A stretch of DNA of 64,000 nt from IMG/VR virus record IMGVR_UViG_3300002134_000110; one strand, 5' to 3'. Origin of the DNA: a virus. Of the stretch, positions 1 through 64,000 are shown in pieces (within the stretch, counting starts at the first letter, position 1; the number at the start of each line of letters is the position of its first letter). The notes under the pieces are model-generated. The model had not been told where the DNA came from and made no database searches. It saw nothing but the letters and a program-made list of their open reading frames with translations. Both the position numbers and the translations under genes were made by a program.

Positions 1-4
1 AATT

Positions 5-205
5 ATGAGAACAACACAAAATTGGGTATTTTATACCGGCAGACACAAATACGGACGAGTAAAAGCATTTTGTTTTAAAGCGTGTAAACGCCCTGAGATT
101 ACAAATGTTTGGAAGGATATTAATATGCTACTTGATAAAAATATAGTTGAACAGGTTGGCTATATGACAGAACAAGAGTGGGCTAGACACATGTGGAGGG
201 AATAG
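5..205 (+). CDS. hypothetical early protein (66 aa); frame is open to the window edge so the true start may lie upstream
   Basis: ATG ORF in the tightly packed co-oriented plus-strand array; no recognisable motif. Confidence 0.45.
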   Translation: MRTTQNWVFYTGRHKYGRVKAFCFKACKRPEITNVWKDINMLLDKNIVEQVGYMTEQEWARHMWRE

Positions 206-207
206 CT

Positions 208-339
208 ATGAGATATACAAAAGAACAATTAGATAATTTGGTAGGCCTTTTTGATGCGGATTTTGTGTGGGCACAAATGCAAGATGAGGGTTTAGACGAC
301 GAGAGTTTTTACATTGAACAAAGATATTTTAATTTATAA
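208..339 (+). CDS. hypothetical small acidic protein (43 aa)
   Basis: Hand-translated ATG ORF MRYTKEQLDNLVGLFDADFVWAQMQDEGLDDESFYIEQRYFNL starting 3 nt after the previous stop; below the ORF-track size cutoff. Confidence 0.35.
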   Translation: MRYTKEQLDNLVGLFDADFVWAQMQDEGLDDESFYIEQRYFNL

Positions 340-343
340 CATT

Positions 344-550
344 ATGAGAAGCACAAACTATTTAACAATACTTGACCACAACTCTGGAGTTGTATGGCAA
401 ATTGATATGGAAGAGGTTGACGGGTTCGACTACGACTGGGGAACATCAGCTTTTGAAAATTATATAACCAAAGACCTTAAGTTTTATTTGCATGAGATAG
501 ATTATATGTTGCATGCAGATGAAGATATAAGAAGGAACCGAGATATTTAA
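344..550 (+). CDS. hypothetical early protein (68 aa)
   Basis: The track ORF 314..550 starts at TTG. The first in-frame ATG is at 344, 5 nt after the stop of the 208..339 ORF. Confidence 0.5.
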   Translation: MRSTNYLTILDHNSGVVWQIDMEEVDGFDYDWGTSAFENYITKDLKFYLHEIDYMLHADEDIRRNRDI

Positions 551-555
551 TAGAC

Positions 556-584
556 TTAGCACGAACAACTATTGATAATATAAA
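556..584 (+). promoter_or_regulatory. early promoter module copy 1 (TTAGCA-17 nt-TATAAA)
   Basis: TTAGCACGAacaactaTTGATAATATAAATGTAAC. It shares about 30 aligned positions with copies at 1764, 63567 and 63756 and lies 24 nt upstream of the ATG at 608. Confidence 0.6.
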
Positions 585-607
585 TGTAACAACTAAAACA
601 TATAACT

Positions 608-907
608 ATGACACACTTTGAAAGACTTTACACTGAACGAATTTTATTAAACTTAAAAGATTATACTATTCAAGATCTAGACGACTACCACGATGCTATA
701 CACGAGATTGTTGACAATATGTGTATTTACACTAAAGATTGCAAAGATGCAGTTGAAGAATTAGACTACGATGTATTTCAAGAAGACGATTTATTTGGCA
801 AAGCTAGAAACTATAGTGAAGCAGCTTATGCAGCAATCTATCAAAACTTTTACGAAAACGGGCCATGCTTTGAAGAGTATGCAGCCAACAACTTAATCGC
901 ACAATAA
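608..907 (+). CDS. hypothetical acidic early protein (99 aa)
   Basis: ATG ORF directly downstream of promoter copy 1; no motif recognised. Confidence 0.65.
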   Translation: MTHFERLYTERILLNLKDYTIQDLDDYHDAIHEIVDNMCIYTKDCKDAVEELDYDVFQEDDLFGKARNYSEAAYAAIYQNFYENGPCFEEYAANNLIAQ

Positions 908-1095
908 TGAAAAAACCAGAATATCAAGAACTATCTAGCGAACTATACGAACTTACTTGCGACTTTGTAAGCGAGCAATTACTTGAAATGCTTTACAACA
1001 AAAATATAATTAAAGAAACAGACGACGAAGCAATGGAAATATTTAACAAAACATTAAAACAATATTATAACACACACTTAACAAAATCATGGTAA
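907..1095 (+). CDS. hypothetical protein (62 aa)
   Basis: ATG overlaps the previous stop (TAATG coupling). Confidence 0.55.
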   Translation: MKKPEYQELSSELYELTCDFVSEQLLEMLYNKNIIKETDDEAMEIFNKTLKQYYNTHLTKSW

Positions 1096-1217
1096 TAAAT
1101 AATTATAACGAAGCATCTTTTAATTACTTTTTAGATAAGTTAGATGCGTTTGAAAACGAAGAAATAAACAAACAACAATTTATAGATTTAATGGAAAACT
1201 ATTTTAAAAAATATTAA
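1089..1217 (+). CDS. hypothetical small protein (42 aa)
   Basis: Hand-translated ORF MVINNYNEASFNYFLDKLDAFENEEINKQQFIDLMENYFKKY that fills the gap between 1095 and 1220. Confidence 0.3.
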   Translation: MVINNYNEASFNYFLDKLDAFENEEINKQQFIDLMENYFKKY

Positions 1218-1219
1218 TT

Positions 1220-1561
1220 ATGTCACACTATAAAAAATTAGTAATTGAAAAGTCAGGTGCAATACTTGACACCGAACACAGAGGATCAGACTACGATGTC
1301 ACATTTGAATCCATATTAACTGCTGATGGCCACGATATTTATGTAGCCTTAGATCAAGGCGAGTGGGTGAATGTAGTAACAGACAGAGACATGTACATTG
1401 AAGCATCAATGCTATACACAGAGATTGAATCTGCAATTAACTTAGGGTCTAATATATATGTTGATCAGTACATACTTGACGCATGCGAATTAGATGACGA
1501 TAGCGACCGCTGGGAATACCTATGGAATGAGTGGTATATAGATAACCTTGGATTTTTATAA
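1220..1561 (+). CDS. hypothetical acidic protein (113 aa)
   Basis: ATG ORF in the co-oriented array. Confidence 0.65.
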   Translation: MSHYKKLVIEKSGAILDTEHRGSDYDVTFESILTADGHDIYVALDQGEWVNVVTDRDMYIEASMLYTEIESAINLGSNIYVDQYILDACELDDDSDRWEYLWNEWYIDNLGFL

Positions 1562-1572
1562 TAATATATACG

Positions 1573-1761
1573 ATGACTAAAGAAGAATTTTTACAATACC
1601 AAGAAAAGCAGCGCAAGCAAGCAGCTTATGCACGTATCAAAAAATTAGCAGGCCTTGGCGAATGCAAAGGATTAACTGACGAAGAGTGGGATAGCATTGA
1701 AACACCCGGTAAGTCAAGATTTAAAAATAGCTTAATTAAACAAAGTTCATTTAAAAAATAA
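1573..1761 (+). CDS. hypothetical basic protein (62 aa)
   Basis: ATG ORF in the co-oriented array. Confidence 0.55.
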   Translation: MTKEEFLQYQEKQRKQAAYARIKKLAGLGECKGLTDEEWDSIETPGKSRFKNSLIKQSSFKK

Positions 1762-1763
1762 AC

Positions 1764-1792
1764 TTAGCACGAATATTAATTGATAATATAAT
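1764..1792 (+). promoter_or_regulatory. early promoter module copy 2 (TTAGCA-17 nt-TATAAT)
   Basis: TTAGCACGAatattaaTTGATAATATAATTGTATG aligned with copies 1, 3 and 4. Confidence 0.55.
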
Positions 1793-1942
1793 TGTATGAA
1801 CAAACAACTTATAACACCTGAAAATAAGCGTGCTGCAATAATAGAAAAAATAGCTAAAGCTTTATTTTTAGTAGCATGGATCATATTAAATTACATACTA
1901 TACTTACAATACAAATAGCTTTACACAAAAAATATAAAACTT

Positions 1943-2056
1943 ATGGAAGAAATATTAAAATTATCAGCAAGTAATGAACAATTAATTCGTATCTTAGCAT
2001 CAATGCACGAACGCATAACCGATCTGGAAACGCAAAATGATAGAGAATGGATATAA
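1943..2056 (+). CDS. hypothetical small protein (37 aa)
   Basis: Hand-translated ORF MEEILKLSASNEQLIRILASMHERITDLETQNDREWI whose end overlaps the ATG at 2047. Confidence 0.3.
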   Translation: MEEILKLSASNEQLIRILASMHERITDLETQNDREWI

Positions 2057-2295
2057 AAGAAAAAGCATATAATAAAATATATTCAAAGCTACATAGTGCT
2101 ATACACAAGTGGCAAGCCGCGAAGGCTGGTGATTGGCAGTGGATGGGTATAGATGAAGCACCTACTGTCAGGCTAAACCAAATTAAACAGCACAAACAAC
2201 AAGTAGAAATTTATGAATACATTGAAAAACTAATAGCAAATGACAGAATCAGAAATGCAGCGACTATCTACACTGATAGCAGAGAAAATATTTGA
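2047..2295 (+). CDS. hypothetical protein (82 aa)
   Basis: ATG ORF. The antisense ORF 1941..2195 is hydrophobic low-complexity and was rejected. Confidence 0.5.
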   Translation: MDIKEKAYNKIYSKLHSAIHKWQAAKAGDWQWMGIDEAPTVRLNQIKQHKQQVEIYEYIEKLIANDRIRNAATIYTDSRENI

Positions 2296-2512
2296 TCTTG
2301 GCGAAAAGCAAGTGGCTAAAGAGCCAAGTAAATTTTATGCTGTGGACGAGCATGGTGACAAATACGAGATCACTGAATATGAATTCATTAGCTTTCAAAT
2401 AGATGATCTAGAAGCTATTGAACGCGAACATGTAAATAAAGAAGAATACACAGAAGCATTATTAATACAAAAAAAAATACAAACATTAGAAACCAAAAGA
2501 AACCAATTATGA
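2240..2512 (+). CDS. hypothetical acidic protein (90 aa; alternative start at 2255)
   Basis: ATG ORF overlapping the previous gene by 56 nt; the start is uncertain. Confidence 0.5.
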   Translation: MTESEMQRLSTLIAEKIFDLGEKQVAKEPSKFYAVDEHGDKYEITEYEFISFQIDDLEAIEREHVNKEEYTEALLIQKKIQTLETKRNQL

Positions 2513-2733
2513 AAGTAACTAAAGAAAAACTAAATGTAAATTCAAGTGCAATCCTAACAATGTCTTATGACTTTGAAGCTAAGCTATTAACCGTTAAGTT
2601 TGCAAACAGCAGAGTATACCAATTTGAAAATGTAACTACTGAAATATTTTACGCAATGAAACATTCAGAATCAATTGGCAAGTTCTTTAATAAGTATATT
2701 AAATGGAACTATAAATTTAATCACATTGGGTAA
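2509..2733 (+). CDS. KTSC-domain-like small protein
   Basis: ATGA overlap with the previous gene. Pattern SSAILTMSYDFEAKLLTVKFANSRVYQFENVTTEIFYAMKHSESIGKFFNKYI matches the KTSC fold signature by eye (xVxYD, LxVxF, YxYxxVP, SxGxYF). Confidence 0.6.
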   Translation: MKVTKEKLNVNSSAILTMSYDFEAKLLTVKFANSRVYQFENVTTEIFYAMKHSESIGKFFNKYIKWNYKFNHIG

Positions 2734-2880
2734 GCTTATTATAATTGATAGCAATGGTCGTCATGAGTATCTGATCAATACAAGACTGGCTGACCATGTT
2801 ATCGATGACATCACAAATAAAATATTAAAAGACTTTCCACAAGATGCAGTGGTGGATTTTGAACAACTATATTAAATATT

Positions 2881-3390
2881 ATGACGGTACAACTAGAAAC
2901 TATAAAAGATTATATTGAAGCTAATATAAAAGTTAGTTTAAAAAAGAAAACAAGGGAAAGAGATATGTGTTATGCTAGAGCTGTATACTATAAGCTTGCT
3001 AAAAGATACACGGTACAATCATTATCATCAATTGGTAAATTAGTAGGTAGAGATCACGCGACAGTATTACACGGCTTAAAACTATTTGATGAAGCTATTA
3101 TGTATTCAGAACCACTTAAAATTGTATATGATTCATTCTCTATTAATGTAGAGAATAAAAACTTAGAAGATGCTGACTCTAATATGCTGGATATTAAAAA
3201 CTTAGCAGAACAAAACAAAAGACTAAAAAGAAAAGTATTTAAACAAAACCTTGAAATAGATATTTTAAAGAAACAAAAAATACAACCTACAAATAAAACC
3301 GAAGAGTTTATAGATTTAATTAATTCAGTAGACGAGAATAAGCTTGATATGCTATACACACGTCTTGACGCAATTGTAAAAATGATATGA
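2881..3390 (+). CDS. DnaA C-terminal (domain IV)-like helix-turn-helix DNA-binding protein
   Basis: ARAVYYKLAKRYTVQSLSSIGKLVGRDHATVLHGLKLFDE aligns with E. coli DnaA domain IV ([43 protein letters not shown]). No AAA+ region is present. Confidence 0.7.
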   Translation: MTVQLETIKDYIEANIKVSLKKKTRERDMCYARAVYYKLAKRYTVQSLSSIGKLVGRDHATVLHGLKLFDEAIMYSEPLKIVYDSFSINVENKNLEDADSNMLDIKNLAEQNKRLKRKVFKQNLEIDILKKQKIQPTNKTEEFIDLINSVDENKLDMLYTRLDAIVKMI

Positions 3391-3728
3391 TAAAATTAAT
3401 AGTAAGTATAGTAGTATGCGTAACAGCAACTGTTTACAATGCAGTGCCTGAACAAACGAATGAAGATCCAGGGCACACGGCATCAATGTATGAAATAGAT
3501 TTAGAAAACCCATATAAACATCGCATCTTAGCTGTATCGCGAGATTTATACAAATTAGGATATAAGTTCGGCACTAAAGTAAAAGTGTCTTGTGGGTGCC
3601 CGTACGAAGGCATATGGGTAGTCAGAGACTTAATGAATAAAAGATACAAAAGAAGCATTGATTTTTTAATTAATGAAGATATGCCAATTGGCAAATGGGA
3701 TAAAGTTCAAATAACTAAAATAAATTAA
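3387..3728 (+). CDS. secreted 3D-domain (MltA/RlpA-like double-psi beta-barrel) protein
   Basis: N-terminal hydrophobic signal-like segment MIKLIVSIVVCVTATVYNA. It is followed by YNAVPEQTNEDPGHTASM, ILAVSRDL, KVKV, GIWVVRDLMNKRYKRSIDFL, which resembles 3D-domain motifs. Confidence 0.55.
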   Translation: MIKLIVSIVVCVTATVYNAVPEQTNEDPGHTASMYEIDLENPYKHRILAVSRDLYKLGYKFGTKVKVSCGCPYEGIWVVRDLMNKRYKRSIDFLINEDMPIGKWDKVQITKIN

Positions 3729-3803
3729 CAACTTTAAAAAAAAATTACTACTTTCACAAAAAAACAGTGACAATAGGTAGTTAATATAAATAGTAATAGG
3801 CTA

Positions 3804-4463
3804 ATGTCGCACGAAAGATTGCTTGATTATTTAAATCAAAGACGGATAATTTATAGGAGATTGCCTATATCAGACAAGCCAACAGCATGTTTTGATTGGG
3901 GTTACTTTTATGAAGATGGTACTCATGAGTGTTATGATTTATTTAGAAGCAAAGCTAAAATAACAAGTTATAGATCTTTAAAATGGCACTTATTAGTTTT
4001 ATGGTATTTAAATCCTCAGCTTGATCAAAAAGCTTTTAATAATCTAGCGGAGTATATTTGTAATAAAAAAAATGGATTTATAACATTTGAACCGCCTGAT
4101 GATTCAGTAAGCAAAATTGTTTACGATGTTAGCATAAAAGATTTAGAACAACCCCCTAAAAATAAAACACGTAAAATAATATTTAAATACCAATGTAAAT
4201 TATCATTATCAGAAAAGCTTAGCATTGTAGGCCAAATGATAGGTAAAACAAAAAGAGTAACAGAAGCAGATATATACGACATGATGCTTTATATAAATGA
4301 TAATGGCGAAAAAATAACAATAACAAAAATAGCTAAGCTATTAAGCTGTGCAACTAGAACCATACACCGAAACATAACCAAAAAACTTAAAGATGAAAAA
4401 GAACTATTAAATCAACAAAATGAAAAAGTACAACATTCGCAATTATGTGAGGTACAAGGATGA
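3804..4463 (+). CDS. hypothetical protein with a C-terminal HTH-like segment
   Basis: 219-aa ATG ORF after a 75-nt gap. The C-terminal ITITKIAKLLSCATRTIHRNITKKL looks like a helix-turn-helix. It overlaps the sigma factor gene by 44 nt. Confidence 0.55.
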   Translation: MSHERLLDYLNQRRIIYRRLPISDKPTACFDWGYFYEDGTHECYDLFRSKAKITSYRSLKWHLLVLWYLNPQLDQKAFNNLAEYICNKKNGFITFEPPDDSVSKIVYDVSIKDLEQPPKNKTRKIIFKYQCKLSLSEKLSIVGQMIGKTKRVTEADIYDMMLYINDNGEKITITKIAKLLSCATRTIHRNITKKLKDEKELLNQQNEKVQHSQLCEVQG

Positions 4464-5181
4464 TGTTAAAATATCAATTAATTTAATTGAGTTTAAAGCA
4501 TTTCAAGACTACACGCGAGACGAACTAATTGTTACTTTCCTACCATTGGTAGAGAACATAGCGCGGAAGTTTTCAACTTCAGATCAAGCATCAGGTGTTA
4601 TGGATATTACGGATTTAATTCAAGACGGAAGTTTAGGATTAATAAAAGCAGTAGACAAAATAATATGGGATACCGTAACGGGATCTAATGATCCAGAAAA
4701 AACATTAAAGTCTTTCCTATCAAAGAGAATAAAAGGGGCAATACGAAGGGCTATTGATATTAACAGAGGTGATATACGAATACCAGAACACAAACTAACC
4801 GAAATAAGAAAAGATAACGGCAAAGATAAGACTATGGTAGCAATGTTTTTTAATTCCATTTTTCTTAGCATTGACGAGCAAGTAAATGAAGATGATGACA
4901 ATATAATGCATCAAATACCGGATCAGACTGAGCCATACAATATAACTTTATTGAATTTATATTTAACAAGCCTATTAAAAAAGCATTTAGACGAAAAAGA
5001 ATTTGAAGTATTAAGATTAAGCTATGGGCTTAATTGTGATAAACACTCCGCAAATAAAATAGCAGAGATATTAAATATAGAAGGATCAAGCGCTTATGTT
5101 AGGATTTCAGAGATTAAAAAACAAGCAGTGCAAAAATTAATAGAAAATGTAGATTCTTCGCAAGTAATTGACTATCTTTAA
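4420..5181 (+). CDS. RNA polymerase sigma factor (sigma-70 family)
   Basis: Region 2 signature DLIQDGSLGLIKAVDKI. Region 4 signature FEVLRLSYGL followed by ANKIAEILNIEGSSAYVRISEIKKQAVQKL. Confidence 0.8.
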   Translation: MKKYNIRNYVRYKDDVKISINLIEFKAFQDYTRDELIVTFLPLVENIARKFSTSDQASGVMDITDLIQDGSLGLIKAVDKIIWDTVTGSNDPEKTLKSFLSKRIKGAIRRAIDINRGDIRIPEHKLTEIRKDNGKDKTMVAMFFNSIFLSIDEQVNEDDDNIMHQIPDQTEPYNITLLNLYLTSLLKKHLDEKEFEVLRLSYGLNCDKHSANKIAEILNIEGSSAYVRISEIKKQAVQKLIENVDSSQVIDYL

Positions 5182-5206
5182 CATATATAACTAAATTAAA
5201 TTAATT

Positions 5207-5731
5207 ATGAAACTACACGAAAAATTAAGTAAAATCCAAGTAGAGTTTAAATCTAAAAAAAGTAGGTTTAATGCATTTGGCAAGTACAACTTCAGATCAG
5301 CTGAAGACATCCTAGAAGGGTTAAAACCATTTAATGAAAAGTATAGTGTATACTTTAAAGTGGATGAAGAGCTAATAGTTTCTGATCCCTTCCCAATGTT
5401 TAAATCTGTTGCCACTATATCAGATGGTACAGATACAATACAAGCTACCGCTGTTGTGGGTGTTGATCTTGAACAAAAAGGAATGCAAATGCCACAAAAA
5501 TTTGGTAGTGGTTCTTCTTATGGGAAAAAATATGCTCTTGGAAATTTATTACTAATAGATGACACAGCAGATTCAGATGCAACAAATAACCATGACAAAA
5601 CAATAACAAAGCCAAAGCTTGAAGGGGCAGCTTTAATAAAAGCAAAAGAATTTTTAGCCTCTGGCAAAGGAACTATCGAAGACATTAAAAAGAAATATCA
5701 AATTGATACATCAATTTTAAGCACGTTATAA
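5207..5731 (+). CDS. ERF-family single-strand annealing protein (candidate)
   Basis: LHEKLSKIQVEFKSKKSRFNAFGKYNFRSAEDILEGLKP and GSGSSYGKKYALGNLLLIDD resemble the conserved ERF blocks. It lies next to a nuclease and an SSB-like gene. Confidence 0.55.
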   Translation: MKLHEKLSKIQVEFKSKKSRFNAFGKYNFRSAEDILEGLKPFNEKYSVYFKVDEELIVSDPFPMFKSVATISDGTDTIQATAVVGVDLEQKGMQMPQKFGSGSSYGKKYALGNLLLIDDTADSDATNNHDKTITKPKLEGAALIKAKEFLASGKGTIEDIKKKYQIDTSILSTL

Positions 5732-6471
5732 TGAAGAAAGCACAGTTAAAAGATATACTTAAAAAATTAGAGGACGACGAAAACTATTACGGCGATTTCG
5801 GCAAACAGTTTTTGTCAAATTCAAATATTGGTACGCTTTTAACTGACCCTTTGTCTTTACATCAACCTCAGCCTGCTAATTCAAATTTAATAAAAGGTGC
5901 TTACTTTCATACATTAGTGTTGGAGCCAGAAAAATTAAATAGATATAAAATTATTGATGCAAAAACACGCAACAATAATGAATATAGAGAATTAACTAAC
6001 CCTGAAATATGTTTATTGCAGCATGAAGCTGATATGCTACAAGCTTTAAATGAAACACTAATGGCTAATGAAACAGCCAATGGGTTAATTAGAGATATAG
6101 ATGTTGAGTATGAAATACCCGGACTTATGGAATTAGCGGGTGAATGGTGGAAGTGTAAAACAGATATTAAAAATAATACACAAGGTATTATTGTTGATCT
6201 TAAAACATCTGGAGACATAACCAGATTTGAGCAAAGTGCACGAAACTATAACTATGATAGCCAAGCGTATATATATTCAAGCTATTTTAAAATGGATTTT
6301 ATTTTCTTGGTTATAGACAAAAAAACAAAAAAAATTGGTATCTTTGATTGTTCGCCTCAATTTTTAGAGCGGGGCAAATTTAAAGTTGAAGAAGCCGCTG
6401 AACAGTACAGGTTGTACTACAAGGATCTGAGTTTTGATCCTAAGAATTATTTTATATCAAAAACACTTTAA
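5731..6471 (+). CDS. PD-(D/E)XK family exonuclease (recombination partner candidate)
   Basis: TAATG coupling to the annealase gene. GIIVDLKTSGD fits the (D/E)xK core, with upstream acidic residues (EYEIPG). Confidence 0.55.
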   Translation: MKKAQLKDILKKLEDDENYYGDFGKQFLSNSNIGTLLTDPLSLHQPQPANSNLIKGAYFHTLVLEPEKLNRYKIIDAKTRNNNEYRELTNPEICLLQHEADMLQALNETLMANETANGLIRDIDVEYEIPGLMELAGEWWKCKTDIKNNTQGIIVDLKTSGDITRFEQSARNYNYDSQAYIYSSYFKMDFIFLVIDKKTKKIGIFDCSPQFLERGKFKVEEAAEQYRLYYKDLSFDPKNYFISKTL

Positions 6472-6490
6472 TTAATTAAAACTAAGAATT

Positions 6491-6808
6491 ATGGCATCAA
6501 TTATTAAAACAAGTATCAACTTAAACATGATACCAAAAGGAAAAATCATTGAAGGTAAAAAAGGAAAGTATTTACCTATTACAATTACATTAAATGACGC
6601 ATTAGATAACTACGGCAATCAAGGACCAGTAGTTGTAGAACAGTCAAAAGAAGATCGCGAGAATAAAATAGACAAAGTGTATCTTGGTAACGCAAAAGTT
6701 GTTTGGACTAATGGAATAAATGTGGATGCAGCACCTAGAGACAATCAAACACAACAAGCAGCTCCAGTGGCGGCGGCACCTGCCCCTCAAGATGATTTAC
6801 CGTTTTAA
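6491..6808 (+). CDS. putative ssDNA-binding protein with an acidic C-terminal tail
   Basis: Ends in PAPQDDLPF, resembling the DDDIPF tail of bacterial SSB and the acidic Phe-terminal tail of T7 gp2.5. It sits between the recombination and primase genes. Confidence 0.5.
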   Translation: MASIIKTSINLNMIPKGKIIEGKKGKYLPITITLNDALDNYGNQGPVVVEQSKEDRENKIDKVYLGNAKVVWTNGINVDAAPRDNQTQQAAPVAAAPAPQDDLPF

Positions 6809-6832
6809 TGCTTTTATAATGTGTGTCAATAG

Positions 6833-6860
6833 GGGGAGTTTTAAAAGCTTCCCTTATTTT
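6833..6860 (+). terminator. candidate rho-independent terminator after the SSB-like gene
   Basis: GGGGAGTT / AAGCTTCCC hairpin (8 bp including 2 G-U pairs) followed by TTATTTT. Confidence 0.4.
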
Positions 6861-6884
6861 AATTAACTACTAATTTCTTACCCG

Positions 6885-8606
6885 ATGCAAACAACGGAGA
6901 TAAACGGATTTCAAATAGAACATTTTAATCAATACGATCTACCAACCGGTAAGCCTGAAGGCACTTGCCCGGTTTGTTCCGAACATAGAAAACCTGAAAA
7001 CAAGAAAGCTAAATGTGCTTCTTATGATTGGGAAAGAGGGCTAGGCACTTGCCATCATTGCTCTAATACATTTCAACTTCACACATACCAGCGCAAAGGA
7101 AACGCTGAAAAGATCTACATCAAGCCAGAACCAATACAACTTAAAGAAGTAAGCACTAAGGTTCAAGAATGGTTTCAAAGTAGAGGAATATCAAACAATA
7201 CATTAAAAGCTCTTAAAGTTACAGAAGGCAAAGAATTTATGCCTCAAACCGGTAAAGAAGAAAATGTTATTCATTTTAATTACTTTATGGGTGATGACCT
7301 TATAAATGTAAAATACAGAGATGGACGCAAAAACTTTAAGCTTTATAAAGGTGCTGAAAAAGTTTTTTATAACATAAATGCAATAGTGGGTTATGAGTAT
7401 TGCGTGATTGTAGAAGGCGAAATGGATGCTCTTAGTTTGCATGAAGCTGGTATACCAAATGTTGTATCTGTACCAAATGGAGCTACTCTTGGAACAAACA
7501 ATTTAGATTATTTAGATAACTGTATAGATTACTTTACTGATAAAGAAAAAGTAATACTTGCATTAGACGGAGACGAGGCTGGTCAAGCCTTGCAGAACGA
7601 GTTTATTAGAAGACTCGGGGCTGAAGTTTGCTTTATAGCAACTTTTGATGACTGCAAAGATTCAAACGAATATTTATTAAAACATGGAAAAGAAAAATTA
7701 TCGCAGCGTATTACCTCAGCCAAGCCCGTACCTTTGGAACACGTCACCACTTTTAAGGACATTGAAGGGGAGGTTACTGATTTCGTTACAAATGGCTTTA
7801 AGCCCGGATTTCAGATTGGCTTATCTAACTTTGATGAAATCTTTTCAACTTACACTGGTCAATTTATTACTGTCACTGGTATACCTTCTTCCGGAAAAAG
7901 TGATTTCGTCGACCAAATGGTTGTTGGCTATAACGCTAAGTATGGATGGAAAACGGCATATGCTAGTCCTGAGAATGCGCCAACTTATCTTCACGCACAT
8001 AAGCTTATGCGAAAGGTATGGCAAGGCATGCCCACTAAAGAAGACATTGGTACGAGCAAATGGAATCAAGTAGCTAATCATATAAATGATAATTTCTTTT
8101 TTATTGACATGGAACGTTATACACTCGAGTCTGTGTTACGTAAAGGTGCTGAGCTAGTAAAGCGTAAAGGAATTAAATGTTTAGTTATAGACCCTTTTAA
8201 TAAAGTTAGAGACTATGAGGGAAACTTTGGAGACGTTAATGCATACACCTTAGAATATTTAACTAAAATTGAAATTTTTGCTAAAAAATATGATGTATTA
8301 GTTATTGTTGTTGCACACCCTACTAAAATGTATAAGGATGCCACTGGCAAAATCGAAGAACCCACAATGTACAGTATTAAAGGCGGGGGAGAATGGTATG
8401 ATGCCTCTTATCACGGGTTATTAGTCCATAGAGACTACGTAAACAAAACAGTAAAAGTTAAAGTTCTAAAAGTTAAATTTCAGAATTTAGGGGAAAACGG
8501 AGCTGAAGCCTATTTTAAGTGGGAATATAAATCTGGATGCTTTTTACCTATTAGAGATCCTAACCAATCTATTGCAAGTGCGGATAAAATGCCTTGGGAC
8601 TTATAA
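6885..8606 (+). CDS. bifunctional DNA primase-helicase (T7 gp4-like)
   Basis: Zn finger CPVC...CHHC. TOPRIM motifs VIVEGEMDALSL and LALDGDEAG. Walker A GIPSSGKS, Walker B CLVIDPF and VVAHPTK. Confidence 0.85.
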   Translation: MQTTEINGFQIEHFNQYDLPTGKPEGTCPVCSEHRKPENKKAKCASYDWERGLGTCHHCSNTFQLHTYQRKGNAEKIYIKPEPIQLKEVSTKVQEWFQSRGISNNTLKALKVTEGKEFMPQTGKEENVIHFNYFMGDDLINVKYRDGRKNFKLYKGAEKVFYNINAIVGYEYCVIVEGEMDALSLHEAGIPNVVSVPNGATLGTNNLDYLDNCIDYFTDKEKVILALDGDEAGQALQNEFIRRLGAEVCFIATFDDCKDSNEYLLKHGKEKLSQRITSAKPVPLEHVTTFKDIEGEVTDFVTNGFKPGFQIGLSNFDEIFSTYTGQFITVTGIPSSGKSDFVDQMVVGYNAKYGWKTAYASPENAPTYLHAHKLMRKVWQGMPTKEDIGTSKWNQVANHINDNFFFIDMERYTLESVLRKGAELVKRKGIKCLVIDPFNKVRDYEGNFGDVNAYTLEYLTKIEIFAKKYDVLVIVVAHPTKMYKDATGKIEEPTMYSIKGGGEWYDASYHGLLVHRDYVNKTVKVKVLKVKFQNLGENGAEAYFKWEYKSGCFLPIRDPNQSIASADKMPWDL

Positions 8607-8887
8607 TGGGTAGTGGATATAAAAATAAAAAGAAAAACAATTTACCAGATAGTTATATTGTAAATAAGCAAGAAGCGGCCGCATATACTTGGTGCCTTAA
8701 AAACAATATAAGAATAAGTTTACAAGCAATAGATTACGTTCAAAATCCTGACAAATGGAAAATAGCCATAAGTATAGGTGAGAACTATAAAGCGTTTCAT
8801 TTGTCACCTAGTGTATACACAAAAGACAATGTATGGCAAGAGTATTATAAAGCATGTTTATATTATTACAACAAACACAATAAATAA
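8606..8887 (+). CDS. hypothetical protein (93 aa)
   Basis: The track start at 8594 is TTG. The ATG at 8606 overlaps the primase stop (TAATG). Confidence 0.55.
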   Translation: MGSGYKNKKKNNLPDSYIVNKQEAAAYTWCLKNNIRISLQAIDYVQNPDKWKIAISIGENYKAFHLSPSVYTKDNVWQEYYKACLYYYNKHNK

Positions 8888-9702
8888 TGGATATACAAGA
8901 AGATTACCAGTTATTAATGTCTCAAGCTTTATATAAAGGCAAAAAGAAAACTGATCGTACAGGAACAGGTACATTAAGTCTGTTTGGTAAAACAATCGAG
9001 CATGATATGAGTAAAGGTTTTCCTTTGCTTACTACAAAAAAAGTTTGGTTTAATGCTGCTTTAACGGAAATACTTTGGATTTTACAAGGCAGAACCGATA
9101 TAGGATACTTGCACGAGCATAAAGTTCATTATTGGGATGCTGATTATGAAAGATCTGGTAGAACAGATATGACTTTAGGTCCTGTGTATGGCAAGCAATG
9201 GCGTGATTTTGGCGGCGTAGACCAGCTTAAAAACCTTTTAATTGAGATCAAGTCTAATCCAGATTCAAGACGTCTTATAATCAGCGCATGGAACCCAATT
9301 GAAATGAATGATATGGTTTTACCACCTTGTCATTACGGTTTTCAAGTATATATTAATGATGGGGTTATAGATTTAATGTGGCAACAGCGTTCTGTAGATA
9401 TATTTTTAGGTTTACCTTACGATATTGCAATGTATGGGTTATTATTAGAGTTTTTAGCAAAAGGCAATAAATTAAAAGCAGGTAAACTAATTGGACAACT
9501 TGGTGATTGCCATTTATATAGTAATCATTTAGGGCAAGCTTCTGAGCAATTAGAAAGATATGCTTATGAGTTACCAACAATTAATGTTGAACACGGTTTG
9601 TATTTTAATGAAGGGACTATCTTCATGCCAGTACATAATTCCGTATCTTTAAATAACTATAGATCTCACCCCCCAATTTTAGCGCCGTTATCGGTAGGGT
9701 AA
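8887..9702 (+). CDS. thyA: ThyA-family pyrimidine-C5 transferase (thymidylate synthase homologue) with Asp at the Asn177-equivalent position
   Basis: DRTGTGT, EILWILQG, PVYGKQWR, LPPCH, QQRSVDIFLGLPYDIAMY and GDCHLYSNH align with E. coli ThyA. GLPFN is replaced by GLPYD. Confidence 0.85.
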   Translation: MDIQEDYQLLMSQALYKGKKKTDRTGTGTLSLFGKTIEHDMSKGFPLLTTKKVWFNAALTEILWILQGRTDIGYLHEHKVHYWDADYERSGRTDMTLGPVYGKQWRDFGGVDQLKNLLIEIKSNPDSRRLIISAWNPIEMNDMVLPPCHYGFQVYINDGVIDLMWQQRSVDIFLGLPYDIAMYGLLLEFLAKGNKLKAGKLIGQLGDCHLYSNHLGQASEQLERYAYELPTINVEHGLYFNEGTIFMPVHNSVSLNNYRSHPPILAPLSVG

Positions 9703-9713
9703 AACAAATTATT

Positions 9714-10475
9714 ATGTATCATATATATCATATACCTGGTAAAAAAATCGGCGTTACACGTAATCTTGAATTAAGGGTTACTCAAGCTCAAGGGTACAAT
9801 TCTGATGAATATGAAGTCATTGAATCTTCCGATGATATTCATTATGTATCTAAAAAAGAAATTGCTTTACAGAAGTCTTATGGATATAAGGTTGATAGGC
9901 AATTATACAAAGACTTAATAAACAAAAAATCAAATCAAATGAAAATTAATGTAACCGAACAGACTACAACTTTCCCTGTTCAAAAAGACAAACTTAAAGG
10001 CCATTTAATGGAAACCATTGGTATGAAATGGGAAACATCATTAGGTGAATTTGAATTGACATTAGAATCAATTAGGTGGATTGAACAAAACGCTGTTGTT
10101 TCTATGTATGACACTCAAAGATCCTTTATATATAACAAAGCATTTCACGAGGCCTTCACTGAAAACTTTGAAGAACACAAGCCTACCGTATATGATGATA
10201 TACGTCTTTGGGCAGCCGCTAAAGGCATCTACACTAAAGGGGACAGCAAAACACAATACATCAAGCTTCTGGAAGAAGTAGGGGAATTAGCAAAAGCTAT
10301 ACTTAATAACGACAAGCCTGAAATAATAGACGCTATTGGCGACTGTGTGGTTGTTCTTACAAACTTAGCTAAGCTTGAAGATCTTAAAATTGAAGATTGT
10401 ATACAATCAGCTTATAATGTAATTCAAAACAGAAAAGGCAAAATGATTAATGGAACATTTGTTAAAGAATCTTAA
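9714..10475 (+). CDS. MazG-like all-alpha NTP pyrophosphohydrolase with an unassigned ~150-aa N-terminal domain
   Basis: The C-terminal block KLLEEVGELAKAI ... IDAIGDCVVVLTNLA fits the MazG EExxE/D metal-binding helices. The N-terminal YHIYHIPGKKIGVTRNLELRV is only vaguely GIY-YIG-like. Confidence 0.6.
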   Translation: MYHIYHIPGKKIGVTRNLELRVTQAQGYNSDEYEVIESSDDIHYVSKKEIALQKSYGYKVDRQLYKDLINKKSNQMKINVTEQTTTFPVQKDKLKGHLMETIGMKWETSLGEFELTLESIRWIEQNAVVSMYDTQRSFIYNKAFHEAFTENFEEHKPTVYDDIRLWAAAKGIYTKGDSKTQYIKLLEEVGELAKAILNNDKPEIIDAIGDCVVVLTNLAKLEDLKIEDCIQSAYNVIQNRKGKMINGTFVKES

Positions 10476-10476
10476 T

Positions 10477-10764
10477 ATGAATAAAAAAGAATTTACATTT
10501 CGTGATCCAGTTATTGAAAGCGTTGTGAATAAGTTTGTAGCACGATCTGACGTAGGCTTTAAAAAATATGGTGTAACATTAGATGAAGACCCTGGCAATC
10601 TTAATGTATGGATGACACACCTTCAAGAAGAACTTATGGATGCTGTTAACTATATAGAAAAGCTAAAGCGTGTTACTACTGAAGTTCTACAAGATAAACT
10701 TGTACAGAAGTACGAAGCCTCCCATGATGGGCATATGTTAGACAGTGATGACATATGGCAATAA
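10477..10764 (+). CDS. small MazG-related / dNTP-diphosphohydrolase-N-like protein (candidate)
   Basis: RSDVGFKKYGVTLDEDPGNLNVWMTHLQEELMDAVNYIEKL fits the R..G..KYG...W..H..EE..DA.NY pattern seen in phage NTP-PPase-like proteins. The ATG at 10477 follows the previous stop. Confidence 0.4.
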   Translation: MNKKEFTFRDPVIESVVNKFVARSDVGFKKYGVTLDEDPGNLNVWMTHLQEELMDAVNYIEKLKRVTTEVLQDKLVQKYEASHDGHMLDSDDIWQ

Positions 10765-11207
10765 AACGGCGTACTAGAAAAAAAGGTCCAGTAAGAGCAA
10801 ACAAAGTGTCATATGATGGCATTGACTTTGCTTCAGGTCTTGAAAAATATATGTATATGGCTTTAAAGCAAGCTAAAATACGCGTAAAATACGAAGGTGA
10901 AACATTTGTTTTACTTAATGGTTTTCATTTTGAAAACGAAGTTTATGAAAGACAATCTAATGGAAAAGGAGGCTATATAAATAGAGGTTGTAAAAGAATA
11001 TTGCCAATAAAATATACTCCAGACTTTATAGGTGAAGACTTTATAATAGAAACAAAGGGCCGAGCTAATGAATCATTCCCAATGCGTTGGAAGCTATTTA
11101 AACAGTTAGTAGTTAATCAATTTCCAAATGTAACCTTATATAAACCACAAAATCAACAAGAATGCAACGAGACAATACGCTTGATCCTATCAAAGCAAAA
11201 AAAATAG
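10755..11207 (+). CDS. DUF1064-like PD-(D/E)XK nuclease (Holliday-junction-resolvase-like)
   Basis: DGIDFASGLEKYMYMALK ... YTPDFIGEDFIIETKG matches the DUF1064-type layout by eye. Confidence 0.5.
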   Translation: MAIKRRTRKKGPVRANKVSYDGIDFASGLEKYMYMALKQAKIRVKYEGETFVLLNGFHFENEVYERQSNGKGGYINRGCKRILPIKYTPDFIGEDFIIETKGRANESFPMRWKLFKQLVVNQFPNVTLYKPQNQQECNETIRLILSKQKK

Positions 11208-11332
11208 CTCGCCAAAAATACACTCAAAGACAGATTGACAAATGGATTAAGTGGAGTTGGGAAGTAAAAGGAAAAATCAAATGGAGGGAGCTTGTAGAGA
11301 TGCAAGATAAATATAACATAAAAGTAGAATAA
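11162..11332 (+). CDS. hypothetical small protein (56 aa)
   Basis: Hand-translated ATG ORF ending in a TAATG junction with the next ORF; overlaps the previous gene by 46 nt. Confidence 0.3.
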   Translation: MQRDNTLDPIKAKKIARQKYTQRQIDKWIKWSWEVKGKIKWRELVEMQDKYNIKVE

Positions 11333-11472
11333 TGGCAGCAAAAAAAGCAGCGGGTACAGGAGGTGCTTATGCAAAAGTTAAAGTTAGAAGAAAAGGGGTT
11401 CACGCTAAGTCTAAAACGTCTAAGTTAAAAACTAGCAAAAACTATGTTAAACAATATAAATCACAAGGATAA
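11332..11472 (+). CDS. hypothetical small lysine-rich protein (46 aa)
   Basis: Hand-translated MAAKKAAGTGGAYAKVKVRRKGVHAKSKTSKLKTSKNYVKQYKSQG with TAATG junctions on both sides. Confidence 0.4.
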   Translation: MAAKKAAGTGGAYAKVKVRRKGVHAKSKTSKLKTSKNYVKQYKSQG

Positions 11473-11612
11473 TGGCAGATTGGGAATTAACTATTGGATT
11501 GTATCCTGGAATTTTGTTAGGAATTAGAACATATCCTCAGCCGGCATCGTCGTTACATGTATTATATTTACCTTTTGTAGACATATGTTTAGAGATATTT
11601 AAAGATGAATAA
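11472..11612 (+). CDS. hypothetical small hydrophobic protein (46 aa)
   Basis: Hand-translated MADWELTIGLYPGILLGIRTYPQPASSLHVLYLPFVDICLEIFKDE. Confidence 0.35.
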   Translation: MADWELTIGLYPGILLGIRTYPQPASSLHVLYLPFVDICLEIFKDE

Positions 11613-11766
11613 CGATAAATCATCCGCTATTGAATGGTGGGTAGACGATATGCTTGAAGAAATAAAAGCAATAAAGAATAAGGGGGTTACTAAAAAAGAC
11701 CTCCTTTTATATCTAGACTCGTGGGAGTCAACATTAAAAACAATTAAAAATATAACAAAAGACTAA
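11605..11766 (+). CDS. hypothetical small protein (53 aa)
   Basis: Hand-translated MNNDKSSAIEWWVDDMLEEIKAIKNKGV...; its stop overlaps the nrdB ATG (TAATG). Confidence 0.4.
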   Translation: MNNDKSSAIEWWVDDMLEEIKAIKNKGVTKKDLLLYLDSWESTLKTIKNITKD

Positions 11767-12737
11767 TGGGATTATTTACACCAAGAATTGAATACAAACC
11801 TTTTGAATACCCAATATACTTCACTGAAGGCTGGCTAAAGCAAGCACAAGCGTTTTGGTTGCATACTGAAATAAGTATGTCTGGAGACGTTAAAGATTGG
11901 AACGAAAAATTAAACTCTAAAGAAAAAAGTTTAGTAGGTAATATATTATTAGGCTTTGCACAAACAGAATGTGCTGTGTCTGATTACTGGACGCAGAAAG
12001 TAGTGGGCTGGTTTCCTAAGCATGAAATACAACAAATGGCAATGATGTTTGGATCACAAGAAACAATACACGCTGTTGCTTATTCTTATTTAAATGAAAC
12101 ACTTGGACTGGAGGATTTTAAAGCTTTTTTGCAAGATGAAGCTACTATGGAAAGATTTAATGCACTCGTTTCTTATGAAGGCGCTGATACTCGTGGTATT
12201 GCTAATTCTTTGGCCGTATTTTCTGCTTTTGCTGAGGGTGTTTCTCTTTACTCTGCTTTTGCTGTACTTTATAGTTTTCAACTTCGAAATCTTTTAAAAG
12301 GCGTAGGACAACAAATGAAATGGAGTGTGCGTGATGAATCTTTACATTCTAAAATGGGTTGCCAGTTATTTAGGCACATGTGCGAAGAAGACCCAAAATT
12401 ATTAAATGATTGTAAAAAAGAAATACTTGATGCAGCTGAACACATGCTCAACGCAGAAGAAAACTATATTGACAAAATGTTCGAGCTGGGAGACATCGAA
12501 AACCTTAAAGCTTACGACCTCAAACAATTTATTAGAAAACGACTCAATGAAAAAATTGCTGAACTCGGCTACAGGGACAGTAGGGAGCACTTTGAATTTA
12601 ACGAAAAAGCAGCAAGCAATCTTGACTGGTTCTATCATCTTACCGGGGGGGTTACTCATACTGATTTTTTTGCTATTAGGCCGACTGACTATAGTAAAGC
12701 GGGTGAAGGCGAAGATTTTGAAGATATGTGGGATTAA
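11766..12737 (+). CDS. nrdB: ribonucleotide reductase small (beta) subunit, class I
   Basis: Di-iron ExxH motifs SQETIHAVAYS and RDESLHS, plus AFAEGVSLYSAFA. Confidence 0.9.
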   Translation: MGLFTPRIEYKPFEYPIYFTEGWLKQAQAFWLHTEISMSGDVKDWNEKLNSKEKSLVGNILLGFAQTECAVSDYWTQKVVGWFPKHEIQQMAMMFGSQETIHAVAYSYLNETLGLEDFKAFLQDEATMERFNALVSYEGADTRGIANSLAVFSAFAEGVSLYSAFAVLYSFQLRNLLKGVGQQMKWSVRDESLHSKMGCQLFRHMCEEDPKLLNDCKKEILDAAEHMLNAEENYIDKMFELGDIENLKAYDLKQFIRKRLNEKIAELGYRDSREHFEFNEKAASNLDWFYHLTGGVTHTDFFAIRPTDYSKAGEGEDFEDMWD

Positions 12738-12751
12738 TTAAATTAAATAAT

Positions 12752-12982
12752 ATGAAAGGACAAAAACAAAGTAGACAAGACCTATTAGAAAAAAGAGTAA
12801 AAGCATTAATAAACGTAGTACAACAATTGTTAAATGAAAACTCATACCTTAAAGATTTATCAGTTGGTACATTGGAAGCTGTTAAACTTATGCCAGGATA
12901 TGAAGAAGCAATACAACAATTGACTGAAAAACTTAAAGAAGAAAAAGAAACTAAATTAGATCTTGGGGATGGGCTGGAATAA
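12752..12982 (+). CDS. hypothetical coiled-coil protein (76 aa) between the RNR subunit genes
   Basis: The track start at 12728 is GTG inside the nrdB end; the first ATG is at 12752. Confidence 0.5.
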   Translation: MKGQKQSRQDLLEKRVKALINVVQQLLNENSYLKDLSVGTLEAVKLMPGYEEAIQQLTEKLKEEKETKLDLGDGLE

Positions 12983-14741
12983 TGATTGGATAAAAGGAAT
13001 TGACTACCCTGAGTGGGGGAATACAGAAGTATATAAGAAAACTATTATTGGTGGCTACCTAATACAAGATGAATCGCCAAGAAATGCATATATGAGGGTT
13101 GCATCAACTGTTGCGAAGCGTTTATACAAGCCAGAATTGACCGAAAAGTTTTTCCAGCATATATGGAAGGGGTGGCTTAATTTAGCTTCACCAGTGCTCT
13201 CTAATACTGGTACAGACAGAGGTTTACCTATATCATGCTTTGGTATTGATGTTGGTGATAGTATTGCTGATATTGGGCAGAAAAATTTAGAAATGATGCT
13301 TTTGGCTAAGCACGGAGGAGGAGTTGGTATTGGAATTAATATGATCAGAGCCGCAGGGGCTAGGATTACAGGTAATGGTACCTCGGATGGGGTTGTTCCT
13401 TTCTGTAAAATATATGATTCAACTATACTAGCAACGTCTCAAGGCTCTGTTAGAAGGGGTGCGGCAAGTGTAAATATTAGCATTGACCACAAAGACTTTG
13501 AAGATTGGCTGGAGATTAGGGAACCTAAAGGAGATGTCAATAGACAATCGCTTAATTTGCATCAATGCGCCGTTGTTGGCGATAAGTTTATGCGAAAGCT
13601 TGAAGAAGGGGATCCTGAGTCAAGAAAAAAGTGGAGCAAGTTATTGCAGAAGCGCAAAGCAACTGGAGAACCTTATATTCTCTTTAAAGGAAATACAAAC
13701 AAAGCTAACCCAGAAGCATATAAAAAAAATGGACTAAAAGTGCATATGACTAATATCTGCAGCGAAATAGCTTTGCACACAGATGAGAACCATAGTTTTG
13801 TATGTTGCTTGTCATCATTAAATCTTACAAAATATGAAGAGTGGAAAGATACTAACCTTATTTATGACGCAATTTGGTTCCTTGATGGAGTACTTGAAGA
13901 GTTTATTCAAAAGGCTAAAGGCCTTAAAGGATTTGAAAACTCAGTTCGTTCTGCGGAAAAAGGAAGAGCGCTTGGTCTTGGAGTCCTTGGGTGGCACACT
14001 TACCTCCAGCAAAATGGAATACCTTTCGAAGGGCTTCAAGCTCAGTTTGAGACTAGGAGAATATTTAGCCAGATTAAAATCGAAAGTGAAAGGGCGTCGA
14101 GAGCACTTGCCGAGGTATATGGAGAACCTCTTTGGTGTCGTGATACTGGATATAGGAATACTCACCTTAGGGCTATTGCACCTACTGTATCAAATAGTAA
14201 ACTATCTGGTAATGTGTCTCCAGGTATTGAGCCTTGGGCTGCTAATGTTTTTACGGAGCAATCTGCAAAAGGTACGTTTATTAGAAAAAATAAAGAACTT
14301 ATTAAAGTTTTAAAGAAAGCAGGAATTGATACAGAGGAAACCTGGAACAAAATACTTGAAGATGGAGGAAGTATTCAAGATATAAATAGTTTAGATGATT
14401 GGGGATATATAAATAAAAAATTAGTATATTTACCAGATACATCAGAGCAAGACATGCTAAATGGTTATGATGCCGTTAAAGATGTGTTTAAAACGTTTAA
14501 AGAAATAAACCAGTTAGAGTTAGTTAATCAAGCTGGTATACGTCAACAATATATAGACCAATCGGTCAGCTTAAATCTTGCCTTCCCAAGCATTGCTACC
14601 CCAAAGTGGATTAATCAAGTTCACTTTGAAGCATGGAAGAAAGGAGTAAAAACATTGTACTACACAAGAACAGAATCTGTGTTAAGGGGAGATATTGCCG
14701 CTAAAGCAATGGACCCTGATTGCTTATCCTGCGACGGGTAG
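12969..14741 (+). CDS. nrdA: ribonucleotide reductase large (alpha) subunit, class I, short form without an ATP-cone
   Basis: LSNTG, SCFG, NICSEI, CCLSSLNL, APTVSNS and YYTR, with a C-terminal CLSCDG cysteine pair. The track start at 12963 is TTG; the first ATG is at 12969. Confidence 0.9.
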   Translation: MGWNNDWIKGIDYPEWGNTEVYKKTIIGGYLIQDESPRNAYMRVASTVAKRLYKPELTEKFFQHIWKGWLNLASPVLSNTGTDRGLPISCFGIDVGDSIADIGQKNLEMMLLAKHGGGVGIGINMIRAAGARITGNGTSDGVVPFCKIYDSTILATSQGSVRRGAASVNISIDHKDFEDWLEIREPKGDVNRQSLNLHQCAVVGDKFMRKLEEGDPESRKKWSKLLQKRKATGEPYILFKGNTNKANPEAYKKNGLKVHMTNICSEIALHTDENHSFVCCLSSLNLTKYEEWKDTNLIYDAIWFLDGVLEEFIQKAKGLKGFENSVRSAEKGRALGLGVLGWHTYLQQNGIPFEGLQAQFETRRIFSQIKIESERASRALAEVYGEPLWCRDTGYRNTHLRAIAPTVSNSKLSGNVSPGIEPWAANVFTEQSAKGTFIRKNKELIKVLKKAGIDTEETWNKILEDGGSIQDINSLDDWGYINKKLVYLPDTSEQDMLNGYDAVKDVFKTFKEINQLELVNQAGIRQQYIDQSVSLNLAFPSIATPKWINQVHFEAWKKGVKTLYYTRTESVLRGDIAAKAMDPDCLSCDG

Positions 14742-14773
14742 TATAATATTTAGTTATTTTAGTTAGTTATATT

Positions 14774-14806
14774 AAAAAAGGGGAGGCCGTGAAGCTTCCC
14801 CTTTTT
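14774..14806. terminator. bidirectional rho-independent terminator at the convergence of the two gene arms
   Basis: AAAAAAGGGGAGGC-cgtgaa-GCTTCCCCTTTTT: an 8-bp GC-rich stem (one G-U pair) flanked by an A-run and a T-run. Confidence 0.7.
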
Positions 14807-14839
14807 CGGTTACAGGAACGATTGGGTATGGTGCCCATT

Positions 14840-14956
14840 TTATTTTGTTCCTTTCTTTTTAATAGGTACACAATTAGGTACTTTTTTAGACCCTTTCATT
14901 TTAAAACCTATTGCTTCGTAGCCTGACCAGCAGGCTTTTACTTTTTTCTCAGCCAT
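14840..14956 (-). CDS. small Cys-motif protein (38 aa)
   Basis: Hand-translated MAEKKVKACWSGYEAIGFKMKGSKKVPNCVPIKKKGTK; its ATG overlaps the upstream stop (TAATG). Last gene of the late arm. Confidence 0.45.
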   Translation of the reverse strand: MAEKKVKACWSGYEAIGFKMKGSKKVPNCVPIKKKGTK

Positions 14957-15228
14957 TACTTTCTACCTTTTCTAGTTTTACCTTTAGCTGCATCTGGCAA
15001 ATCCCCAATTTGATTACCAACTTCTTTGATAGCTGCACCTACATCGGCTAACTCTTCTTTAATTCTTCCTAAACGATGCATGGTTTGTTCTTTTACCTTA
15101 GCTGTTTTATCTTCAATAGCATCTGGTATAAAGTTTTTATCGGCATCTTTAATTTTGCCTAAGTGCATAAAGCCTAATACAATATTTACTAATACTGATA
15201 ATCCTAAAATAATAATTAATGGTTCCAT
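14956..15228 (-). CDS. membrane-anchored hypothetical protein (90 aa)
   Basis: N-terminal TM segment MEPLIIILGLSVLVNIVLGF with a charged C-terminal part; co-oriented with the late arm. Confidence 0.6.
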   Translation of the reverse strand: MEPLIIILGLSVLVNIVLGFMHLGKIKDADKNFIPDAIEDKTAKVKEQTMHRLGRIKEELADVGAAIKEVGNQIGDLPDAAKGKTRKGRK

Positions 15229-15249
15229 AGTTATTTGTTTTTATTTATT

Positions 15250-18200
15250 TTAAAAATCTAAATTTTTACTAGAAGATCTTCTTCTTCTTTTTTTAGCATT
15301 CCTAGCTTTTTCAATTTCTGGATCTTTTAATCCAATATCCCAAGAATTATAACCTAAAAATAAAGCCGTACGCTGCCATGCCTCCGCGTCTTGTTGAGTA
15401 ATAGCTTTTATATTTGAAACTTTAGTAAGAACTCTATCTAATGGAAAATTAAATGCGGCCGAAACTAAATTACCACCTATTTGATAATATGGATGATTAG
15501 GATTGTCATAGCCAATTTTGTCAAGTATTTTTTTATTAAACTTGTAACTTTCCATTGCTCCATAAATTTTCCTGGCTTTAATTCCTACAGCTGGAGATAT
15601 GTTTAATAGCTCTATAATAACTTTTCCGTTTTGCCCAGTAAATCCTTTATCATTTTCACGCATCCATGCAATCGTTGCATTTTTTAAAGTAGCTAAAGCT
15701 GCTCCGCCAATTCCAGATCCACGTAATGCGCTATCTAACATTGTATTTATAGCTCTTTCTGTTTTTTTATCTATTTTTAAATCTTCATCTTCGTCATCTC
15801 CAAATACACCTGCAAATAAAGCATTTTGTAAAAATGCAAATATAGTGTTTTGTATTGCGCCATAATAAACAAGCCTAGCCACATTAGCTTTAAAACTGCC
15901 TCTTCTATTTATTAAATCCAACATAGCTTTCTTTTGTATGCGTGTCATCTGCATAGTTGTGTTTTGGAATGCTAAGAATATTCTTCCAATAACACTAACC
16001 TGCTGGTTAGATAATAAATCCTGTCTTGAAGATTGTTGAGTGCGCTCTGCTATTTCTTGAAAATCTAAAAAAGCCTCTTCTTTGGCTTTTGCTTCAGACA
16101 TTCCCTCTTTAATATATTTTTGTTCTCTATTATATAAAAATGGCGCGCCTCCAGTTGCTACTGCAATATTATCTCCATATTTAGTAAGAGAAAAACCTTT
16201 TTCTAAAATATAAGATAATAAAGCTTTATTTTTATTTTTGCTACCCTCTAATCTAGCAACAAGCTCAGACTCATTTATATCTGTTTTTAAGCCTTGTCTA
16301 CGCTCTTTCATCCAATCAGAGTTAAATATATCAACCCAATATTTTGCGTATGTTGCGGGGCTTCCTGCAATAAATTTACCTTGAGCAAAAATATTATTAT
16401 CTTCCCAGTTTGTAAAGTTAACAATAGAAAGTTGTTGTAGCAATGCCGATCTAGTGTTAAAAAACATGGTAACCCCAACAGAACCTCTTACCCAATCTAA
16501 ATATGCGTTAGCTAATTTGTTATTACCTATTTGTCTTGCGCGCCCGTTTTTAATTCTATAAAGCATATCTTCTAATGCTGATCTTAAATCAGGACCATAA
16601 GCTGCCTCAATTTTGTTTATATTTTCTTTAGAAAATATTATATCAGCATTTGTAATAAATTTTTCAAATATTCTTGCTCTACCAATTTTACTTAATATTT
16701 CTTGCAAGTCCATTTCAATGGTACTAGCTGTCCAATCTTCTTCTGGTTTTAGCCAACTTTCTTTTTTATTTGGAACATTAATAAGATCTTCAGCAAAAGT
16801 AAGTAAAGACATATCAGAAACAACTGATTTTATTAAAGCATTTTTGTCTGTTTGACTTATTCCGGGAACATCGTACCCTAGTTTTGACCACATATAAACT
16901 CTAACCGCGTCATCATTGCTGTAGTATTTATAATCACTTTCTGCTCTTAATTTTTTTGTTATTCCTTTATTTGCTTTAATTAAATTATGATAACTTTGTT
17001 TTATTAATTGTCTTTCAGCATTTAAATTAAAGTTAGCTCTTGCTAATGGTTTAAGGAGTTTTTCATCCATAAATTTCATGTCAGCATCTCCTTGCTTGCC
17101 TGTACCATAAAAATTATATAATAAACCAGCAAAATCATCAGCTCCGGGCGGTATAAATATTTTTAATTTGCCTTTACCTTCTCCTATTTTTTTAGCGGTT
17201 GCATTAGATATTAATTCATTTTCACTAATACCTTTTTTGCGCTCAAGCATTTTATTAAATTCAATGCTCATTCCTAAAGATGCTTTTGAAGTTTCTTTAT
17301 TATTATAACTTTCTTTAGTTATAATTTCTCCATTAGTCATTCCAGGTAATCCTATTATTTGTAAATTAATATTTGACGGTAAATTTTCAAAATATCTTTG
17401 TAATACATCTAATGGTGTTGCATTAAAAAAATCAAAGCCTTTGTTCATTGAATTTTTAACATTCATTTCAGAATTTAAAGTAGTATCAAAGCTTTTTTGC
17501 GTTAAAGATGCAATCCTTAATTTTTTAATATTTTTAAATTGTTCATCGGATATTCTGCCTATAACATTTCCTATAGATAAATTAGCAAATAACAAAGCGG
17601 GTAGCATGTGCTCATAAACATATTTAATTCCTTTGCTATTTAAATTTTTAGTTATATAACTTAAATCATAAGAATTTTTTAATGGCGTGGACATATGCTT
17701 TAGCTGCCCAGCATATATTAAACCAACTGTAGTTAGATCTATTTTTAAATTAGGATCTTTTGAATTGTATAATTTTTTTACAGTAGCATGCAAATCATCG
17801 AACAAAACTTTAGACTTATTTACTTCTAATGTTCTTCCTTCTACGTTAATTTGTTTTGGGTCTGCACCAATTAAATCATCTGATCCAGGAAATGGTTTTA
17901 ATGGTGTAAATTTATAAATATTTTTATTTTTATAATATATTGATGTACCTATAATCTCTTTTGTTTTAGAATCTAAAACATTTTCAGCTTTAAAATTTTT
18001 TGTTAATATACCATCAAACGCATCTAAAAGACCTTGATTATTTCCAAACAAAGTTTTGTTAACACCACTAGCCCAAGGTTTATTAAGGGTTTTAAGCATA
18101 GAAATCATTTGCGTTTCTTTCTGGCTTTTAGTGGCATTAGGTGTTTTAAAAGAATATAAATTCCACCACTTTTGTATAAATGCTTTGCCTCGATCTTTGT

Positions 18201-21200
18201 TTTCTTGTTTATTAGGGCTAAGTCCAAAATATGGCAATCCAACCACCGCGGAAACAACTTGATCTGGATCAAAATCTTTTTTATCAATTTCATCAATAAA
18301 ATCTAAAAATTCATTTGTTGATTTGTATTTTTGGTTTATTAATTTTCTTCCAATATCAATATAATTATCTTTAATTGCTCCAACAAGATTTAATATGTTA
18401 TTTTTTTCAATGTCCGAAAACTTATTACTAAAAATAATTTTATAAGCTTCTTCAAAATTTCCATCATTTAAAGCTGTCCTTAAAACATTTTTAAATCCAT
18501 TTAAAAATAAAGCTTGTTTTTCTGGAGATAAATCTTTAAGAAATTCTATATCCGCACCTAAAGATAGTTTGGCTATACCTCTTGGCAATGTTTTTTCCAT
18601 TCCGTCTATTACTTCCTCAGCTTTTATTTCAGTATAAAGTTCTGATATATTTGCTATAGATTCAGTAAGAATTCCTCCTTCACTTAAATCTTTTAGTATA
18701 ACTTCAAAACCTTTTTCAGAAGCAATTTGCCGAGCTAAAGAAAAAATAGCATTAGTTTTTATTTTATTACGTAACGCTCCATCTTGAAAATGATAATCTA
18801 CATATTCATTTTCTTTTACCGCTTCTTTAATTTTTGGATTTCTTTTAATAAACTCAGGCCCTGAAGTCATACCCCTCCCGGCTGCATTATCTCTATCTAT
18901 TTTAAGCTTATTGCCTTTTTTATCAATCCAATCATATTTATATTCTGAAATTTTAGTAGGGGCAACCCATTCTCCGTTAACTCTTTTGAGTATGCCTTTT
19001 CTAAAAAATGGATGTTTAGATAAAAATGTAGTTGTAAAATTATTTAAAAAAGCTTCCCTATTATCTATTAAAAATTGCTCTAATCCTTTTTCTTTTATAA
19101 ATTTAATAATATCTTTTTCAGCAAAATCAGCAATATCTTTTTTTAAGTCAGCTACAAAAGGGGTTATAGTTCTATTTTTAGTTGTTTCAATATTAAATTT
19201 CTTTATATTTAAAACAATTGCTTTGTTTATGTTTTTTACAAAACTTTCATCTAACTCTTTTGTAAATTTAATTTTTTCTGATAGTAATGCTTTTTTCTGA
19301 ACGGGCTTTTCTTTAGCGATTTCTTCTGAAGCTAACATTGAATCTTCGGCGGTTTCATCGGACATTAAGTCTTTTTGTAAGGTGGCATCAGATGTAAAAC
19401 CTAAACCTCCCTTTTCTTGAGTAGATTCTACACCAATTTCTTTAGCTAAAGAATTTGCACGGGCATTCATAATAAATGACATGTACTGGTCTACGGTTTG
19501 CCCCTTGCCGGGTTTAAAATCAGCCATTTGCAGGGAAGCATTGGTTATAATTGCCCTTAAGTATTCTGTTTTTGTTACCCCCCTCAACGAGTCAGGGTTA
19601 ATTTTACTAAATAAACGCTGTGTAATTGATGTTGCTAGCTTTATCACTTGTGTGCCAAATATTGAGTCCTCAACTCTCCCCTTAACATCTTTGCCTTTAC
19701 TGTTATAAGTTAATGTTTCATTAACTAGTTTAGTTACATTGCCGTCGTATTTATCATATAGTTCTTGCAAGTTATTATATTGAGGTTTATTAGAATCATC
19801 TATTTGGTTTTGAGGTACATTATTTGCTAATGAAAGCTTTTTGTCTTGTAATTCTTCTTTGTAAAATTTAATTTTTTTACCTCTTTGAATAAAATTATTA
19901 AAAGAATTTAAATGCAAAATAACATCTTGCGCTCTTCCTACAATTTCACTTGCTCCGGCGTTAATGCCGAATGCTCCTAAAGCTTGTGATCTAATGCCGC
20001 TTATATAATTAGAAAATTGATAAGCTTTGTTTTCTAAATCGCTTTGTTTTATATAACCATTTTGTAAAAGCTCATAATAAAGATTTTGAAATTCTTCATT
20101 TAATTGTGTATCTGAAATTTTAGTGTCTTTATATTTTTGCATTCTTGCTAAAGCAAAGTCGTATACGCTTCCTTTAATTTCTTCATTTTCTTTTTTATTT
20201 TTTAAAATATTTTTTAATTCTTCAACTGCTTCGTTAAAACGTTTTTTGTCTTTAAAAATAAAGTTTTTAGAAGAAGTATATTCATGCAGTGTTTCATGTA
20301 AAGGGGTCATAGCTGCGGTGGCAGCATCAAATTCGATAGATTCCGCTTCGCTTATAGCCGCAGTTATAGCGGCAGAGTTTAATAATTTTGTTTTACCGTC
20401 GTCTGCAATTATACCATATGAGCTTTTTATCTTTCTTTTCCCTGTTTTAGGATCTATTTCAACAAACATTAAATCTTTGACTTCTGCGTCAATATCCTCA
20501 TCTGATTTTTCCCTAAAATAATCATTCTTTTTTAATTTAGCAAGTCCTTTATTAGAAAGCGCCGTTATATCAAAAGCCTCAAGTGCTATTAAATCAAAAT
20601 CATCCAACTCTAATTCAATTAAAGCATTTCCAGATGCTTGACTAAGTTTTTTATTAATTTGGTATTTTTGCCAAAGAAAAATAGATTCGGCAGATTTAAT
20701 TTCTTCTGGTACAGTTGCTTTTTCAACGGATTTTATAATTGCATTTTTTTTATTAGAAAGCCCCTGTAGTTGATCTTTTAAATTTTTTACACGTTTTCTC
20801 GTAGCTTCATCACCAATTTTAAAATTATCAGTAGAGGCTAATTGTGCTACTTCTCTATATATTTTATTTATTTTTGCATCTACATCAAATAATTCTTTTG
20901 CTTGTGACTCGCTAAAATTATCTAAGTTTGTGGCAATATATTGATTTAAAGTAGCTGCTTTTTTAAGAACATTCCCCATTTGTTCTTGAACATCTTTTTG
21001 ATTCTCTGGATTTAGAGATTCCTGAAGATTATAGTATTCTTTTAAATATTTTTTAAACAATACTTGATCCACTTTAGATTTTCCGGCATTAACTAAACTA
21101 TTGGTTAACGTCATTGAATTTATCCCGCCGCCAACTAACAAAGTTGAAAAAGTAGTACCAGCAAAAAATTCAGGCGTAAATCCGTCTAAAAGAGACACAT

Positions 21201-23409
21201 CCATTCCCATTATATATCTATCCCCTAAATTTTGAAAATATTGAGTACCCATTTCTTCTATATTTTCTACTCCAGACATAACGCTCCTGCCAATGGCTAT
21301 TCTACCTAGTTTAGGCAAAACTCCTTTTACTCCAGCCGTCGTTAAAAATCTTCTTGCAGATTTACCAATAAGTACATTACCAAATTGTTCAAACCCAGCT
21401 TCTAAACCACCATGAGCTATAGCTGAGCCTCCTGTCCTTATGAGCCCATAATCTTGTAATTCTATTTGATAATTTAATTCTTTTTTAATTTGATTAACTT
21501 CAAATTCAGTTAAATTTGTATTTTTTAATTGCTCTTGTAAAGCTATAACTACTTGCGAAGCTAATCCTTGAGCTTCTTTAATATCATTGTATTTTGTACC
21601 AGTAGAAGATATAAAAAACGTAGGAATGGTTGTTTTCCCTATTTCAGACAACGCTGTTCCTACTTTACCTAACAACCCAACGCCTTTAGCGGCAGCGCCT
21701 AAACCGCCTAATCCACTTAAAATTGTAGAAGGAGCATTATCTGCGCCTATTTCTAAAAGAACATCCATAAATGACGCCCCATATTTTTGATCCTTAAATT
21801 CTAACGGAGCCGGTATTTTTTTGCCTTCCTCTTTTATGCCTTTAGAAATTATAGACGCTTCATTTGAAATTATATCAAACACGCTTGTCGCTGAGGCGGT
21901 TGGTAATCCAAATTTAGCGCTCGAATAATTTTTATCTAAAGCAGAAAGAATATCGGCGGCTAATTTTACTGTACCAGCTACTCCTCCCACGGTAAATTCT
22001 GCGGTTCTTTGCGAAACTCTTGAAAAAAGATTATAATCATAATCCAAGGCCTCCTTCATTAGCCCCTCATCTTTTAAATTGCCTATTTTATCATAATAAG
22101 CCTCAATATCTTTACTTTGCCTTTGTTTTATATTAACTAAGTTATTTACAGAATATATTAAATCTTTATTTTTATTAAACAAATTTGTAATTTCTTCTAC
22201 TTTTTGAGCATGAAGAGCTAATAAATCTTTTGAATTAGGTTCTTTTAATAATTGTTTATTAATTTTTTGAAGCTCCGATGACAAATTATCTAACCCTGCA
22301 ACAAAAGGGGCTGCTTGTTCAGTTAAATCCTTATTTAATTTTACTAAATATTTATTATTGTCTTGTAACTCTTTTCCTACTTCTTCGGCATATTTGTTAG
22401 CTTGTTGCGGTGTTTCAAAATCAAAATTTTCATTAAAAATTCGCATATCTTCTTGCTGACCTTCCGGGAGATCGTCTATTGCGTTTCTTAATTTTCTTTT
22501 TTGAAGAGTATTTTCTGCTATTTTTTCTGCAGTATTTTGTGATTGTTCATCTGATATTTCAAATACGCCAGTTTCTTTCCAAGAAACGTAATCATCATAT
22601 TTGTTGCCTAAAATGTTTTTATAAAATTTGTCTTTATTAATATCTAGATCTACCCCAGGGGCTGGTCCTTTTGATGTTAGTACAACTTTATTTTGAAAAT
22701 CTTTTTTGTATTCTTTTTCAATAGCGTCAAGGCCAAAATAAACATTAGCGGCTTCTTCAGCTATTTCTGTTTCAGAATGGATTTTACTTTTATTATTTAT
22801 TTCGTCAAATATTTTTTTATTATTTTTTCTTTTTAAAGAAGTGTTTTTAGGGGTTCCAATAACCTCGTCAAGCTTTGTAACAATTTCTGGGTATATTATT
22901 TCAACCCTACTGCGCATACCAGCCGTTTTCTCTGTCCTTGACCTATCTCTTTGTAAACTATTTAGGTACTGATTAAGTGTTAAATTATATTGTTTTGCTG
23001 TGTTTTCAATTTCTTCAAAAGAATAGGGCGTGCCATCTATTTTTATTATTGTTTTGTCTTTTAACTCTTTTTTTTCAAAATCTGGGTCTCCTTCTTTGGT
23101 TTGAGGAAGAACCCCTAATCTACTAGCCGTAATAGGGCTTTTTTCTTGGCCATTTATTTGTACAAAGCTATTTTGTAATTCCGAAGAACCATTTTCCAAT
23201 GTGGAATCCGTACTTTGCACTTGAATTTCGGGTGCTGCAGTTCCCGCCGCAGGCGCACCCTGTCCCTGGCTTGTTTGCTTTCCCGTAGCGTCTTCAATTT
23301 TTTTTAAGTTTGGATTTTTAGCAAAAAGCTCATCTATTGTGTATCCTTTACTTGACGCAACTTGCTCTAATTGCTCGTATGAATATGTTTTGCCATTAAG
23401 TTCGTACAT
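15250..23409 (-). CDS. giant 2719-aa virion-associated protein (internal/ejection protein candidate by position)
   Basis: Uninterrupted 8.16-kb ORF at the end of the portal-capsid-tail-internal gene order. It has Gly/Ala-rich hydrophobic stretches, an HETLH motif at aa 1038-1042 and a duplicated N-terminal ~28-aa motif. Confidence 0.6.
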   Translation of the reverse strand: MYELNGKTYSYEQLEQVASSKGYTIDELFAKNPNLKKIEDATGKQTSQGQGAPAAGTAAPEIQVQSTDSTLENGSSELQNSFVQINGQEKSPITASRLGVLPQTKEGDPDFEKKELKDKTIIKIDGTPYSFEEIENTAKQYNLTLNQYLNSLQRDRSRTEKTAGMRSRVEIIYPEIVTKLDEVIGTPKNTSLKRKNNKKIFDEINNKSKIHSETEIAEEAANVYFGLDAIEKEYKKDFQNKVVLTSKGPAPGVDLDINKDKFYKNILGNKYDDYVSWKETGVFEISDEQSQNTAEKIAENTLQKRKLRNAIDDLPEGQQEDMRIFNENFDFETPQQANKYAEEVGKELQDNNKYLVKLNKDLTEQAAPFVAGLDNLSSELQKINKQLLKEPNSKDLLALHAQKVEEITNLFNKNKDLIYSVNNLVNIKQRQSKDIEAYYDKIGNLKDEGLMKEALDYDYNLFSRVSQRTAEFTVGGVAGTVKLAADILSALDKNYSSAKFGLPTASATSVFDIISNEASIISKGIKEEGKKIPAPLEFKDQKYGASFMDVLLEIGADNAPSTILSGLGGLGAAAKGVGLLGKVGTALSEIGKTTIPTFFISSTGTKYNDIKEAQGLASQVVIALQEQLKNTNLTEFEVNQIKKELNYQIELQDYGLIRTGGSAIAHGGLEAGFEQFGNVLIGKSARRFLTTAGVKGVLPKLGRIAIGRSVMSGVENIEEMGTQYFQNLGDRYIMGMDVSLLDGFTPEFFAGTTFSTLLVGGGINSMTLTNSLVNAGKSKVDQVLFKKYLKEYYNLQESLNPENQKDVQEQMGNVLKKAATLNQYIATNLDNFSESQAKELFDVDAKINKIYREVAQLASTDNFKIGDEATRKRVKNLKDQLQGLSNKKNAIIKSVEKATVPEEIKSAESIFLWQKYQINKKLSQASGNALIELELDDFDLIALEAFDITALSNKGLAKLKKNDYFREKSDEDIDAEVKDLMFVEIDPKTGKRKIKSSYGIIADDGKTKLLNSAAITAAISEAESIEFDAATAAMTPLHETLHEYTSSKNFIFKDKKRFNEAVEELKNILKNKKENEEIKGSVYDFALARMQKYKDTKISDTQLNEEFQNLYYELLQNGYIKQSDLENKAYQFSNYISGIRSQALGAFGINAGASEIVGRAQDVILHLNSFNNFIQRGKKIKFYKEELQDKKLSLANNVPQNQIDDSNKPQYNNLQELYDKYDGNVTKLVNETLTYNSKGKDVKGRVEDSIFGTQVIKLATSITQRLFSKINPDSLRGVTKTEYLRAIITNASLQMADFKPGKGQTVDQYMSFIMNARANSLAKEIGVESTQEKGGLGFTSDATLQKDLMSDETAEDSMLASEEIAKEKPVQKKALLSEKIKFTKELDESFVKNINKAIVLNIKKFNIETTKNRTITPFVADLKKDIADFAEKDIIKFIKEKGLEQFLIDNREAFLNNFTTTFLSKHPFFRKGILKRVNGEWVAPTKISEYKYDWIDKKGNKLKIDRDNAAGRGMTSGPEFIKRNPKIKEAVKENEYVDYHFQDGALRNKIKTNAIFSLARQIASEKGFEVILKDLSEGGILTESIANISELYTEIKAEEVIDGMEKTLPRGIAKLSLGADIEFLKDLSPEKQALFLNGFKNVLRTALNDGNFEEAYKIIFSNKFSDIEKNNILNLVGAIKDNYIDIGRKLINQKYKSTNEFLDFIDEIDKKDFDPDQVVSAVVGLPYFGLSPNKQENKDRGKAFIQKWWNLYSFKTPNATKSQKETQMISMLKTLNKPWASGVNKTLFGNNQGLLDAFDGILTKNFKAENVLDSKTKEIIGTSIYYKNKNIYKFTPLKPFPGSDDLIGADPKQINVEGRTLEVNKSKVLFDDLHATVKKLYNSKDPNLKIDLTTVGLIYAGQLKHMSTPLKNSYDLSYITKNLNSKGIKYVYEHMLPALLFANLSIGNVIGRISDEQFKNIKKLRIASLTQKSFDTTLNSEMNVKNSMNKGFDFFNATPLDVLQRYFENLPSNINLQIIGLPGMTNGEIITKESYNNKETSKASLGMSIEFNKMLERKKGISENELISNATAKKIGEGKGKLKIFIPPGADDFAGLLYNFYGTGKQGDADMKFMDEKLLKPLARANFNLNAERQLIKQSYHNLIKANKGITKKLRAESDYKYYSNDDAVRVYMWSKLGYDVPGISQTDKNALIKSVVSDMSLLTFAEDLINVPNKKESWLKPEEDWTASTIEMDLQEILSKIGRARIFEKFITNADIIFSKENINKIEAAYGPDLRSALEDMLYRIKNGRARQIGNNKLANAYLDWVRGSVGVTMFFNTRSALLQQLSIVNFTNWEDNNIFAQGKFIAGSPATYAKYWVDIFNSDWMKERRQGLKTDINESELVARLEGSKNKNKALLSYILEKGFSLTKYGDNIAVATGGAPFLYNREQKYIKEGMSEAKAKEEAFLDFQEIAERTQQSSRQDLLSNQQVSVIGRIFLAFQNTTMQMTRIQKKAMLDLINRRGSFKANVARLVYYGAIQNTIFAFLQNALFAGVFGDDEDEDLKIDKKTERAINTMLDSALRGSGIGGAALATLKNATIAWMRENDKGFTGQNGKVIIELLNISPAVGIKARKIYGAMESYKFNKKILDKIGYDNPNHPYYQIGGNLVSAAFNFPLDRVLTKVSNIKAITQQDAEAWQRTALFLGYNSWDIGLKDPEIEKARNAKKRRRRSSSKNLDF

Positions 23410-23423
23410 ATTATTTAATTTTA

Positions 23424-24932
23424 TTAATTGAAGTCAGAGGTTAGGTCGTTAATTTTTAAATCTAATAAAGCGTCTTTTCTACTTCCACCATATCCAGAAA
23501 ATTTAACATAGTATTCATATAAGCTTTTTACACTATTTGGATCTGATAAATCGTAAGTTTTAATTTTTGCTGGTTCTGCAGCAAATTTGTCTGTAGCGGG
23601 TTTTGCTTTTTCTATTTCAATTTCAATTATATTTGGTTTTGCATTAGGGAAATGTGGGTCACTAATTACGGATTTAACTCGATCAGCAAATCCTGTTTCT
23701 TTTAAAAAGCCTAAAGGATCTTTCATAAAATTATTATAAATTTTTTGGGCTGTTGCATCCTTCGTAGATGGTGGCGGAGATGTAACTTCTTTTAAAGGAG
23801 TTACAGATCTAAAATAAACTTTTTGACCATCTTTTTCGTATGATTCAAATTGCTCTCCAATGCCCTCAATCGTTTTTTCTTTAAACATTTGAGAAATTAT
23901 TTTGTCTTGCTCGCTTGGATTTTTTACTTGTTCTAAAAAGTCATTGTAACTTCTGTAGGGAGCATCTAATTGGTTTGAAAAAATAGCATTTTTTTCTAGC
24001 GGAGGCAAAGTGTTAAACCCGGCAACAGATGCTGAAATTTCTTTTCCAATTAAATTATCTATTACTGATTGATTAATTTCCTCAATTTGTCCTTCTACAA
24101 GTTTCCTACCTATTTTTTTACCATCAGCATTAACAACGTCTTGATATATTCTTTTTGTAACTACTTCCCCTACTACCTCTGGCAACAACTCGCCTTTGGG
24201 GTTGGTTATAATTTTTGTAGATGATTTTATAATATTTTCTGTCATTTGAGGTATTTCATAAAACAACTCACTTCCTGAAGCTAAATAATTATTACTATTA
24301 AATCCTTCAACTTTCCAGTTTTCTTTACCTATTTTTCCGTAAGCATTTAAATTTAATGAATTTGAGTCGGGGTCGTATTGTAAATCTATGTCTCCAGTTG
24401 AATCTCCTGCCAATAAATTAAGCAAACCTAATCTGTTGGCTCTATCTGCTTCGTCTACGCCTGTGACACCATATGTTTTGTTTAAATCCCCTGGATTCCT
24501 ACCTTTCCACGCCCCAGCCTCGCCTTTTATTTCTTCCAAAAAAGCACCAGTGTTTATTAAAAAACTATCTGCATTTTGAATAGTTTTTAAAAGCTCACCC
24601 CTTGCTTTGGGGTCTGATTCATTGTATAAATCCATTTGCGCGTCTCCAGCAGCTTTAATTCTTTCGTCTATAATAGAATTAAGCTTTGTGTTTAAAGATG
24701 TCTTAGGCAGGTTAGATTTAAATTCAGCCGCTCTTTTGCCACTTTCAATATCAATTTCAGTCTGTAGCTCTCTTAGCCTTGCTGTTTCAGCTTCTCTTTG
24801 CTTTTTTATTTGATCAGCTTTTTCAATAGCTGTAGCAACGCCTCTTGCCATACTTTGACCAAATGAAGCAAAGCCTTGTGCTAATATTTCCCCTGACTTA
24901 TCAGTTATTATTTCTGGATTTCTATAACTCAT
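23424..24932 (-). CDS. virion structural/internal protein candidate (502 aa)
   Basis: Long ORF immediately upstream of the giant gene; function assigned by position only. Confidence 0.6.
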   Translation of the reverse strand: MSYRNPEIITDKSGEILAQGFASFGQSMARGVATAIEKADQIKKQREAETARLRELQTEIDIESGKRAAEFKSNLPKTSLNTKLNSIIDERIKAAGDAQMDLYNESDPKARGELLKTIQNADSFLINTGAFLEEIKGEAGAWKGRNPGDLNKTYGVTGVDEADRANRLGLLNLLAGDSTGDIDLQYDPDSNSLNLNAYGKIGKENWKVEGFNSNNYLASGSELFYEIPQMTENIIKSSTKIITNPKGELLPEVVGEVVTKRIYQDVVNADGKKIGRKLVEGQIEEINQSVIDNLIGKEISASVAGFNTLPPLEKNAIFSNQLDAPYRSYNDFLEQVKNPSEQDKIISQMFKEKTIEGIGEQFESYEKDGQKVYFRSVTPLKEVTSPPPSTKDATAQKIYNNFMKDPLGFLKETGFADRVKSVISDPHFPNAKPNIIEIEIEKAKPATDKFAAEPAKIKTYDLSDPNSVKSLYEYYVKFSGYGGSRKDALLDLKINDLTSDFN

Positions 24933-25049
24933 TTTTTTTTATTTAACTTAACCCATAATCGTTACTAGCGCTGCTTGTTGAATATATGCTAGGATTTCTA
25001 TATGTTTCTAGTGCTTTATTGTTAACATTCAACCCCCTGCTCGGGGTTG

Positions 25050-25769
25050 CTACTTTCCCGCCAGTGCCCCCGCAATACCTCCAATGGAACTTATAGCTCC
25101 ACTCCATGCCGCTGCGCCTGCTTGGTTGGCTTGGGCTACATTGGCTCTTGATTGGCTTTCTTGACCAGAGAACCTATCTAATTTCGCATCGTCTCTTTGC
25201 TCTTGAGTTTGGAATTTAAATTGCTTGCCAGCAGCTTCCGCTTGTTGAACTCTTTGAGCTTCGCTTATTTGAACACCCTGAACTCTTTGTTGTTCTGACA
25301 TTTTTGCCTGCTGTAATTGGCTTTCTCCTTGAGCCCTTAGTTTTTCATTTTGAGCCTCTTGTTGTTCAATGCTCGCAGAAACACCTTTTTTACTTTGCAA
25401 AGCAGCTTGCGCTAATGCTGTTGCTCCTCCTGCCCCAGACCCAGTAGCTCTAATTGTGTCTAAAGTATTAGCTAAAGCTATATCGGCTTCTTCAATTTGC
25501 ATTTCAGCGGCTTGAGTAGCTACACCTAAACTTTGGAAAGGATTGCTTAATTGACCACTTAAATCAGCGGCAAGGCCACTAACATTTGTAACACTTTCAT
25601 ACGGGTTTACAACCGGCTGACGAGTATTTTCTAAATAATTAATTTTAGCTTCTGCTACTTTTCTTTGCTTTTCGGCGTTTTTCGCTTGTTTTTTAGCTTT
25701 AGCACTACCTAATATACCTCCTAATAAAGATATTCCAGCGCCAATACCAGCTGCAATAATTCCTGCCAT
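25050..25769 (-). CDS. Gln/Ala-rich membrane-associated internal protein candidate (239 aa)
   Basis: Gly-rich hydrophobic ends (MAGIIAAGIGAGISLLGGILG ... SSIGGIAGALAGK) and a coiled Q/A-rich centre. The ATG at 25769 follows the previous stop; the track start at 25799 overlaps. Confidence 0.55.
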   Translation of the reverse strand: MAGIIAAGIGAGISLLGGILGSAKAKKQAKNAEKQRKVAEAKINYLENTRQPVVNPYESVTNVSGLAADLSGQLSNPFQSLGVATQAAEMQIEEADIALANTLDTIRATGSGAGGATALAQAALQSKKGVSASIEQQEAQNEKLRAQGESQLQQAKMSEQQRVQGVQISEAQRVQQAEAAGKQFKFQTQEQRDDAKLDRFSGQESQSRANVAQANQAGAAAWSGAISSIGGIAGALAGK

Positions 25770-25770
25770 A

Positions 25771-26217
25771 TTATTTATTTTTTTTATTATATTCTTCAAG
25801 AGTCATAGAATATAAAAAATCTTCTATTTCCTCCATGTTTTCTGTATTTGTTGGATTTTTATGTACATTTATAAATAAGCAATCTTCTACACAGTAAATT
25901 AATCGCTTAGCTCCTTTCTTTGACTTTTCATAGCACGGAGCAATATGCTCAACTACTTCGCCGCAATCATTAACAATTATTCTACCTTTTAATAAAAACC
26001 AAAAATGATCTGTATGATGTATTGCGCTAACTACTATGCTTCCAGCTTTCATTTCCATTTTGCGCATATATAATTGATCTGAAAAATCATGCGTAATAGG
26101 GAAGTCTTCGTTATTAACTAAGCTTTCGCCGTCACCGTATAAACCTTCTTTATCGTTATTTGCTATAATAATATCTTGAAAATTTTCTAATTTTTTATAA
26201 AATTGAGTTAATTTCAT
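25771..26217 (-). CDS. cupin-like small beta-barrel protein (candidate)
   Basis: MKAGSIVVSAIHHTDHFWFLLKGRIIVND ... EHIAP resembles a cupin motif pair; weak. Confidence 0.4.
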   Translation of the reverse strand: MKLTQFYKKLENFQDIIIANNDKEGLYGDGESLVNNEDFPITHDFSDQLYMRKMEMKAGSIVVSAIHHTDHFWFLLKGRIIVNDCGEVVEHIAPCYEKSKKGAKRLIYCVEDCLFINVHKNPTNTENMEEIEDFLYSMTLEEYNKKNK

Positions 26218-26227
26218 TTAATTTCGT

Positions 26228-27652
26228 TTAATACGAAGATACAACAAAATTTGATCCAACGCTCCAAAGCTCTTTTGGCCCTCCAACATTAGTTATATTA
26301 TCTGTTGAAAAAGTAACAGTAGCGAAAAATCCTTTAATACCAGACATTTCATTACCCCATACAACTTCGCCATCTCTGGCTGGACTATTATTTACTAAAT
26401 TAGCAAAATATTTGTTTTCTTTTCTATCAAAACCTAATCTATAAATAACACCACCATCATTGTATGTTTGATTATAACTAGGTACTTGAGCGGTTGTGTC
26501 GTCATAACTAACCCAGCCATTATTTACATAATCATATCTTTGAGCATCAGATGTAAAACTAGTTACTTGCCAACCATTATCCCCTTCGTAATTTACTGTC
26601 TGAAAGTTTTTAGATACAGATGAGTTTTGATTAAATACAAAAGTTATATTTGATGGTGCATAGGCGCCGTAAAAAGTACCTCTATTGGTTCCGTTAACAT
26701 TACTATAGTGTTCATATATAGAGCCATTCTTAAAGCTATAGAATTTATTCTTAAGACTTGTTATATATGTTGGCTTATAGGTAAAGAAGCTATTCCAACC
26801 ATTAACTAATTCGTCAAATGTTAAAGTAGCATAAGTAGAAGCGCTATCGGAACTGCCTTGTAAAGCCCTGGTTTTTTGTATAGACAGGGTGTAGTTTTTA
26901 TTATGTATGTCATATGCTCCAACCATAGCCCCATTGTCGCTTAGAGCAGTCATGGTGTCTCTAAAGTAATCCACCATACCATAAGCAGATATTTCTGTTA
27001 AACCATCCATAGAAAGCCTTAAAACAGCGTTTCTATCTTTATCTGTAAAGTATTTTTGATAACCATAAACAGCAAAGCTTTCTGGGTTTCTACTAATACC
27101 ATAATTTCCTGCATAAGGAACAATTTGGCCTATAACTAGTTGTGTCGATGTTATCGCTGCATTACCCTCAGCAGAGTATATAGCGTCTTTATCTATTAAA
27201 GCCCTACTAACTTTACTTTCTTGAAATACTATTAGGTTTGTATCTTCCGCAAATAGCTTTTGTATTGAACCATTAACGGGATCTAATGATCTAGTAATGC
27301 TTTCGCCAACAGAGAATTGATTAGTGTTGTTTACACCTGTTCTTGAATTAAATATACCAGAGTATATTAAAGAGTTTTGTCTTACTTGTTGTTCTGGAAA
27401 TTCTTCCGTTATATAAGCCCTAACTCCTAGGTCAACTTGTGTATTGTTATACCCTCCTCTAATCCTTGATTCTTCTACAAACCAATTATTGTCTCCATTA
27501 GTTCCATTACCAGGAAAAGCCACAACGCCAATTATTGGAATATCCTCATTATAAGGGTATCCATTTGGCCATACCGGATCATTCCCGATACCACCCCGAA
27601 TCTGTTTTGCCCAAAACGAATTAAAGTATGATATTTCTATTGATGCTGCCAT
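26228..27652 (-). CDS. virion structural protein (474 aa)
   Basis: Long ORF in the late arm with beta-rich Asn/Ser/Tyr/Gly composition. Confidence 0.65.
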   Translation of the reverse strand: MAASIEISYFNSFWAKQIRGGIGNDPVWPNGYPYNEDIPIIGVVAFPGNGTNGDNNWFVEESRIRGGYNNTQVDLGVRAYITEEFPEQQVRQNSLIYSGIFNSRTGVNNTNQFSVGESITRSLDPVNGSIQKLFAEDTNLIVFQESKVSRALIDKDAIYSAEGNAAITSTQLVIGQIVPYAGNYGISRNPESFAVYGYQKYFTDKDRNAVLRLSMDGLTEISAYGMVDYFRDTMTALSDNGAMVGAYDIHNKNYTLSIQKTRALQGSSDSASTYATLTFDELVNGWNSFFTYKPTYITSLKNKFYSFKNGSIYEHYSNVNGTNRGTFYGAYAPSNITFVFNQNSSVSKNFQTVNYEGDNGWQVTSFTSDAQRYDYVNNGWVSYDDTTAQVPSYNQTYNDGGVIYRLGFDRKENKYFANLVNNSPARDGEVVWGNEMSGIKGFFATVTFSTDNITNVGGPKELWSVGSNFVVSSY

Positions 27653-27681
27653 AATTTATAATCACTTATTTTATTCATTAT

Positions 27682-30600
27682 TTAAAAACAAACCCCCGCT
27701 ATTATATTTGAAGGCGCTCCGGTAGGCGTAGTGGTAGAACACTGGTCGAATTCTGTAGCCGTTTGAACCAAGTCCGAAGAACCGTCACAATTTGTCCATT
27801 GTATAGTTGACATTCCAGCGGGTGTTATTTTATAATTTTGACAAAACGAGCCAGTTACCTCTGCTTTGCAAAGATCCGCAGAGTTTATAATGCCTGTAAA
27901 TGTATGAGTAACAACTGAACTTTCTCCAGCAGCCTTAATAATAGTATTCACATTACCGTTTGGATCTGTAAATTCATACTTATGATTGCTACTTAAAATC
28001 CCTCCTCCGAATGTTTGTAGTGTTAAACTTACAGCATTTGATACTGGAATAGCACCACTGCTAGTTACTATAGTGTCTTGATAAATTGTTTGTGTATTGC
28101 TATCTGACCAAATAGCCAACCAAGATGGTGAATAAACTAAAGAACTAGTTGTAACGCTTCTAGGGGCCATAGCCACAGCACCAAAAGTAACATTAAAAGC
28201 ACAAGTAGAAGGAGCCACCGCTCCGCCATCATCCGCTAAACTAACGTTTACAGCATATTCTTTGTTATTTGTATGCACGTTATTTGGGTTTGTAATAATA
28301 CCAGTATTGGGATCTATAGAAAATATTCCTTGGCTAGTTACATCTAAGCCATCTAATATTACACTTCCAATGCTCCATACTAGCCCTTGTATTCTATTTG
28401 CATACAAAGCATTTATGTTTAATCCATTTTCACCAAGCGCGGTTGCAACATAATAATTATTGCCCGCGTTGCCCCCATAAATTAAGTTTGATCCACATGG
28501 AAAACTATATGTAGGGCTAATATTACTAAAATTACCTAAGAAAGATAATTGAGTGGTTTCAGTACCTACAATGCAGTTTACATAAAACACAAAATTTATT
28601 AAAGCAGGATCACCTACTCCATAATAAAAGAAATCATTTGTTTTTATATCAAAAGTGCCTGTTCCGTTGTCAACTAAGCTAAATCTACTTGTTATATTTG
28701 TTGGATTACCAGATATAGAATTTTCTACTTTAGCGAGAGTAAACGCTGCTCCAGCAACCGGTTGTCCTTGGGCGTCTAAAATAGACGCTGCAGACACAAC
28801 AGTAGCCCCTATATTCATGCCTTCATTTTGAGAATATCCCGCATTTAAATCTATTGCCGCAGGAGCAGATGTTCCTTCTGCTATAAGAGCATTTAAATCA
28901 CTTATTAACCCAACAGAACTAGTTTCCCAATATATGTCTAAAAGAGATTCCACTGGGGAAGTTTCATAAACACCAAGTGTTAAATTAAAATTAGAATTTG
29001 TTACACCTATAGCTTTAGATGTATTTATCCTACCTATTAACGGATTTGTTTCACTTTGATAAAATTCAGGATAAACTAAGCTTGCCCCTTGGGAAACATT
29101 GTAATTAGTGTCGGCTACCGTAGATATAGAAACCACCGTGTCTGAATTAGTGCCAGGATAATATTGATTGTTTAATGCCACTGTAGGATTAACCCTTCCA
29201 AATAACTGAACACTACTTCTATACTGTCTTTGGTCTGGTCCAACTTCAGATAAATCTCTTGGTACTTTATTTATATTATCATTTATTAATACTATGTTAG
29301 CTATACTGTTTTGATCAATTGTGCCTATTGGATAACCATTTAATATTCCCGGCAGATATACATTATAATAATCTTGTTCCGTTTGTTTAACAACTATTTT
29401 ATATGAATACCAACCCAATGGGTTTGTTTCACTATATAACCCTGGTTCTCCTTGAGTATTTACGTCACTAATAATGCCGGGGCTATCAAATACAACTCTT
29501 AATGCATACCCGGGCCAATGAAGTATAGTAGACGGCGCTGATTTATAGTAAGGCACAAAAATTGTAGACCCCCCATAAGCTACTAGCCCAACGGTTTGCC
29601 CTAAACTTTCATCATCTTTGGAGGATAATATAACGGAGGATTGTCTGCCAAATTTATCACAAAGCACTATTCCAACTTGATAGTTCCTATTTTGTTTCAA
29701 AGTATGATTAGGATATTCTATTGAACTATATATTTTATTTGGTTCAGAAAAATTAAATTCTTTAGAGTAATATCCAACCCCATAATTTATGGATTCAGGA
29801 GGGGTATTTTTGTCTACAAAGTTACCATACATAACCCTGTTCCCAGCGACTTCTTGTGCTAAAGCTCTTACGGGTACCATATCATAAACCCTTGTTGTTT
29901 GGTCAGAGGGTAAAGTTTTATATGGCTTGCTAGATATATAAGTAAAGTTGTAAATGTTTTCTACTGTAAATGCCTTATTATAAGCAACAACACTGTTAAC
30001 AATGCTAATAGGAATAGACTCAACTGCTTTAATAATGGTTGAATCTGATTCTTTACAAAGTATTTCAATATCTGTTACATGCTGGGCAACACCCATATCC
30101 TCATAGGGCAGCTGTATATTTAAACCTATTTCTGTAACGTTATTTTCAAAAAATTGTACTACTGTACTTCTATAGGCTTCTTCTTGATCGCCGTCTAAAA
30201 AATAACCTTGTTGTTTAGGAATAAAACAAATTTGAGTAAATGGGGCTATTAAAGAATACTCCCCATCATCAAACTTATACCTATAGCTAAATCTTATAAG
30301 CCTGTCTTTTAAATAATTTGGGTCTCCTGCCCAATTAGATAAATAATCCGGGTTTTCAGGTGAAGGCGGTGCCGGAGGGTAACCGGGAAGGTATCGTTGA
30401 GAGGGGTTAACCATTGTAGAAACTAACGGTTGATTTTCAGCTAAATTAACTAACTTAATTGGATTAATTGGTAAAGGTTTTGCTACAGAGATAGTGTCTT
30501 CAGACATATAATACCCTGTTGAATTAGCTGCGGACTGTACGTTTATTTTTCTTGGTTGGTTTCTATTATCAGTCCAAAATAATAAATCCTCTAATAAGTT

Positions 30601-31011
30601 TACGCCTATTATTGGGCTGCTCTTTGAAAAGTTTAAAAATCTACCTTCAGCAAGTTTTGTTGGTGGTGTGTTGGCAGTAGACGGATTATATCTGTATATA
30701 AAACATTTAGCATCTACTGGGGCAAATACGTTATTAAGAGCTGACGAATCCGTATAGTCTGTTAAAAATAAATAAATATAGTTTGTTGCGTTATCGGCTA
30801 AAAAACCAATAACGTCTAAATTTGCAATACCTAAATTAGTAACATCTATTTGAGAGTTACCCAATATATTTTCTAAAGCGCCAACATCAGAACCTTCTGA
30901 CCTACTTATAGAAATATTTTGTGCATTTCTGTATTCTCCAGTTGGAACAAGCCTGTCATCCAGGTCTTTGTTCATTTTAGATTTTATAAAAGTATTTTGA
31001 ATTTCAGCCAT
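27682..31011 (-). CDS. large virion structural protein (1109 aa), tail tube/nozzle candidate
   Basis: Position downstream of capsid genes and upstream of the internal-protein candidates; size and beta-rich composition. Confidence 0.55.
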   Translation of the reverse strand: MAEIQNTFIKSKMNKDLDDRLVPTGEYRNAQNISISRSEGSDVGALENILGNSQIDVTNLGIANLDVIGFLADNATNYIYLFLTDYTDSSALNNVFAPVDAKCFIYRYNPSTANTPPTKLAEGRFLNFSKSSPIIGVNLLEDLLFWTDNRNQPRKINVQSAANSTGYYMSEDTISVAKPLPINPIKLVNLAENQPLVSTMVNPSQRYLPGYPPAPPSPENPDYLSNWAGDPNYLKDRLIRFSYRYKFDDGEYSLIAPFTQICFIPKQQGYFLDGDQEEAYRSTVVQFFENNVTEIGLNIQLPYEDMGVAQHVTDIEILCKESDSTIIKAVESIPISIVNSVVAYNKAFTVENIYNFTYISSKPYKTLPSDQTTRVYDMVPVRALAQEVAGNRVMYGNFVDKNTPPESINYGVGYYSKEFNFSEPNKIYSSIEYPNHTLKQNRNYQVGIVLCDKFGRQSSVILSSKDDESLGQTVGLVAYGGSTIFVPYYKSAPSTILHWPGYALRVVFDSPGIISDVNTQGEPGLYSETNPLGWYSYKIVVKQTEQDYYNVYLPGILNGYPIGTIDQNSIANIVLINDNINKVPRDLSEVGPDQRQYRSSVQLFGRVNPTVALNNQYYPGTNSDTVVSISTVADTNYNVSQGASLVYPEFYQSETNPLIGRINTSKAIGVTNSNFNLTLGVYETSPVESLLDIYWETSSVGLISDLNALIAEGTSAPAAIDLNAGYSQNEGMNIGATVVSAASILDAQGQPVAGAAFTLAKVENSISGNPTNITSRFSLVDNGTGTFDIKTNDFFYYGVGDPALINFVFYVNCIVGTETTQLSFLGNFSNISPTYSFPCGSNLIYGGNAGNNYYVATALGENGLNINALYANRIQGLVWSIGSVILDGLDVTSQGIFSIDPNTGIITNPNNVHTNNKEYAVNVSLADDGGAVAPSTCAFNVTFGAVAMAPRSVTTSSLVYSPSWLAIWSDSNTQTIYQDTIVTSSGAIPVSNAVSLTLQTFGGGILSSNHKYEFTDPNGNVNTIIKAAGESSVVTHTFTGIINSADLCKAEVTGSFCQNYKITPAGMSTIQWTNCDGSSDLVQTATEFDQCSTTTPTGAPSNIIAGVCF

Positions 31012-31015
31012 CTAA

Positions 31016-32239
31016 TTAATGTTTAATCCATTTAGATTGTCCTCTCATAACTTGAACAATCTCACTTAATTTAATATTGGATAATCTTATTTTTGCATTT
31101 CTGAGTGCAGCAGATTTTTCTCTTTTAAATCTTTGTACTACATATTCTGGTTGATTAGCTCTTGTGGCTAATATACTATATACTAAATGCAAGTACATAG
31201 CCTCTTCCGCCATCTTAGGAACTTTTGTGTCCATATCATAGGCTAACCCATCAGATATGTATTCTAATATAATTAAAGCGCCTACAAGATCACTTGAGAA
31301 AGATATTTTACCTTCTCTTTCGTTTATTGTAAACCACCCGTTTACATTAGCATTTTGTGGATCTAGCCCATAAGCCCTTCCAAAGAAATTGCCGTTGGCC
31401 CATGCCGCATTATTAGAATCCAGTCCTTTGTTGTAATCGTTTAATGAAGCTATGTTGTTTACAAGCATAGTGTTTGCAATATCCCACCTTTTTTCTGTTT
31501 GAGAAGACCCTTGTAGGTTTTCTTCGTAGTTATCTTGAACAGGAACACCCTCGTTATCCTGTAAAGGTGTTGTATAAGGATTACTAGTTAATTGTGTAGG
31601 ATATATTTGGTGCTTTACGCCTAAGTTATCTACCCAAGACATTTTAACATAATTAACAAAGTCTTGTGGTATAACTACACTAAGGCTTGGGGGTACATTT
31701 AACTCTTGTGATTTTATACTTTTTAAAGTATCATAGCTAAACTCTTGTAATCCTCTTTTAGCATGAAATACTACATCAGTTCTTTTAACATCTAATATTA
31801 GCTTTCCTGCTCCTACATAAGCAACTAAAAAGTTGTTTATTATATCATTTAAAGTTACATAAGAATAACCGCCGTAATTATTTTCAACAGCGTCGCCAAA
31901 AGCATTTTCATTGCCGTAGTTTCCGCCGCTGTTACTTTTAAGTTGTATTACTAAATAACTGTTAGCAGAAAGTCCTGTAGCTAATGTGATAACATTATCT
32001 ACAACAGTATAAGGCAAAGTATATTCGCCAAAAGTTCCTGGTAATCCTGATCCGCTAGTATATAAAACAAAATTATTTAATCCATAATCTGATGTATTAG
32101 GATTATAAGAACCAAAAACTAAATTGGTATTAAAAGTTGAAGTAAATGCTATCTGACCATTAGTTGCAGTAAAGCTCTGTGAACCAGCGTAGTATTGACT
32201 ATTTGTTTCGGTTATTAAACCATTATTAGGTTGCGCCAT
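31016..32239 (-). CDS. virion structural protein (407 aa), tail/adaptor candidate
   Basis: Position only. Confidence 0.55.
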   Translation of the reverse strand: MAQPNNGLITETNSQYYAGSQSFTATNGQIAFTSTFNTNLVFGSYNPNTSDYGLNNFVLYTSGSGLPGTFGEYTLPYTVVDNVITLATGLSANSYLVIQLKSNSGGNYGNENAFGDAVENNYGGYSYVTLNDIINNFLVAYVGAGKLILDVKRTDVVFHAKRGLQEFSYDTLKSIKSQELNVPPSLSVVIPQDFVNYVKMSWVDNLGVKHQIYPTQLTSNPYTTPLQDNEGVPVQDNYEENLQGSSQTEKRWDIANTMLVNNIASLNDYNKGLDSNNAAWANGNFFGRAYGLDPQNANVNGWFTINEREGKISFSSDLVGALIILEYISDGLAYDMDTKVPKMAEEAMYLHLVYSILATRANQPEYVVQRFKREKSAALRNAKIRLSNIKLSEIVQVMRGQSKWIKH

Positions 32240-32245
32240 AATCTA

Positions 32246-32977
32246 TTAGCTTTTTTGATTTACGTCCTCTGCTTGTGCTTGTTGAGCAGCTACTTGGATT
32301 ATTTGTGGATCTTTAATGACAATACCCATATAAAGTAACACGTTTGTTATAACCGTTGTTTGTTCTGTAGCATCTAACTCAAATTGTGTAGATGTTGCAG
32401 GATTATATATATAAGGTCCTGATGCCCAAGTGCCCCCTCCTAATTGTTGATAACCCCAAATAACATTAGCCGGTTTTCTAACATAAGAAACCGTAATATC
32501 AGCAGCAGTTGTGATTGTTTTTGGATAAACATATATACGTGGTGGATTTGTAGTGGTTCCATCTTCGTAGACGTATATAGGATAAATAGTAGTTGGCTTA
32601 GTTAAAGAAGAAAGATTTATAGTTAACAATTCGTTTCTTTGAACTCTTTGTAATTCTTTTTCGTCCTTGTATATTACTGTGCCAATTCTATGCGTATTAC
32701 CTGGTGGCAAAAAATAACCCCCAGCATTATAAGTACAATTACCCATAGTTTTAAATATGGATATATTATTGTCAATGTTTTTTTGTCTGTCAGCATATTC
32801 GCTGTCAACTTGCGGCACACGGAGTTGTTGATTAAGATCTTCAAAGTACTTTTCAAATATTTCTAATTGAACTTGTGTACCTATCTTATTAAACTCATCA
32901 GGCGTTACATAACCCCTTTGTTCTTTATTTAGTATTAACAAGACTGTTTTGTAAACTGTATCTACGTTTATTGCCAT
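32246..32977 (-). CDS. virion structural protein (243 aa)
   Basis: Position only. Confidence 0.55.
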   Translation of the reverse strand: MAINVDTVYKTVLLILNKEQRGYVTPDEFNKIGTQVQLEIFEKYFEDLNQQLRVPQVDSEYADRQKNIDNNISIFKTMGNCTYNAGGYFLPPGNTHRIGTVIYKDEKELQRVQRNELLTINLSSLTKPTTIYPIYVYEDGTTTNPPRIYVYPKTITTAADITVSYVRKPANVIWGYQQLGGGTWASGPYIYNPATSTQFELDATEQTTVITNVLLYMGIVIKDPQIIQVAAQQAQAEDVNQKS

Positions 32978-33039
32978 TTTATATTGTTGTTATAATATAA
33001 GGGGCGAAATGAATCACCCCATATATTTAGTATTACGTA

Positions 33040-33876
33040 CTATTTAAATTTTTTCTCTATAGACCTGAAGATTTCAACACCTTCGTCTGTCTTAAAGAAA
33101 GCTGCCATTGCAGAGTATGGATTTTCATCAAAAGGAACAGTCATTAGTTTGGCATTATTAGTGCCCCACATAAATGTTCTTTGGTCTTGTGATAGTTTTA
33201 TAATTCCAGCCTCTGAAGCTTTGATTGCAAAATTCCTTAGCTGTACATTTTCGTCATTAGCTAATTCCATAAATAAGTATGGATTTCTTTTTGCAAATAA
33301 TAATAGATCTCTTTTTATTTCTTTAGAGCTCATAGTAGAAACAGCAGACCCAACTTCAACTCTTAATATAGCCTCCGCTTGGTCAACATCTATTTCTCTA
33401 GCCGCCACTAAAGCATCTATTTGAATATCTAAATCTTCCAGTTCATTATTAGCGGTTTGCACCGCATCAAATTCAGCATACTTTCCGTTTAAACCCGGAT
33501 GGTACATTGATAATAATTTCTGTAAGTTTTGTTTTTCTTTTGGAACAAATAATGTACCGTTTTTAAATATAACATGCCCTAACGTAGCCTCACCTTTCTG
33601 TTCTTGAACAAACGGGGAGTTTTGATTAGTTGCATATCTAATTTCTTTTTGATTACCAGTTTCTTTATCAAACCATAAAAGCGGGTATCTTGATGTATGT
33701 CTAGATGCTAACGAGTAAGTCAATGGACTGTGCGAGCCTTTTAGAAAATAACTTCTATCTTTAATTTCCCACTCCGGTTTTGCTGGAGTCTTAATTTCTT
33801 TAACTGGTTTTTCAACTACAGTTACTACTGTTTCTTCAAAAGCTTCTTCTTGAGAAGCTATAAATTTTTTAGCCAT
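33040..33876 (-). CDS. hypothetical late protein (278 aa)
   Basis: First gene after the capsid-gene terminator. Confidence 0.6.
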   Translation of the reverse strand: MAKKFIASQEEAFEETVVTVVEKPVKEIKTPAKPEWEIKDRSYFLKGSHSPLTYSLASRHTSRYPLLWFDKETGNQKEIRYATNQNSPFVQEQKGEATLGHVIFKNGTLFVPKEKQNLQKLLSMYHPGLNGKYAEFDAVQTANNELEDLDIQIDALVAAREIDVDQAEAILRVEVGSAVSTMSSKEIKRDLLLFAKRNPYLFMELANDENVQLRNFAIKASEAGIIKLSQDQRTFMWGTNNAKLMTVPFDENPYSAMAAFFKTDEGVEIFRSIEKKFK

Positions 33877-33900
33877 AATATGATAAAATTAAATAAATAA

Positions 33901-33940
33901 TAAAAATAAAAATTACCCCCAATTTTATATCAGGGGTAAT
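33901..33940 (-). terminator. rho-independent terminator (attenuator) after the major capsid gene
   Basis: ATTACCCC-13 nt loop-GGGGTAAT, followed on the minus strand by TTTTATTTTTA; lies 16 nt past the capsid stop. Confidence 0.55.
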
Positions 33941-33955
33941 AATTACAAAGTTTGA

Positions 33956-35398
33956 TTATGCAGATGCAGTAAACAATACAAAATTGTTAGCCGCTTGAAC
34001 TACAAGACATCTTTCAGAAAGGAAGTGTACTTCCATAGCATCAAGAGCAGAAGTGTAAGCTCCACCTACAGAACCAGTGATCCAAGATTTCATTCTTCTG
34101 TCGTCAGCTTGAGAAGCTCTGTATCGTACGTGTAAGAATGGTCTTCTAATATTTGTTCCTAAGATTTGATCGTAAACTGTAGAAGTTCCAGCAGGAACTA
34201 ATATACCATCAATACCAGATCCTACTTGTCCAGCTCCGTTAGAAGCACCACGAGTAGAAGCATCGTTTAAGTATTTCCAGTCAGTTTTATAGAAATCGTA
34301 AGAACCTCTTCTGAATCCAGTGAAACCTAAGTTTAACGCCATTTCAGCAGAGTTTTCGAATAATCCGTAAGCAGTACCACCGTTTGCACCAGAAGATAAA
34401 CTAGCTAACATATCATCAAAATCTAATGAAGTTTGTCTGTTTAAGAATAACATGTTTTCTTCAATAGCTCCTTGAGTATCTAAGTTTTTCAAGATGCTAT
34501 CAAATTCAGCTAACCCAGCATTTGCTGTAAAGTTGTTTAATACGTTACCTCTTGATTGTACTGCGGCAAATAAACCTTCAGTACCTTTGTAACCATCAGC
34601 TCCTAAAGTAGAAGTTCCAGAAACTAATTCACCTTCAACTACTGCCATTTCTAAGTAATCCTCAAAACGCAACCTAGTTTCAGATTCAGCTTTTAAGTAC
34701 CATAAGTATCCAGATGCTCCATCTTCAGTGGCTACTTCAACCCATCCAATTTGTGCAGTATCAGATCCAGAGATAGCATATTTCTCTTTGATAATAATTG
34801 GAGAGTTAGAGAACTGAGTAAAAGAAGGAGTTACAGACTTAATATCAGAATCTGTAGTTCCTTTTTTGTATTCAGAACCATAAACGAAGATCTTAAGAGC
34901 CCCAGCTGTTGCGGATAAAGCTGTCATATCAGCCGCAGTATAAGGCTTAACTGTAATAGTAGCTAAAGTAGCTGATGTGTTAACACTATTAGTAACAAAA
35001 ACTTTGATGTCTTGTCCTGTTGCAGGATCAATAACTACTAAAGTTTGATTTTTAGAGATAACGTTAGCCACAAAGCTAGGGCCTGCAGTTGCATTTAATG
35101 CAAAAGTTAAAGTGGTTTCTGTAGCTTTAGTTACAGTATCATAAGCGATATGTAATCTGTTTTGCTCTGACCATACTACCTGATCTGAAGACATTGGCAT
35201 TTCAGCGCCAACCATCCTTAAGAATCCAGATAGAGTTCTATTTCCATAACGCTCTACTTCAGCCTCATAGATTTCTGGTAAATATTGTTGTGCGAAATCA
35301 TTTCCAGATCCGTCTGTAAAGTTTAAATAATTGCTCTCAAGAAGTTGTTGTTTTTGAGATGGTTTAATTGACCCATAAACGGGTGCGACTACTGCCAT
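33956..35398 (-). CDS. major capsid protein (candidate)
   Basis: 480-aa ORF directly after the acidic scaffold-like gene and followed by a terminator. Codon usage is visibly biased relative to its neighbours. Confidence 0.6.
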   Translation of the reverse strand: MAVVAPVYGSIKPSQKQQLLESNYLNFTDGSGNDFAQQYLPEIYEAEVERYGNRTLSGFLRMVGAEMPMSSDQVVWSEQNRLHIAYDTVTKATETTLTFALNATAGPSFVANVISKNQTLVVIDPATGQDIKVFVTNSVNTSATLATITVKPYTAADMTALSATAGALKIFVYGSEYKKGTTDSDIKSVTPSFTQFSNSPIIIKEKYAISGSDTAQIGWVEVATEDGASGYLWYLKAESETRLRFEDYLEMAVVEGELVSGTSTLGADGYKGTEGLFAAVQSRGNVLNNFTANAGLAEFDSILKNLDTQGAIEENMLFLNRQTSLDFDDMLASLSSGANGGTAYGLFENSAEMALNLGFTGFRRGSYDFYKTDWKYLNDASTRGASNGAGQVGSGIDGILVPAGTSTVYDQILGTNIRRPFLHVRYRASQADDRRMKSWITGSVGGAYTSALDAMEVHFLSERCLVVQAANNFVLFTASA

Positions 35399-35409
35399 AA
35401 TAAATTTTT

Positions 35410-36588
35410 TTAATTGTTAAATTTCTTTGTTTTAATTTTAAGTTTTGAAGAATCAAGACCGCTAATTGCTTTAACTTTTAATCCATTAATAAATACATCC
35501 CCCGCCGTTGTTTGTCTAGGCGTTGTAGATGGATTTTTAGAATTAGTAACAACTTCTTTTACTGCATCGGATTTTCCTTGCTCATAAAAGTGTGCTGCTA
35601 TTTTGTCAATGTTCTCAGCGGCATACATAGCTTTGTGATAACCTTTTGTATCTACAACTTCACCATTATCATTTAAGAACTTCTTAATTAGGTTATTGAT
35701 GTTTGATTGGTTTTCAGCTACTCGTTCAACATTTTGAATGCCATACCTAAATTTCTTTTCTCCTACATTGATGTCAAAACCTTTGAAATCATCAGAAAAA
35801 AGTTTTTGGGTATCAGCTTTGAATTTCTCATGTTGCTGAGCCGCCATGCTTTGCTCTTCGTTATATCGGTTGAAAAAGTCCATTGCTTTCTTTTGCTCTT
35901 GGGTAACACCAGGTCTCAACTTGATTTCCTCGTAATATTTACCTTTAATAGTTTCCAGATAGTCTTTGGCTTTTGCAACTTCTTCTTTAAAAGCGAGTTT
36001 TCTTTTTCTTATATCTCGCTCTTCGTCAAGTTCCTCATCATAGCTAAAGTTGTCTTCCATTAGGAATTCTATTTCTTCAGCGTCTAAATGCGGTCTTGTT
36101 TTTTTGTAATATTCTTTAAGTAATGTATTGTTATCTACATTTGTGTAATCAGCATTTAACCTAACATAGTCTTCAACCGTTCCACCAGTCTCTTCCATAA
36201 AAGAAACTAATTTTTCAATGTTTTCAGGTAACGCCCTTCCCGTTTCTTTTGATTCAGCAATTGCTTCCTGTACGTCTTCGGTTAATTTTTGTGTTTCTTC
36301 AACAACTTCTTCATCAGTTATTTCTTGAATAACTACTGGCTCTTCTTCAACAACCTCTTTGGCAACGACTTTTTGTTCTTCGTTTCCTTCGACCACTTCT
36401 TGCAATCCCAATTCGGGTTGTTCTGCGCGTAACACGCTTTCATCTGTGACTTGCTCTTGAATGGCATCCTCTTCTTTTTTAGGTGTTAAATCAACTTTAG
36501 TAACATTGCTATTACTATTTAGTTTTTTCATTGCAGGTTTTTTCTTTTGCAATTTGAAATTCCCTTCTTGTTTTACTGTTTCTGACAT
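35410..36588 (-). CDS. scaffolding protein (candidate)
   Basis: Highly acidic, Glu/Lys-rich, helical composition (EEEPVVIQEITDEEVVEETQK); lies between the portal and capsid candidates. Confidence 0.55.
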   Translation of the reverse strand: MSETVKQEGNFKLQKKKPAMKKLNSNSNVTKVDLTPKKEEDAIQEQVTDESVLRAEQPELGLQEVVEGNEEQKVVAKEVVEEEPVVIQEITDEEVVEETQKLTEDVQEAIAESKETGRALPENIEKLVSFMEETGGTVEDYVRLNADYTNVDNNTLLKEYYKKTRPHLDAEEIEFLMEDNFSYDEELDEERDIRKRKLAFKEEVAKAKDYLETIKGKYYEEIKLRPGVTQEQKKAMDFFNRYNEEQSMAAQQHEKFKADTQKLFSDDFKGFDINVGEKKFRYGIQNVERVAENQSNINNLIKKFLNDNGEVVDTKGYHKAMYAAENIDKIAAHFYEQGKSDAVKEVVTNSKNPSTTPRQTTAGDVFINGLKVKAISGLDSSKLKIKTKKFNN

Positions 36589-36619
36589 GATATGATAATA
36601 TAAAATTAATTAGTGTTTT

Positions 36620-39031
36620 TTATCTAGGCATAAACTGCTCTAGATTAAATCCTCCAAGGCCGTCGTTTCCTTGTGATTCAAAATCTTTAGGTAATAAATC
36701 ATTTTTTCTTTGATCTATTAATTCAGACTGTTGTGTTGCTTGTATTTTTGTTCTTTTATCTTTGCGATCTTCAACTTCTTTTATTTTACCAGCTTCAGCA
36801 TTTGCTCTTATTTGAGCTAATTGCATTTGATAATTAAATTCTTCAGCCATAAGCTCTCTTTTAATTTGAGCTTCTGTTTGCATTCTTTGTATTTCAAATT
36901 GAGATTTAGCTTGTTCAACATTAACTTTTTCTTGTGTAAGAGCTTGTTGTTTTTGAACTTCAGCAAACGCGGCTTTTTCAGCGGTTTCAGCATTTGCTTG
37001 CGCTTGAGCTTGTATATTAGCAAGTTGCGCAGCTTCCATTGCAGCTTGCTTCTTTTTTCTTTTTAATTTAAGTAATTGATTTGCAAGCTTTAAGTTTTTA
37101 ATTTGTCTTATATCTATTGCGTCTTCTAAATCAATACCGCCAGATTGTAATGCTATTTGAATATTTTGTTCCACCTGTGCTTTTTCTTCGTCATCAGGTT
37201 CTAATTCTAAATAAATTCCAAAGTCATGCAAGTTTAGATTCTTTATTTCTTTTAAAGTTTCAACATTAAAAGTAGATATACTATTAGCTAACGAGTTTGA
37301 AGTTAATTCAAAATCTAAGCAATCAGCAATTCTAAGAGATATGTTTTCACAAGCTCTAAGAGTTAAATACAGACTTGACTGTAATATATGCCTTGTGGCA
37401 ACGTTGGATTGATTAGCAGCCATCTTTTGTAGCCCTAGTAAAGCATCTTTATCTGGATTACTTCCATCTCTTGCTTCATTTAATCCAGTCACATCTCTTA
37501 TCATTTGTAGATAATAGTTGTATGTATTAATTAGTGAAGCAATTTTGCCTTGACCAGATGATGAAGATAATTCTTGAACAGGTACTTTACCTCTATTCAT
37601 ATCCCCGTCTTGAGTAAGCGATCTACCTACTACACTACCCGTTTGAAAGTACATATTTAACGCTTCTGCTGGATTATAGTTTGTTCCGTTACCAAGATCA
37701 ACTTCAGCTAAACCATCCATATCTAAGAATACACCGTCTGGTACTATTCTTGACATTACTTGTTGTAGCTTTAAATGCGTTAATTGAATCATATCAGCAA
37801 AGCCTGTAACTTTACTAACTATAGATTCAATTCTACCTTTATACATTCTAGGAGCCGTAATAGCGTAACTCATTTCTACTTTAGTAGTATCAGCATATGG
37901 CCTAGTCATGTTCTCTGCTAACTTCCATTCTAGCATAGTATTATTTCCTAATACTTTTGCTCCAGAATACAATACTTCTATTGTTCTAGATACTTTTTGG
38001 AAGTTGTCATTTTCAGGCGGATTAAAACTATCATCTTTTTGTATAGTTTTTTCTAATCCAAATTCTGTTTGTTTTATTTTAAATACTTGATTTGAATATG
38101 TTTTATATTCAAAGTATAAAACTTGAACTGTATTTTCATCATAATTGCCCCATCCAGTTATATACTGGTTGTTACCAGGCATGTTTTGAATATTTTTTAA
38201 TTCTTCTTCTGTTATGTTAGGGAATTGTTTTTTAAGTTCTGGTATAGTAATTGCTTTTACTTCACCAACATAATATATATCTTCAAAGTTTGGATCCTCT
38301 GTATATGAATAAACCATATAAGCAGGATCAACATAATCCACAACAATGCCGTTAGCTTTATTAAAAGAAGTTTTAACAGCGGCAATACCTAATACTGTGA
38401 GATCATAATTTAATCTTCTTCTTACTAAATCATATTTATTTGCAGCTAATACATTATTAATAGCTTCTTCTTCTGCAATTTCAACAGATTGCTTGTAGCT
38501 AAGCTGCATATGTAATTCAAGCTCTTCTCTTGTTTCCGGTAATTCATTAGCCGATAAAGATGAATTAGCAAAGTTACCACCAGTTATTTGATTAGCCTTT
38601 TGTATTAAATCTTGAGTATACATATCACGCATTATTGCTAATGCATAATTTGTTCTTTTCTTTAAAGACTCTGGATCTTGTGAAAAAGCTTTTATATCAT
38701 ATGTCTTTTGTGACATACCATTAACTACAATATCTACAAACTTAGATATAACAGGCACTGGTTTCCAATCTAAATTAAGATAAGACAAGTCGCCATTAAT
38801 AGCAAGCTCATCTTTGTATTTTTGTATTGACTGTTCACCTCTAGCGTATAATCTTAATTGATGAAAGCTATTATAATTAGTTTGATACCTATTAGCGTTA
38901 GTCCTTCCTTGGTCAAACCATTCCTGTTCAATGGCTCTGGCCACTTGAATACCATACTCTAATGATGCTTTTTCTGCATCGCTAACCACTTGGCTTGGAA
39001 AGGAACTATTGGTATTTGTGTATATGTTCAT
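36620..39031 (-). CDS. portal protein (candidate) with a long coiled-coil Gln/Ala-rich C-terminal extension
   Basis: 803-aa ORF abutting the large terminase stop; function assigned by position and size. Confidence 0.6.
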   Translation of the reverse strand: MNIYTNTNSSFPSQVVSDAEKASLEYGIQVARAIEQEWFDQGRTNANRYQTNYNSFHQLRLYARGEQSIQKYKDELAINGDLSYLNLDWKPVPVISKFVDIVVNGMSQKTYDIKAFSQDPESLKKRTNYALAIMRDMYTQDLIQKANQITGGNFANSSLSANELPETREELELHMQLSYKQSVEIAEEEAINNVLAANKYDLVRRRLNYDLTVLGIAAVKTSFNKANGIVVDYVDPAYMVYSYTEDPNFEDIYYVGEVKAITIPELKKQFPNITEEELKNIQNMPGNNQYITGWGNYDENTVQVLYFEYKTYSNQVFKIKQTEFGLEKTIQKDDSFNPPENDNFQKVSRTIEVLYSGAKVLGNNTMLEWKLAENMTRPYADTTKVEMSYAITAPRMYKGRIESIVSKVTGFADMIQLTHLKLQQVMSRIVPDGVFLDMDGLAEVDLGNGTNYNPAEALNMYFQTGSVVGRSLTQDGDMNRGKVPVQELSSSSGQGKIASLINTYNYYLQMIRDVTGLNEARDGSNPDKDALLGLQKMAANQSNVATRHILQSSLYLTLRACENISLRIADCLDFELTSNSLANSISTFNVETLKEIKNLNLHDFGIYLELEPDDEEKAQVEQNIQIALQSGGIDLEDAIDIRQIKNLKLANQLLKLKRKKKQAAMEAAQLANIQAQAQANAETAEKAAFAEVQKQQALTQEKVNVEQAKSQFEIQRMQTEAQIKRELMAEEFNYQMQLAQIRANAEAGKIKEVEDRKDKRTKIQATQQSELIDQRKNDLLPKDFESQGNDGLGGFNLEQFMPR

Positions 39032-41257
39032 TTATATTATAATTTTTGAGGTACTACCATCATTATTGTATCTTTTTAAACCTAGATTAACAGGCTGTCT
39101 TTCTATTCTATTAACAGGAACGTATCTATGTTTATTGCAAGCCATTAAAGCTAAACCAGAACTAATAGATGCATCATGACTTGTTCTATTGTTTATGTTA
39201 AATCTAGCCCAATCTTCTAAGGTTCTTTGAAAATACATATCTCCATAACCAGTATCTGATAAACCTATAAATTGTTCAACATAAGTTTCTATAGCAGCAG
39301 CATGTGCTTGCTTAATATCTTCACTAGAATTTGGTATTCCCCCTATTTCTTTTTCAGTAACAGATAGTTTATTCCAAATTTTGTCAGGTCTATTCATTGA
39401 AAAACCTCTATAACCTCTTCTTTTAAAATGATATAAAAGCCTTGGCTTGTTATTTTCAGCTAGTATTGGCATACCATAAAATACACATGCCATTAAAACA
39501 TCTTCAAAAAATATTTCTGCTGTTTGCGGTCTAGCTATATATTCTAAAAAGAAATGATTAGGAGGCACATCTTCCATAGAAAACTTAGTTAAACCATGCA
39601 AAGAACCATTAGATCCTCTTTGGTCAACTGTACCTGATATATCATAACTATCACAACCAAATGCACCAAGGTGTTCATTACCCGGCCATTTAGTACCATT
39701 CTTTATTATCACTTGGTTTTGAAGATGTTTAGCTGGAACCCAAGTTATTTTAAACCTTCCATCTTTATGCGGATTAAATACTACTCTTGTATCAGGCATT
39801 CCATTCTCCCAAGCAAAACTACCAGTAGTTACAATTGCAGTATTTCTAAGGTCTTCATTGTAATCTATTTGCTGATATATTTTTGTAAGGTTAAATAGTG
39901 ATTGCTTAGCCTCGTCTCTAAATGCGTGTTGCTCAGTTCTTGGAAACTGACGATACATTTCATTTAAACCATCTTGGTCATTCTTTAAACCATCAACTTC
40001 ATTTTGCCAGTGTTCTATAACACCATAATCGACTAACGAGCCGTCGGCAGCTTTAACGGGTTTCTCTGGAGTGTCGAAGACAGGTATTCCATAAGTATCA
40101 ATGAATCCTTCGTAGTTCCATTCCATAGGTATGAACAAAGAATATAATCCTGAACCAGTCTGTCCGTTGCGGTTTCTTTTGGTAACGTCTGAGTCATAAT
40201 AAAGTTTTTTAAAGTTTTCACCTCCTTTATCTAAAGCGTTTGATGTTGATCCCATTAAACACTTACCAATGATCCTACTACCTAATCTTAAAGTTGTTTT
40301 TGTAACCCTCCAGTTATTTAATATATTATCAGGCCTCTCCCACTTTCCTGATTCGTCATGTACTAAAAGTTTGAGCTTTTCACCGTCGTAGGAGTTATCA
40401 CCGGTGTTCTTCCAGTCGATGGTCGTATCAAGTCCTTGTAATTCGTTTTTGGCAATGGATACCTTATCGACGGACTTTCTGGTAATTTTGGACGCGGGTA
40501 CACGGTAGGCGAGCTCGGTCTTCGGTCTGTCCATTCCGTCCTGAATTGGTTTGAAGAAGAAAGGATAGTTGATTGATATAGGTACCACCTTATCTGTAAA
40601 CATTTTCTTAGCATCTGCTCCTGATTTAGATAAGATCCCGAATCTCGCATCAGAAGATATTGTTGCCATATTAACTGCTGTTCCGCTGGCCATGAAGCTA
40701 AAACCGGACCTCCTATTCTTAAGGTAGCACATTCCGAAACATCTGTTATCTGCTTGGCAAGCTTCCCAGAATATAAAGAATAATCTGTTTGCTTCCCTAA
40801 AATCTGCTCTCCCAACATCAATCTTGGTCCACTGCAAGTACATGTAGTGATTACCAGTAATGTAAGTAGAAACACCTTTGTTGTAAAACGAAAAACCTTT
40901 TTCCCTATATTCAAACTCTTGATCGATATACTCATACCATTTGTTTTTAAAGTGATCAGGGTAAGTGTCCCACTCAAATATTGTTTTAATCTTTGACAAT
41001 TCTTTTGGAATGTTATGAGCTTCCCAATACTGATCTAGTTTGTTTTCTGATCTTGAATAAGCATTCTCTATAAAAGGTAATGCTATTTTTAATCCTTGTA
41101 TTTCGTATATTTCTCCAATTTTACCAGTCTTACTTATAACAACAACATCGTGTTCTTTGTTATAACCATACTCCCATTTGTTATACCTATTTTGTATTTT
41201 AATGGTTTTAGACTTAATATGATCAGGCAGTACTTTGTATAGTGTTTGTTCGTACAT
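39032..41257 (-). CDS. terL: terminase large subunit
   Basis: Walker-A-like KNRRSGFSFMASG, Walker B LLVHDESGKW, coupling motif GSTSN and a C-terminal nuclease-sized domain, with a ~130-aa N-terminal extension. Confidence 0.75.
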   Translation of the reverse strand: MYEQTLYKVLPDHIKSKTIKIQNRYNKWEYGYNKEHDVVVISKTGKIGEIYEIQGLKIALPFIENAYSRSENKLDQYWEAHNIPKELSKIKTIFEWDTYPDHFKNKWYEYIDQEFEYREKGFSFYNKGVSTYITGNHYMYLQWTKIDVGRADFREANRLFFIFWEACQADNRCFGMCYLKNRRSGFSFMASGTAVNMATISSDARFGILSKSGADAKKMFTDKVVPISINYPFFFKPIQDGMDRPKTELAYRVPASKITRKSVDKVSIAKNELQGLDTTIDWKNTGDNSYDGEKLKLLVHDESGKWERPDNILNNWRVTKTTLRLGSRIIGKCLMGSTSNALDKGGENFKKLYYDSDVTKRNRNGQTGSGLYSLFIPMEWNYEGFIDTYGIPVFDTPEKPVKAADGSLVDYGVIEHWQNEVDGLKNDQDGLNEMYRQFPRTEQHAFRDEAKQSLFNLTKIYQQIDYNEDLRNTAIVTTGSFAWENGMPDTRVVFNPHKDGRFKITWVPAKHLQNQVIIKNGTKWPGNEHLGAFGCDSYDISGTVDQRGSNGSLHGLTKFSMEDVPPNHFFLEYIARPQTAEIFFEDVLMACVFYGMPILAENNKPRLLYHFKRRGYRGFSMNRPDKIWNKLSVTEKEIGGIPNSSEDIKQAHAAAIETYVEQFIGLSDTGYGDMYFQRTLEDWARFNINNRTSHDASISSGLALMACNKHRYVPVNRIERQPVNLGLKRYNNDGSTSKIII

Positions 41258-41529
41258 TACTTAGATCTACCTTCAGCGAAACCTCTGAAATTTTTTTGTG
41301 GTGTATCAGCGGATTCATCATTTAACAATTGTTCTTCTTGTTCAATACGTGAAAGTATTTCAAAAGCATCGAATATTGCTAATTTCTTTGTAGCAGCCGC
41401 ATTTTTTAATCTATCAGCTGATATATCATCATCTGAATCAACAATTTTTTCTCTAGCTACTTTTATTAATTCCTCAACTGCTTTTTGCCCAGCTAGGATT
41501 ATTTTCCTCTTCGTTTCCTTGGTATTCAT
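41257..41529 (-). CDS. hypothetical protein (90 aa); small terminase candidate by position only
   Basis: Stop overlaps the terL ATG. The start overlaps the upstream gene by 56 nt, so the true start is uncertain. Confidence 0.35.
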   Translation of the reverse strand: MNTKETKRKIILAGQKAVEELIKVAREKIVDSDDDISADRLKNAAATKKLAIFDAFEILSRIEQEEQLLNDESADTPQKNFRGFAEGRSK

Positions 41530-42079
41530 ATTTAATTACAATATCATTAGATTTCATACAGTACAATTTCTTTTCGTCAACTACAAACTCAAACTCTCCA
41601 CCCGGTGTATAACCAATAAGGTCCCCAGGATTGATTTCTAGCGCTTGTAAGGAACTATTACCATATTTAAGTATACCAATAAGCTTTTGCTCTTTTTCAA
41701 GAGAGAAGCTGTCTTTATTTTTAATTGGAACAACAAAACATCTATCATTAAAAGTTTTCCATTTTTTTGGTTGTCCATATAAATATATTTGATCTGGTGC
41801 ACAAAAATATAAATCATCCATAAACATAGATCTACTATCTTTTTGTTCACCTCTCATGTCGTAAAATCTTCTAAAAACATTATGGTGTATTACAATTATA
41901 TCACCAACACTTATTCCTGTATCATACGCTAATGGCGTAGCTACAACTTCTGCAAAATTATTTACAGATTTAAATGTTTCTATTGATGAGTTTGTAATTA
42001 ATGTTTTATCCCCTACTTTTTTCTCATTATCATAGCGCTTCCCAACTGGCTTCACAATGAAGTCGTAAATACTTCTCAT
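41474..42079 (-). CDS. hypothetical protein (201 aa) with two Cpn10/GroES-like halves (weak)
   Basis: FIVKPVGKRY...AEVVATP...ISVGDIIVIHHNVF and CFVVPIKNK...INPGDLIGYTPGGEFEFVVDEKKLYCMKSNDIV each resemble the Cpn10 pattern. Confidence 0.4.
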   Translation of the reverse strand: MRSIYDFIVKPVGKRYDNEKKVGDKTLITNSSIETFKSVNNFAEVVATPLAYDTGISVGDIIVIHHNVFRRFYDMRGEQKDSRSMFMDDLYFCAPDQIYLYGQPKKWKTFNDRCFVVPIKNKDSFSLEKEQKLIGILKYGNSSLQALEINPGDLIGYTPGGEFEFVVDEKKLYCMKSNDIVIKYEYQGNEEENNPSWAKSS

Positions 42080-42306
42080 TAGTACTCGAGATCATACTCA
42101 ACAGATATTGCCATGTTAGAATTAAACTTCTTCCATGGCATTACCTCATCATTTTTCTTTATATGAATGTTATAAGAGTTATCATTTTCTTCAAATATTA
42201 TGTAAGCTATTTCGTGGCCGCCATAAACGGACTGCCCTATAGCGTAATGCATAGCCTCATTTTTATAATCAGAACCTATACTTATTTTTCTTATAACAGA
42301 AGACAT
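42079..42306 (-). CDS. hypothetical protein (75 aa)
   Basis: ATG ORF whose stop overlaps the next ATG. Confidence 0.5.
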   Translation of the reverse strand: MSSVIRKISIGSDYKNEAMHYAIGQSVYGGHEIAYIIFEENDNSYNIHIKKNDEVMPWKKFNSNMAISVEYDLEY

Positions 42307-42307
42307 T

Positions 42308-42550
42308 TTATTCTTCTTTTTTAATTTCAGTATAATTACCAGTTTCTATATCAATAGTAATGGCACCATACTCTTTTTCTAATTCCGCTTTAAATTCTTC
42401 GATGTCTTGATTAAGACCAGCTTGCTTGTGTAATAAAGCATGCTTCTGAACTTCAACAAAACCAATATCTTTTAAAAGATTGGTTAATTCTTTTTGTTGT
42501 TCTTGAATTTTAACTAATTGTTCTTCTGTGATTGTTTTTACTTTTTTCAT
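42308..42550 (-). CDS. hypothetical coiled-coil protein (80 aa)
   Basis: ATG ORF in the late arm. Confidence 0.5.
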   Translation of the reverse strand: MKKVKTITEEQLVKIQEQQKELTNLLKDIGFVEVQKHALLHKQAGLNQDIEEFKAELEKEYGAITIDIETGNYTEIKKEE

Positions 42551-42575
42551 TTGATTTGATTTGATTTAATTGTTT

Positions 42576-43031
42576 TTATTTATTATCTTTTATGGCTGAG
42601 CCAAAATAATATCCAAATATGCTTAATGCAACTCCTTCAACTATTCCTAGCAAATGTATAAAAATTTCTTTATTAGAAGCAGGAACTTCTGTAGTAACTA
42701 CAGTATAAACTAAAAAAGCAAAAGCTGTTAATCCAACTATGCCAGTAAGATTAAACATCCAGTCTGTTCCGTACTTTCTTAAGTTTACCTCTCTTTTCCT
42801 AGCCGAATCCCTGTCTTCTACTTCTAACCTATAAAGTTCCACCAATCTATTGTGAGCTTCAGACTTTTGATCTTCGTTTAAATCAGGATCTTTATCTATT
42901 AAGTTTTTAACTACACCTAAAAGACCTTTATCAGGAAGCGCATCTCCTACTACATCTATAATAGTAGAGCCAGCACCTAATAGAAATTTACCAAGTCCTG
43001 TTTCTTTAAAAGGTTTTTTGTTTTTAGACAT
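42576..43031 (-). CDS. membrane protein with two C-terminal TM helices (holin/spanin-like candidate)
   Basis: FNLTGIVGLTAFAFLVYTVV and IFIHLLGIVEGVALSIFGYYFGSA follow a charged N-terminal part. Confidence 0.45.
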   Translation of the reverse strand: MSKNKKPFKETGLGKFLLGAGSTIIDVVGDALPDKGLLGVVKNLIDKDPDLNEDQKSEAHNRLVELYRLEVEDRDSARKREVNLRKYGTDWMFNLTGIVGLTAFAFLVYTVVTTEVPASNKEIFIHLLGIVEGVALSIFGYYFGSAIKDNK

Positions 43032-43369
43032 TATCTATAACTAAACTTAGCTTTAATATTAGGATTTTGTTTTTTTATTTGATTAGCGTAGTTTTCAAAT
43101 TGCTGTGGCGTAATTCCCCCAGCGGCATTGTACGTTGGAATAGCACCACCTTCTTCTAGTCTATTGCTACTTCTTTTTACATATTTAGAAAACTTACCAA
43201 GATTAGCCCCCGTGGGAGTAGGTATTTTTTCACCATACTTTTCATTAATAGCTCCAACTAAATCTTTAGTTTGAGATTCAGTTAATTTACCTTTGCTTTT
43301 TTTAGTATCATCACCAGGTCCTTCGTTTATTTTACTTAAAGGACTTGAATATTTCATTTTAAACGGCAT
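43031..43369 (-). CDS. small basic protein, MPFKMK family (112 aa)
   Basis: Starts MPFKMKYSSPLSK; paralogous N-terminus to 44055..44666. Confidence 0.55.
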   Translation of the reverse strand: MPFKMKYSSPLSKINEGPGDDTKKSKGKLTESQTKDLVGAINEKYGEKIPTPTGANLGKFSKYVKRSSNRLEEGGAIPTYNAAGGITPQQFENYANQIKKQNPNIKAKFSYR

Positions 43370-43371
43370 AG

Positions 43372-43692
43372 TTATTTTGTTTTAGATTTACTATAAGCTT
43401 CTTTTTCCCAAGGAAGATTTTTTGCGCCTTCCTTCATTTGCGCTCTTAAATATTTTTTACCTTTCCAAAAAACTGCATTGTCGTTATAATCTAAGTCACC
43501 TCTTTCTATTTGATCAAGGTGGACTTTCTCATGTTTTATAACGTCGTTTATTTGTTTTTCGTCGGTTATGTTTTTATTTACTAATATACTACCATTTTTA
43601 TTAGCTTTACCTAATATGCCATTACCTAAGTCTACGTTGTATATAGGTGTGTTATCGATATAGTATGGTGGATTACTTAGTTTAAACGCCAT
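43372..43692 (-). CDS. small HExxH-motif protein (106 aa), MAFKL start
   Basis: HEKVH at aa 54-58 (nt 43519-43533) with a downstream PWEKEAY. Confidence 0.5.
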   Translation of the reverse strand: MAFKLSNPPYYIDNTPIYNVDLGNGILGKANKNGSILVNKNITDEKQINDVIKHEKVHLDQIERGDLDYNDNAVFWKGKKYLRAQMKEGAKNLPWEKEAYSKSKTK

Positions 43693-43840
43693 TATAAGGA
43701 AACATGTTGTTTAAAGCTTCTTTTCTTTTTTGGCAACCACAAGGAATATTAAGACCCTCTGACACTTTATCAACAACGGATTTAATACCAGTTGCTGTAG
43801 TTATCTTTTCTATAGTGTCACCCAAACCTTTTGATTCCAT
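43682..43840 (-). CDS. small Cys-pair protein (52 aa)
   Basis: Hand-translated MESKGLGDTIEKITTATGIKSVVDKVSEGLNIPCGCQKRKEALNNMFPYNGV with a TAATG junction upstream. Confidence 0.4.
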   Translation of the reverse strand: MESKGLGDTIEKITTATGIKSVVDKVSEGLNIPCGCQKRKEALNNMFPYNGV

Positions 43841-44049
43841 TATTTAGAGCAGTGTTTACTCATCCAAGATCCACCCATTTTCATAGGAGAACCACTCATT
43901 TTTGCTGGAGATCCATACATAGACATTGGGCTATCGTCTTTTATTCCTTTTTCTGCATTTTTAGCATAGTTTTTTATAGCAGATGCTTTTAAAGACGGAT
44001 TACTTGCTTCTTTAACGTCGTAAGCTGTTTTTTCACTAATGTTTGGCAT
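43840..44049 (-). CDS. small protein with SPxKM repeats (69 aa)
   Basis: DSPMSMYGSPAKMSGSPMKMGGS. Confidence 0.5.
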   Translation of the reverse strand: MPNISEKTAYDVKEASNPSLKASAIKNYAKNAEKGIKDDSPMSMYGSPAKMSGSPMKMGGSWMSKHCSK

Positions 44050-44054
44050 AATAT

Positions 44055-44666
44055 TTATTTTTTATTTTTTTTAGCAATTCTTTCTTCTATTCTATCAGCT
44101 CTTTTATTTAACCTGTCATGTTTAGCTCTTGCTGCTTTACCTTCCATTGGACCTTTAGAACCAGCGTTATAATCAGATTTCACTTTAGCAGCTTTGTTTT
44201 TAGTCTTAGCTAATCTCATTTCTTTTCTGCTCTTTGGAGCATCAGAAACTTTATTAGCCATTTTATCTACTTTCATTTCTTTTCTACTCTTTGGAGTTTC
44301 AGTTGATTTAGTAGTATTAGGATCTTTAACACCTAATTTACTAGCTGCTTTTTGAAACGCATTACCAGAAGATTCTGATCCTGTAATATCTCCAACTGCG
44401 TTTAACGGAGTGCCAGTAATGGCATCAATAGCACCAATAGAGGTAGCTCTAATTTTTGTAGCTTTAAGTCTTTGGATAGGTTTTAAGTGTTTAGACATAG
44501 TTGCTGCTACTTCTCCTCTGGTTTCGCTAGGCGTAAGCATATTTTGTGGCATGGGACCTTGCATTGGACCAGTTGTTTTTGTTTTAGCTGAACTTGGCAC
44601 CCTTATAATTCCTTTTTTTTTATCTCCAAGCGCGTTTAATGGAGAACCTTTCATTTTAAATGGCAT
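44055..44666 (-). CDS. basic protein, MPFKMK family (203 aa)
   Basis: Starts MPFKMKGSPLNALGD. Internal repeats GTPLNAVGD and twice PKSRKEM. Very Lys-rich. Confidence 0.6.
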   Translation of the reverse strand: MPFKMKGSPLNALGDKKKGIIRVPSSAKTKTTGPMQGPMPQNMLTPSETRGEVAATMSKHLKPIQRLKATKIRATSIGAIDAITGTPLNAVGDITGSESSGNAFQKAASKLGVKDPNTTKSTETPKSRKEMKVDKMANKVSDAPKSRKEMRLAKTKNKAAKVKSDYNAGSKGPMEGKAARAKHDRLNKRADRIEERIAKKNKK

Positions 44667-44690
44667 AGTTTTATTTTTTATATATTAATA

Positions 44691-44978
44691 TTAGCATTTC
44701 CATCTACGCCTAGCGGCACAAATTCTTTTATCTGGTGTTTTTGAACAATCTATATTGTGCATATTCATTTGACCTTTTGATCTAGCGCAATAACTTTTTT
44801 TACGAGCACCACCTCCTGGCTGTGGGGCTTTTAAATCACCGCCGGTTTCTTTATTATAAGCTTTTCTTCCGGCAGCAGTCATACCAGCTCCTTCTTTAGC
44901 CGTTAAAAAATGGCGGCCTTTGCCTGTAGTTGTCTTTCTAAGTTTATTAAACGGAGAGTCTGACTGTTCGTAGCCCAT
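44691..44978 (-). CDS. small basic Cys-containing protein (95 aa)
   Basis: SPFNKL near the N-terminus; C-terminal KKSYCARSKGQMNMHNIDCSKTPDKRICAARRRWKC. Confidence 0.5.
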   Translation of the reverse strand: MGYEQSDSPFNKLRKTTTGKGRHFLTAKEGAGMTAAGRKAYNKETGGDLKAPQPGGGARKKSYCARSKGQMNMHNIDCSKTPDKRICAARRRWKC

Positions 44979-44979
44979 A

Positions 44980-45435
44980 TTATATTACTTTATAAATTGT
45001 TTTACCTTTTATTTTTTCAGCTTTTAGTACAATTTGTCTATTTTCATCCGCAGACATGTAGCTCACATGTATCCAATTAGGGTTTTTGTTATTGCCAAAT
45101 TCCCAAATAAGTTGATCAAAATCTAAATTATTTTTAATGTAATTAAACATTTCGGCATTTGTTTTATGACCAAAGGTATCGTCTATATCTATAGCCCTGC
45201 CATTACAGTGTTGCGAGTTTTTACTCCCACCTATTGCTGAATTTAATTTTACGCTTCTAAAAAAAGAATTTATTTTTATAGGACCACCAACCCATTCTCT
45301 TAAGGGCTCAAAAATTACTTCTGCTAATATTTGCATATTAACTAGTTCTTTTTTTGTTGGTTCATTATCTATGCCTAGCCTTAAGGCTGTGCTTGAGTAA
45401 ATAGCCTCTTTTTCAGAGACGTGTTTACTTATCAT
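44980..45435 (-). CDS. peptidase M15 family cell-wall hydrolase (endolysin candidate)
   Basis: SQHCNGRAIDID and NWIHVSY fit the H-x(6)-D ... H zinc triad of M15 peptidases. The track start at 45462 is GTG; the ATG at 45435 forms an ATGA overlap with the upstream small ORF. Confidence 0.75.
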   Translation of the reverse strand: MISKHVSEKEAIYSSTALRLGIDNEPTKKELVNMQILAEVIFEPLREWVGGPIKINSFFRSVKLNSAIGGSKNSQHCNGRAIDIDDTFGHKTNAEMFNYIKNNLDFDQLIWEFGNNKNPNWIHVSYMSADENRQIVLKAEKIKGKTIYKVI

Positions 45436-45596
45436 TTTTTTTTGCCATTTTTTCTTAGCCACGATTCATGCCATTTTGACACAGTGTAACCTATAGTGAC
45501 TACCAATAATAATACTTTTAATACGGGTTCTATATTAGTCATACTCACAATAAAAGACAAAGCGTTTATTACATAAAGCTTTAAATCTGCAGTCAT
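45432..45596 (-). CDS. holin-like small membrane protein (54 aa)
   Basis: Hand-translated MTADLKLYVINALSFIVSMTNIEPVLKVLLLVVTIGYTVSKWHESWLRKNGKKK. Hydrophobic core with a basic C-terminus, immediately upstream of the M15 gene. Confidence 0.45.
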   Translation of the reverse strand: MTADLKLYVINALSFIVSMTNIEPVLKVLLLVVTIGYTVSKWHESWLRKNGKKK

Positions 45597-45598
45597 AG

Positions 45599-45820
45599 TT
45601 ATCCTTGTGCTTTAGAAGTAATAGGTCCTGCTTTATAAGCAACATTGTCCTGTTTTACTTTCATTCCATTTTTACCACTGCTTGATCCGCTTCCCATAGG
45701 GAAATTGTCAGTGTTTAAAGGTCCATCCCATAAAGCGTTAGCCCCAGTAATGCCCTGCTCTTCTATTTTACTAACGGCTGGCGATGTTTTTTTCATAATT
45801 TCGTTTATTAATTTTAACAT
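45599..45820 (-). CDS. hypothetical protein (73 aa)
   Basis: ATG ORF in the late arm. Confidence 0.4.
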   Translation of the reverse strand: MLKLINEIMKKTSPAVSKIEEQGITGANALWDGPLNTDNFPMGSGSSSGKNGMKVKQDNVAYKAGPITSKAQG

Positions 45821-46047
45821 TTCTTTTTAAATAAAGGCGCTTTATTGCCAACAGACATTTGTCTTTGCTCTTGTGTTCCATAAATTCCTTGTGCGGCTTG
45901 AGTAACACTATCATTAAAGACAGGTTGAGCAGCGCCAAGTGTATTGCTAGGAGCAGGTGGGACCATAGTAGTCTCAACAGGCATACCCGTATTTGGGTCT
46001 ACCATCTGTGTTGTTGGATCTATCATTTGTTGTGCCGGATTATACAT
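45814..46047 (-). CDS. hypothetical Pro/Gln-rich protein (77 aa)
   Basis: ATG ORF; ends KAPLFKKKC. Confidence 0.4.
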   Translation of the reverse strand: MYNPAQQMIDPTTQMVDPNTGMPVETTMVPPAPSNTLGAAQPVFNDSVTQAAQGIYGTQEQRQMSVGNKAPLFKKKC

Positions 46048-46048
46048 A

Positions 46049-46495
46049 TTATCTATTTTTATCGTTATTAACGTTATTTATTGCAGTTTTTTTAACTATA
46101 TCCATGTAAGTTTTACCTTTCATTATTTTATTTCTTCTATGACTTGTAGGTATATCTTCTCCTCCCAACATAATACGATACATTCTACTTATTAGTTGTC
46201 TGCACTTAAATGAAACTTTATATATATGATATTTTTGCGTGGTATGGTTTCTTTTTCTCCAAACCGTAACCCATCCTTCTTTCAATAATCTGTTCCAGCG
46301 CGTGTTGTCCCAACTATAAGCATACGTACCGATTTTATAATCTTGTTTGGTAAAAAAATCCATACAATCAAAGTAGATCAGTAATTCTAAGTCTGCATCA
46401 GTTAAGTCATTGTTTCTACCAGCCCATTGTCTTATTATCCGATAATGTTTTAACAAGTTTAACTCCCTAAGGTCACCTGCTTCTAGCCTTTTCAT
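46049..46495 (-). CDS. hypothetical protein (148 aa)
   Basis: ATGA overlap with the GroES-like gene; basic, possibly DNA-binding, but no motif assigned. Confidence 0.55.
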   Translation of the reverse strand: MKRLEAGDLRELNLLKHYRIIRQWAGRNNDLTDADLELLIYFDCMDFFTKQDYKIGTYAYSWDNTRWNRLLKEGWVTVWRKRNHTTQKYHIYKVSFKCRQLISRMYRIMLGGEDIPTSHRRNKIMKGKTYMDIVKKTAINNVNNDKNR

Positions 46496-46752
46496 AGAAC
46501 AACGACTACATCCTGTAGTTTTATAATATGATAAACATTTTTTTTAATATCTATCTTGTGTCCAGCATGGCGATCATAATAAATTTTATCACCTTCTTTA
46601 ATACCAGCTGTATCATTACCAACAGAAATTACATCAGCTAATATATACCTAATATCATCTCTTTGGTTTTCAGCAAGAAGTAAACCACCTTTTGTGGTTG
46701 TCGTACCTTCTTTAACTTTTTGTATGATTAAATTACTACCTATTGCTTTCAT
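46492..46752 (-). CDS. groES: co-chaperonin GroES/Cpn10-like
   Basis: NLIIQKVKEGTTTTKGGLLLAE...ADVISVGND...IKEGDKIYYDRHAGHKIDIKKNVYHIIKLQDVVVVL follows the Cpn10 pattern; immediately downstream of GroEL. Confidence 0.65.
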   Translation of the reverse strand: MKAIGSNLIIQKVKEGTTTTKGGLLLAENQRDDIRYILADVISVGNDTAGIKEGDKIYYDRHAGHKIDIKKNVYHIIKLQDVVVVL

Positions 46753-48292
46753 TAACCCTTAAGTTATTAATTACACAATCCGTAGATAAAATAGTTGTAG
46801 CTACTGATGCTGCATTTCTTAATGCACTTTTGGTAACTAATAGAGGATCAATGATCCCGTGTTTAATCATATTAACTTTTTTGCCAGTTATCACATTTAG
46901 ACCCATTCCATCCCCCATTGCGGATTCCTTATACTCTATACCCGCATTCTCTAATATGGTCTTAAACGGCGCCTTAATAGCGTCTAGGAGAGCTTGCTCC
47001 CCTACTGACTTAGCTTTTATATTTTCCGATGCGTTTAATAAAGCAATTCCACCACCAGGTACAATACCTTCTTTGATCGCAGCTTTAGTTGCGCAGATAG
47101 CATCTTCTACCCTATCTTTCTTTTCTTTTAATTCTATTTCTGAATTAGCACCTACTTTTACTATAGCTATTTTAGCTGCTAGTCTTGCTAATCTTTTTTC
47201 AAGCTTTACTATTTCGTAAGGCTCTTTAGTTGTGACAAGTTTTTCTTTAATACCTTTTATAGTATTTTGAACCTCTTCTGAAACTTCTCCAACTTGTAAT
47301 ATTGTTTCTTCGTCTGTAGTTACACTTTTTATACAATTACCTAGGTATTGAGGATTAATTAAATCTAAATCATCTCCTAAGTCTTCGTTTATAATAGTAG
47401 CACCAGTTAGCATTGCAAGATCATCTAATGTTTCTTTTTTAGCTACACCATATGTTGGTGCATTGATAACATTAATCTTTAAATTACCTTTAACTTTATT
47501 CATTGCTAAAGTTGCAAGTACTGGTTGGTCTATGTCTGCAATTACAAGTAAAGACTTATTACCTTTTATAACAAACTCTAGCACGCTTTGAATTTGTCTA
47601 ATATTATCAATTGGTGATTCAACTAATAATACATAAGGGTTTTCTAATTCAGCAACTCTTTGACTTTTGCTTGTAACAAAATGTGAGTTCGTTAGCCCTT
47701 TGTTATATTGTACTCCGTCAACTATTTCTACTGCTGTAGTACCATCTGACGATGTTTCCATCATAACTACCCCCGTTTCATCAACTGCTCTAAAAGCATC
47801 ACCGATTAGTTTACCGAGCTCTGCATCGTTGTTTGTTGATATAGTTGCAATTTGATCTATCATATCGCCACTAACATCTACTGAAATTGACTCTAAGTAT
47901 TTAACTACTTTTTCAACAGCGTTGTCTATACCTATTTTTAAATCTCTTGAACTAATTTTATCAGCTACATTGTAAGCTTCAGTTAGTATAGAGTGCGCTA
48001 ATACAGTTGCGGTTGTTGTACCATCACCTGCTTCGCTTACGGTTTTTCTAGCAGCTTCTTTTAAAAGTGTAGCCCCCATATTTTCTACAGGATCTAATAG
48101 TATAATACTATCTGCTACTGTTACACCGTCTTTTGTTATAATTGGTCTTCCATTTCCATCTTCTAGCATCACACATTTACCGCTAGCCCCGAGCGTGGAG
48201 CTAACGGCTTTTGTGAGTTTTGTGATACCTTCAAATACTTTATCCTTAGCCTCGTTACCGAAACTTAGGTTCTTGACAATTGCGTCTGACAT
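46736..48292 (-). CDS. groEL: chaperonin GroEL/Cpn60-like (518 aa, no GGM tail)
   Basis: AGDGTTTATVLA nucleotide-binding loop, VPGGGIALL, KLEKRLARLA and an equatorial/apical/equatorial layout recognisable by eye. Confidence 0.9.
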   Translation of the reverse strand: MSDAIVKNLSFGNEAKDKVFEGITKLTKAVSSTLGASGKCVMLEDGNGRPIITKDGVTVADSIILLDPVENMGATLLKEAARKTVSEAGDGTTTATVLAHSILTEAYNVADKISSRDLKIGIDNAVEKVVKYLESISVDVSGDMIDQIATISTNNDAELGKLIGDAFRAVDETGVVMMETSSDGTTAVEIVDGVQYNKGLTNSHFVTSKSQRVAELENPYVLLVESPIDNIRQIQSVLEFVIKGNKSLLVIADIDQPVLATLAMNKVKGNLKINVINAPTYGVAKKETLDDLAMLTGATIINEDLGDDLDLINPQYLGNCIKSVTTDEETILQVGEVSEEVQNTIKGIKEKLVTTKEPYEIVKLEKRLARLAAKIAIVKVGANSEIELKEKKDRVEDAICATKAAIKEGIVPGGGIALLNASENIKAKSVGEQALLDAIKAPFKTILENAGIEYKESAMGDGMGLNVITGKKVNMIKHGIIDPLLVTKSALRNAASVATTILSTDCVINNLRVNESNR

Positions 48293-48322
48293 AATTTAAT
48301 TTAATTTGATTGAAGTAGTATT

Positions 48323-48613
48323 TTATTTAAAGGTTTTAACGACTTTAGGCCCGTCTAAGAATTCCAGCTTTTTAGCGTAATGCTCTACTGTTGAATCAAT
48401 AGCAGCTTCAGCACCAGTAACTGTTTCTCTTCTGGTTACGTCGTTCCAAGTATCTTTATTTTCTAGATCTTGGTATTCGGTTTGAAAAAAACCGTTTGGT
48501 AATTGGGTGATTCTCCAGTTAGCTTTAGTAGCAATATGCTTCCATAGCTCCTTGGTTTCATCGGTGATTTGTGGTTCACTACTCCACGAATGAGTGCGGT
48601 AAAAAAGTGTCAT
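48323..48613 (-). CDS. hypothetical protein (96 aa)
   Basis: ATG ORF in the late arm. Confidence 0.55.
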   Translation of the reverse strand: MTLFYRTHSWSSEPQITDETKELWKHIATKANWRITQLPNGFFQTEYQDLENKDTWNDVTRRETVTGAEAAIDSTVEHYAKKLEFLDGPKVVKTFK

Positions 48614-48664
48614 TGGTTTTGGTTTATTGTTAATAGTTATAAGATTACGTGTTTTTTGGTTTTT

Positions 48665-49651
48665 TTAAGCAGTATATGTACCACTCGATGTATAAGTTAG
48701 TATTGTATCGCTTCCATATGTTGTTACAGCAGGCGAACCTGTTGTAGTGCCTGTATAGTTTGCAGTTGGTATACGGAGTATAACTACTCCTGAACCCCCT
48801 GCCATTCCAGATGCTGACTTTCTTCCTCCGCCGCCAGATCCTTTGTTTGTTGCTCCGTTTGTGTCCACAGGCGTAGCTCCATTTGAAGCGGTTCCATTAT
48901 TACTGCCCCTTGCTGCTCCGCCACCAGCATAATATATTGAAGATCCTGTAATATTATTTAAAATACCCTCGCCTCCGTTTCCTCCAGAAGATGAAGTTGC
49001 ATTACCACCTACTGTTCCAGCTCCTCCGCCGCCTCCGCCGCCGATATAATTACTAGAAGCTGTACCTCCATTATTTCCTTGGCCAAGCGTGCCACCACCC
49101 CCAACACCCGCGTACAATGCTCCTCCACCACCTGAACCACCGTCTATACCTGCTCGAGCTGGGGTTGAATTACCAGCGCCACCTCCGCCACCGATAGAAA
49201 TAATGGGTGTTTCATTAGCTGCTTGAATAGAAGAAGACCCTCCATTGCCTCCTTCATAACCAAAGTCTTCTAATTGTACGCCAGCTGCTCCGCCTGCTCC
49301 AACCGTTATTGTATAAGACGTTGGAGGAGTTAATGAATATCCAGTTGAAGTAAGCAATCCTCCAGCTCCTCCACCTCCACTATAATATCCTGTCCGACCA
49401 CCACCACCTGAGCCGCCACCTCCAGCAACTACTAAATAGTCAACTGCATAAGGCAATGGAACAAGCGTATCCAAAGTCAACCACTCTGTGCCATCGTATG
49501 TTTCCATAACAACTTCAGTGGTGTTAAATCTAATATACCCAGCTACAGGAGATACAGGACGCTGCCCTGTTGTTCCTTTAGGAAATGCAGTTGCACCTGT
49601 AGACGAATCTAACTCTAATAAATCTGGGTGGTTTATTTTTGTAGTCGCCAT
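48665..49651 (-). CDS. glycine-rich tail fibre/spike paralogue (328 aa)
   Basis: N-terminus MATTKINHPDLLELDSSTGATAFPKGTTGQRPVSPVAGYIRFNT...YDGTEWL shared with 50047 and 51040. Long GGGG(S/A)GG tracts and a C-terminal GGSGVVILRIP. Confidence 0.7.
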   Translation of the reverse strand: MATTKINHPDLLELDSSTGATAFPKGTTGQRPVSPVAGYIRFNTTEVVMETYDGTEWLTLDTLVPLPYAVDYLVVAGGGGSGGGGRTGYYSGGGGAGGLLTSTGYSLTPPTSYTITVGAGGAAGVQLEDFGYEGGNGGSSSIQAANETPIISIGGGGGAGNSTPARAGIDGGSGGGGALYAGVGGGGTLGQGNNGGTASSNYIGGGGGGGAGTVGGNATSSSGGNGGEGILNNITGSSIYYAGGGAARGSNNGTASNGATPVDTNGATNKGSGGGGRKSASGMAGGSGVVILRIPTANYTGTTTGSPAVTTYGSDTILTYTSSGTYTA

Positions 49652-49652
49652 A

Positions 49653-50036
49653 TTACTCTTCTATAATTACTTCTTCCCAATTTAAAATTTCTTCATTCCA
49701 TTTGTATAACTTACCGTCTGTTGGATAAGGTACTGGTGAATCCCAAAGACAAGTGTCTTCGTTCAATGTCCAGCTATTAAATGGTTGAGGTGGAATAAAA
49801 GCATCTCTTGTAGAATCGTAAGTGTAACCAATACCAGCATAGTTTTTTCTAAGTACCTTAGATTGGTTTTTGCTTGGCTCGTTAGTGTTAGGGGCATAAT
49901 GCACTCCACCTCTTGTATTATAAGAAGTCTGAATCCATTGCCCTGGACTATCGTCTACGAAGTTGTTAAAAAAATCTGCTTCAGCTACAATTACCCTTGT
50001 AACTATTCCGTTTGAAACTTTTGCAAAGTGTCCCAT
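49653..50036 (-). CDS. hypothetical protein (127 aa) interleaved with the fibre paralogues
   Basis: MGHFAKVSNGIVTRVIVAEADFF...WIQTSYNTRGGVHY; chaperone-like by position. Confidence 0.5.
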   Translation of the reverse strand: MGHFAKVSNGIVTRVIVAEADFFNNFVDDSPGQWIQTSYNTRGGVHYAPNTNEPSKNQSKVLRKNYAGIGYTYDSTRDAFIPPQPFNSWTLNEDTCLWDSPVPYPTDGKLYKWNEEILNWEEVIIEE

Positions 50037-50046
50037 ATATATATAT

Positions 50047-51036
50047 TTAAATTTGAAATCTTAATATCACTATTCCTGAACCACCCGAAGCAGAAACTCC
50101 ACCTCCGTCAGATCCACTTCCACCGCCTCCACCAGTATTAGGTGTGCCGGCTACTCCATTTCTATTATTAGGTTGAAATCCACCTCTTCCACCGCCACCT
50201 AGTCCTCCAATATTTCCACTTGTACTACCAACAGGTATACCAGCGGCACCACCGCCTGCATAGTAGCCGTTATCTGCGCCAGTAGAAGTAGCTGTAGCCC
50301 ATGCGGAATACGTGTTAATGCCATTCCCCCCAGGTGTTGCTATTCCGGTTGCGCTTGGGGGTGTTCCATTGTTTCCAGCCCCACCGCCTGATCCACCTAC
50401 CCTTGAATCACCATTACCACCATCATTTCCTTGACCAGTAGTTCCGTTTCCAGCAGATCCAGATACAGGACCAGCTCCACCACCGGAACCCCCGTTGTTT
50501 CCGCTATCATTACTAGCTGCGCCGCCTGCTCCACCTCCAATAGCAACATTTGAATTAAAAGATGAAGAATCTCCATTAGAATTTACTCCACCACCTCCGC
50601 CAACAACAACTGTATAATTTCCAGTGCTTAGTTCTTGTGAAGCATAAAGTAATCCACCAGCACCTCCGCCTCCACCGCAATTAGCGGTGCCATCAGAAGA
50701 TCCCGCACCACCTCCGCCAGCTATAATTAAAGATTGAATAGTTGCCGTTCCCGTTATTCCAAAAGTTCCTCCCGTTGTAAACGTGTGATACCTATACCCG
50801 TCACTTTCAACAATAGTTCCTCCTGTAGTAATTGGTACATTTGAAACAGCATTAATCTTCCTCCACTCTGTACCATTATAGGTTTCAAGTTTTGTTTCGT
50901 CTATCTCAGAGTTATGGCGTAGTGTTCCTTCAACAGGATTAGATGGTCTTTGAGCTGTAGTACCTTTAGGTAATCCTAATGCACCAGTGTCTGAACCTAA
51001 GTCTAATAAATCGTTTGTTATTTTAGTTAATGCCAT
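50047..51036 (-). CDS. glycine-rich tail fibre/spike paralogue (329 aa)
   Basis: MALTKITNDLLDLGSDTGALGLPKGTTAQRPSNPVEGTLRHN; Gly tracts; C-terminal GGSGIVILRF. Confidence 0.7.
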   Translation of the reverse strand: MALTKITNDLLDLGSDTGALGLPKGTTAQRPSNPVEGTLRHNSEIDETKLETYNGTEWRKINAVSNVPITTGGTIVESDGYRYHTFTTGGTFGITGTATIQSLIIAGGGGAGSSDGTANCGGGGGAGGLLYASQELSTGNYTVVVGGGGGVNSNGDSSSFNSNVAIGGGAGGAASNDSGNNGGSGGGAGPVSGSAGNGTTGQGNDGGNGDSRVGGSGGGAGNNGTPPSATGIATPGGNGINTYSAWATATSTGADNGYYAGGGAAGIPVGSTSGNIGGLGGGGRGGFQPNNRNGVAGTPNTGGGGGSGSDGGGVSASGGSGIVILRFQI

Positions 51037-51039
51037 AAT

Positions 51040-52083
51040 CTATGCTGTATAAGTTCCAGAACTTGTATATTTTAATACTGTATAGCTTCCGTCAGTAGTT
51101 ACAGTTGGTGCACCAGTTGTTGTACCAGAGTATTGCGATGTTAAAAGTCTTAGTATTACTACTCCTGAACCGCCAGACCAACGAGATTGAATGTTTGCTA
51201 TGCTTCCACCGCCTCCGCCTCCGCCTCCAGTGTTTGCTTGCCCTGCGCTTCCTTCTGTAATAACTCCTCCTGTAGATACAGAATGTCTTGAGCCATTTCC
51301 TCCGCCAGATGTAGCAACACCTCCAGTAGAATCACCTCCAGTACCGCCGCCGCCGCCTGCTCTGCTTACTAAAGAACCTGTTATGTTTGAAGAAACTCCA
51401 TTTCCTCCGTTTCCTCCGTTACTTGATGAATTAGCTGGGCTGCCGCCAATAGAACCCGCTCCGCCTCCTCCTGCGGAAGAATAATTTACTGCCATTGCAA
51501 AAGCATTTCCACCAGCATAACCTTGACCAGTTGTTCCAGCAGCGCCTAAAAGAGTATTACCTCCATTTGTAGAACTACCACCGCCTCCTCCTGACCCGCC
51601 GCTTAAAGCAGGTATATAAGTTGAATTACCACCACCAGCACCACCTTGTCCTCCTCCTAAAGACTCTATTGTACTAAAAACAGAAGACGAACCAGAAGTT
51701 GTAGAGCTACCAGCTCCAATAGTTATAACATAAGAAGTACCAGGAATTAATGTAAGTGAACTTTCTGCGGCAGAACCACCTCCTGATGTTGCACCATAAG
51801 ATGTTCTAAGACCTCCTGCTCCGCCGCCACCACCAAAATATCCTGCTCCACCGCCACCACCAGCAATTACTAAGTAATCAACTAATATAGCCGGGCCTTG
51901 ACTCTTAACCTGCTTCCATTGTGTTCCGTTATAATACTCAATAACATTGTCATCGGTATTCTCACGAACCATACCAGCAACAGGAGATGAAGGCCTTTGT
52001 GCAGTAGTACCTTTAGGTAGGTTTAAACTGCTTGTGCTTTCACCAAGCGCTAATAAATCGTTTGTTACTTTTGTTAATGCCAT
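51040..52083 (-). CDS. glycine-rich tail fibre/spike paralogue (347 aa)
   Basis: MALTKVTNDLLALGESTSSLNLPKGTTAQRPSSPVAGMVRENT; Gly tracts; C-terminal GGSGVVILRL...YTSSGTYTA, the same ending as 48665. Confidence 0.7.
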   Translation of the reverse strand: MALTKVTNDLLALGESTSSLNLPKGTTAQRPSSPVAGMVRENTDDNVIEYYNGTQWKQVKSQGPAILVDYLVIAGGGGGAGYFGGGGGAGGLRTSYGATSGGGSAAESSLTLIPGTSYVITIGAGSSTTSGSSSVFSTIESLGGGQGGAGGGNSTYIPALSGGSGGGGGSSTNGGNTLLGAAGTTGQGYAGGNAFAMAVNYSSAGGGGAGSIGGSPANSSSNGGNGGNGVSSNITGSLVSRAGGGGGTGGDSTGGVATSGGGNGSRHSVSTGGVITEGSAGQANTGGGGGGGGSIANIQSRWSGGSGVVILRLLTSQYSGTTTGAPTVTTDGSYTVLKYTSSGTYTA

Positions 52084-52091
52084 TGTTTTAT

Positions 52092-54782
52092 TTAAAATTG
52101 ATTAGCAAATGCCATATAGATATAATTGTTTGTACCCGCGTCATTAACATCTCCAGATGTTCCGTTTACTGTGAAGCCTAATGGATTGAAGTCAACACTT
52201 AAGGTTGTAACATCGTTAGCCGCATTATTTAAGTTTGCATATAAATTATTAGTTACTGGATTTGTTGGATTTCTTTTATTGTCTTTCATTACCCAATTCC
52301 CTGCTCCACCACCACTTCTTTTAATCATTACAAAAGCTGGCTCAAATCCTGTTGCTACGTAATTACCCGAAGCATCTGTTCCTGAATAACTACCAAATTT
52401 ACTGAACCCTGCAACCTCTGCAAAGCAGTAGGCTATGAAAGGAACATTTGCGGTAAAATACCATTGAGAATTTCCAACGCCTACAACAGAATCTGTTGAT
52501 GACCATTTATCTGCTCCATAAGCGGTAATGGCTGCATCAGTACCATTTAACTTTAAAGCAACATCAAATCCATTTGCAATAGCACTTGTATAAGTGTACC
52601 ACTCGCCTACTTGACTTGTGAATTTTGTAATTACTAATTTAGGAGCGGAATCTAATCCGTGTCCAAAATTTAAGTAACCACTTCCATTTGATTTTGTAGA
52701 AACAATACTAAACCCAGCAGCAGGATTTGCACTAACAACAGAAGGAATGCTACCGTTACTGTTTATAGCAGGTAGTTCTGCTCCTTTCCAAGCCCAAGCT
52801 ACATAATTACTGCCTATTGTTTCAGTATAATTAACTGTAAAACCATCTGTGTCTAAACTTTGACTATATGAAACAGGTGTTGTCTCTGCAGATGTACTAT
52901 TTGAATATAAAGTTTTAGGCAATCCTCTAACGCTGTCAACTATTTGGTGAAACCAAGTTGCTGTTCTATTTTTAGTCCAAAGTAAATCTGGTTGAAATCC
53001 TAAGCCTGTTACACTTTGACTGCCACCTGTTGAAGTAAACAAAACAGTATTAAAACTGTCCTCTAAAGAAGGTTCTATTGTAGTAGGGTCAGCAGCAAAT
53101 GCCATATAGATGTATGAACCTCCATTAGCGTTTACTCCTGAATCAGTTGAAATAACATTAAATCCATTTTCTAAAAACGTAAATCCATTCCCTAAATTAC
53201 CTATTTCTTCTGCAGCACTACTATTAGGAAATAAAGCTAAATTAACAGGAGACGAAGGGCTTCTCTTATTATCAAATACAAGCCAATTATCGCCCGAATC
53301 AGTTCTTCTTACTAATAAAAAAGCAGGCTCAAATCCCGTTACAATAGTATTACCACTTGCTCCTGTACCAACATACGAACCAAAGTTTGAGAAACCTTCT
53401 ACTTCTGCAAAGCAGTAGGCTATGAATTGCAAAGTACTGCTGCTTGATATACTATAAAATAAATTATCTGTTGGTATATAATTTGAAGGATAATCGCCTT
53501 TTGCTGCTGTAGTATTTAAAAATAAATAATCAGCAGAACCATCAATAGCAGTAGTTAGTACTATCCAATCTCCAACAGCATTTCTGCCTTTGTAAATAAT
53601 CATTTTAGGAGCTGAATCTAAACCGTGTCCAACGCTTGCTCCATCTGTTCCATTAGCTGTATAACTAACAACACTAAATCCTGCTTCTGTATTAGCAGAT
53701 ACTTGACTTGTTATTGTTCCGTCTGTGTTTGATACTGTCGCACCTCCTGCTTTCCAGTTCCAGCCAACCATTGAATATCCATTACCATTTACAGCGGAAC
53801 CATTGCCAACTGTAAAACCATTTGAATCAAAAGAATTAACGCCATAAGTTCCACCAAAGTTGTTTTCAGCAGCAGTTGTATCTGATCTTAAAAACAAATC
53901 AACGCCTCTTACGGTGTCAAAAAGAGAATGAGATTCAGTAAGTGTTCTTTGTTTTATCCAAACAAAATCAGGTTGAAACCCTACGCCTGTTATAGATTGC
54001 GTACCACCATTACCTGTATATAAAACAGTATTAAAATGCTCACTTGGTACAATAGTAGGTGTACAATATTCTTCTGTATATAAAGCCGCTACTTCGTAAG
54101 GTCTTAATGCTCTGTTGAATATTCTTACTTGGTCTATTGAGCCGTTTAAATAGTTTTGATAAACAGAAGAATTCGTGTAATAATTAGCTCCAATAGTAAC
54201 CCTTTGGTTTGTTGTTCCGTTCCAAGCATTAGGTGTATTTTGTGAAGCTATAAAAATATTATCTACATAAAAGTTTAAATTATTTGTACCTGAATCAAAA
54301 GTAACTACAACATTGTGCCAAGAATTGTCATTATAACTATTTGTAGAACTAATTACATAAGTAGTTCCGCTATATCTTGAAACAATATCTATTGTTCCAT
54401 TTGAAGCCATCTCAATAATACAATTAAAAGAATTTGTTGCAAAATCCGAAAACAAATCACTCATAGTTGTAGTGCCTGTTTTAAACCATAGCGAAACAGT
54501 AAAAGAATTTTTAGCACCAAATAAACCGCCTAAAGTACTAACTCCATTCCCTAAGTTGATGTAATTGTTAGAGCCATTCAATACTGCTGCTTGCCCAAAT
54601 ACGCCTGTTCCATAAGAAGCTGTACCGCCCCAAGTACCATCATAATTACCACTCTCATCAGTAGCATCGCCATTTAATTGATACAAAGCAACACCACCAC
54701 CATCGGGAAATGGATTGTATAAATCTACTGTATTAGTGCAACCACCACCAGCGTTAGTGTTAATCAATTTGTTACCAAACAT
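52092..54782 (-). CDS. LamG/concanavalin-like domain fibre protein with a duplicated ~300-aa module (896 aa)
   Basis: The N-terminal LYQLNGDATDESGN ... FTVSLWFKT ... GSIDQVRIFNRALRPYEVAALY fits a LamG-type jelly roll. Two copies follow of FNTVL(Y/F)T..GG(T/S)QS(I/V)TG(V/L)GFQPD..W.K.RT. Confidence 0.7.
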   Translation of the reverse strand: MFGNKLINTNAGGGCTNTVDLYNPFPDGGGVALYQLNGDATDESGNYDGTWGGTASYGTGVFGQAAVLNGSNNYINLGNGVSTLGGLFGAKNSFTVSLWFKTGTTTMSDLFSDFATNSFNCIIEMASNGTIDIVSRYSGTTYVISSTNSYNDNSWHNVVVTFDSGTNNLNFYVDNIFIASQNTPNAWNGTTNQRVTIGANYYTNSSVYQNYLNGSIDQVRIFNRALRPYEVAALYTEEYCTPTIVPSEHFNTVLYTGNGGTQSITGVGFQPDFVWIKQRTLTESHSLFDTVRGVDLFLRSDTTAAENNFGGTYGVNSFDSNGFTVGNGSAVNGNGYSMVGWNWKAGGATVSNTDGTITSQVSANTEAGFSVVSYTANGTDGASVGHGLDSAPKMIIYKGRNAVGDWIVLTTAIDGSADYLFLNTTAAKGDYPSNYIPTDNLFYSISSSSTLQFIAYCFAEVEGFSNFGSYVGTGASGNTIVTGFEPAFLLVRRTDSGDNWLVFDNKRSPSSPVNLALFPNSSAAEEIGNLGNGFTFLENGFNVISTDSGVNANGGSYIYMAFAADPTTIEPSLEDSFNTVLFTSTGGSQSVTGLGFQPDLLWTKNRTATWFHQIVDSVRGLPKTLYSNSTSAETTPVSYSQSLDTDGFTVNYTETIGSNYVAWAWKGAELPAINSNGSIPSVVSANPAAGFSIVSTKSNGSGYLNFGHGLDSAPKLVITKFTSQVGEWYTYTSAIANGFDVALKLNGTDAAITAYGADKWSSTDSVVGVGNSQWYFTANVPFIAYCFAEVAGFSKFGSYSGTDASGNYVATGFEPAFVMIKRSGGGAGNWVMKDNKRNPTNPVTNNLYANLNNAANDVTTLSVDFNPLGFTVNGTSGDVNDAGTNNYIYMAFANQF

Positions 54783-54783
54783 A

Positions 54784-55344
54784 TTACTCTGTTATAGGTT
54801 CACCTAATAAATCTTCTTGTGGGAAAAATGTATGCGTATACTTTAAAACTTCAACATAAGACGTTAGAGCAGTTATTTCAGCTTCAAACGTATTTGACTT
54901 AGTCACAATATCTAAACGGTCCTTAGAAACGTTCTGAGGTATTTCTACGGCTCTTTCAGCTAATCTTGTAACATACCAGTCTGTTGGAGATAGCAATTTA
55001 CCGGTCTCTGTTTTAATAGCCTGTATTTTTGACTGCTTTAAAGCTTCGGTGTCATAAACAGGTTTTGTCTCAATAACATTACCTTCTTCATCTTTAATCT
55101 CTGTTACAGCGGCAAAATCAATATCCTCAACTGTATGAGTAAAGATTTCTTTAGCAGCATCAAAGAACATAGCTGACAAACGCTGTGTTTGGCTATCGTG
55201 TGAGGGGGTAACTACATCGTAGAAACCAAATGCTTTTGGGTCTGCTACTTTTGTAAAGTTTAAATGTAAACCTTTGTCATCTTCCCATGTTGATGGTAGA
55301 CGCCTGTATGTTTTAATGTTACCGTTTATTTCTATTGCTTTCAT
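54784..55344 (-). CDS. hypothetical protein (186 aa), fibre-assembly-like C-terminal motif
   Basis: LSPTDWYVTRLAERAVEIPQNV resembles tail-fibre-assembly chaperone motifs. The ATG at 55344 lies 2 nt past the previous stop; the track start at 55392 overlaps. Confidence 0.45.
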   Translation of the reverse strand: MKAIEINGNIKTYRRLPSTWEDDKGLHLNFTKVADPKAFGFYDVVTPSHDSQTQRLSAMFFDAAKEIFTHTVEDIDFAAVTEIKDEEGNVIETKPVYDTEALKQSKIQAIKTETGKLLSPTDWYVTRLAERAVEIPQNVSKDRLDIVTKSNTFEAEITALTSYVEVLKYTHTFFPQEDLLGEPITE

Positions 55345-55345
55345 A

Positions 55346-55660
55346 TTATTGTGCTTGAGATATTGATAACCAGTAATCGCCACTAGCGGCAACTGCTATT
55401 TGTATAAAGTTTGCAACAGTACCATCATAAGCACCATTTGTTACTTTTGACCCAACAGGAAATGTAGGTACAAAAGAACCCGTAAGCACTAAATCTTTAA
55501 CCATACCAATACCATCATTTGAAAATGTAAAGGTTGTATCAGCTGTTAGGGTTTTATTAAACACCGCTGCTGCAGAGAAATCTATATTAGCCGCAACTAC
55601 TGCTGCTGCTGTTGTAAACTCTGTGCCTAATACGCCGTATTTTATTTTTGTTAGTGCCAT
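55346..55660 (-). CDS. small MALTK-start structural protein (104 aa)
   Basis: Shares the MALTKI N-terminus with the glycine-rich fibres. Confidence 0.5.
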   Translation of the reverse strand: MALTKIKYGVLGTEFTTAAAVVAANIDFSAAAVFNKTLTADTTFTFSNDGIGMVKDLVLTGSFVPTFPVGSKVTNGAYDGTVANFIQIAVAASGDYWLSISQAQ

Positions 55661-55666
55661 ATCTTA

Positions 55667-56014
55667 TTAAGGTTTTACTGGTCTAGTACCGTTTGGAAAA
55701 TCTTGTTGAGCTGGGTAATCCCTTAGCTCTTGTCTGTATGTCATATAAGCAGCGTGCTGCGAGTGGTCAGTTAATGGAACAATGAAATCACTTGCTTTAA
55801 GTTCTGAATCCCTCCATTGTTTTTCTTCAGCAGTTTTTTCTTCTAAAGTTTTTACAGGAGCAGCAAATACACCATTAGCGTAGCTGTGTCCTATTGCAGC
55901 TTCTTGACCTGTTACGTTTACGGTTTCTTCTTGTAAAGTTGCAGCAAACTCATTAGATGCCACTATTATATTATCTACTTTACCTTCTTTTATTATAGCT
56001 ATTAAGTTTTCCAT
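55667..56014 (-). CDS. tail fibre assembly chaperone-like protein (115 aa; alternative start 56029)
   Basis: The C-terminal WRDSELKASDFIVPLTDHSQHAAYMTYRQELRDYP fits the tail-assembly-chaperone pattern. Confidence 0.5.
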   Translation of the reverse strand: MENLIAIIKEGKVDNIIVASNEFAATLQEETVNVTGQEAAIGHSYANGVFAAPVKTLEEKTAEEKQWRDSELKASDFIVPLTDHSQHAAYMTYRQELRDYPAQQDFPNGTRPVKP

Positions 56015-56016
56015 TT

Positions 56017-56637
56017 TTATTCGTACCATTTAATTAAACAATAACCAGACATTCCAGGTCTTATGTAAGTAGCACTGTTGCTAGATATACCTCCTTGACC
56101 AGAATTAGGAGTTCCGTTTATTGGCCAATAGTTTTGATTACTAGAACCACCTCCGCCATATCCATTTATACCCTGGCCAGGTATTTGTTGAGAGGTGGGA
56201 TCACCACTTCCTGGATAATAATTCCCAAGACCTTGCTGTATTCCGTTAGCTATAGCATCTTCTGCGTTATAATAAGTGCTCGACACTCCTGCTCCTCCAT
56301 TAGCTGTTAAATCAACGCCTCCAGAGGTAGCTCCTTGGAATAAAGAATTACCTCCATTTCCCCCTGTGCTTCCTGTAACACCACCTGCCCCCACTGTAAC
56401 AGATATGGCGTTTGTATTATTAAGATACATTTGTTTGCGCACAACAGTTCCGCCAAAACCACCTTTGGCGATAATGTTTCTACCGCCACCGCCTCCTGCT
56501 ACCAAAAACACTTCTATATAACCTCCTGCATCTATTAACTCTTGAGATGGCGTAAAAGTTCCAGAGGCATTAAACTCTTGGAATTTAGGGGTTAAACCAC
56601 CGCCTCCTGATGGAAAAAAATCTGTTAAATTACTCAT
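56017..56637 (-). CDS. glycine-rich domain protein (206 aa), fourth paralogue without the MALTK head
   Basis: FNASGTFTPS...IEVFLVAGGGGG...GGNGG...; ends CLIKWYE. Confidence 0.6.
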   Translation of the reverse strand: MSNLTDFFPSGGGGLTPKFQEFNASGTFTPSQELIDAGGYIEVFLVAGGGGGRNIIAKGGFGGTVVRKQMYLNNTNAISVTVGAGGVTGSTGGNGGNSLFQGATSGGVDLTANGGAGVSSTYYNAEDAIANGIQQGLGNYYPGSGDPTSQQIPGQGINGYGGGGSSNQNYWPINGTPNSGQGGISSNSATYIRPGMSGYCLIKWYE

Positions 56638-56653
56638 ATCTTATATTATTATT

Positions 56654-59581
56654 TTATAATCCTACTATTACCCATCCTTTTGTAGCTCCTGAGTAAATCA
56701 ACTCAAACGAAGCTGAAGGTGTATCTAAAGTTAAATCCGCAGCAACACCCATTATTAAACTACCGTTTCTACCAAGTATACAAGTAGCAACACCCGACAA
56801 GTTACTTATTTTAATTGAATCACCATTTGCGGGTGTTATAGGCAATGTTAATGTTAAATCTGCAATTAACACATATAAGTTGTTCTTGCTTGCTGTAGTA
56901 CTAGTAGATATTGTATTAACACCGTAGTTTACTATTTCATTTTGAACCAGTGATACGTTAGATATTATAATCACCTCTATTTCGTCACTATTAGCCGGAG
57001 CTTCAGAAAAAGATAAGGTTGTACCAACAATTGTAAATGTATCTTTGTTTTGGTATGTACCACTTACATATACATCCACAAAGTTAATACTAGAAGGTGC
57101 AACCGTTAACGTATAATCAGTTTGACTACCAGTTCCAGTAAAATCATTTCTTGTAATTGTATTAGCTCCAGGGGATATATTTGAAACAACCACTGACATA
57201 ACCTCAACAGATCCATTGTTTGGAGGAGCTGTAGTAAAGGTAAGTGTAGTACCAGTTATTGAGTATGTTTCTTTTTCTTGGTAAACACCAGCAATAAACA
57301 CACTAGTAAATAATGTTGAGAATGGTGTTACAGATAAAGTAAAAGCAACCGTAGTACCATCACCTACAAAATCATCTTTAGCAATAGAGCTTGAAGAGGA
57401 TGCTGCAATAGTTACATTGTTACTACCATCATCTGTTAAACTAATACCTGAACCAGCTACAAGTTTAACTGTATCAACAGTACCAGTTGAAGGCGTAAGG
57501 TTTAAATCTACATCTGTACCAGACTGTATACTTGAATAATCATATGTTGTACCAGCTACAGTTACCCATGCGTTATCTCCACGAAGGAAAGTAGTCGCAT
57601 CAGGAGTTCCAGTAGCAGATAGGTCAGCCGTAAGAGTGGCCGCACCAGATTGCGTAGTAGTAGGTGTTAATGTTATAAAAGCGCCGTTAGAAGCCGTGAA
57701 TGAAGTTACACCGCCTGCAGCGCCATTTGACGCTAAAGTAATTCTACCTTGTTGATCAACCGTTATATTGGCATTTGTATATGCGCCAGCAGTAACCGCT
57801 GTATTGGCAAGAGCTATTGTCCCGGTTGTTGTTATAGTACCACCAGTAAGTCCAGTGCCAGCAGTAATACTTGTTACTCCTTCGTTATCTGTTGTAGCTA
57901 TATTAAAACTAGGATACGTACCTGTAACCGTAGCACCACCTGTTCCCGTGATTACCACCGTTTGGTCAGGTAAGGTATTTGTTACAATAGGGTTTTTTGG
58001 ATCTGAAGCATCTATGCTTATAGCAGTTCCAGCAACTACGGACTGCACTATATTAGAAGGTATAATATCACCTACTTTTAAGTTTACAAATCCATTAACA
58101 ACCGTAAAATTGTCTGTGTCAAAACCAGCTAATCCTCTTACCGCTGTTGCCGTAGTACCAGCAGTAGCTAAATCAATATTACTTTGGACCGTAGTCCAAT
58201 CTGTTAAAGCGCCTGTACCGGCCACTAAATCTATTTCAGCAATAAGTACATCACCAACTTTGACCGTTTCACCATAAAACGTTCCGTCCACTGTAACCGT
58301 GTATGTCCAACCCTTTGTAACAGCAATCTGCGTTCCTCTGCTGTCAAGAACTGGTGTATTTGTAGTAGCGTCATACGCTCCTTGATATATTAGTCCTCCA
58401 ACAACAGCATTGTCAACATAAGTTTTTATTGCTAATTGAGAAGATAATACAGTATCTGAAGAAGTACCGCCTCCTAAAGCAACGTCTTCTGAAACAAACT
58501 GCATGTTTGCTGTAGAAGTTTCAACGTAAGGTATTAGTCCTGGAGCGCCAACAGTAACGTTCCCTAATCCACTTATTGGGCTTAGAGTAACATTATCACC
58601 CGCTACAATTGAAGTAACACCACCCTGTGAAGTAGAATTTATTGTTACAATACCCGTGCCCCCACCAGGGGATATGGATATATCCGTACCCGCTAATATT
58701 TGTGTTACCCCAGAGTCTGAGGAAATATTAAAGCTAGGGTATGTGCCGGTTACTACTGTATCACCAGTTCCTGTAATTACAACGGTTTGGTCGGGCTGTG
58801 TATTTGTTATAGTTGAATTTCCAGTAGCACCGCTTATAGATATACCAGTGCCGGCAATATTGGATAATACGCCTGTGTTACTGATTATAGGATCAGCAGG
58901 GTTTGAATTATCAACCGCAATTCCTGTTCCAGCATTTACAGAAGTAACAGTACCACCACCAGCAGGTACAGCCCACACATTATCACCTCTTAAAAATGTT
59001 AATGAATTTGGCACGCCTGTAGCAGAAAATGCAGCTGTTATAGTAACAGCACCATTACTAGACGAGTTAGGTGTTAAATTTATGAATTGGCTATCCTGTG
59101 TACTTATTGTAGTTACAGGGGTAGACCATGTATTATCCCCTCTTAAATAGTTTAAATTACTAGGCGAGCCAGTGGCAGAAAGACTTGAGGATATACTTAC
59201 ATTACCAATAGATGATAAAACTGGCGTTGAACTAACGAACGTTGAATTAGTGGAAATAATTGACAACACTCCAATATTCCCTATTGTTATACTATTTGCA
59301 CCATTTAGGTTACTGTTTGATATAGATATACCAGCGCCTCTTAAAAGGTTCACAGCGCTTATATTACCTATGTTACTAGTCAATACAATATTTGCATTCA
59401 ATCCAGCCGATTGGCTTGATAATGTATAACCACCTAATAAATCAGCTATATCACCTATGTTAAACGTCCTTGTTGGATTACCATCTACCGGCGTGGCTGA
59501 GGTACCATCATATGTAACGGTACCAAGCAGTAAGTCTGACGCTTTAGGCGTAGCCGTTGGATAACTATATATTATTGCCAT
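56654..59581 (-). CDS. long tail fibre (975 aa)
   Basis: N-terminus MAIIYSYPTATPKASDLLLGT shared with 59611. Three LRGDNxW motifs, an internal duplication around PDQTVVITGTG..VTGTYPSFNI and two C-terminal F.G.G...(F/Y)TL modules. Confidence 0.8.
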   Translation of the reverse strand: MAIIYSYPTATPKASDLLLGTVTYDGTSATPVDGNPTRTFNIGDIADLLGGYTLSSQSAGLNANIVLTSNIGNISAVNLLRGAGISISNSNLNGANSITIGNIGVLSIISTNSTFVSSTPVLSSIGNVSISSSLSATGSPSNLNYLRGDNTWSTPVTTISTQDSQFINLTPNSSSNGAVTITAAFSATGVPNSLTFLRGDNVWAVPAGGGTVTSVNAGTGIAVDNSNPADPIISNTGVLSNIAGTGISISGATGNSTITNTQPDQTVVITGTGDTVVTGTYPSFNISSDSGVTQILAGTDISISPGGGTGIVTINSTSQGGVTSIVAGDNVTLSPISGLGNVTVGAPGLIPYVETSTANMQFVSEDVALGGGTSSDTVLSSQLAIKTYVDNAVVGGLIYQGAYDATTNTPVLDSRGTQIAVTKGWTYTVTVDGTFYGETVKVGDVLIAEIDLVAGTGALTDWTTVQSNIDLATAGTTATAVRGLAGFDTDNFTVVNGFVNLKVGDIIPSNIVQSVVAGTAISIDASDPKNPIVTNTLPDQTVVITGTGGATVTGTYPSFNIATTDNEGVTSITAGTGLTGGTITTTGTIALANTAVTAGAYTNANITVDQQGRITLASNGAAGGVTSFTASNGAFITLTPTTTQSGAATLTADLSATGTPDATTFLRGDNAWVTVAGTTYDYSSIQSGTDVDLNLTPSTGTVDTVKLVAGSGISLTDDGSNNVTIAASSSSSIAKDDFVGDGTTVAFTLSVTPFSTLFTSVFIAGVYQEKETYSITGTTLTFTTAPPNNGSVEVMSVVVSNISPGANTITRNDFTGTGSQTDYTLTVAPSSINFVDVYVSGTYQNKDTFTIVGTTLSFSEAPANSDEIEVIIISNVSLVQNEIVNYGVNTISTSTTASKNNLYVLIADLTLTLPITPANGDSIKISNLSGVATCILGRNGSLIMGVAADLTLDTPSASFELIYSGATKGWVIVGL

Positions 59582-59610
59582 TTTATATTTTTAGTTAGTT
59601 TTTTTAATTA

Positions 59611-62544
59611 TTAAATACATAGTCCTGATTCTATAACTACACTAGATGAGTTTGTTACAACATAAGTTCCATTAACTAGACCCCAGTAACCAGCTCCCAT
59701 AGGAGCGCCAAAATTATTGGTTTGATACAATGTATCTCCGTCTGTTGGATATGTTCCACTACCCGTGTGGTATCTTGTTGCTCCATGTCCTGCAGCGCAA
59801 GCGCTTGCTGTAGAGGTTTCAGGACTTGCATTTGTTAAGAATGAAGTAAGAGCAGGTTGCACAACACCTGAAACAGATTGCGTTATTGTAATATTTGAAC
59901 TAGGTATTGTTCCGTTTATAGTACCAGTCCCGTTATTGCTTGCTGAATCAGTCCAAGTAGGCCCTGACGTAAATGCATAACCTGAATTAGCAGTTATAGT
60001 ATGAACAAATTGATATGCATCACCTGCGTCACCTGTTATAGTGGCACTAGGAGTTAGACTAGTTGTGGTGTTTGCAAAACCAGTTACATTATTGCTAAAT
60101 GCTAAAGTAACCGTATATTGTACCGGTGGTACTGGGCACACTAAACAAGATCCAACTGATACAGCTACTGAACCTGCTGATTGTTTTTGGAATGGCATGT
60201 ATACACCTTGATATTTAACTTGTACCACATCATTTATATTCATACTACTCACAAACGATGCATCTATTGATGTTGCCCCACAAATATCACACGCTCCTAC
60301 GTGATACATTGTTATTGGTGTAGTTTCTGCTGCATTACATATTGTGAATATTGAAAACGTATATCCAACATTTATATTACAACTTGGTGGAGGCGCAACT
60401 GCAATAGTACCAGACACATTGGTAGTAACCGTAGTGTTTGCAGTAATAGTACCCGTGTTAGGATTAGGTGAAACTGTAGGTCCTGATGTCCACACATAAC
60501 CGTTAGGTATTGAAGCCCCAGAGCTAAACGAATATGTAAACGGAGATGCGCCAGATTGCGTAGCACCAGTTTGGTCACCAGTTGGTGTATACACTTGCGC
60601 CCCTGCTATATTATAATTAACTTGCAATGTAGCGTCAACCGGCGGCGTATAAGCAGCTATTGTACCTAATATTGATGTTGTTTCATTGTAAGTTCCACCC
60701 ACTTGTTTTTGGCCAGAAGCATTGGTAATGTAAGGGCCGGCTGTCCATGCATAATTAGCGTTTGCAGGGGCAGTAGTAGTAAACGAATAATTAAATGGTA
60801 CAGGACCAATTTGCTGCGCACCATTTAAATCACCTGTTAAAGTATACCATGAAGTGTTCCCAACAACTTGGCTTTCATCTATAGTCAAGTTAACAATTGC
60901 ATTACTTGTTTGTAGTGCTAACGTACCTGTTATGTATGTAAATACAGTTTGCGAGCCTGATATACTACCAGAAGCATTGGTTATGGTTGGTCCAGATGAA
61001 AAGTAATATCCGTTATCAGCGGTAATCCCTGTTGTGAAAGAATAACTAAGTGGGCAGTTGCCAGATTGAGTGGCCCCTGTTTGATCACCACTTAAAGTAA
61101 ATTGACCACCAGATATGCCACTAGTATCTACACTAAGTGTTGCTACGCATGGTGGTGGAGGAATAACTTGTACCTGTCCACTTATTGATGTAACCACTGT
61201 TTGATCTCCAGTCAATGTACCACTAGCATTTGATATAGTAGGACCCGTTACAAACTCATAGCCAGCAATTGGTGTAACCGTAGTATTAAAAGCATAAGCT
61301 AGTGGGGAAGCACCGGATTGTGTAGCGCCATTTAGATCGCCACCTATTGTATAGGCTGTTCCAGCAGAACCGCCGGTAATGGTATTAGATATACTAAGGG
61401 TGGCTGTAACCGGTGGCACTACAATAGCCTCTACAGTACCCGCTAATATAGTATATACAGTTTCATCCACACTGAATGTTCCAGTGGCGTTTGTAACCGT
61501 AGGGCCTGAAGAAAAGAAGAATCCAGCGTTAGGGGTGATTGAAGTACTGTATGCATAGGATGCCCCCGCTATCCCCATTTTGGTAGTTCCGACTTGGTCA
61601 CCACCTATTGTGTATTCCGTACCAGATATATTATTAGTAAATGCCAATGTAGTCATATACTGGCTTGCAGCCGCCACCACTACATATAATGTATTTGCGT
61701 TCTTTGTAACTAGTGCCGCATATTCCGTCCCACTTAGACTTACCACTTGTTGTACTGCACCAGTACTTGTAAATGTATCCGTGTCATTTCTAATATCCCC
61801 TGTGTCGCCAGCATCAATATATGCTTTAACATTTGTAAGTGCATTTATTGGTAAAGCCGCTAATGTAGTTGTTTTTACATCTGTAGAAGAACTTTGATTA
61901 AACGCTATAAAATCATTGCTTATAGCCGTTGTTTGGTTTTCACTAAACTTAATATAGTTATTTAAACCCGTTAGGTCAACACCTATAACAGGGTTAACAG
62001 TGGCAGATCCACTAACTATATATAAACCACTACCAGTGGTAACACTTGTAACTGTTCCAACCGGTAGTCCAGACACCCCAATTGTAATCGCATTTGATCC
62101 GTTATTTGTCAATGCAATATTTGGACCAGCCAATAAAGAAACTATAGTTTGTGAGGAATCACTTCCATTCAACCTAATGTTATTATTCAAACCAGCTTGT
62201 ACGCTGTTTATTGTATATGTAGTATTTGTGCCCCCAGGTACAGCAGCCCAGACATTATCACCTCTAAGATAGTTTGAAGCAGATGGTGTACCAGAAGCAG
62301 TTAGACTAGCGCTTAAACTACCCGTAGTGGTTATATTACCCCCAATCAAACTAATAAAAGTAGTGGCAGTAGTATCAATACTAGTTACAGTTCCACCACC
62401 CGGTACACCTGTTTGTACTAAGTCTACAATGCTCTGTATTGAGAATGATTTTGTCGGTTTTCCCGATGCACTAACATCCGTACCTAATAATAGGTCACCA
62501 AATGCTGGCTGTGTTGCTTGCTCGTAACTATATACTATTGCCAT
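59611..62544 (-). CDS. long tail fibre (977 aa) with six tandem ~85-aa modules and two Cys-containing modules
   Basis: N-terminus MAIVYSYEQATQPAFGDLLLGT, an LRGDNVWA motif and repeated Y(T/S)...GD(Q/L).GATQSG...Y.F.T...GY.F..GPT(I/V).NASG modules. Confidence 0.8.
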   Translation of the reverse strand: MAIVYSYEQATQPAFGDLLLGTDVSASGKPTKSFSIQSIVDLVQTGVPGGGTVTSIDTTATTFISLIGGNITTTGSLSASLTASGTPSASNYLRGDNVWAAVPGGTNTTYTINSVQAGLNNNIRLNGSDSSQTIVSLLAGPNIALTNNGSNAITIGVSGLPVGTVTSVTTGSGLYIVSGSATVNPVIGVDLTGLNNYIKFSENQTTAISNDFIAFNQSSSTDVKTTTLAALPINALTNVKAYIDAGDTGDIRNDTDTFTSTGAVQQVVSLSGTEYAALVTKNANTLYVVVAAASQYMTTLAFTNNISGTEYTIGGDQVGTTKMGIAGASYAYSTSITPNAGFFFSSGPTVTNATGTFSVDETVYTILAGTVEAIVVPPVTATLSISNTITGGSAGTAYTIGGDLNGATQSGASPLAYAFNTTVTPIAGYEFVTGPTISNASGTLTGDQTVVTSISGQVQVIPPPPCVATLSVDTSGISGGQFTLSGDQTGATQSGNCPLSYSFTTGITADNGYYFSSGPTITNASGSISGSQTVFTYITGTLALQTSNAIVNLTIDESQVVGNTSWYTLTGDLNGAQQIGPVPFNYSFTTTAPANANYAWTAGPYITNASGQKQVGGTYNETTSILGTIAAYTPPVDATLQVNYNIAGAQVYTPTGDQTGATQSGASPFTYSFSSGASIPNGYVWTSGPTVSPNPNTGTITANTTVTTNVSGTIAVAPPPSCNINVGYTFSIFTICNAAETTPITMYHVGACDICGATSIDASFVSSMNINDVVQVKYQGVYMPFQKQSAGSVAVSVGSCLVCPVPPVQYTVTLAFSNNVTGFANTTTSLTPSATITGDAGDAYQFVHTITANSGYAFTSGPTWTDSASNNGTGTINGTIPSSNITITQSVSGVVQPALTSFLTNASPETSTASACAAGHGATRYHTGSGTYPTDGDTLYQTNNFGAPMGAGYWGLVNGTYVVTNSSSVVIESGLCI

Positions 62545-62547
62545 GTC

Positions 62548-62817
62548 TTATGCTCTTCTTGATTGTTCCTTTTCTTGTTTTGTTCCGTCAGGTCTATTTT
62601 GAGCCTGTGTACCGCCTCTATTAAAAGCCATAGGCACAAACCTGCGGGTATTGTGGTCAAAATCCTTACCTTTTATATCCTTGCCATCTTTAATGGCCTC
62701 TCTTCTCTTCATTTGGCTCTCTCTACGCTTTTTTTCCCTGTCAGGAGTATTCGCCGCAGCCAAATCACGCTTCTTTTTATCAGCAGCACCCTTAGGTGAT
62801 AGTTTTTGCTTCCCCAT
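62548..62817 (-). CDS. small basic protein (89 aa), first gene of the late arm
   Basis: Lys/Arg-rich: KKKRDLAAANTPDREKKRRESQMKRREAIKDGKDIKGKDFDH. Confidence 0.6.
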   Translation of the reverse strand: MGKQKLSPKGAADKKKRDLAAANTPDREKKRRESQMKRREAIKDGKDIKGKDFDHNTRRFVPMAFNRGGTQAQNRPDGTKQEKEQSRRA

Positions 62818-62839
62818 AACTTATATAACCTGCTCAGTA

Positions 62840-62929
62840 CCTAAATATATAGCCACAACAGTCTCATTCCCTAAATATAAGGTGGCAACCACTTCATTTC
62901 CTAAATTAATAGCCATATTTCAATGTTTT
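62840..62929. repeat. three direct repeats with an exact 30-bp period (CCTAAAT at 62840, 62870, 62900)
   Basis: CCTAAATATATAGCCACAAC.. / CCTAAATATAAGGTGGCAAC.. / CCTAAATTAATAGCCATATT... On the late-gene strand each unit ends in (T)ATATTTAGG or ATTAATTTAGG. The nearest unit is 22 nt from the ATG at 62817. Confidence 0.8.
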
Positions 62930-63351
62930 GTATACTATATATACTTACACAACAACCCCACAATTTACACCATAGACATAAAGTGGGACATTAGCCCCCT
63001 ACTATTTATATTAACACCCTAACGTCGCACTTTTACACCGTACCTTATATAATACGCGTAGCGTTTTTTAAAAAAAAATTTATAATTTTTACCTTTTTTA
63101 TATAAAACAGCCAGGTGGAAAAAAAATTGTTGTGAATATTGAGGTGTGGTATAACACCTATATTTTACGGTGCGGTACCGAAAAGGTTTTGCGTTTCGTT
63201 TTCACCGGGTCCCCCGTTTTCCTGACGTTTTGGCGTTATCGTTTTGCCTTTCGGTGGGTTTTCCGTGCACGTTTGGGGTATTCTATTTTGGCCTACTGCC
63301 GTTGCGATCGGTACACCGTTTGAGTTGTCGTTTCGGTATCGGTAATGGTCT

Positions 63352-63398
63352 GACCTCACGGCTTCTGCCCGAGCAAACCTCACGTCATTCTTCCGAGC
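63352..63398 (+). repeat. tandem pair of 23-nt repeats R1-R2
   Basis: GACCTCACGGCTTCTGCCCGAGC (63352-63374) and AACCTCACGTCATTCTTCCGAGC (63376-63398). Confidence 0.8.
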
Positions 63399-63400
63399 GA

Positions 63401-63518
63401 TCGGTATCGGTGTCGGTAACGGTACGGTATCGGTAACGTCAACGGTAACGTCAACGGTAACGGTGCTGGTAACGAATCGGGATCGGGATCGGTGCCGGTG
63501 TTGGTGCCGGTATCGGCA
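63401..63518 (+). repeat. degenerate hexamer-period array (about 20 units of NCGGTR)
   Basis: tcggta tcggtg tcggta acggta cggta tcggta acgtca acggta acgtca acggta acggtg ctggta acgaa tcggga tcggga tcggtg ccggtg ttggtg ccggta tcggc. Confidence 0.8.
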
Positions 63519-63542
63519 GACCTCACGGTCCTTATTGCGAGC
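63519..63542 (+). repeat. third copy (R3) of the ACCTCACG...CGAGC repeat
   Basis: GACCTCACGGTCCTTATTGCGAGC closes the hexamer array. Confidence 0.8.
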
Positions 63543-63566
63543 ATTCTCTTAGCATTTTTAAAAGGG

Positions 63567-63595
63567 TTGATACGAGTCTCTATTGATAATATATA
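63567..63595 (+). promoter_or_regulatory. early promoter module copy 3 (TTGATA-17 nt-TATATA)
   Basis: TTGATACGAgtctctaTTGATAATATATATGTAA aligned with copies 1, 2 and 4. Confidence 0.55.
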
Positions 63596-63638
63596 TGTAA
63601 ATAAAAAATAATAATAATAATAATTAAATACTACTACT

Positions 63639-63743
63639 ATGCAAACTATTAAAATTAAATTAATTCTTTTATTAATAAATATAATAAGACCCCTTAGAAG
63701 ATTATTAAAATCTATAGACTATAAATTAATAGACTTAGTCTAA
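63639..63743 (+). CDS. hypothetical small protein (34 aa)
   Basis: Hand-translated MQTIKIKLILLLINIIRPLRRLLKSIDYKLIDLV, 44 nt downstream of promoter copy 3. Very low complexity, so doubtful. Confidence 0.25.
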   Translation: MQTIKIKLILLLINIIRPLRRLLKSIDYKLIDLV

Positions 63744-63755
63744 ATAAAAAAAAAG

Positions 63756-63784
63756 TTGACACGAGTTCACTTTGATAATATAAA
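63756..63784 (+). promoter_or_regulatory. early promoter module copy 4 (TTGACA-17 nt-TATAAA)
   Basis: TTGACACGAgttcactTTGATAATATAAATGTAAC: consensus -35, 17-nt spacer, near-consensus -10. It lies 24 nt upstream of the ATG at 63808, the same geometry as copy 1. Confidence 0.65.
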
Positions 63785-63807
63785 TGTAACTAATAAAAAT
63801 TATACTT

Positions 63808-63981
63808 ATGACTTCTATTCAAAAACAATTTAAACTTACAACATCATTCCAAATTATTTACTCACATGAACATAAACTATATGACTTTACAATATTTGAC
63901 TTAGCTACTAAAAAAGTTTTATATCACTATCACTTTGAAAACTTAAAAGATATTAATAAATTAATTCAACAATATAAATAA
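63808..63981 (+). CDS. hypothetical early protein (57 aa)
   Basis: Hand-translated MTSIQKQFKLTTSFQIIYSHEHKLYDFTIFDLATKKVLYHYHFENLKDINKLIQQYK downstream of promoter copy 4. Another ATG ORF begins at 63989 and runs off the window. Confidence 0.5.
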   Translation: MTSIQKQFKLTTSFQIIYSHEHKLYDFTIFDLATKKVLYHYHFENLKDINKLIQQYK

Positions 63982-64000
63982 TACAACTATGATACCATAC

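Follow-up and report, generated by a model that had tools for sequence, protein, structure and literature searches.

The DNA segment 8887..10764 of the analysed window (the whole stretch under study, 64 kb) is a conserved cassette predicted to serve nucleotide modification. It is located in an uncultured marine phage genome of ~65 kb with an A+T content of 65%, and consists of genes for a ThyA homologue, a MazG-domain protein and a small helical protein. The features of this locus and its surroundings are as follows:

8606..8887, + strand: small conserved ORF of ~93 aa immediately preceding the ThyA homologue (counted from ATG 8606; the mechanical ORF begins at TTG 8594)
8887..9702, + strand: ThyA-family enzyme of 271 aa (PF00303) with Asp at 177, predicted dCMP C5-methyltransferase (5-methyl-dCMP synthase)
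9319..9330, + strand: codons for L145-P-P-C148, with Leu three residues ahead of the catalytic Cys
9421..9423, + strand: codon GAT for Asp179, which by alignment corresponds to the pyrimidine-selecting Asn177 of E. coli ThyA
9714..10475, + strand: three-part MazG-domain protein of 253 aa (PF03819 and structure matches), predicted dCTP (dNTP) pyrophosphatase
10477..10764, + strand: conserved helical protein of 95 aa, a cassette member by conservation and synteny
10755..11207, + strand: DUF1064/Holliday-junction-resolvase-like gene (PF06356, E=1.8e-7; phrog_190), context in the same gene string
11766..14741, + strand: class I ribonucleotide reductase (small subunit 11766..12737, large subunit 12963..14741)

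The ribonucleotide reductase (RNR) was assigned by PF00268 (E=3.6e-55) and phrog_84 (E=2.7e-152) and can supply dNDPs including dCDP. The small ORF upstream of the cassette (8606..8887) was found in 63 of the 80 IMG/VR loci and retains the motifs NNIRIS, SPxVY and YYxK in syntenic relatives, while no match was obtained in Pfam or PHROG. Similarity of the primase-helicase leads to phages of Cellulophaga, Tenacibaculum, Riemerella and Flavobacterium, and a member of the Flavobacteriia is the probable host. When a close cultured relative was sought by megablast, a 60-bp stretch of the ThyA gene was the only match, and tblastn against phage records (n=4014) yielded identities of no more than 44% and no close cultured relative. 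The region of Cellulophaga phage phi10:1 that is homologous to that of the query phage contains no ThyA gene. The lineage itself is represented by hundreds of contigs across Tara, JGI, ENA and IMG/VR.

The ThyA homologue and its specificity residue

Residues 6-270 of the 271 encoded by ORF 8887..9702 matched PF00303 with E=1.3e-83 and 280.7 bits (cut-off 24.3), and phrog_160 was matched with E=4.7e-95. Pairwise global alignment revealed 44.8% identity to E. coli ThyA across the full length, using a reference that was verified residue for residue against PDB 1AOB. The two proteins agree in length and fold, and no catalytic or phosphate-binding residue differs between them. In the numbering of the phage protein, R24, E61, W83, Y101, R128, R129, L145, C148 and H149 as well as Q167, R168, S169, D171, G175, H209 and Y211 are kept, and the E. 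coli residues R21, E58, W80, Y94, R126, R127, Cys146, R166, S167, D169, H207 and Y209 occur in the query and are kept by 118-120 of the 120 homologues. The conserved catalytic set that the initial annotation had described by eye was thus confirmed by alignment, and the motifs it quoted (DRTGTGT, EILW, PVYGKQWR, PPCH, QQRSVD, GDCHLYSNH, GLPYDIAMY and YWDADY) all occur in the translation. Differences from the E. coli enzyme include the substitutions N177D, F176Y and W83D (D179, Y178 and D86 in the phage protein) as well as A144P and C168V; four residues are inserted after helix residue 84, and the 100-104 loop is shorter by five residues.

In the dUMP-specific dTMP synthase (EC 2.1.1.45), Asn177 hydrogen-bonds O4 and N3 of uracil. 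The replacement of this residue by Asp, which had been noticed previously, was borne out in three independent alignments, namely HMMER against PDB thymidylate synthases, MAFFT with 120 homologues and the pairwise global alignment to E. coli ThyA, none of which places Asn there. T4 gp42 also aligns with Asp in this column, in agreement with the parallel drawn at the outset; both residues carry the number 179 by coincidence. Asp at 177 is not a chance substitution, because it is found in the best 120 database homologues (120/120) and in all 80 IMG/VR loci. Of the related loci, 72 use GAT for Asp179 and eight use GAC, while AAT or AAC occurs in none; an Asn codon is only one transition away from an Asp codon, and no reversion was seen across the 80 loci. 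In the genome scan, all 77 cellular ThyA genes encode Asn. The possibility that the Asp clade is cellular was rejected: among 185,579 species genomes, the only members were on three short MAG contigs.

[quoted passage not shown] The E. coli N177D and L. casei N229D enzymes likewise prefer dCMP (cited in PMC8670742). The phage homologue most likely binds dCMP rather than dUMP, because Asp replaces the uracil-selecting Asn. The earlier proposal of a dCMP-acting enzyme for C5-cytosine modification directed against restriction fits the Asp signature, its strict conservation in a clade confined to phages and the literature in which N177D homologues yield C5-modified dCMP (PMC8670742; bioRxiv 10.1101/2024.12.05.627091; PMC13326640). 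As a principle, the idea is not new.

The MazG-domain gene and its neighbours

The protein encoded by 9714..10475 is composed of an N-terminal GIY-YIG-like module (residues 1-60, 9714..9893), a middle alpha/beta region and a C-terminal MazG-type NTP pyrophosphohydrolase domain (residues ~157-253, 10182..10475). The N-terminal module matched T5orf172 (E=0.0046) and MUG113 (E=0.018), both below their cut-offs. The C-terminal assignment is based on PF03819 (E=3e-8, 34.3 bits, cut-off 22), PF01503 (E=3.3e-5) and two PHROG families annotated as MazG-like (phrog_1992 and phrog_715). The ExxE...ExxD metal-binding residues E188, E191, E203, D206 and D210 are invariant. An AF2 model (pLDDT 82.6) exhibited the four-helix MazG fold and gave Foldseek matches to S-2L MazZ (7ODY), 1VMG, DCTPP1 (7MU5) and RS21-C6 (2OIG), with TM values of 0.6-0.75 relative to the targets 7ODY, 1VMG, 5IE9 and 7MU5. 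This gene directly follows that of the ThyA homologue in all of the related loci (77/77). Among phages with ordinary DNA, MazG-like genes are frequent, with 1007 phage records matched. By analogy with T4 gp56, the MazG-domain protein most likely hydrolyses dCTP to dCMP. The initial placement of gp56 in the all-alpha NTP pyrophosphatase superfamily agrees with its profile matches (dUTPase_2, E=2e-5; PRA-PH, E=0.019).

Two consecutive MazG-like genes had been proposed for this locus; this description stands for 9714..10475 and fails for the following ORF (10477..10764), which showed no MazG relationship in any test. The latter is a highly conserved real gene with 2181 homologues, is present in 73 of 77 loci and has invariant residues including R9, D10, R23, K30, Y31, G32, W45, H48, E51, E52 and D55. 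Pfam searches for MazG, PRA-PH and dUTPase_2 with 44 members and E up to 0.5 detected none of these domains, a PDB profile search returned nothing relevant, and the predicted two-helix model, which is of low confidence (pLDDT 62.6), had no Foldseek match. Comparison with the MazG superfamily by hhalign gave a probability of <1%, in a setting where hhalign also missed a true MazG/PRA-PH pair. Pfam, PDB profile, hhalign, structure prediction and Foldseek were thus all negative; the ORF is linked to the cassette by synteny and is not demonstrably MazG-like.

Further components of a modification pathway were sought in all ORFs of the window with Pfam and PHROGs. No deaminase, dNMP kinase, glycosyltransferase, DNA polymerase, sugar-nucleotide genes or second thymidylate synthase were found in the window, and nothing convincing was obtained there for DHFR, DNA methyltransferase, TET/JBP or carbamoyltransferase, nor did a Walker-A scan yield a convincing candidate. 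This is in line with the initial annotation, which had seen neither an hm-dCMP kinase nor a glycosyltransferase. Similarly, no dNMP kinase, 5mC deaminase or DHFR was located within 5 kb of the cassette in 87 related loci. Among the unmatched ORFs of these 87 loci, a weak DUF6445-like HxD...H protein was observed in six.

Candidate product and alternative readings

The reading that we consider slightly better than an even bet is that the cassette makes 5-methyl-dCMP for 5mC in the phage DNA, with the MazG domain feeding dCMP. The ThyA homologue would convert dCMP and methylene-tetrahydrofolate to 5-methyl-dCMP and dihydrofolate, with the retained thymidylate-synthase machinery transferring first the methylene group and then a hydride from the folate. 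The MazG-type domain would hydrolyse dCTP, thereby feeding the methylase and shrinking the pool of unmodified dCTP in the manner of T4 gp56. Kinases of the host or a phage protein so far unrecognised would raise 5-methyl-dCMP to the triphosphate, and the host replicase would insert 5-methyl-dCTP, so that 5mC would stand in place of some or all cytosine and may block many restriction enzymes. To obtain 5mdC in DNA, the published in vivo experiments relied on co-expression of T4 gp1 kinase (bioRxiv 10.1101/2024.12.05.627091).

The choice between methyl and hydroxymethyl that had been left open earlier is narrowed by the residues around the active site. Published signatures of hydroxymethylases are an Asp or Glu three residues before the catalytic Cys, a Ser-x-Tyr motif and the loss of the C-terminal tail (PMC6400193), with Asp or Glu at position 143 also named as a hydroxymethylase mark in PMC13326640, while D169N is the signature of 5-hydroxy-dCMP synthases (PMC13326640). 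At the first of these positions the phage protein carries Leu145 (E. coli L143), a residue shared by all 120 homologues and all 80 loci. Instead of Ser-x-Tyr it shows Pro99-Val100-Tyr101, matching E. coli ThyA, and it ends in a tail (APLSVG) alignable to E. coli residues 258-264. Together with D171 and W83 in its own numbering, L145, Y101 and this tail make up the hydride-transfer set, which is kept. Because the hydroxymethylase signatures and D169N are all absent, 5-methyl-dCMP rather than 5-hydroxymethyl-dCMP is indicated as the predicted product. A dCMP hydroxymethylase giving DNA with 5-hydroxymethylcytosine as in T4 would share with gp42 the Asp at the specificity position and the loss of Trp83 (Val85 in gp42; PMC6400193), but all three signatures are missing, neither a glycosyltransferase nor an hm-dCMP kinase was found and canonical ThyA is a much nearer relative of the protein than gp42; we regard this reading as improbable. 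The call for a methyl product is not airtight, because the position of E. coli Trp83, which the T4 hydroxymethylase paper ties to solvent exclusion (PMC6400193), is occupied by Asp or Asn throughout the clade. Furthermore, the rule for Leu at 143 is a correlation only, because the proven methylase of Xp12 has Asn at this position in our alignment. A flavin-dependent 5-hydroxy-dCMP synthase of the RB69 gp48/DLP3 gp80 type, a family that shares N177D (PMC13326640), is hardly conceivable; it was rejected on the retained Asp at E. coli position 169 (own D171), which is found throughout the 120 homologues and the 80 loci, and it is further opposed by Leu rather than Glu at 143 and by the lack of glycosyltransferase or sugar-nucleotide genes among those found.

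Two other readings concern the supply of thymidylate. A conventional dTMP synthase in which Asp at 177 is tolerated and which boosts dTTP together with the RNR genes would form a classic nucleotide-supply module beside NrdAB and would be the sole thymidylate synthase of an AT-rich phage. The protein scores as a thymidylate synthase in every library, including TIGR03284 with 272.8 bits against a cut-off of 108.35, but lies below the stricter NCBIfam equivalog cut-offs (NF002497 with 294.5 against 327, as well as NF002496 and NF002499). Since N177D and N229D switch the E. coli and L. casei enzymes to dCMP, and the phage clade never reverts to the Asn of cellular ThyA, we assign this reading a small chance. 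The remaining reading, in which 5-methyl-dCMP is an intermediate to thymidylate and a host dCMP/dCTP deaminase would yield dTMP/dTTP, thereby shifting the pool from dC to dT for the AT-rich genome with little or no 5mC in virions, is somewhat less improbable, and still unlikely. Xp12-type phages make dTTP by deaminating 5-methyl-dCTP (bioRxiv 10.1101/2024.12.05.627091), the query phage has no other thymidylate synthase for its AT-rich genome, and restriction-site avoidance persists. On the other hand, the known users of this route encode their own deaminase, which is lacking both in the window and near the cassette in the 87 loci, the host already makes dTMP, and the route hangs on a putative host enzyme activity.

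The restriction-site avoidance was apparent for GATATC (0 observed against 16.1 expected), GGTACC (6 against 19.1) and CATG (95 against 158). It argues weakly against a long-standing complete substitution by 5mC; some of the avoided C-containing sites are 5mC-protected in Xp12 DNA (PMC7653180 supplement), and as a read-out of modification site avoidance is ambiguous.

Relation to known cytosine modification systems

Combining an N177D ThyA homologue with an all-alpha pyrophosphatase is a principle already on record for Xp12-type phages and for metaviromes. The Xp12 methyltransferase (QNN97214) shares with the query enzyme the ThyA fold, the GLPYD motif, D169 and the C-terminal tail, and in both phages the gene of the ThyA homologue adjoins an all-alpha NTP pyrophosphohydrolase gene and RNR is encoded. 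In Xp12 the neighbour is a protein with a PRA-PH domain (E=6.6e-15), and the pairing is also found in AXL1 (PMC9206674), which together with PaMx74 is among the Pamexvirus/Bosavirus relatives included in the comparison. The route from 5-methyl-dCMP to 5mC DNA has been demonstrated for Xp12, whereas the same product is a prediction for the query phage. Despite these similarities, identity between the two enzymes is only 27%, and Xp12 forms an outgroup to the entire canonical-ThyA radiation while the query clade nests inside it. The Xp12 enzyme has Pro at 147 and, in our alignment, Asn at 143 where the query clade has His and Leu. A dCMP-family deaminase and DHFR are additionally encoded in the Xp12 cluster, and Xp12 brings its own DNA polymerase (PMC9206674); none of the three was found in the query. 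The pyrophosphatases belong to different Pfam families, being composed of PRA-PH and a second domain in Xp12 and of the GIY-YIG-like module, the middle region and MazG in the query.

T4 gp42 and gp56 follow a shared logic in that a cytosine-specific ThyA homologue is combined with an all-alpha pyrophosphatase converting dCTP to dCMP. In contrast to the Leu145, Pro-Val-Tyr and tail of the query, gp42 has Asp145, Ser94-x-Tyr96 and no C-terminal tail, and it releases THF, not DHF (PMC6400193). Genes for a dNMP kinase and glucosyltransferases as well as a replisome of its own are further present in T4, while no dNMP kinase, glycosyltransferase or DNA polymerase was found for the query phage. The N177D homologues from MetaGPA (eLife 2021; bioRxiv 2024) resemble the query in that they reside on viral contigs, some of them from coastal seawater, with co-occurring PRA-PH/MazG-type domains. 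The co-occurrence of thymidylate synthase and PRA-PH was specific to modified contigs in MetaGPA (PMC8670742), and in vivo formation of 5mdC was shown for the Xp12 enzyme and for five of the seven metagenomic N177D homologues that were tested (bioRxiv 10.1101/2024.12.05.627091). These tested enzymes were picked for adjacency to a deaminase, which the query clade lacks, and are likened to it here by description, not by sequence. The query is an independently derived example of this known cassette logic in a phage group not studied before.

A more far-reaching proposal would be that a widespread, uncultured group of marine Flavobacteriia phages of ~60 kb replaces cytosine with 5mC by a minimal cassette of independent origin from the Xp12 and T4 lineages. 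It would consist of a near-canonical ThyA with N177D and F176Y and a GIY-YIG-like/MazG fusion, and would operate without any deaminase, DHFR, dNMP kinase or DNA polymerase of the phage. The fusion would couple dCTP removal with nicking of host DNA that contains unmodified cytosine, as EndoII and gp56 in one, and one of the two small conserved proteins flanking the pair would add a missing step or control. Taken as a whole, we consider this proposal rather unlikely.

The pairing of N177D with an NTP pyrophosphatase is already a routine predictor of cytosine modification, and 5mC in phage DNA is a known anti-restriction trick. If the preferred reading of a 5-methyl-dCMP cassette is true, full pre-replicative cytosine modification would be workable with kinases and a replicase that are both provided by the host. 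The ThyA homologue would be a second natural dCMP methylase that evolved independently on a nearly canonical ThyA scaffold, and could serve enzyme engineering as well as the supply of 5mC-DNA reagents. An abundant uncultured lineage of ocean phages would then have 5mC-substituted genomes, and modification-sensitive library steps would bias the sequencing and quantification of marine viromes.

The ThyA homologue and its predicted product

8887..9702, + strand: ThyA-family protein, 271 aa (PF00303, E=1.3e-83; phrog_160, E=4.7e-95)

The best solved relatives of this protein (the query) in a HMMER search against the PDB were bacterial thymidylate synthases (E ~1e-65), and global alignment with E. 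coli ThyA, using a reference sequence identical to PDB 1AOB, gave 44.8% identity. Residues kept between the two enzymes (E. coli/query) were R21/R24, E58/E61, W80/W83, Y94/Y101, R126-R127/R128-R129, L143/L145, C146/C148, H147/H149, Q165/Q167, R166/R168, S167/S169, D169/D171, G173/G175, H207/H209 and Y209/Y211, and the query retained the C-terminal tail of E. coli ThyA. N177 of the E. coli enzyme corresponds to D179 in the query (codon GAT at 9421..9423). Further changes affected F176 (Y178 in the query), W83 (D86), A144 (P) and C168 (V), together with four residues inserted after position 84 and five missing from the 100-104 loop. The initial annotation had described a ThyA homologue with Asp at position 177; all motifs it quoted were found in the translation, and the HMMER alignments to PDB enzymes placed 'lpyd' of the query opposite 'vpfn', the same pairing as in the global alignment.

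The N177D exchange turns the substrate from dUMP to dCMP, and Asp at residue 177 was the top discriminator between modified-cytosine and unmodified viral contigs (PMC8670742). A hydrophobic residue at position 143 accompanies methyl products, Asp or Glu at this position accompanies hydroxymethyl products, and D169N is the mark of flavin-dependent 5-hydroxy-dCMP synthases (PMC13326640). Hydroxymethylases of the T4 type further show Ser-x-Tyr and have lost the C-terminal tail (PMC6400193). In vivo, 5mdC was made by the Xp12 enzyme and by five of the seven metagenomic N177D homologues tested (bioRxiv 10.1101/2024.12.05.627091). The principle of cytosine modification by an N177D ThyA is already established in the literature.

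For the query, dCMP is very probably the substrate, and an ordinary dTMP synthase, as its bacterial relatives in the PDB are, appears improbable. Since it carries Leu at 143, Pro-Val-Tyr, a full C-terminal tail and D169, the query fails the signatures of both hydroxymethylases and 5-hydroxylases, and its sequence fits a dCMP methylase. Hydroxymethylation, against which Leu143, Pro-Val-Tyr and the full tail speak, is as improbable as ordinary dTMP synthesis, and 5-hydroxylation is scarcely credible with D169 kept and D169N absent. Two observations temper the call of a methyl product. Trp83 has been tied to solvent exclusion in work on the T4 hydroxymethylase (PMC6400193), and this position is Asp or Asn across the query clade, the phage-only relatives with Asp177. 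In addition, our alignment places Asn at 143 of the proven Xp12 methylase, in contrast to Leu in the query clade, so the Leu143 rule is correlative rather than strict. If dCMP is the substrate, a methyl product is nevertheless likely, and given both, substantial 5mC in virion DNA would be rather probable.

The MazG protein and neighboring genes

8606..8887, + strand: small syntenic ORF directly preceding the ThyA homologue, with motifs NNIRIS, SPxVY and YYxK
9714..10475, + strand: MazG protein, 253 aa, conserved over its whole length, the C-terminal 95 residues being the MazG domain
Xp12 (locus L008, MT664984) 46207..46980, - strand: PRA-PH-type all-alpha pyrophosphohydrolase with a second C-terminal domain (E=6.6e-15)
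Xp12 46973..47455, - strand: gene upstream of the PRA-PH gene, with an HhH-GPD glycosylase-like domain (E=5e-7)

The MazG domain scored above the cut-off for PF03819, matched PF01503 and MazG-like PHROG families, and contained the invariant motif E188-x-x-E191...E203-x-x-D206. Foldseek matches of the AlphaFold model (pLDDT 82.6) included cyanophage S-2L MazZ, MazG of Sulfolobus and Bacillus, human DCTPP1 and mouse RS21-C6 in complex with 5-methyl-dCTP, and the BFVD matches carry NTP-PPase annotation. The membership of T4 gp56 in the all-alpha NTP-PPase families, which the initial annotation had stated, was borne out by a profile match. In the AlphaFold model, residues 1-60 (9714..9893, + strand) form a conserved beta-beta-alpha-beta-alpha module, YHIPGKKIGVTRNL..R, with weak, sub-threshold matches to T5orf172 and MUG113, both of the GIY-YIG clan. 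We regard a GIY-YIG-like nature of this N-terminus as a lead rather than a finding; if true, the presence of a nuclease-like domain and a dNTP pyrophosphatase in one protein would be unusual.

In all 77 related loci with enough sequence, the MazG gene followed the ThyA homologue at a distance of 13-421 nt, and a strongly conserved 95-aa ORF (10477..10764) came next in 73 of these 77. Both genes had been proposed to be MazG-like, which held for 9714..10475 with its true MazG domain and was not supported for 10477..10764, as Pfam, PDB profile search, hhalign, structure prediction and Foldseek revealed no relation of the latter to MazG. ORF 8606..8887 matched no family. The ThyA-MazG pair is bracketed by this ORF and the 95-aa ORF.

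In Xp12 the ThyA homologue is adjoined by a 257-aa PRA-PH-domain protein, followed by a dCMP deaminase and DHFR. An all-alpha pyrophosphohydrolase next to a ThyA homologue is common to Xp12 (PRA-PH) and the query locus (MazG). AXL1 has the same gene order as the Xp12 cluster (PMC9206674), and the MetaGPA study found co-occurrence of TS and PRA-PH to be specific to modified contigs (PMC8670742). The Xp12 gene at 46207..46980 is annotated as 'hydrolase (HAD superfamily)' and is in fact of the PRA-PH type.

Distribution and origin of Asp177

L143, H147, D169, Y176 and D177 were present in each of the 120 closest proteins, which come from marine metagenomes and show 62-100% identity, as well as in 80 of 80 IMG/VR loci, where Asp177 was encoded by GAT (72) or GAC (8) and never by AAT/AAC, even though a single transition would convert this Asp to Asn. 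In a scan with one genome for each of 185,579 species of bacteria and archaea, of which the best 80 loci were typed, Asp177 appeared in only three (identities of 87%, 65% and 62%), each located on a MAG contig 1-6 kb long; cellular ThyA genes with no more than 50% identity made up the remaining 77, and every one of them had Asn177. When 1.84 billion cluster representatives were searched exhaustively, the best 150 matches comprised 139 with Asn, ten with Asp and one with Ser at this position.

In a rough neighbor-joining tree, calculated without support values and with columns 176 and 177 removed, the query clade was monophyletic and nested within the canonical ThyA radiation, the remaining Asp variants were dispersed among Asn sequences, and Xp12 TS (27% identical to the query) and T4 gp42 fell outside this radiation. 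Based on this placement, we read the pattern as several apparently independent Asn-to-Asp switches, of which the query clade would be one; by sequence, the clade is not descended from the Xp12 or T4 enzymes.

Phage background, missing steps and restriction sites

4420..5181: sigma-factor-like gene
15250..23409, - strand: 2719-aa ORF without recognised domain, a giant equivalent being kept in relatives (2395-2877 aa)
27682..31011, - strand: 1109-aa protein with N-terminal crAss-virus 'muzzle' domain (PF25731, E=1.4e-12)
46492..46752, - strand: Cpn10/GroES-like, directly after the Cpn60 gene (PF00166, E=6.6e-13)
46736..48292, - strand: Cpn60/GroEL-like (PF00118, E=1.7e-60)
IMG/VR locus L119 4937..5512, and five other loci: 191-aa protein near the cassette, with HxD...H motif (weak DUF6445 match, E=2e-4)
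IMG/VR locus L150 7899..9761, and three other loci: 620-aa ORF near the cassette, class II ribonucleotide reductase-like by eye

The window has a G+C content of ~35% and matches Tara Oceans scaffold TARA_R110000868_G_scaffold533_1 (65.5 kb) at 100% protein identity; no close relative was found in the INPHARED phage collection. Replication and nucleotide-metabolism genes occupy the + strand (1..14.7 kb), and lysis and structural genes the - strand, the structural block containing the crAss-type muzzle domain and the GroEL/GroES pair. The phage carries its own chaperonin pair (46492..48292, - strand). Erf, a DUF3799 exonuclease and a primase-helicase are also encoded. The nearest primase-helicases belong to phages of Cellulophaga, Tenacibaculum, Riemerella and Flavobacterium, and fragments of the same phage group were binned into Flavobacteriales and Bacteroidetes MAGs, from which we infer a probable host among the marine Flavobacteriia. 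No family of DNA polymerases, terminases, portals or major capsid proteins was recognised by Pfam (E<=1e-3) in the window (~98% of the contig), and since no polymerase was recognised, the phage probably uses the host replicase.

When every ORF of the window, which covers 98% of the contig, was scanned with Pfam and PHROG profiles, none matched a dNMP kinase, deaminase, DHFR, glycosyltransferase, DNA methyltransferase, TET/JBP enzyme, DNA polymerase or second thymidylate synthase, and Walker-A motifs occurred only in the helicase and in large structural ORFs. In 87 related loci, the flanking regions held nothing relevant except, in six, the weakly DUF6445-like HxD...H protein, possibly a 2OG-Fe(II) oxygenase. 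Because these scans found none of the enzymes, 5-methyl-dCMP must reach the DNA through host enzymes or unrecognised phage proteins, and here lies the chief gap in the model. Use of 5-methyl-dCMP as a route to dTMP via host deaminases is unlikely, if less so than hydroxymethylation.

Long-standing full replacement of C by a protective base, as in T4-type phages, is expected to relax avoidance of C-containing sites. Compared with a maximal-order Markov model, GATATC (EcoRV-type site) was absent from the window (0 observed vs 16.1 expected) and from four close relatives (0 vs 11.6), with 129 vs 214 in distant relatives. Also depleted in the window were GGTACC (6 vs 19.1), GAATTC (6 vs 13), CATG (95 vs 158) and GGCC (49 vs 78). 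The pattern is mixed, because fully 5mC-substituted Xp12 DNA is cut by KpnI (GGTACC) whereas it is not cut by NlaIII (CATG) (PMC7653180 supplement). Site avoidance is weak evidence against complete, long-standing C substitution, and the depletion points to continuing selection by Type II restriction systems of the host.

The most likely reading of the cassette, towards which we lean slightly, would be an Xp12-like pre-replicative 5-methylcytosine pathway that pairs a near-canonical ThyA (N177D, F176Y), derived independently, with a MazG-type pyrophosphohydrolase. What is of interest is its independent origin, minimal gene set, unusual MazG fusion and ecological abundance, the carrier being an abundant uncultured marine phage lineage.

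Follow-up and report, generated by a model that had tools for sequence, protein, structure and literature searches.

Introduction

Short direct repeats that run in one direction beside the end of a phage genome are already known from bacteriophage T7. At the left end of that genome a terminal repeat (nucleotides 1-160), which carries the motif C5ATAG5 at 25-37, is followed by repeats of the CCTAAAG type, and these in turn by the early promoters A1-A3. The repeats are one-stranded: between nucleotides 161 and 400 CCTAAA is present eight times and its complement not once, and G makes up only 11% of the bases. To our knowledge, no role has been established for these one-directional short repeats adjoining the T7 terminal repeat.

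Comparable combinations of elements are found in other settings. In the herpesvirus 'a' sequence the pac1/pac2 cleavage and packaging signal combines runs of G or C with a neighbouring T-rich element, and it adjoins GC-rich short tandem reiterations (DR2/DR4) that differ in copy number from strain to strain. Some operators are built as arrays of 6-7-bp direct repeats upstream of a promoter, an example being the heptads bound by the omega repressor of plasmid pSM19035. Iteron-containing origins, such as lambda ori, the ori/crr pair of P4 and plasmid oriV, place lineage-specific direct repeats of a single orientation near an A/T-rich tract. Finally, the VNTRs and microsatellites of bacteria and phages are tandem arrays with strain-variable copy number and slippage-like insertions and deletions.

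Closer to the phage considered here is the Tenacibaculum phage Gundel_1 (Pachyviridae), which has an annotated direct terminal repeat (DTR) of 322 bp at both ends of its record, these ends being a PhageTerm prediction (PMC8776804). In the literature on genome ends in related phages, only this end prediction was found. We compare these systems with a GC-rich island lying towards the right-hand end of a 64-kb stretch of viral DNA (the whole analysed stretch is referred to below as the window). An earlier reading of the letters, here called the original prediction, had taken the island to be non-coding DNA with a cis function, situated between divergent transcription arms and loosely analogous to the concatemer-junction repeats of T7.

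Genome context

The window comes from a phage of podovirus type that is related to Flavobacteriia phages. The large terminase (TerL) of this phage is 62% identical to that of the metagenomic phage MW202828, 44% identical to those of the Flavobacterium elemo phages, 37% identical to those of the Cellulophaga phi18:3/phi38:1 groups and only 30% identical to that of Gundel_1, which belongs to the same family. A putative small terminase is encoded at 41474-42079. A 2719-residue protein of the virion block had no match in PHROGs, Pfam or PDB sequences. One metagenome contig (L041) bridges the end of the window to its start with 2,152 nucleotides, yielding a circle of 66,152 bp.

As originally predicted, the island lies between two transcription arms. 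Genes of the minus arm extend over 15250-62817, the late operon running leftwards from the element here named P2, and the first early promoter of the plus arm stands at 63572. Early-promoter-like sites of the form ACGA-N10-GATAATATA occur four times in the window, all on the plus strand, with 0.41 expected by chance; in the closed circle there are seven, all pointing rightwards from the island.

Composition of the island

The GC-rich, CG-dense character attributed to the island was borne out. Positions 63165-63545 contain 205 G+C in 381 nucleotides (53.8%), compared with 34.8% for the window as a whole, and in a sliding profile the values per 100 nucleotides lie between 46 and 58%, with 26% in the left flank and 13-23% in the right. 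Among all 381-nucleotide stretches of the window the island is the richest in G+C (maximum 0.543 at 63168), the second richest, 0.533 at 50171, being coding. The best window of this length for CpG is again the island, with 45 dinucleotides against a median of eight and a next-best count of 21, and its observed/expected CpG ratio is 1.65 as compared to 0.71 for the whole window. The island also provides the lowest-A stretch of 348 nucleotides in the window. The two hand counts quoted in the original prediction, 69 of 120 for 63421-63540 and 14 of 60 for 5221-5280, are exact; its estimate of 55-60% G+C holds for the right half (63300-63549), whereas the left half reaches only 46-51%.

The noted saturation with CGGT is equally evident. 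Thirteen of the 68 CGGTA pentamers of the window fall inside the island, 12 of these 13 on the plus strand, and the plus strand has 17 copies of CGGT, but one of its complement ACCG, between the motif M2 (Table 1) and the first early promoter. The neighbouring A/T tract is likewise as described, with 4 G+C among the 46 positions 63065-63110.

Anatomy of the control region

The region between the late operon and the early genes can be divided into nine features, whose coordinates are collected in Table 1.

Table 1. Features of the control region, with positions numbered as in the window.
Feature	Position	Strand	Remarks
P2, palindromic promoter-like element (GTGcGAC..GTTAATATAAATAGTA..GTCcCAC)	62980..63034	-	Heads the late operon and bounds the control region on the left
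A/T tract (A runs and T runs)	63060..63126	.	A-run/T-run at the same place in the alignment of relatives
M1, conserved motif (family consensus TTATTAGATATATAGGGGTATGGGGTTAC)	63127..63159	+	Aligns across 20 relatives; near-fixed distance to M2
M2, conserved motif (AAACgnTTTCATTTnnCCGGGTCCCCC, then a T run)	63190..63221	+	Left edge of the GC-rich island
Left half of spacer, T-rich and A-poor	63222..63352	+	Repeated units of CGTTTT/TTTTGCC type; scattered CGGT(A)
Tandem pair of 22-24-nt units, ACCTCACG(G/T)-N7-8-CCGAGC	63353..63398	+	Repeat families D5 and D7
Array of some 20 hexamers, (A/T)(A/T)CGGT, all in a single orientation	63399..63516	+	Tandem Repeats Finder: period 6, 19.8 copies
Third copy of the 23-nt unit (ACCTCACGGTCCTTATTGCGAGC)	63520..63542	+	Only copy common to array-free variants
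First early promoter-like site (TTGATACGAGT-N5-TTGATAATATATATG)	63568..63600	+	Right border of the control region; conserved in relatives

P2 is conserved in relatives, and its 16-nucleotide core is found exactly twice in the window, at 3780 on the plus strand and at 63000 on the minus strand, in each case upstream of a gene block. Judged by sequence, P2 is a putative promoter. The core of M1 resembles that of P2 and points into the island. In the window M1 additionally holds a 6-bp hairpin (63142-63159), flagged as terminator-like, a structure which is not conserved. M2, which in the family takes the form TTTCATTTnnCCGGGTCCCCC plus a T run and is unique per genome, is unique here as well: CCGGGTCCCCC, a part of it, occurs once in the window, and the M2 PWM scores 33.5 at the island and 8.8 at the next-best independent site.

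Across the left half of the spacer the AT skew ranges from -0.44 to -0.71. The T tracts here show no helical phasing, and bent DNA through phased T tracts was rejected for want of a 10-11-nucleotide periodicity. The hexamer array has a self-identity of 0.65 at lag 6 and of 0.17 at lag 3. A CRISPR array was also considered and discarded, the units being 6-nucleotide head-to-tail copies plus three 23-nucleotide units, as against the 24-48-nucleotide repeats with unique spacers of such arrays. Upstream of early promoter 1 stand the boxes GCGAGCA/TTAGCA, for which relatives have two copies of GTATAGCA. As a genome-wide promoter ATATTTAGG was rejected, since it is not enriched (28 found, 39 expected).

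Coding potential and RNA structure

There is good support for the island being non-coding. The three overlapping ORFs of the original prediction (63132..63323, 63165..63383 and 63170..63436) are present as described, and ORFs of 54-88 amino acids can be drawn on both strands, but the set differs even among near-identical strains. Depending on the strain, the plus-strand ORF measures 88, 119, 68, 98 or 107 amino acids and the minus-strand ORFs are reshuffled; in the more distant variant L042 there is no ORF of at least 40 amino acids at the site. The strains differ in length here by 23, 17, 65 and 94 nucleotides, which are not multiples of three, and mismatches are spread uniformly over the codon positions (12/8/14 against L042, p = 0.44; 16/11/17 against L152, p = 0.49). 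No Pfam match was obtained for the island ORFs. One JGI gene caller placed a gene at the island, and the ENA assemblies call none.

A structured non-coding RNA, which the original prediction had entertained, gained no ground. A search of the island against Rfam returned nothing at the gathering threshold or at E-values up to 10, and a tRNA scan of the region returned nothing either. The folding energies of the two island strands were no better than those of shuffled sequences (z = -0.54 and -0.61), and RNAalifold, applied to 20 relatives, found no consensus pair in their conserved core. A cis role for the island is plausible.

Strain variation and growth in place

Near-identical metagenome contigs were collected through the proteins neighbouring the island, and samples containing this phage include JGI 3300002137 and 3300002136, SRR7253998 and the NILS19 runs underlying ERZ23495998 and related assemblies. 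A graded series leads from L042 and L152 through L045, L040 and L002 to the window and on to L006. From M2 to the promoter there are 181 nucleotides in L042, 254 in L045, 283 in L040, 325 in L002, 348 in the window and 365 in L006; spacer length differs, that is, between co-circulating strains.

L042 and L152, at the short end of this series, have spacers of 181-202 nucleotides with 42-45% G+C and no CGGT. They align with the window, at the same site, through its left half and through the last 23-nucleotide unit, a unit that is single-copy in both and present in three copies in the window. Both are about 75-80% identical to 63222..63352. Differences from the window are predominantly GC-ward in the latter, by 16 to 3 in the comparison with L042 and by 23 to 9 in that with L152, and the CGGT of the window lineage is found also beyond the tandem array, where the bases of L042 and L152 are different.

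Because a shorter, AT-richer homologue occupies the same site in L042 and L152, the island grew in place and was not acquired. Growth consisted of triplication of the 23-nucleotide unit, slippage-like expansion of the CGGTAN hexamer array and substitutions toward G+C. The array-free homologue contradicts the earlier suggestion of a horizontally acquired fragment; 50,697 phage records, searched by megablast and blastn, also gave no match to the region. IMG/VR contains no exact copy of a 20-mer from the array.

Contig ends near the island were considered as physical termini and rejected: they are scattered (62879, 63152, 63292, 63542-63573 and 63640-63698) and lie beside the arrays and a variable (AAT)n microsatellite, which makes strain variation their probable cause. 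Assemblies were also seen to break inside arrays.

Family comparison of the spacer

More distant relatives were gathered by two routes. A search with the basic 89-residue protein encoded at 62548-62817, beside the island, yielded 27 IMG/VR loci at 36-73% identity, and motif scans formed the second search. The position of the spacer is conserved in more than 40 related Bacteroidota phage contigs, within a common architecture in which the gene for the 89-residue protein, reading leftwards from P2, is followed by the A/T tract, M1, about 40 nucleotides, M2, the spacer, the upstream boxes and early promoter 1. M1 and M2 align nearly gap-free in 20 relatives, and M2 is found at the same place in at least 20 of the relatives from the protein search as well as in further contigs from the motif scan. 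When bacterial genomes were scanned for the M2 pattern, one member of the family was encountered, in a Sphingobacteriales MAG; the other matches were random.

Against this fixed frame spacer length extends from about 90 to 680 nucleotides and G+C content from 17 to 53%. A comparison of 35 distinct spacers shows the long true expansions to have 45-53% G+C in contexts of 31-40%, with 14-20% A; short AT-rich spacers also exist, as in L146 (17-19% G+C). At least eight unrelated repeat types occupy the slot. The CGGTAN of the window has as its counterparts TCCTGG in L027, GCCGTT in L127, TTCCC in L062, GTGTCG/GGATCG in L077 (671 nucleotides, 81 CpG), CCCTCC in L123 and L163, and GATACG and GT-rich repeats in L099, L101 and L114. 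Strand polarity is pronounced throughout, the commonest 5-mers of each array being almost always absent as reverse complements. Other lineages, then, have filled the slot independently with one-strand, A-poor, GC-rich arrays. Since the array sequences differ between lineages, there is no sequence-specific array binder common to all of them, a point against the genome-end reading given below. Chi-like protection sites were set aside, the oriented motif being different in every lineage.

Comparison with genome ends

The T7 concatemer junction, which the original prediction had offered as a loose analogy, is the best available one: the same order of elements recurs at the left end of T7 and at the predicted terminal repeat of Gundel_1. 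In T7 and in the island alike, a motif with a C run (near the end in T7, M2 here) is followed first by one-strand short direct repeats and then by early promoters, and both regions are non-coding. Both are also depleted in one base, G in T7 and A in the island (about 15%), the polarity of the island being apparent from its 11-12 copies of CGGTA as against 0-1 on the other strand. The two also differ. The T7 repeats are irregularly spaced heptamers at 39% G+C, whereas those of the island are tandem hexamers at 54%; T7 belongs to an unrelated phage family, has unrelated sequences and is transcribed in one direction, whereas the island lies between divergent arms; and the termini of T7 are established, whereas the present phage is known as a circular assembly.

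On the circular map of Gundel_1 the predicted DTR separates leftward genes from rightward early genes, a position like that of the island. An M2 PWM built from 20 relatives, with Gundel left out, was used to scan both strands of 40 kb of Gundel. The best match is at nucleotides 38-68, inside the predicted DTR (TGGTTTTCATTTATACACCCCCCTATTGATT), by a small margin (9.2 against 7.6); by a post hoc estimate, a top match within the first 100 nucleotides would arise by chance in about 1 of 800 trials. After the M2-like site come the 160 nucleotides with the lowest A content in the 40 kb (nucleotides 357-517; 7.5% A as against 41.6%) and then the first early promoter. This tract differs from the island in being G/T-rich, with 41% G+C, and in lacking a tandem hexamer array; the promoter differs too, being of host type (TAnnTTTG). 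Alignment of the island region as a whole with the Gundel junction was not significant (p = 0.22), and the resemblance is at the level of motifs only.

In phage phi38:1, too, the early promoters are preceded by about 1.2 kb of non-coding DNA that contains one-directional short repeats rich in C/A. With the M2 PWM, none of the junctions of phi38:1, phi18:3, elemoE and MW202828 yielded a convincing site; the best match in phi18:3 does fall in the junction, in the opposite orientation, and in elemoE a G-run variant ranked third. The records of the elemo phages begin at arbitrary positions. In MW202828, the closest relative by TerL, there is no island in the 64-bp gap at the annotated junction. 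A (CG/CA)n tract is present in the same genome about 600-800 nucleotides from that junction.

M2 is single-copy in IMG/VR contigs of 58-68 kb, and none of 16 contigs carries it at both ends. A single copy is to be expected if a DTR had collapsed in assembly, and equally if there were no DTR. The likeness of the island to the 'a' sequence, which belongs to a eukaryotic virus and has no sequence relationship to it, is an analogy that we treat as a lead only.

A candidate concatemer junction or genome end

Our preferred reading, held tentatively and at a little short of an even chance, is that the island is the region next to a concatemer junction or genome end, comparable to the short repeats of T7. 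The island itself is the lineage-specific expanded form of a spacer present in every member of this group of Bacteroidota podophages, extending from M2 to the first early promoter, and it acts, if at all, as DNA. On the preferred reading M1 and M2 would be the module by which the concatemer junction is recognised or cut, and a short direct terminal repeat would begin near 63160-63190, at the step up in composition. The repeat tract would adjoin that terminal repeat, with the leading genome end on one side and the early promoters on the other, its presumed counterparts being the short repeats after the left terminal repeat of T7 and the G/T-rich tract after the predicted DTR of Gundel_1. The array itself, which contains no match to the early-promoter motif, might serve as a length-tolerant buffer or a protein-binding tract on the part of the DNA that enters the cell first. 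The sequence-specific signal would be M2, not the array.

Alternative explanations

Among the rivals, neutral expansion survives best, although we consider it unlikely. It holds that slippage fills the sole sizeable unconstrained slot of the genome with functionless arrays, and that only M1, M2 and the promoters matter. The wide range of spacer lengths with unrelated repeats between lineages, the variable copy number among strains with assemblies breaking in the arrays, and the existence of relatives with short AT-rich spacers such as that of L146 are all as it would have them, and the island shares its tandem, strain-variable, slippage-like behaviour with VNTRs. Under neutrality, however, a genome of 35% G+C should drift AT-ward, yet the long true expansions are GC-rich and A-poor. 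Moreover CGGT has arisen outside the array through GC-ward point differences and in one orientation (17 against 1), which is hard to reconcile with pure neutral slippage. The island departs from VNTRs in the same respects, in its directional composition and in having its oriented motif outside the array as well as within, and further in that the slot has been expanded recurrently in many lineages. A one-strand, base-depleted repeat tract is found, besides, in the same slot of the distant Gundel and phi38:1 and of the unrelated T7.

The recurrent independent expansions, the directional base composition and the GC-ward changes creating oriented CGGT outside the array argue for selection on the tract. 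They suggest a bolder form of the concatemer-junction reading, in which M1, M2 and the variable one-strand tract would together make up a concatemer-junction or leading-end module of a large, mostly uncultured group of Bacteroidota podophages, with the tract under selection; as a whole this stronger claim must be counted among the less probable ones. The tract might in that case be a loading or stalling track for a lineage-specific end-binding, packaging or ejection protein, convergent with the short repeats of T7.

A replication origin, one of the roles that the original prediction had named, we regard as distinctly improbable. The CGGTAN repeats would be short iterons for a phage initiator and the A/T tract an unwinding element, with the flanking divergent promoters activating. 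Direct repeats of one orientation near so AT-rich a tract recall iteron origins, lineage-specific repeats would fit co-evolution with an initiator, and the phage encodes both a protein with a DnaA domain-IV-like HTH, at 2881-3390, and a primase-helicase. The repeat period of six nucleotides, in tandem and with no 10-11-nucleotide phasing, is nevertheless unlike that of 17-22-bp iterons, and there is no adjacent initiator gene. Greater stability would be expected of an essential origin than is seen in an array that varies from none to about 20 copies among strains and is dispensable in close relatives, L042 and L152 having none. The A/T tract lies about 290 nucleotides from the array, beyond both M1 and M2. 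The inflection in cumulative skew proposed as a check gave a divided answer: the minimum of AT skew does fall beside the island, at 63559, but that of GC skew is 2.3 kb off, at 65797, and both follow gene orientation, with its switch of coding strand, and thus the direction of transcription.

More doubtful again is an operator or insulator array, bound by a lineage-specific regulator or separating the divergent promoter systems, through which early promoter 1, 50-170 nucleotides downstream, would be tuned or shut off. The array does stand directly upstream of early promoter 1 and beside the repeated upstream boxes, and the omega heptads offer a precedent in design, by analogy. On the other hand no candidate regulator was found, the other six early promoters are without such an array, and L042 and L152 lack it, yet have an almost identical promoter. 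The related idea that the repeats mimic the promoter, as decoys of its upstream ACGA element, failed, as ACGA is not enriched in most arrays; three or four copies are seen in L077, L099 and L114.

Expression of a structured non-coding RNA or a small Arg/Gly/Pro-rich protein from the island is very improbable indeed: the P2-like, promoter-like core of M1 pointing into it, the short ORFs on both strands and the single JGI gene call would suit such a product, but the Rfam, Pfam and folding results, the uniform mismatches and the ORF set that changes with each strain all speak against it.

Implications

We know of no earlier description, in Bacteroidota phages, of a conserved M1/M2 anchor joined to a hypervariable, recurrently expanded GC-rich tract. 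The locus offers a natural series at one defined slot, with anything from no hexamer to about 20 copies within one species, and with the unrelated repeat types of the other lineages, at least eight in number, alongside. M2 provides a conserved, unique anchor that can be searched for in metagenomes and is a candidate marker of the packaging site. If it does mark a site of packaging or cleavage, it would furnish a sequence handle by which the circularly assembled genomes of abundant aquatic Bacteroidota phages might be oriented and given a start. The arrays, for their part, are spots at which metagenome assemblies break and gene callers place spurious ORFs.

Promoter-like elements and candidate regulators

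The core GTTAATATAAATAGTA occurs exactly twice in the window, once at the head of the middle gene block on the + strand and once at the head of the late gene block on the - strand. In both places it forms part of a palindromic element, probably a promoter combined with an operator that a dimeric regulator would bind. The conserved motif M1 (63127-63159, +) looks like a half-copy of this element in the opposite direction.

Coordinates of the features (window positions unless another record is named)
Feature	Position	Strand	Context
Palindromic element	3766-3812	+	head of middle gene block
Palindromic element (P2)	62980-63034	-	head of late gene block
Early-promoter-like sites	63572, 63761, 561, 1769	+	
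Early-promoter-like sites (three)	within the 2,152-nt gap (L041)		
DnaA domain-IV helix-turn-helix protein (small)	2881-3390	+	
Sigma-70-like protein, regions 2 and 4	4420-5181	+	
ERF-type annealing protein	5207-5731	+	
2719-aa ORF	15250-23409	-	virion gene block
ORF block with internal CCGCCT/CTCCGCCGC-type repeats	48665-52083	-	
31-aa ORF	62821-62916	-	late operon leader, directly upstream of 89-aa gene
(AAT)6 microsatellite	63607-63624		directly past early promoter 1
(CG/CA)n low-complexity, CpG-dense tract	L001 13000-13190 = MW202828.1 ~43000-43190		near divergent junction
GC-richer non-coding stretches	L049 18100-18560 (NC_055854.1, elemoE)		directly 3' of TAnnTTTG promoters

The early-promoter-like sites, four in the window and three in the gap that contig L041 fills, share the motif ACGA-N10-GATAATATA(A/T)ATG. 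This differs from the Bacteroidota TTTG/TAnnTTTG type, whereas TAnnTTTG is what Cellulophaga phi38:1, Tenacibaculum phage Gundel_1 and the Flavobacterium elemo phages have at the corresponding position, and the difference suggests that the early genes are read with a different polymerase or sigma specificity. The core of the early promoters, T(T/G)GATAA, is similar to a DnaA box, and judging from this resemblance the DnaA-like protein may act on these promoters. The 2719-aa ORF, for which PHROGs, Pfam and PDB sequences gave no matches, could conceivably encode a giant protein that is injected, perhaps a virion RNA polymerase like those of N4 or crAss-like phages.

Repeats and junction tracts

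The 31-aa ORF consists of a 10-aa repeat in three copies, corresponding to a 30-bp direct repeat in three copies at 62827-62915. It is annotated as a gene in the majority of the near-identical contigs spanning it, but relatives at 57-66% identity lack it. A leader peptide is one possible reading, a mere triplicated regulatory site the other. The (AAT)6 microsatellite differs in length among strains (9 nt longer in L002), and most of the short metagenome contigs end at 63542-63698, to either side of it.

The whole tail-fibre end of the late arm, 48.6-63 kb, exceeds the remaining genome in G+C, which is 44-46% at about 49-52 kb; the repeat-bearing ORFs there probably encode Gly-rich (collagen-like) fibre proteins.

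In MW202828.1, the closest terminase relative, the (CG/CA)n tract carries a hypothetical-protein annotation but is probably a further example of such non-coding repeat tracts. The junction region of elemoE is longer than 1 kb, and its GC-richer non-coding stretches may correspond to small RNAs located where the early region begins.

Follow-up and report, generated by a model that had tools for sequence, protein, structure and literature searches.

The non-coding control region of a marine podovirus carries two kinds of repeat with opposite fates among its relatives: a 22- to 23-nt element, hereafter R, that is linked to early promoters in four lineages, and a tandem array of hexamers that varies in length among near-identical genomes and is absent from sister lineages. 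We analyzed a window of 64,000 nucleotides, the whole stretch of the IMG/VR virus record IMGVR_UViG_3300002134_000110 under study. The feature is real and statistically robust, and its most eye-catching part, the array, is also its least conserved. With moderate confidence, we favor the reading that R acts in the upstream control of the early promoters, where its proximal copy would be the functional one and the two distal copies orphans or auxiliaries, and that the run of hexamers is a hypervariable tandem repeat that expanded in the spacer.

The window is A+T-rich, with a G+C content of about 32%, and would represent the greater part of a genome of about 65.7 kb that maps as a circle, since contig L052 bridges an 89-aa late gene and the window's ORF 5-205. 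The group probably consists of uncultured podoviruses of Flavobacteriia, roughly 60-66 kb in size: the terminase large subunit TerL is 62% identical to that of the uncultured MW202828.1 and 44% identical to those of Flavobacterium (elemo) and Cellulophaga phages, and the bins of the relatives are mainly Bacteroidota MAGs. A DNA search among cultured phages returned no match to this phage, and MW202828.1 and the Flavobacterium elemo phages are without the G+C-rich island, the conserved box and the R element described below. Late genes run leftward from 62916 to 15250. Early and middle genes run rightward from about 63600 to the window end and then from position 1 to about 15000, and encode a DnaA-domain-IV protein, a weak helix-turn-helix (HTH) protein, a sigma70-family protein, ERF, an exonuclease, a primase-helicase, ThyA and RNR. 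A divergent non-coding region of 722 nt (62917-63638) separates the two sets of genes and contains the hexamer array and the R copies. Within it, an island of 400 nt (63150-63545) reaches 46-58% G+C between flanks of 26% and 13-19%, has far more T than A (AT skew down to -0.71) and coincides with the minimum of the cumulative GC skew. Just outside this region, three 30-nt repeats at 62821-62916 are coding: they belong to a conserved 31-aa ORF, whose product consists of three decapeptide repeats; they were considered as late promoters and rejected on this ground.

R has the form ACCTCAC-N10/11-CGAGC and occurs three times within 190 nt, always on the plus strand. R1 (63353-63374, ACCTCACGGCTTCTGCCCGAGC) is a distal copy with an N10 spacer, the first of a tandem pair that is also found in L044 and L046-L049. 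R2 (63377-63398, ACCTCACGTCATTCTTCCGAGC), the second distal copy, follows on the same strand at a pitch of 24 nt, and R3 (63520-63542, ACCTCACGGTCCTTATTGCGAGC), the promoter-proximal copy, lies 143 nt from the tandem pair and 65 nt before the promoter core GATAATATA. The three exact matches compare with 0.0024 expected in 64 kb on both strands, and the ACCTCAC arm has a single further occurrence elsewhere in the window. A preliminary description, made from the sequence alone, had reported the long repeats, the array and the distance to the promoter, and all of these elements are where it had placed them to within 1 nt. Its three long-repeat copies are real, but they are 22-23 nt long, and the tandem pair that it gave as 23-nt repeats consists of two 22-nt units with 73% identity, conserved only in their two arms. 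The same division holds between lineages, the arms being 100% conserved and the spacer matching at 4/10 to 6/10 positions; R2, compared with the L046 lineage, has identical arms and a spacer in which 6/10 bases match.

To place these elements in a wider context, we collected relatives by exact-protein look-ups of the 89-aa neighbor gene, from IMG/VR, by a metagenome scan for the tandem R pair and by a look-up of the window's first ORF. Scans of IMG/VR for the tandem R pair returned nothing, or a single chance match inside a coding region. All relatives are metagenomic contigs, and the viability of variants without the array is an assumption. R was present in four lineages, namely the window lineage, L044 with L046-L049, L052, L058 and L061 with L060, and L062 with L063. 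Across these four lineages, 21 proximal R copies lie 54-68 nt before the GATAATATA core, mostly 61-65 nt. Counted case by case, the distance is 61-65 nt in 16, 54-55 nt in 4, and 59 or 68 nt in 3. The 61-65-nt spacing occurs in L001, L005, L046-L049, L052, L058, L060 and L061. R stands ahead of both promoters P1 and P2 in L046 and of five successive promoters in L062, at spacings of 54-68 nt. The cluster at 54-55 nt is about one helical turn closer to the promoter than the main cluster.

In the window, the promoter downstream of R3 is early promoter 1 (63567-63606, plus strand; "copy 3" of the preliminary description), with TTGATA at 63567-63572, a 17-nt spacer, TATATA at 63590-63595 and a conserved ACGA..TTGATAATATATATGTAA. 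It belongs to a family with the consensus TTGAyA, 17-nt spacer, TATAWA, which has four copies in the window and 5-7 per locus in relatives. R3, about 46 nt upstream of the -35 hexamer TTGATA, ends 24 nt before it, exactly as previously described. With a start site predicted at about 63602, the center of R3 would fall near -71. Between R3 and the -35 lies a TTAGCA box with an A/T-rich, UP-like stretch (63549-63566, plus strand, TTTTTAAAAGGG), which aligns with the upstream box GTATAGCA-TTTTTAC of relatives. In more distant relatives, the position analogous to that of R is occupied by another box, GTATAGCA; the upstream elements therefore appear as lineage-specific accessories of a common promoter core. 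The early promoters look host-type and would be used by the host RNA polymerase. Cellulophaga RNA polymerase is reported to transcribe sigma70-consensus promoters, and the middle promoters of phage phi14:2 contain -35/-10-like blocks (bioRxiv 10.1101/2020.03.07.982082).

The near-fixed position of R, its recurrence at several promoters, its conserved arms, its spacer, free in sequence but of constant length, and the absence of conserved structure are the features of a promoter-upstream site. We also considered that R might act as a hairpin or cruciform, in the manner of the N4 promoters. No conserved hairpin was found in R, its DNA folding energies (0 to -2.8 kcal/mol) staying within the range of shuffled sequences, and this candidate was discarded. 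Because its arms are invariant, its spacer is free, its distance to the promoter is near-fixed and it forms no hairpin, we read R as a duplex recognition site, probably bound by a protein and coupled to the early promoter. The earlier proposal of protein-recognition repeats in a nucleoprotein control region is therefore retained for R, on the strength of its arms, spacer and promoter distance, but not for the hexamer array. The candidate binders named at that time do exist, as a protein with DnaA domain IV (2881-3390, Pfam 3e-12) and a weak HTH protein (3804-4463), but nothing ties them to the site, from which some 5 kb of the circular map separates them. A comparison of early-gene content between R-bearing and R-less lineages gave no candidate R-binding protein, the early genes being mosaic, and a Pfam scan of 20 small proteins detected no DNA-binding domain.

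The array itself (63400-63516, plus strand) spans 117 nt and comprises about 20 NCGGTR units, of which 17 are hexamers and 3 are pentamers; the final unit is truncated. Tandem-repeat finding with TRF, an approach that the preliminary description had recommended, returned it with a period of 6, 19.8 copies, 69% matches and 3% indels, and within it CGGTAACGTCAA repeated 2.7 times at 100%. Its period-6 spectral power of 7.9 exceeds that of all 1000 shuffles (mean 0.74, maximum 2.9), and the period-6 z-score of the whole island is 15. The array had been described as 118 bp of strict 6-nt periodicity; the periodicity is confirmed, but two 5-nt units (acggt and acgaa) break the register. In the unit, the G at position 3 is invariant, and the C at position 2 and the G at position 4 are 85-90% conserved, which could reflect constraint beyond recent amplification. 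A mini-array of three hexamers (tcgttt cggtat cggtaa tggtc; 63328-63350, plus strand) lies just upstream of R1 and forms repeat family D1 with the main array. Hexamers therefore bracket the R1-R2 pair, before and after, no less than R copies flank the array.

We then compared array lengths among contigs that are 96-99% identical in their flanks. With unchanged R copies, the segment between R2 and R3 measured 117, 94, 134, 117, 88, 23 and 94 nt, the shortest allele (L008) coming from a low-coverage contig in which assembly collapse is possible. The length differences were 6, 17, 23 and 94 nt, 5- and 6-nt units coexisted, and some alleles carried substitutions; they preserve neither a reading frame nor helical phase. 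Simple slippage cannot account for everything, since indels of 17 and 23 nt do not correspond to whole 6-nt units. These head-to-tail short units, polymorphic in copy number among near-identical genomes, have the hallmarks of a variable-number tandem repeat (VNTR).

Among the sister lineages, the array is missing altogether. L046-L049 carry R1-R2 and a partial third copy limited to the ACCTCAC arm, and a constant, non-periodic 96-nt spacer replaces the array. In L052, L058 and L061, which come from three samples, and in L060, only the proximal R is present: about 20 nt replace the stretch corresponding to 63334-63519 of the window, so that R1-R2 and the array are missing while the box, the CGTT tract described below, the proximal R and the promoter are kept. 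In L060, gtcgttatcggtag directly precedes the single R, and the junction reads ...gtcgtttacgttgtcgttatcggtag-ACCTCACGG..., with gtcgtttacgttgtcgttatcggtag immediately ahead of R. L060 probably represents the unexpanded state of the array, which suggests that the window array arose by expansion of the TCGGTA-like units at the end of the older CGTT tract. In most other relatives, no 5-mer is repeated at the array position, and several display a 10-nt compositional periodicity there. Two contigs, however, carry analogous arrays of other units: nine copies of TCCTG at the same relative position in L028 (P<0.002), and, in L047, a GGTR-rich array some 115 nt long that separates two R copies ahead of a different early promoter. 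We interpret both as independent, non-homologous expansions. Since arrays are absent or different in relatives and seem to have arisen independently, the site appears to be prone to expansion, with no particular array being maintained. GGTR-rich tracts neighbor R in both lineages: in L046 one precedes R1, and in L047 one separates R copies. This hints that G/T-rich repeats next to R are favored and not merely tolerated.

These comparisons bear directly on the earlier assignment of the array to iterons or centromere-like sites, which they do not support: the array varies from 23 to 134 nt and is absent in L046-L049, and the whole block is absent in L052, L058, L061 and L060. The preliminary description had stated that a complete absence of comparable arrays in close relatives would argue against function. 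What we found, R kept in four lineages and the array lost or variable in length, comes near to that outcome, softened only by the analogous, non-homologous arrays of L047 and L028.

The same data weigh on the proposal that the array is a cooperative binding platform, on which a small phage protein would polymerize along contiguous 6-bp CGGT units, in the way of RHH proteins along unspaced heptads or hexamers, with R elements nucleating or bounding the polymer, early promoter 1 being silenced or activated, and copy number tuning the strength of the effect. The run of 20 contiguous units, whose CGG(T) core is conserved while their edge positions vary, is consistent with such a platform, as are their single orientation (CGGT occurs 19 times on the plus strand of the island vs 3 times on the minus strand), the analogous arrays found near this promoter region in L028 and amid R copies in L047, and the precedent of the omega protein of pSM19035 (PMC9499535, PMC2441792). 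However, sister lineages with the same promoter and a proximal R have no array, neither its length (23-134 nt) nor its phase is conserved, and it stops at 63516, 51 nt upstream of the -35 at 63567, without overlapping the promoter. Moreover, a scan of roughly 40 proteins detected no RHH, Arc, MetJ or ParB-like domain. We therefore consider a binding platform unlikely, though worth keeping in mind.

A further reading has the island expressed: it would be a structured non-coding RNA or leader, or a short coding sequence, remnant or active, with Gly-X (GGT NNN) repeats. In favor of this, the island is G+C-rich although the genome is A+T-rich, it is crossed by ORFs of 54-88 codons, and GGT is a glycine codon; yet no promoter is oriented inward. 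The structured RNA was excluded by RNA folding z-scores of -0.13 on the plus strand and -0.08 on the minus strand, with no relevant Rfam match at E<=10. The coding sequence or gene relic was excluded by the allele differences of 17 and 23 nt and by the 5-nt units, which break the frame. In addition, blastn and tblastx comparisons of the island with the window genes revealed no similarity. We regard expression of the island as effectively refuted and attach next to no probability to it.

The left half of the control region is far better preserved than the array. At the left edge of the G+C-rich island lies a family-wide conserved box (63192-63216, plus strand, CGTTTCGTTTTCACCGGGTCCCCCG) with the core CCGGGTCCCCC at 63205-63215. 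It occurs once in the window, is found with at most 3 mismatches in 21/27 IMG/VR relatives, several of which are truncated, and is also present in L044, L046-L049, L052 and L058-L063. Around it extends a one-strand CGTTT/CGTT tract (63170-63345, plus strand) with T in large excess over A and 46-55% G+C, which is conserved in kind in sister lineages and shares the blocks GTTTGGCGTT and GTTTTGCCTTT with L046/L049. CGTTT occurs 8 times on the plus strand and 0 times on the minus strand, forming the densest 180-nt bin of the window, and the period-6 power of the tract is 4.5. A 6-nt-biased CGTT/CGGT pattern on one strand runs through the island from about 63170, and the CGTT/CGGT tract occupies the space from the CCGGGTCCCCC box to early promoter 1. 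The control region is bounded on its left by a leftward late/middle promoter module (62985-63031, minus strand), with inverted arms around a directional core GTTAATATAAATAGTA, which is conserved in L046/L049. A second copy of this module, at 3767-3812, has its core inverted and aimed into the HTH and sigma-like genes.

Another reading makes the island a replication origin or a packaging or terminus-adjacent site, in which the box and the CGTT/CGGT repeats would act as initiator or terminase sites beside A/T-rich unwinding DNA, the array being the counterpart of the T7 short repeats. Its location in the main divergent non-coding region of 722 nt, its flanks of 13-26% G+C, the cumulative GC-skew minimum and the single-copy, family-wide box are all compatible with this function. 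So is the gene content, since the phage has a primase-helicase and a DnaA-domain-IV protein and no DNA polymerase was seen in the genes scanned. In T7, about 12 CCTAAAG repeats with a 13-nt period lie between the terminal repeat and the early promoters. On the other hand, a unique ori or pac site would not turn up at several promoters in each genome, as R does, transcription direction confounds the GC skew, and the ends of the many contigs that stop near the island scatter without a shared position. The scattered ends thus provide no evidence for a physical terminus at the island; breaks near it are probably better explained by the extreme A+T content, an (AAT)n microsatellite and the mosaic early region than by a physical genome end. 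A DnaA-box cluster is absent, matches being below the shuffle expectation, and no other convincing iteron-like repeat cluster was found in the replication-gene region 1-15300. Because R1-R2 and the array are missing in four related contigs, they cannot form the essential core of an origin or packaging site. Overall, we judge an origin or packaging site improbable as an explanation of the island as a whole. The conserved left half, made up of the box and the one-strand CGTTT tract beside A/T runs, may nevertheless serve as an origin or as a packaging- or terminus-related site.

A more speculative idea extends the lattice to the whole repeat field: a small DNA-binding protein would read the 6-bp register on one strand along the CGTT/CGGT tract and the array, R would nucleate or bound the lattice, and the unit number, changing from strain to strain, would act as a "contingency locus" tuning early-promoter output or origin firing as infection begins. 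We give this idea little credence.

We come back to the interpretation that we favor, in which R is a promoter-upstream control element and the array an expanded spacer repeat. R3 is most likely read as duplex DNA by a putative regulator of early transcription, encoded by the phage or the host. R1 and R2 would be additional copies farther from the promoter, serving as auxiliary sites or left over from the duplication of R-promoter units. The array would be a lineage-specific repeat, grown from the last units of the older one-strand CGTT/CGGT tract, presumably by replication slippage or unequal recombination. Its exact sequence and length would not be required, and at most it may alter the spacing between distal and proximal R copies or add low-specificity binding units.

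This analysis defines, for the group, an early-promoter family, a promoter-linked element R, a family-wide box and a hypervariable repeat, and the latter could be used to tell strains apart in viromes from the Baltic and from fresh water. The analysis also removes the tempting annotation of the hexamer array as an origin or centromere, which is unsupported, and shifts attention to what is conserved, R on the one hand and the box and its CGTT tract on the other. Should the array prove to tune early expression, it would be a rare case of repeat-number variation controlling the first transcription step of a phage.

How do these elements compare with known systems? Iteron origins consist of 17-22-bp direct repeats at a pitch of about 22 bp by an A/T-rich region, and R1-R2, with their 22-nt repeats, 24-nt pitch and nearby A/T-rich DNA, resemble them. 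However, iterons are recognized by at least three direct repeats of 17-22 bp at about a two-turn pitch, whereas only two tandem copies are present here, they are dispensable in relatives, no initiator gene is adjacent and R serves several promoters. As for the hexamers, they fall far short of iteron length. An iteron origin was thus rejected for the R1-R2-array block on copy number, on dispensability in relatives and on the recurrence of R at several promoters. The second comparison is with omega, the RHH ParB of pSM19035, which binds 7-10 unspaced 7-bp repeats at the promoters PcopS, Pdelta and Pomega and needs at least 4 contiguous ones (PMC9499535, PMC2441792). The likeness lies in unspaced, short, non-palindromic repeats near promoters, 7-10 of 7 bp there and about 20 of 6 bp here. 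The omega heptads are conserved, act together with ParA and overlap promoters of the operons to which the binder itself belongs (PMC9499535, PMC2441792). By contrast, the array stops 51 nt before the -35, is not conserved and has no RHH or ParA gene among the roughly 40 proteins scanned. A scan of these proteins with PHROGs or Pfam detected no ParA, ParB, RHH or other partition-type protein. An RHH centromere or operator is not supported: the contiguous short repeats (at least 4 unspaced units of 6-7 bp; about 20 here) are the only one of its features found, since the array does not overlap the promoter and is not maintained.

Another podovirus, T7, offers a further parallel. Its left end, which we checked directly, contains about 12 copies of the 7-nt motif CCTAAAG at nt 175-345, with a 13-nt period, between the terminal repeat and the early promoters A1-A3. 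Our searches of the literature on T7 short-repeat nomenclature and on phage hexamer repeats found nothing usable. As in the present phage, a short motif in one orientation and at regular spacing lies just upstream of a strong, host-type early promoter cluster. The T7 array differs by its 13-nt period, its place beside a known genome end and its right-end counterpart, whereas the array described here has a period of 6 and is polymorphic.

The closest parallels to R and to the array are found elsewhere. Class I CRP sites lie near -61.5 and -71.5, and R resembles sites of this type by its conserved arms and free spacer, its position at about -71, its second cluster about one turn closer and its presence at several promoters. 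It departs from them in that its arms, ACCTCAC and CGAGC, are not palindromic and in that two extra orphan tandem copies lie 115-160 nt upstream. The array, for its part, resembles the minisatellite or contingency-type VNTRs of bacterial and phage intergenic regions: short head-to-tail units, a copy number that translates into 23-134 nt, presence or absence between close lineages and a position upstream of a promoter. Compared with these, its units are degenerate (69% matches), some indels are not multiples of the unit, no phenotypic switch is known, and the early-promoter control region of a phage is an unusual location. In kind, R and the array belong to known classes, promoter-upstream sites and VNTRs, here within an uncharacterized group of phages.

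The early promoter occurs in four copies in the window (556-595, 1764-1800, 63567-63606 and 63756-63795), with the consensus (C)TTAGCA/TTGAyACGA-N9-TTGATAATATAWATGTAAC; this long conserved element reads TTGACA, a 17-nt spacer and TATAAA. Related contigs carry five to seven copies inside a 2-3 kb stretch, often with a TGCTATAC/GTATAGCA box upstream. The first early gene has an (AAT)6 microsatellite in its leader (63607-63624), which is three AAT units longer in the relative L001 than in the window. Four independent assemblies end at 63542-63573, probably because of this microsatellite combined with a local G+C content of 13-19%.

A second promoter-like module, composed of the inverted arms GTGACAtTAG ... 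CTAAyGTCGCAC flanking the directional core GTTAATATAAATAGTA, is present at 62985-63031 and at 3767-3812. At 62985 the core points leftward into the late operon, and at 3767 rightward into the HTH and sigma-like genes. Additional copies were detected in the early regions of the relatives L015, L020, L029 and L034. The module is probably the middle/late promoter, perhaps used by the phage sigma factor. The phage encodes a sigma70-family protein with regions 2 and 4 (4420-5181, + strand). The late operon opens with a 31-aa ORF (62821-62916, - strand), MAINLGNEVVATLYLGNETVVAIYLGTEQVI, which comprises three decapeptide repeats. This ORF is a called gene whose protein is conserved, with synonymous changes, in L001, L044, L052 and L062.

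Between the late and early units, a single-copy box, CGTTTCGTTTTCACCGGGTCCCCCG (63192-63216), is found family-wide and is followed by eight CGTTT motifs, all on the + strand (63170-63345). Conservation of the box and the CGTTT tract extends far past the lineages that carry the R element upstream of early promoters or the hexamer array; together they are a candidate for an origin, a pac site or another signal at the DNA level. A terminator-like element (63142-63168, + strand), the hairpin AGGTGTGGTATAACACCT with a T-rich run behind it, separates the A/T runs from the G+C-rich island and is kept in part in L046 and L049. L047, a sister-lineage variant, has between two R copies (331-551) a degenerate GACCAGGTGAT-type array some 115 nt long, located 5' of its second early promoter. 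The second of these R copies is almost identical to R2 of its lineage, suggesting that R copies have recombined with each other.

Other gene content includes a GroEL-like chaperonin (46736-48292, - strand) and a 2719-aa protein (15250-23409, - strand) for which PHROG, Pfam and PDB-sequence comparisons gave no match. Among the phage's genes, none was recognised as encoding a DNA polymerase. On the 117-kb MAG contig CBDICL010000005.1 (L065 and L078), two distinct genes related to the terminase gene (identities of 79% and 74%) are separated by 63.1 kb, approximately one genome length; two related phages may have been joined here in a concatemer-like or chimeric assembly. Finally, the tail-fibre-like genes (49000-52000) have a G+C content of 44-46%, compared with a genome mean of about 32%, and the fibre genes, spanning about 14 kb between GroEL and the start of the late operon, have no counterpart in the uncultured phage MW202828.1. 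This G+C contrast, together with the absence from MW202828.1, suggests that the fibre module was horizontally acquired.
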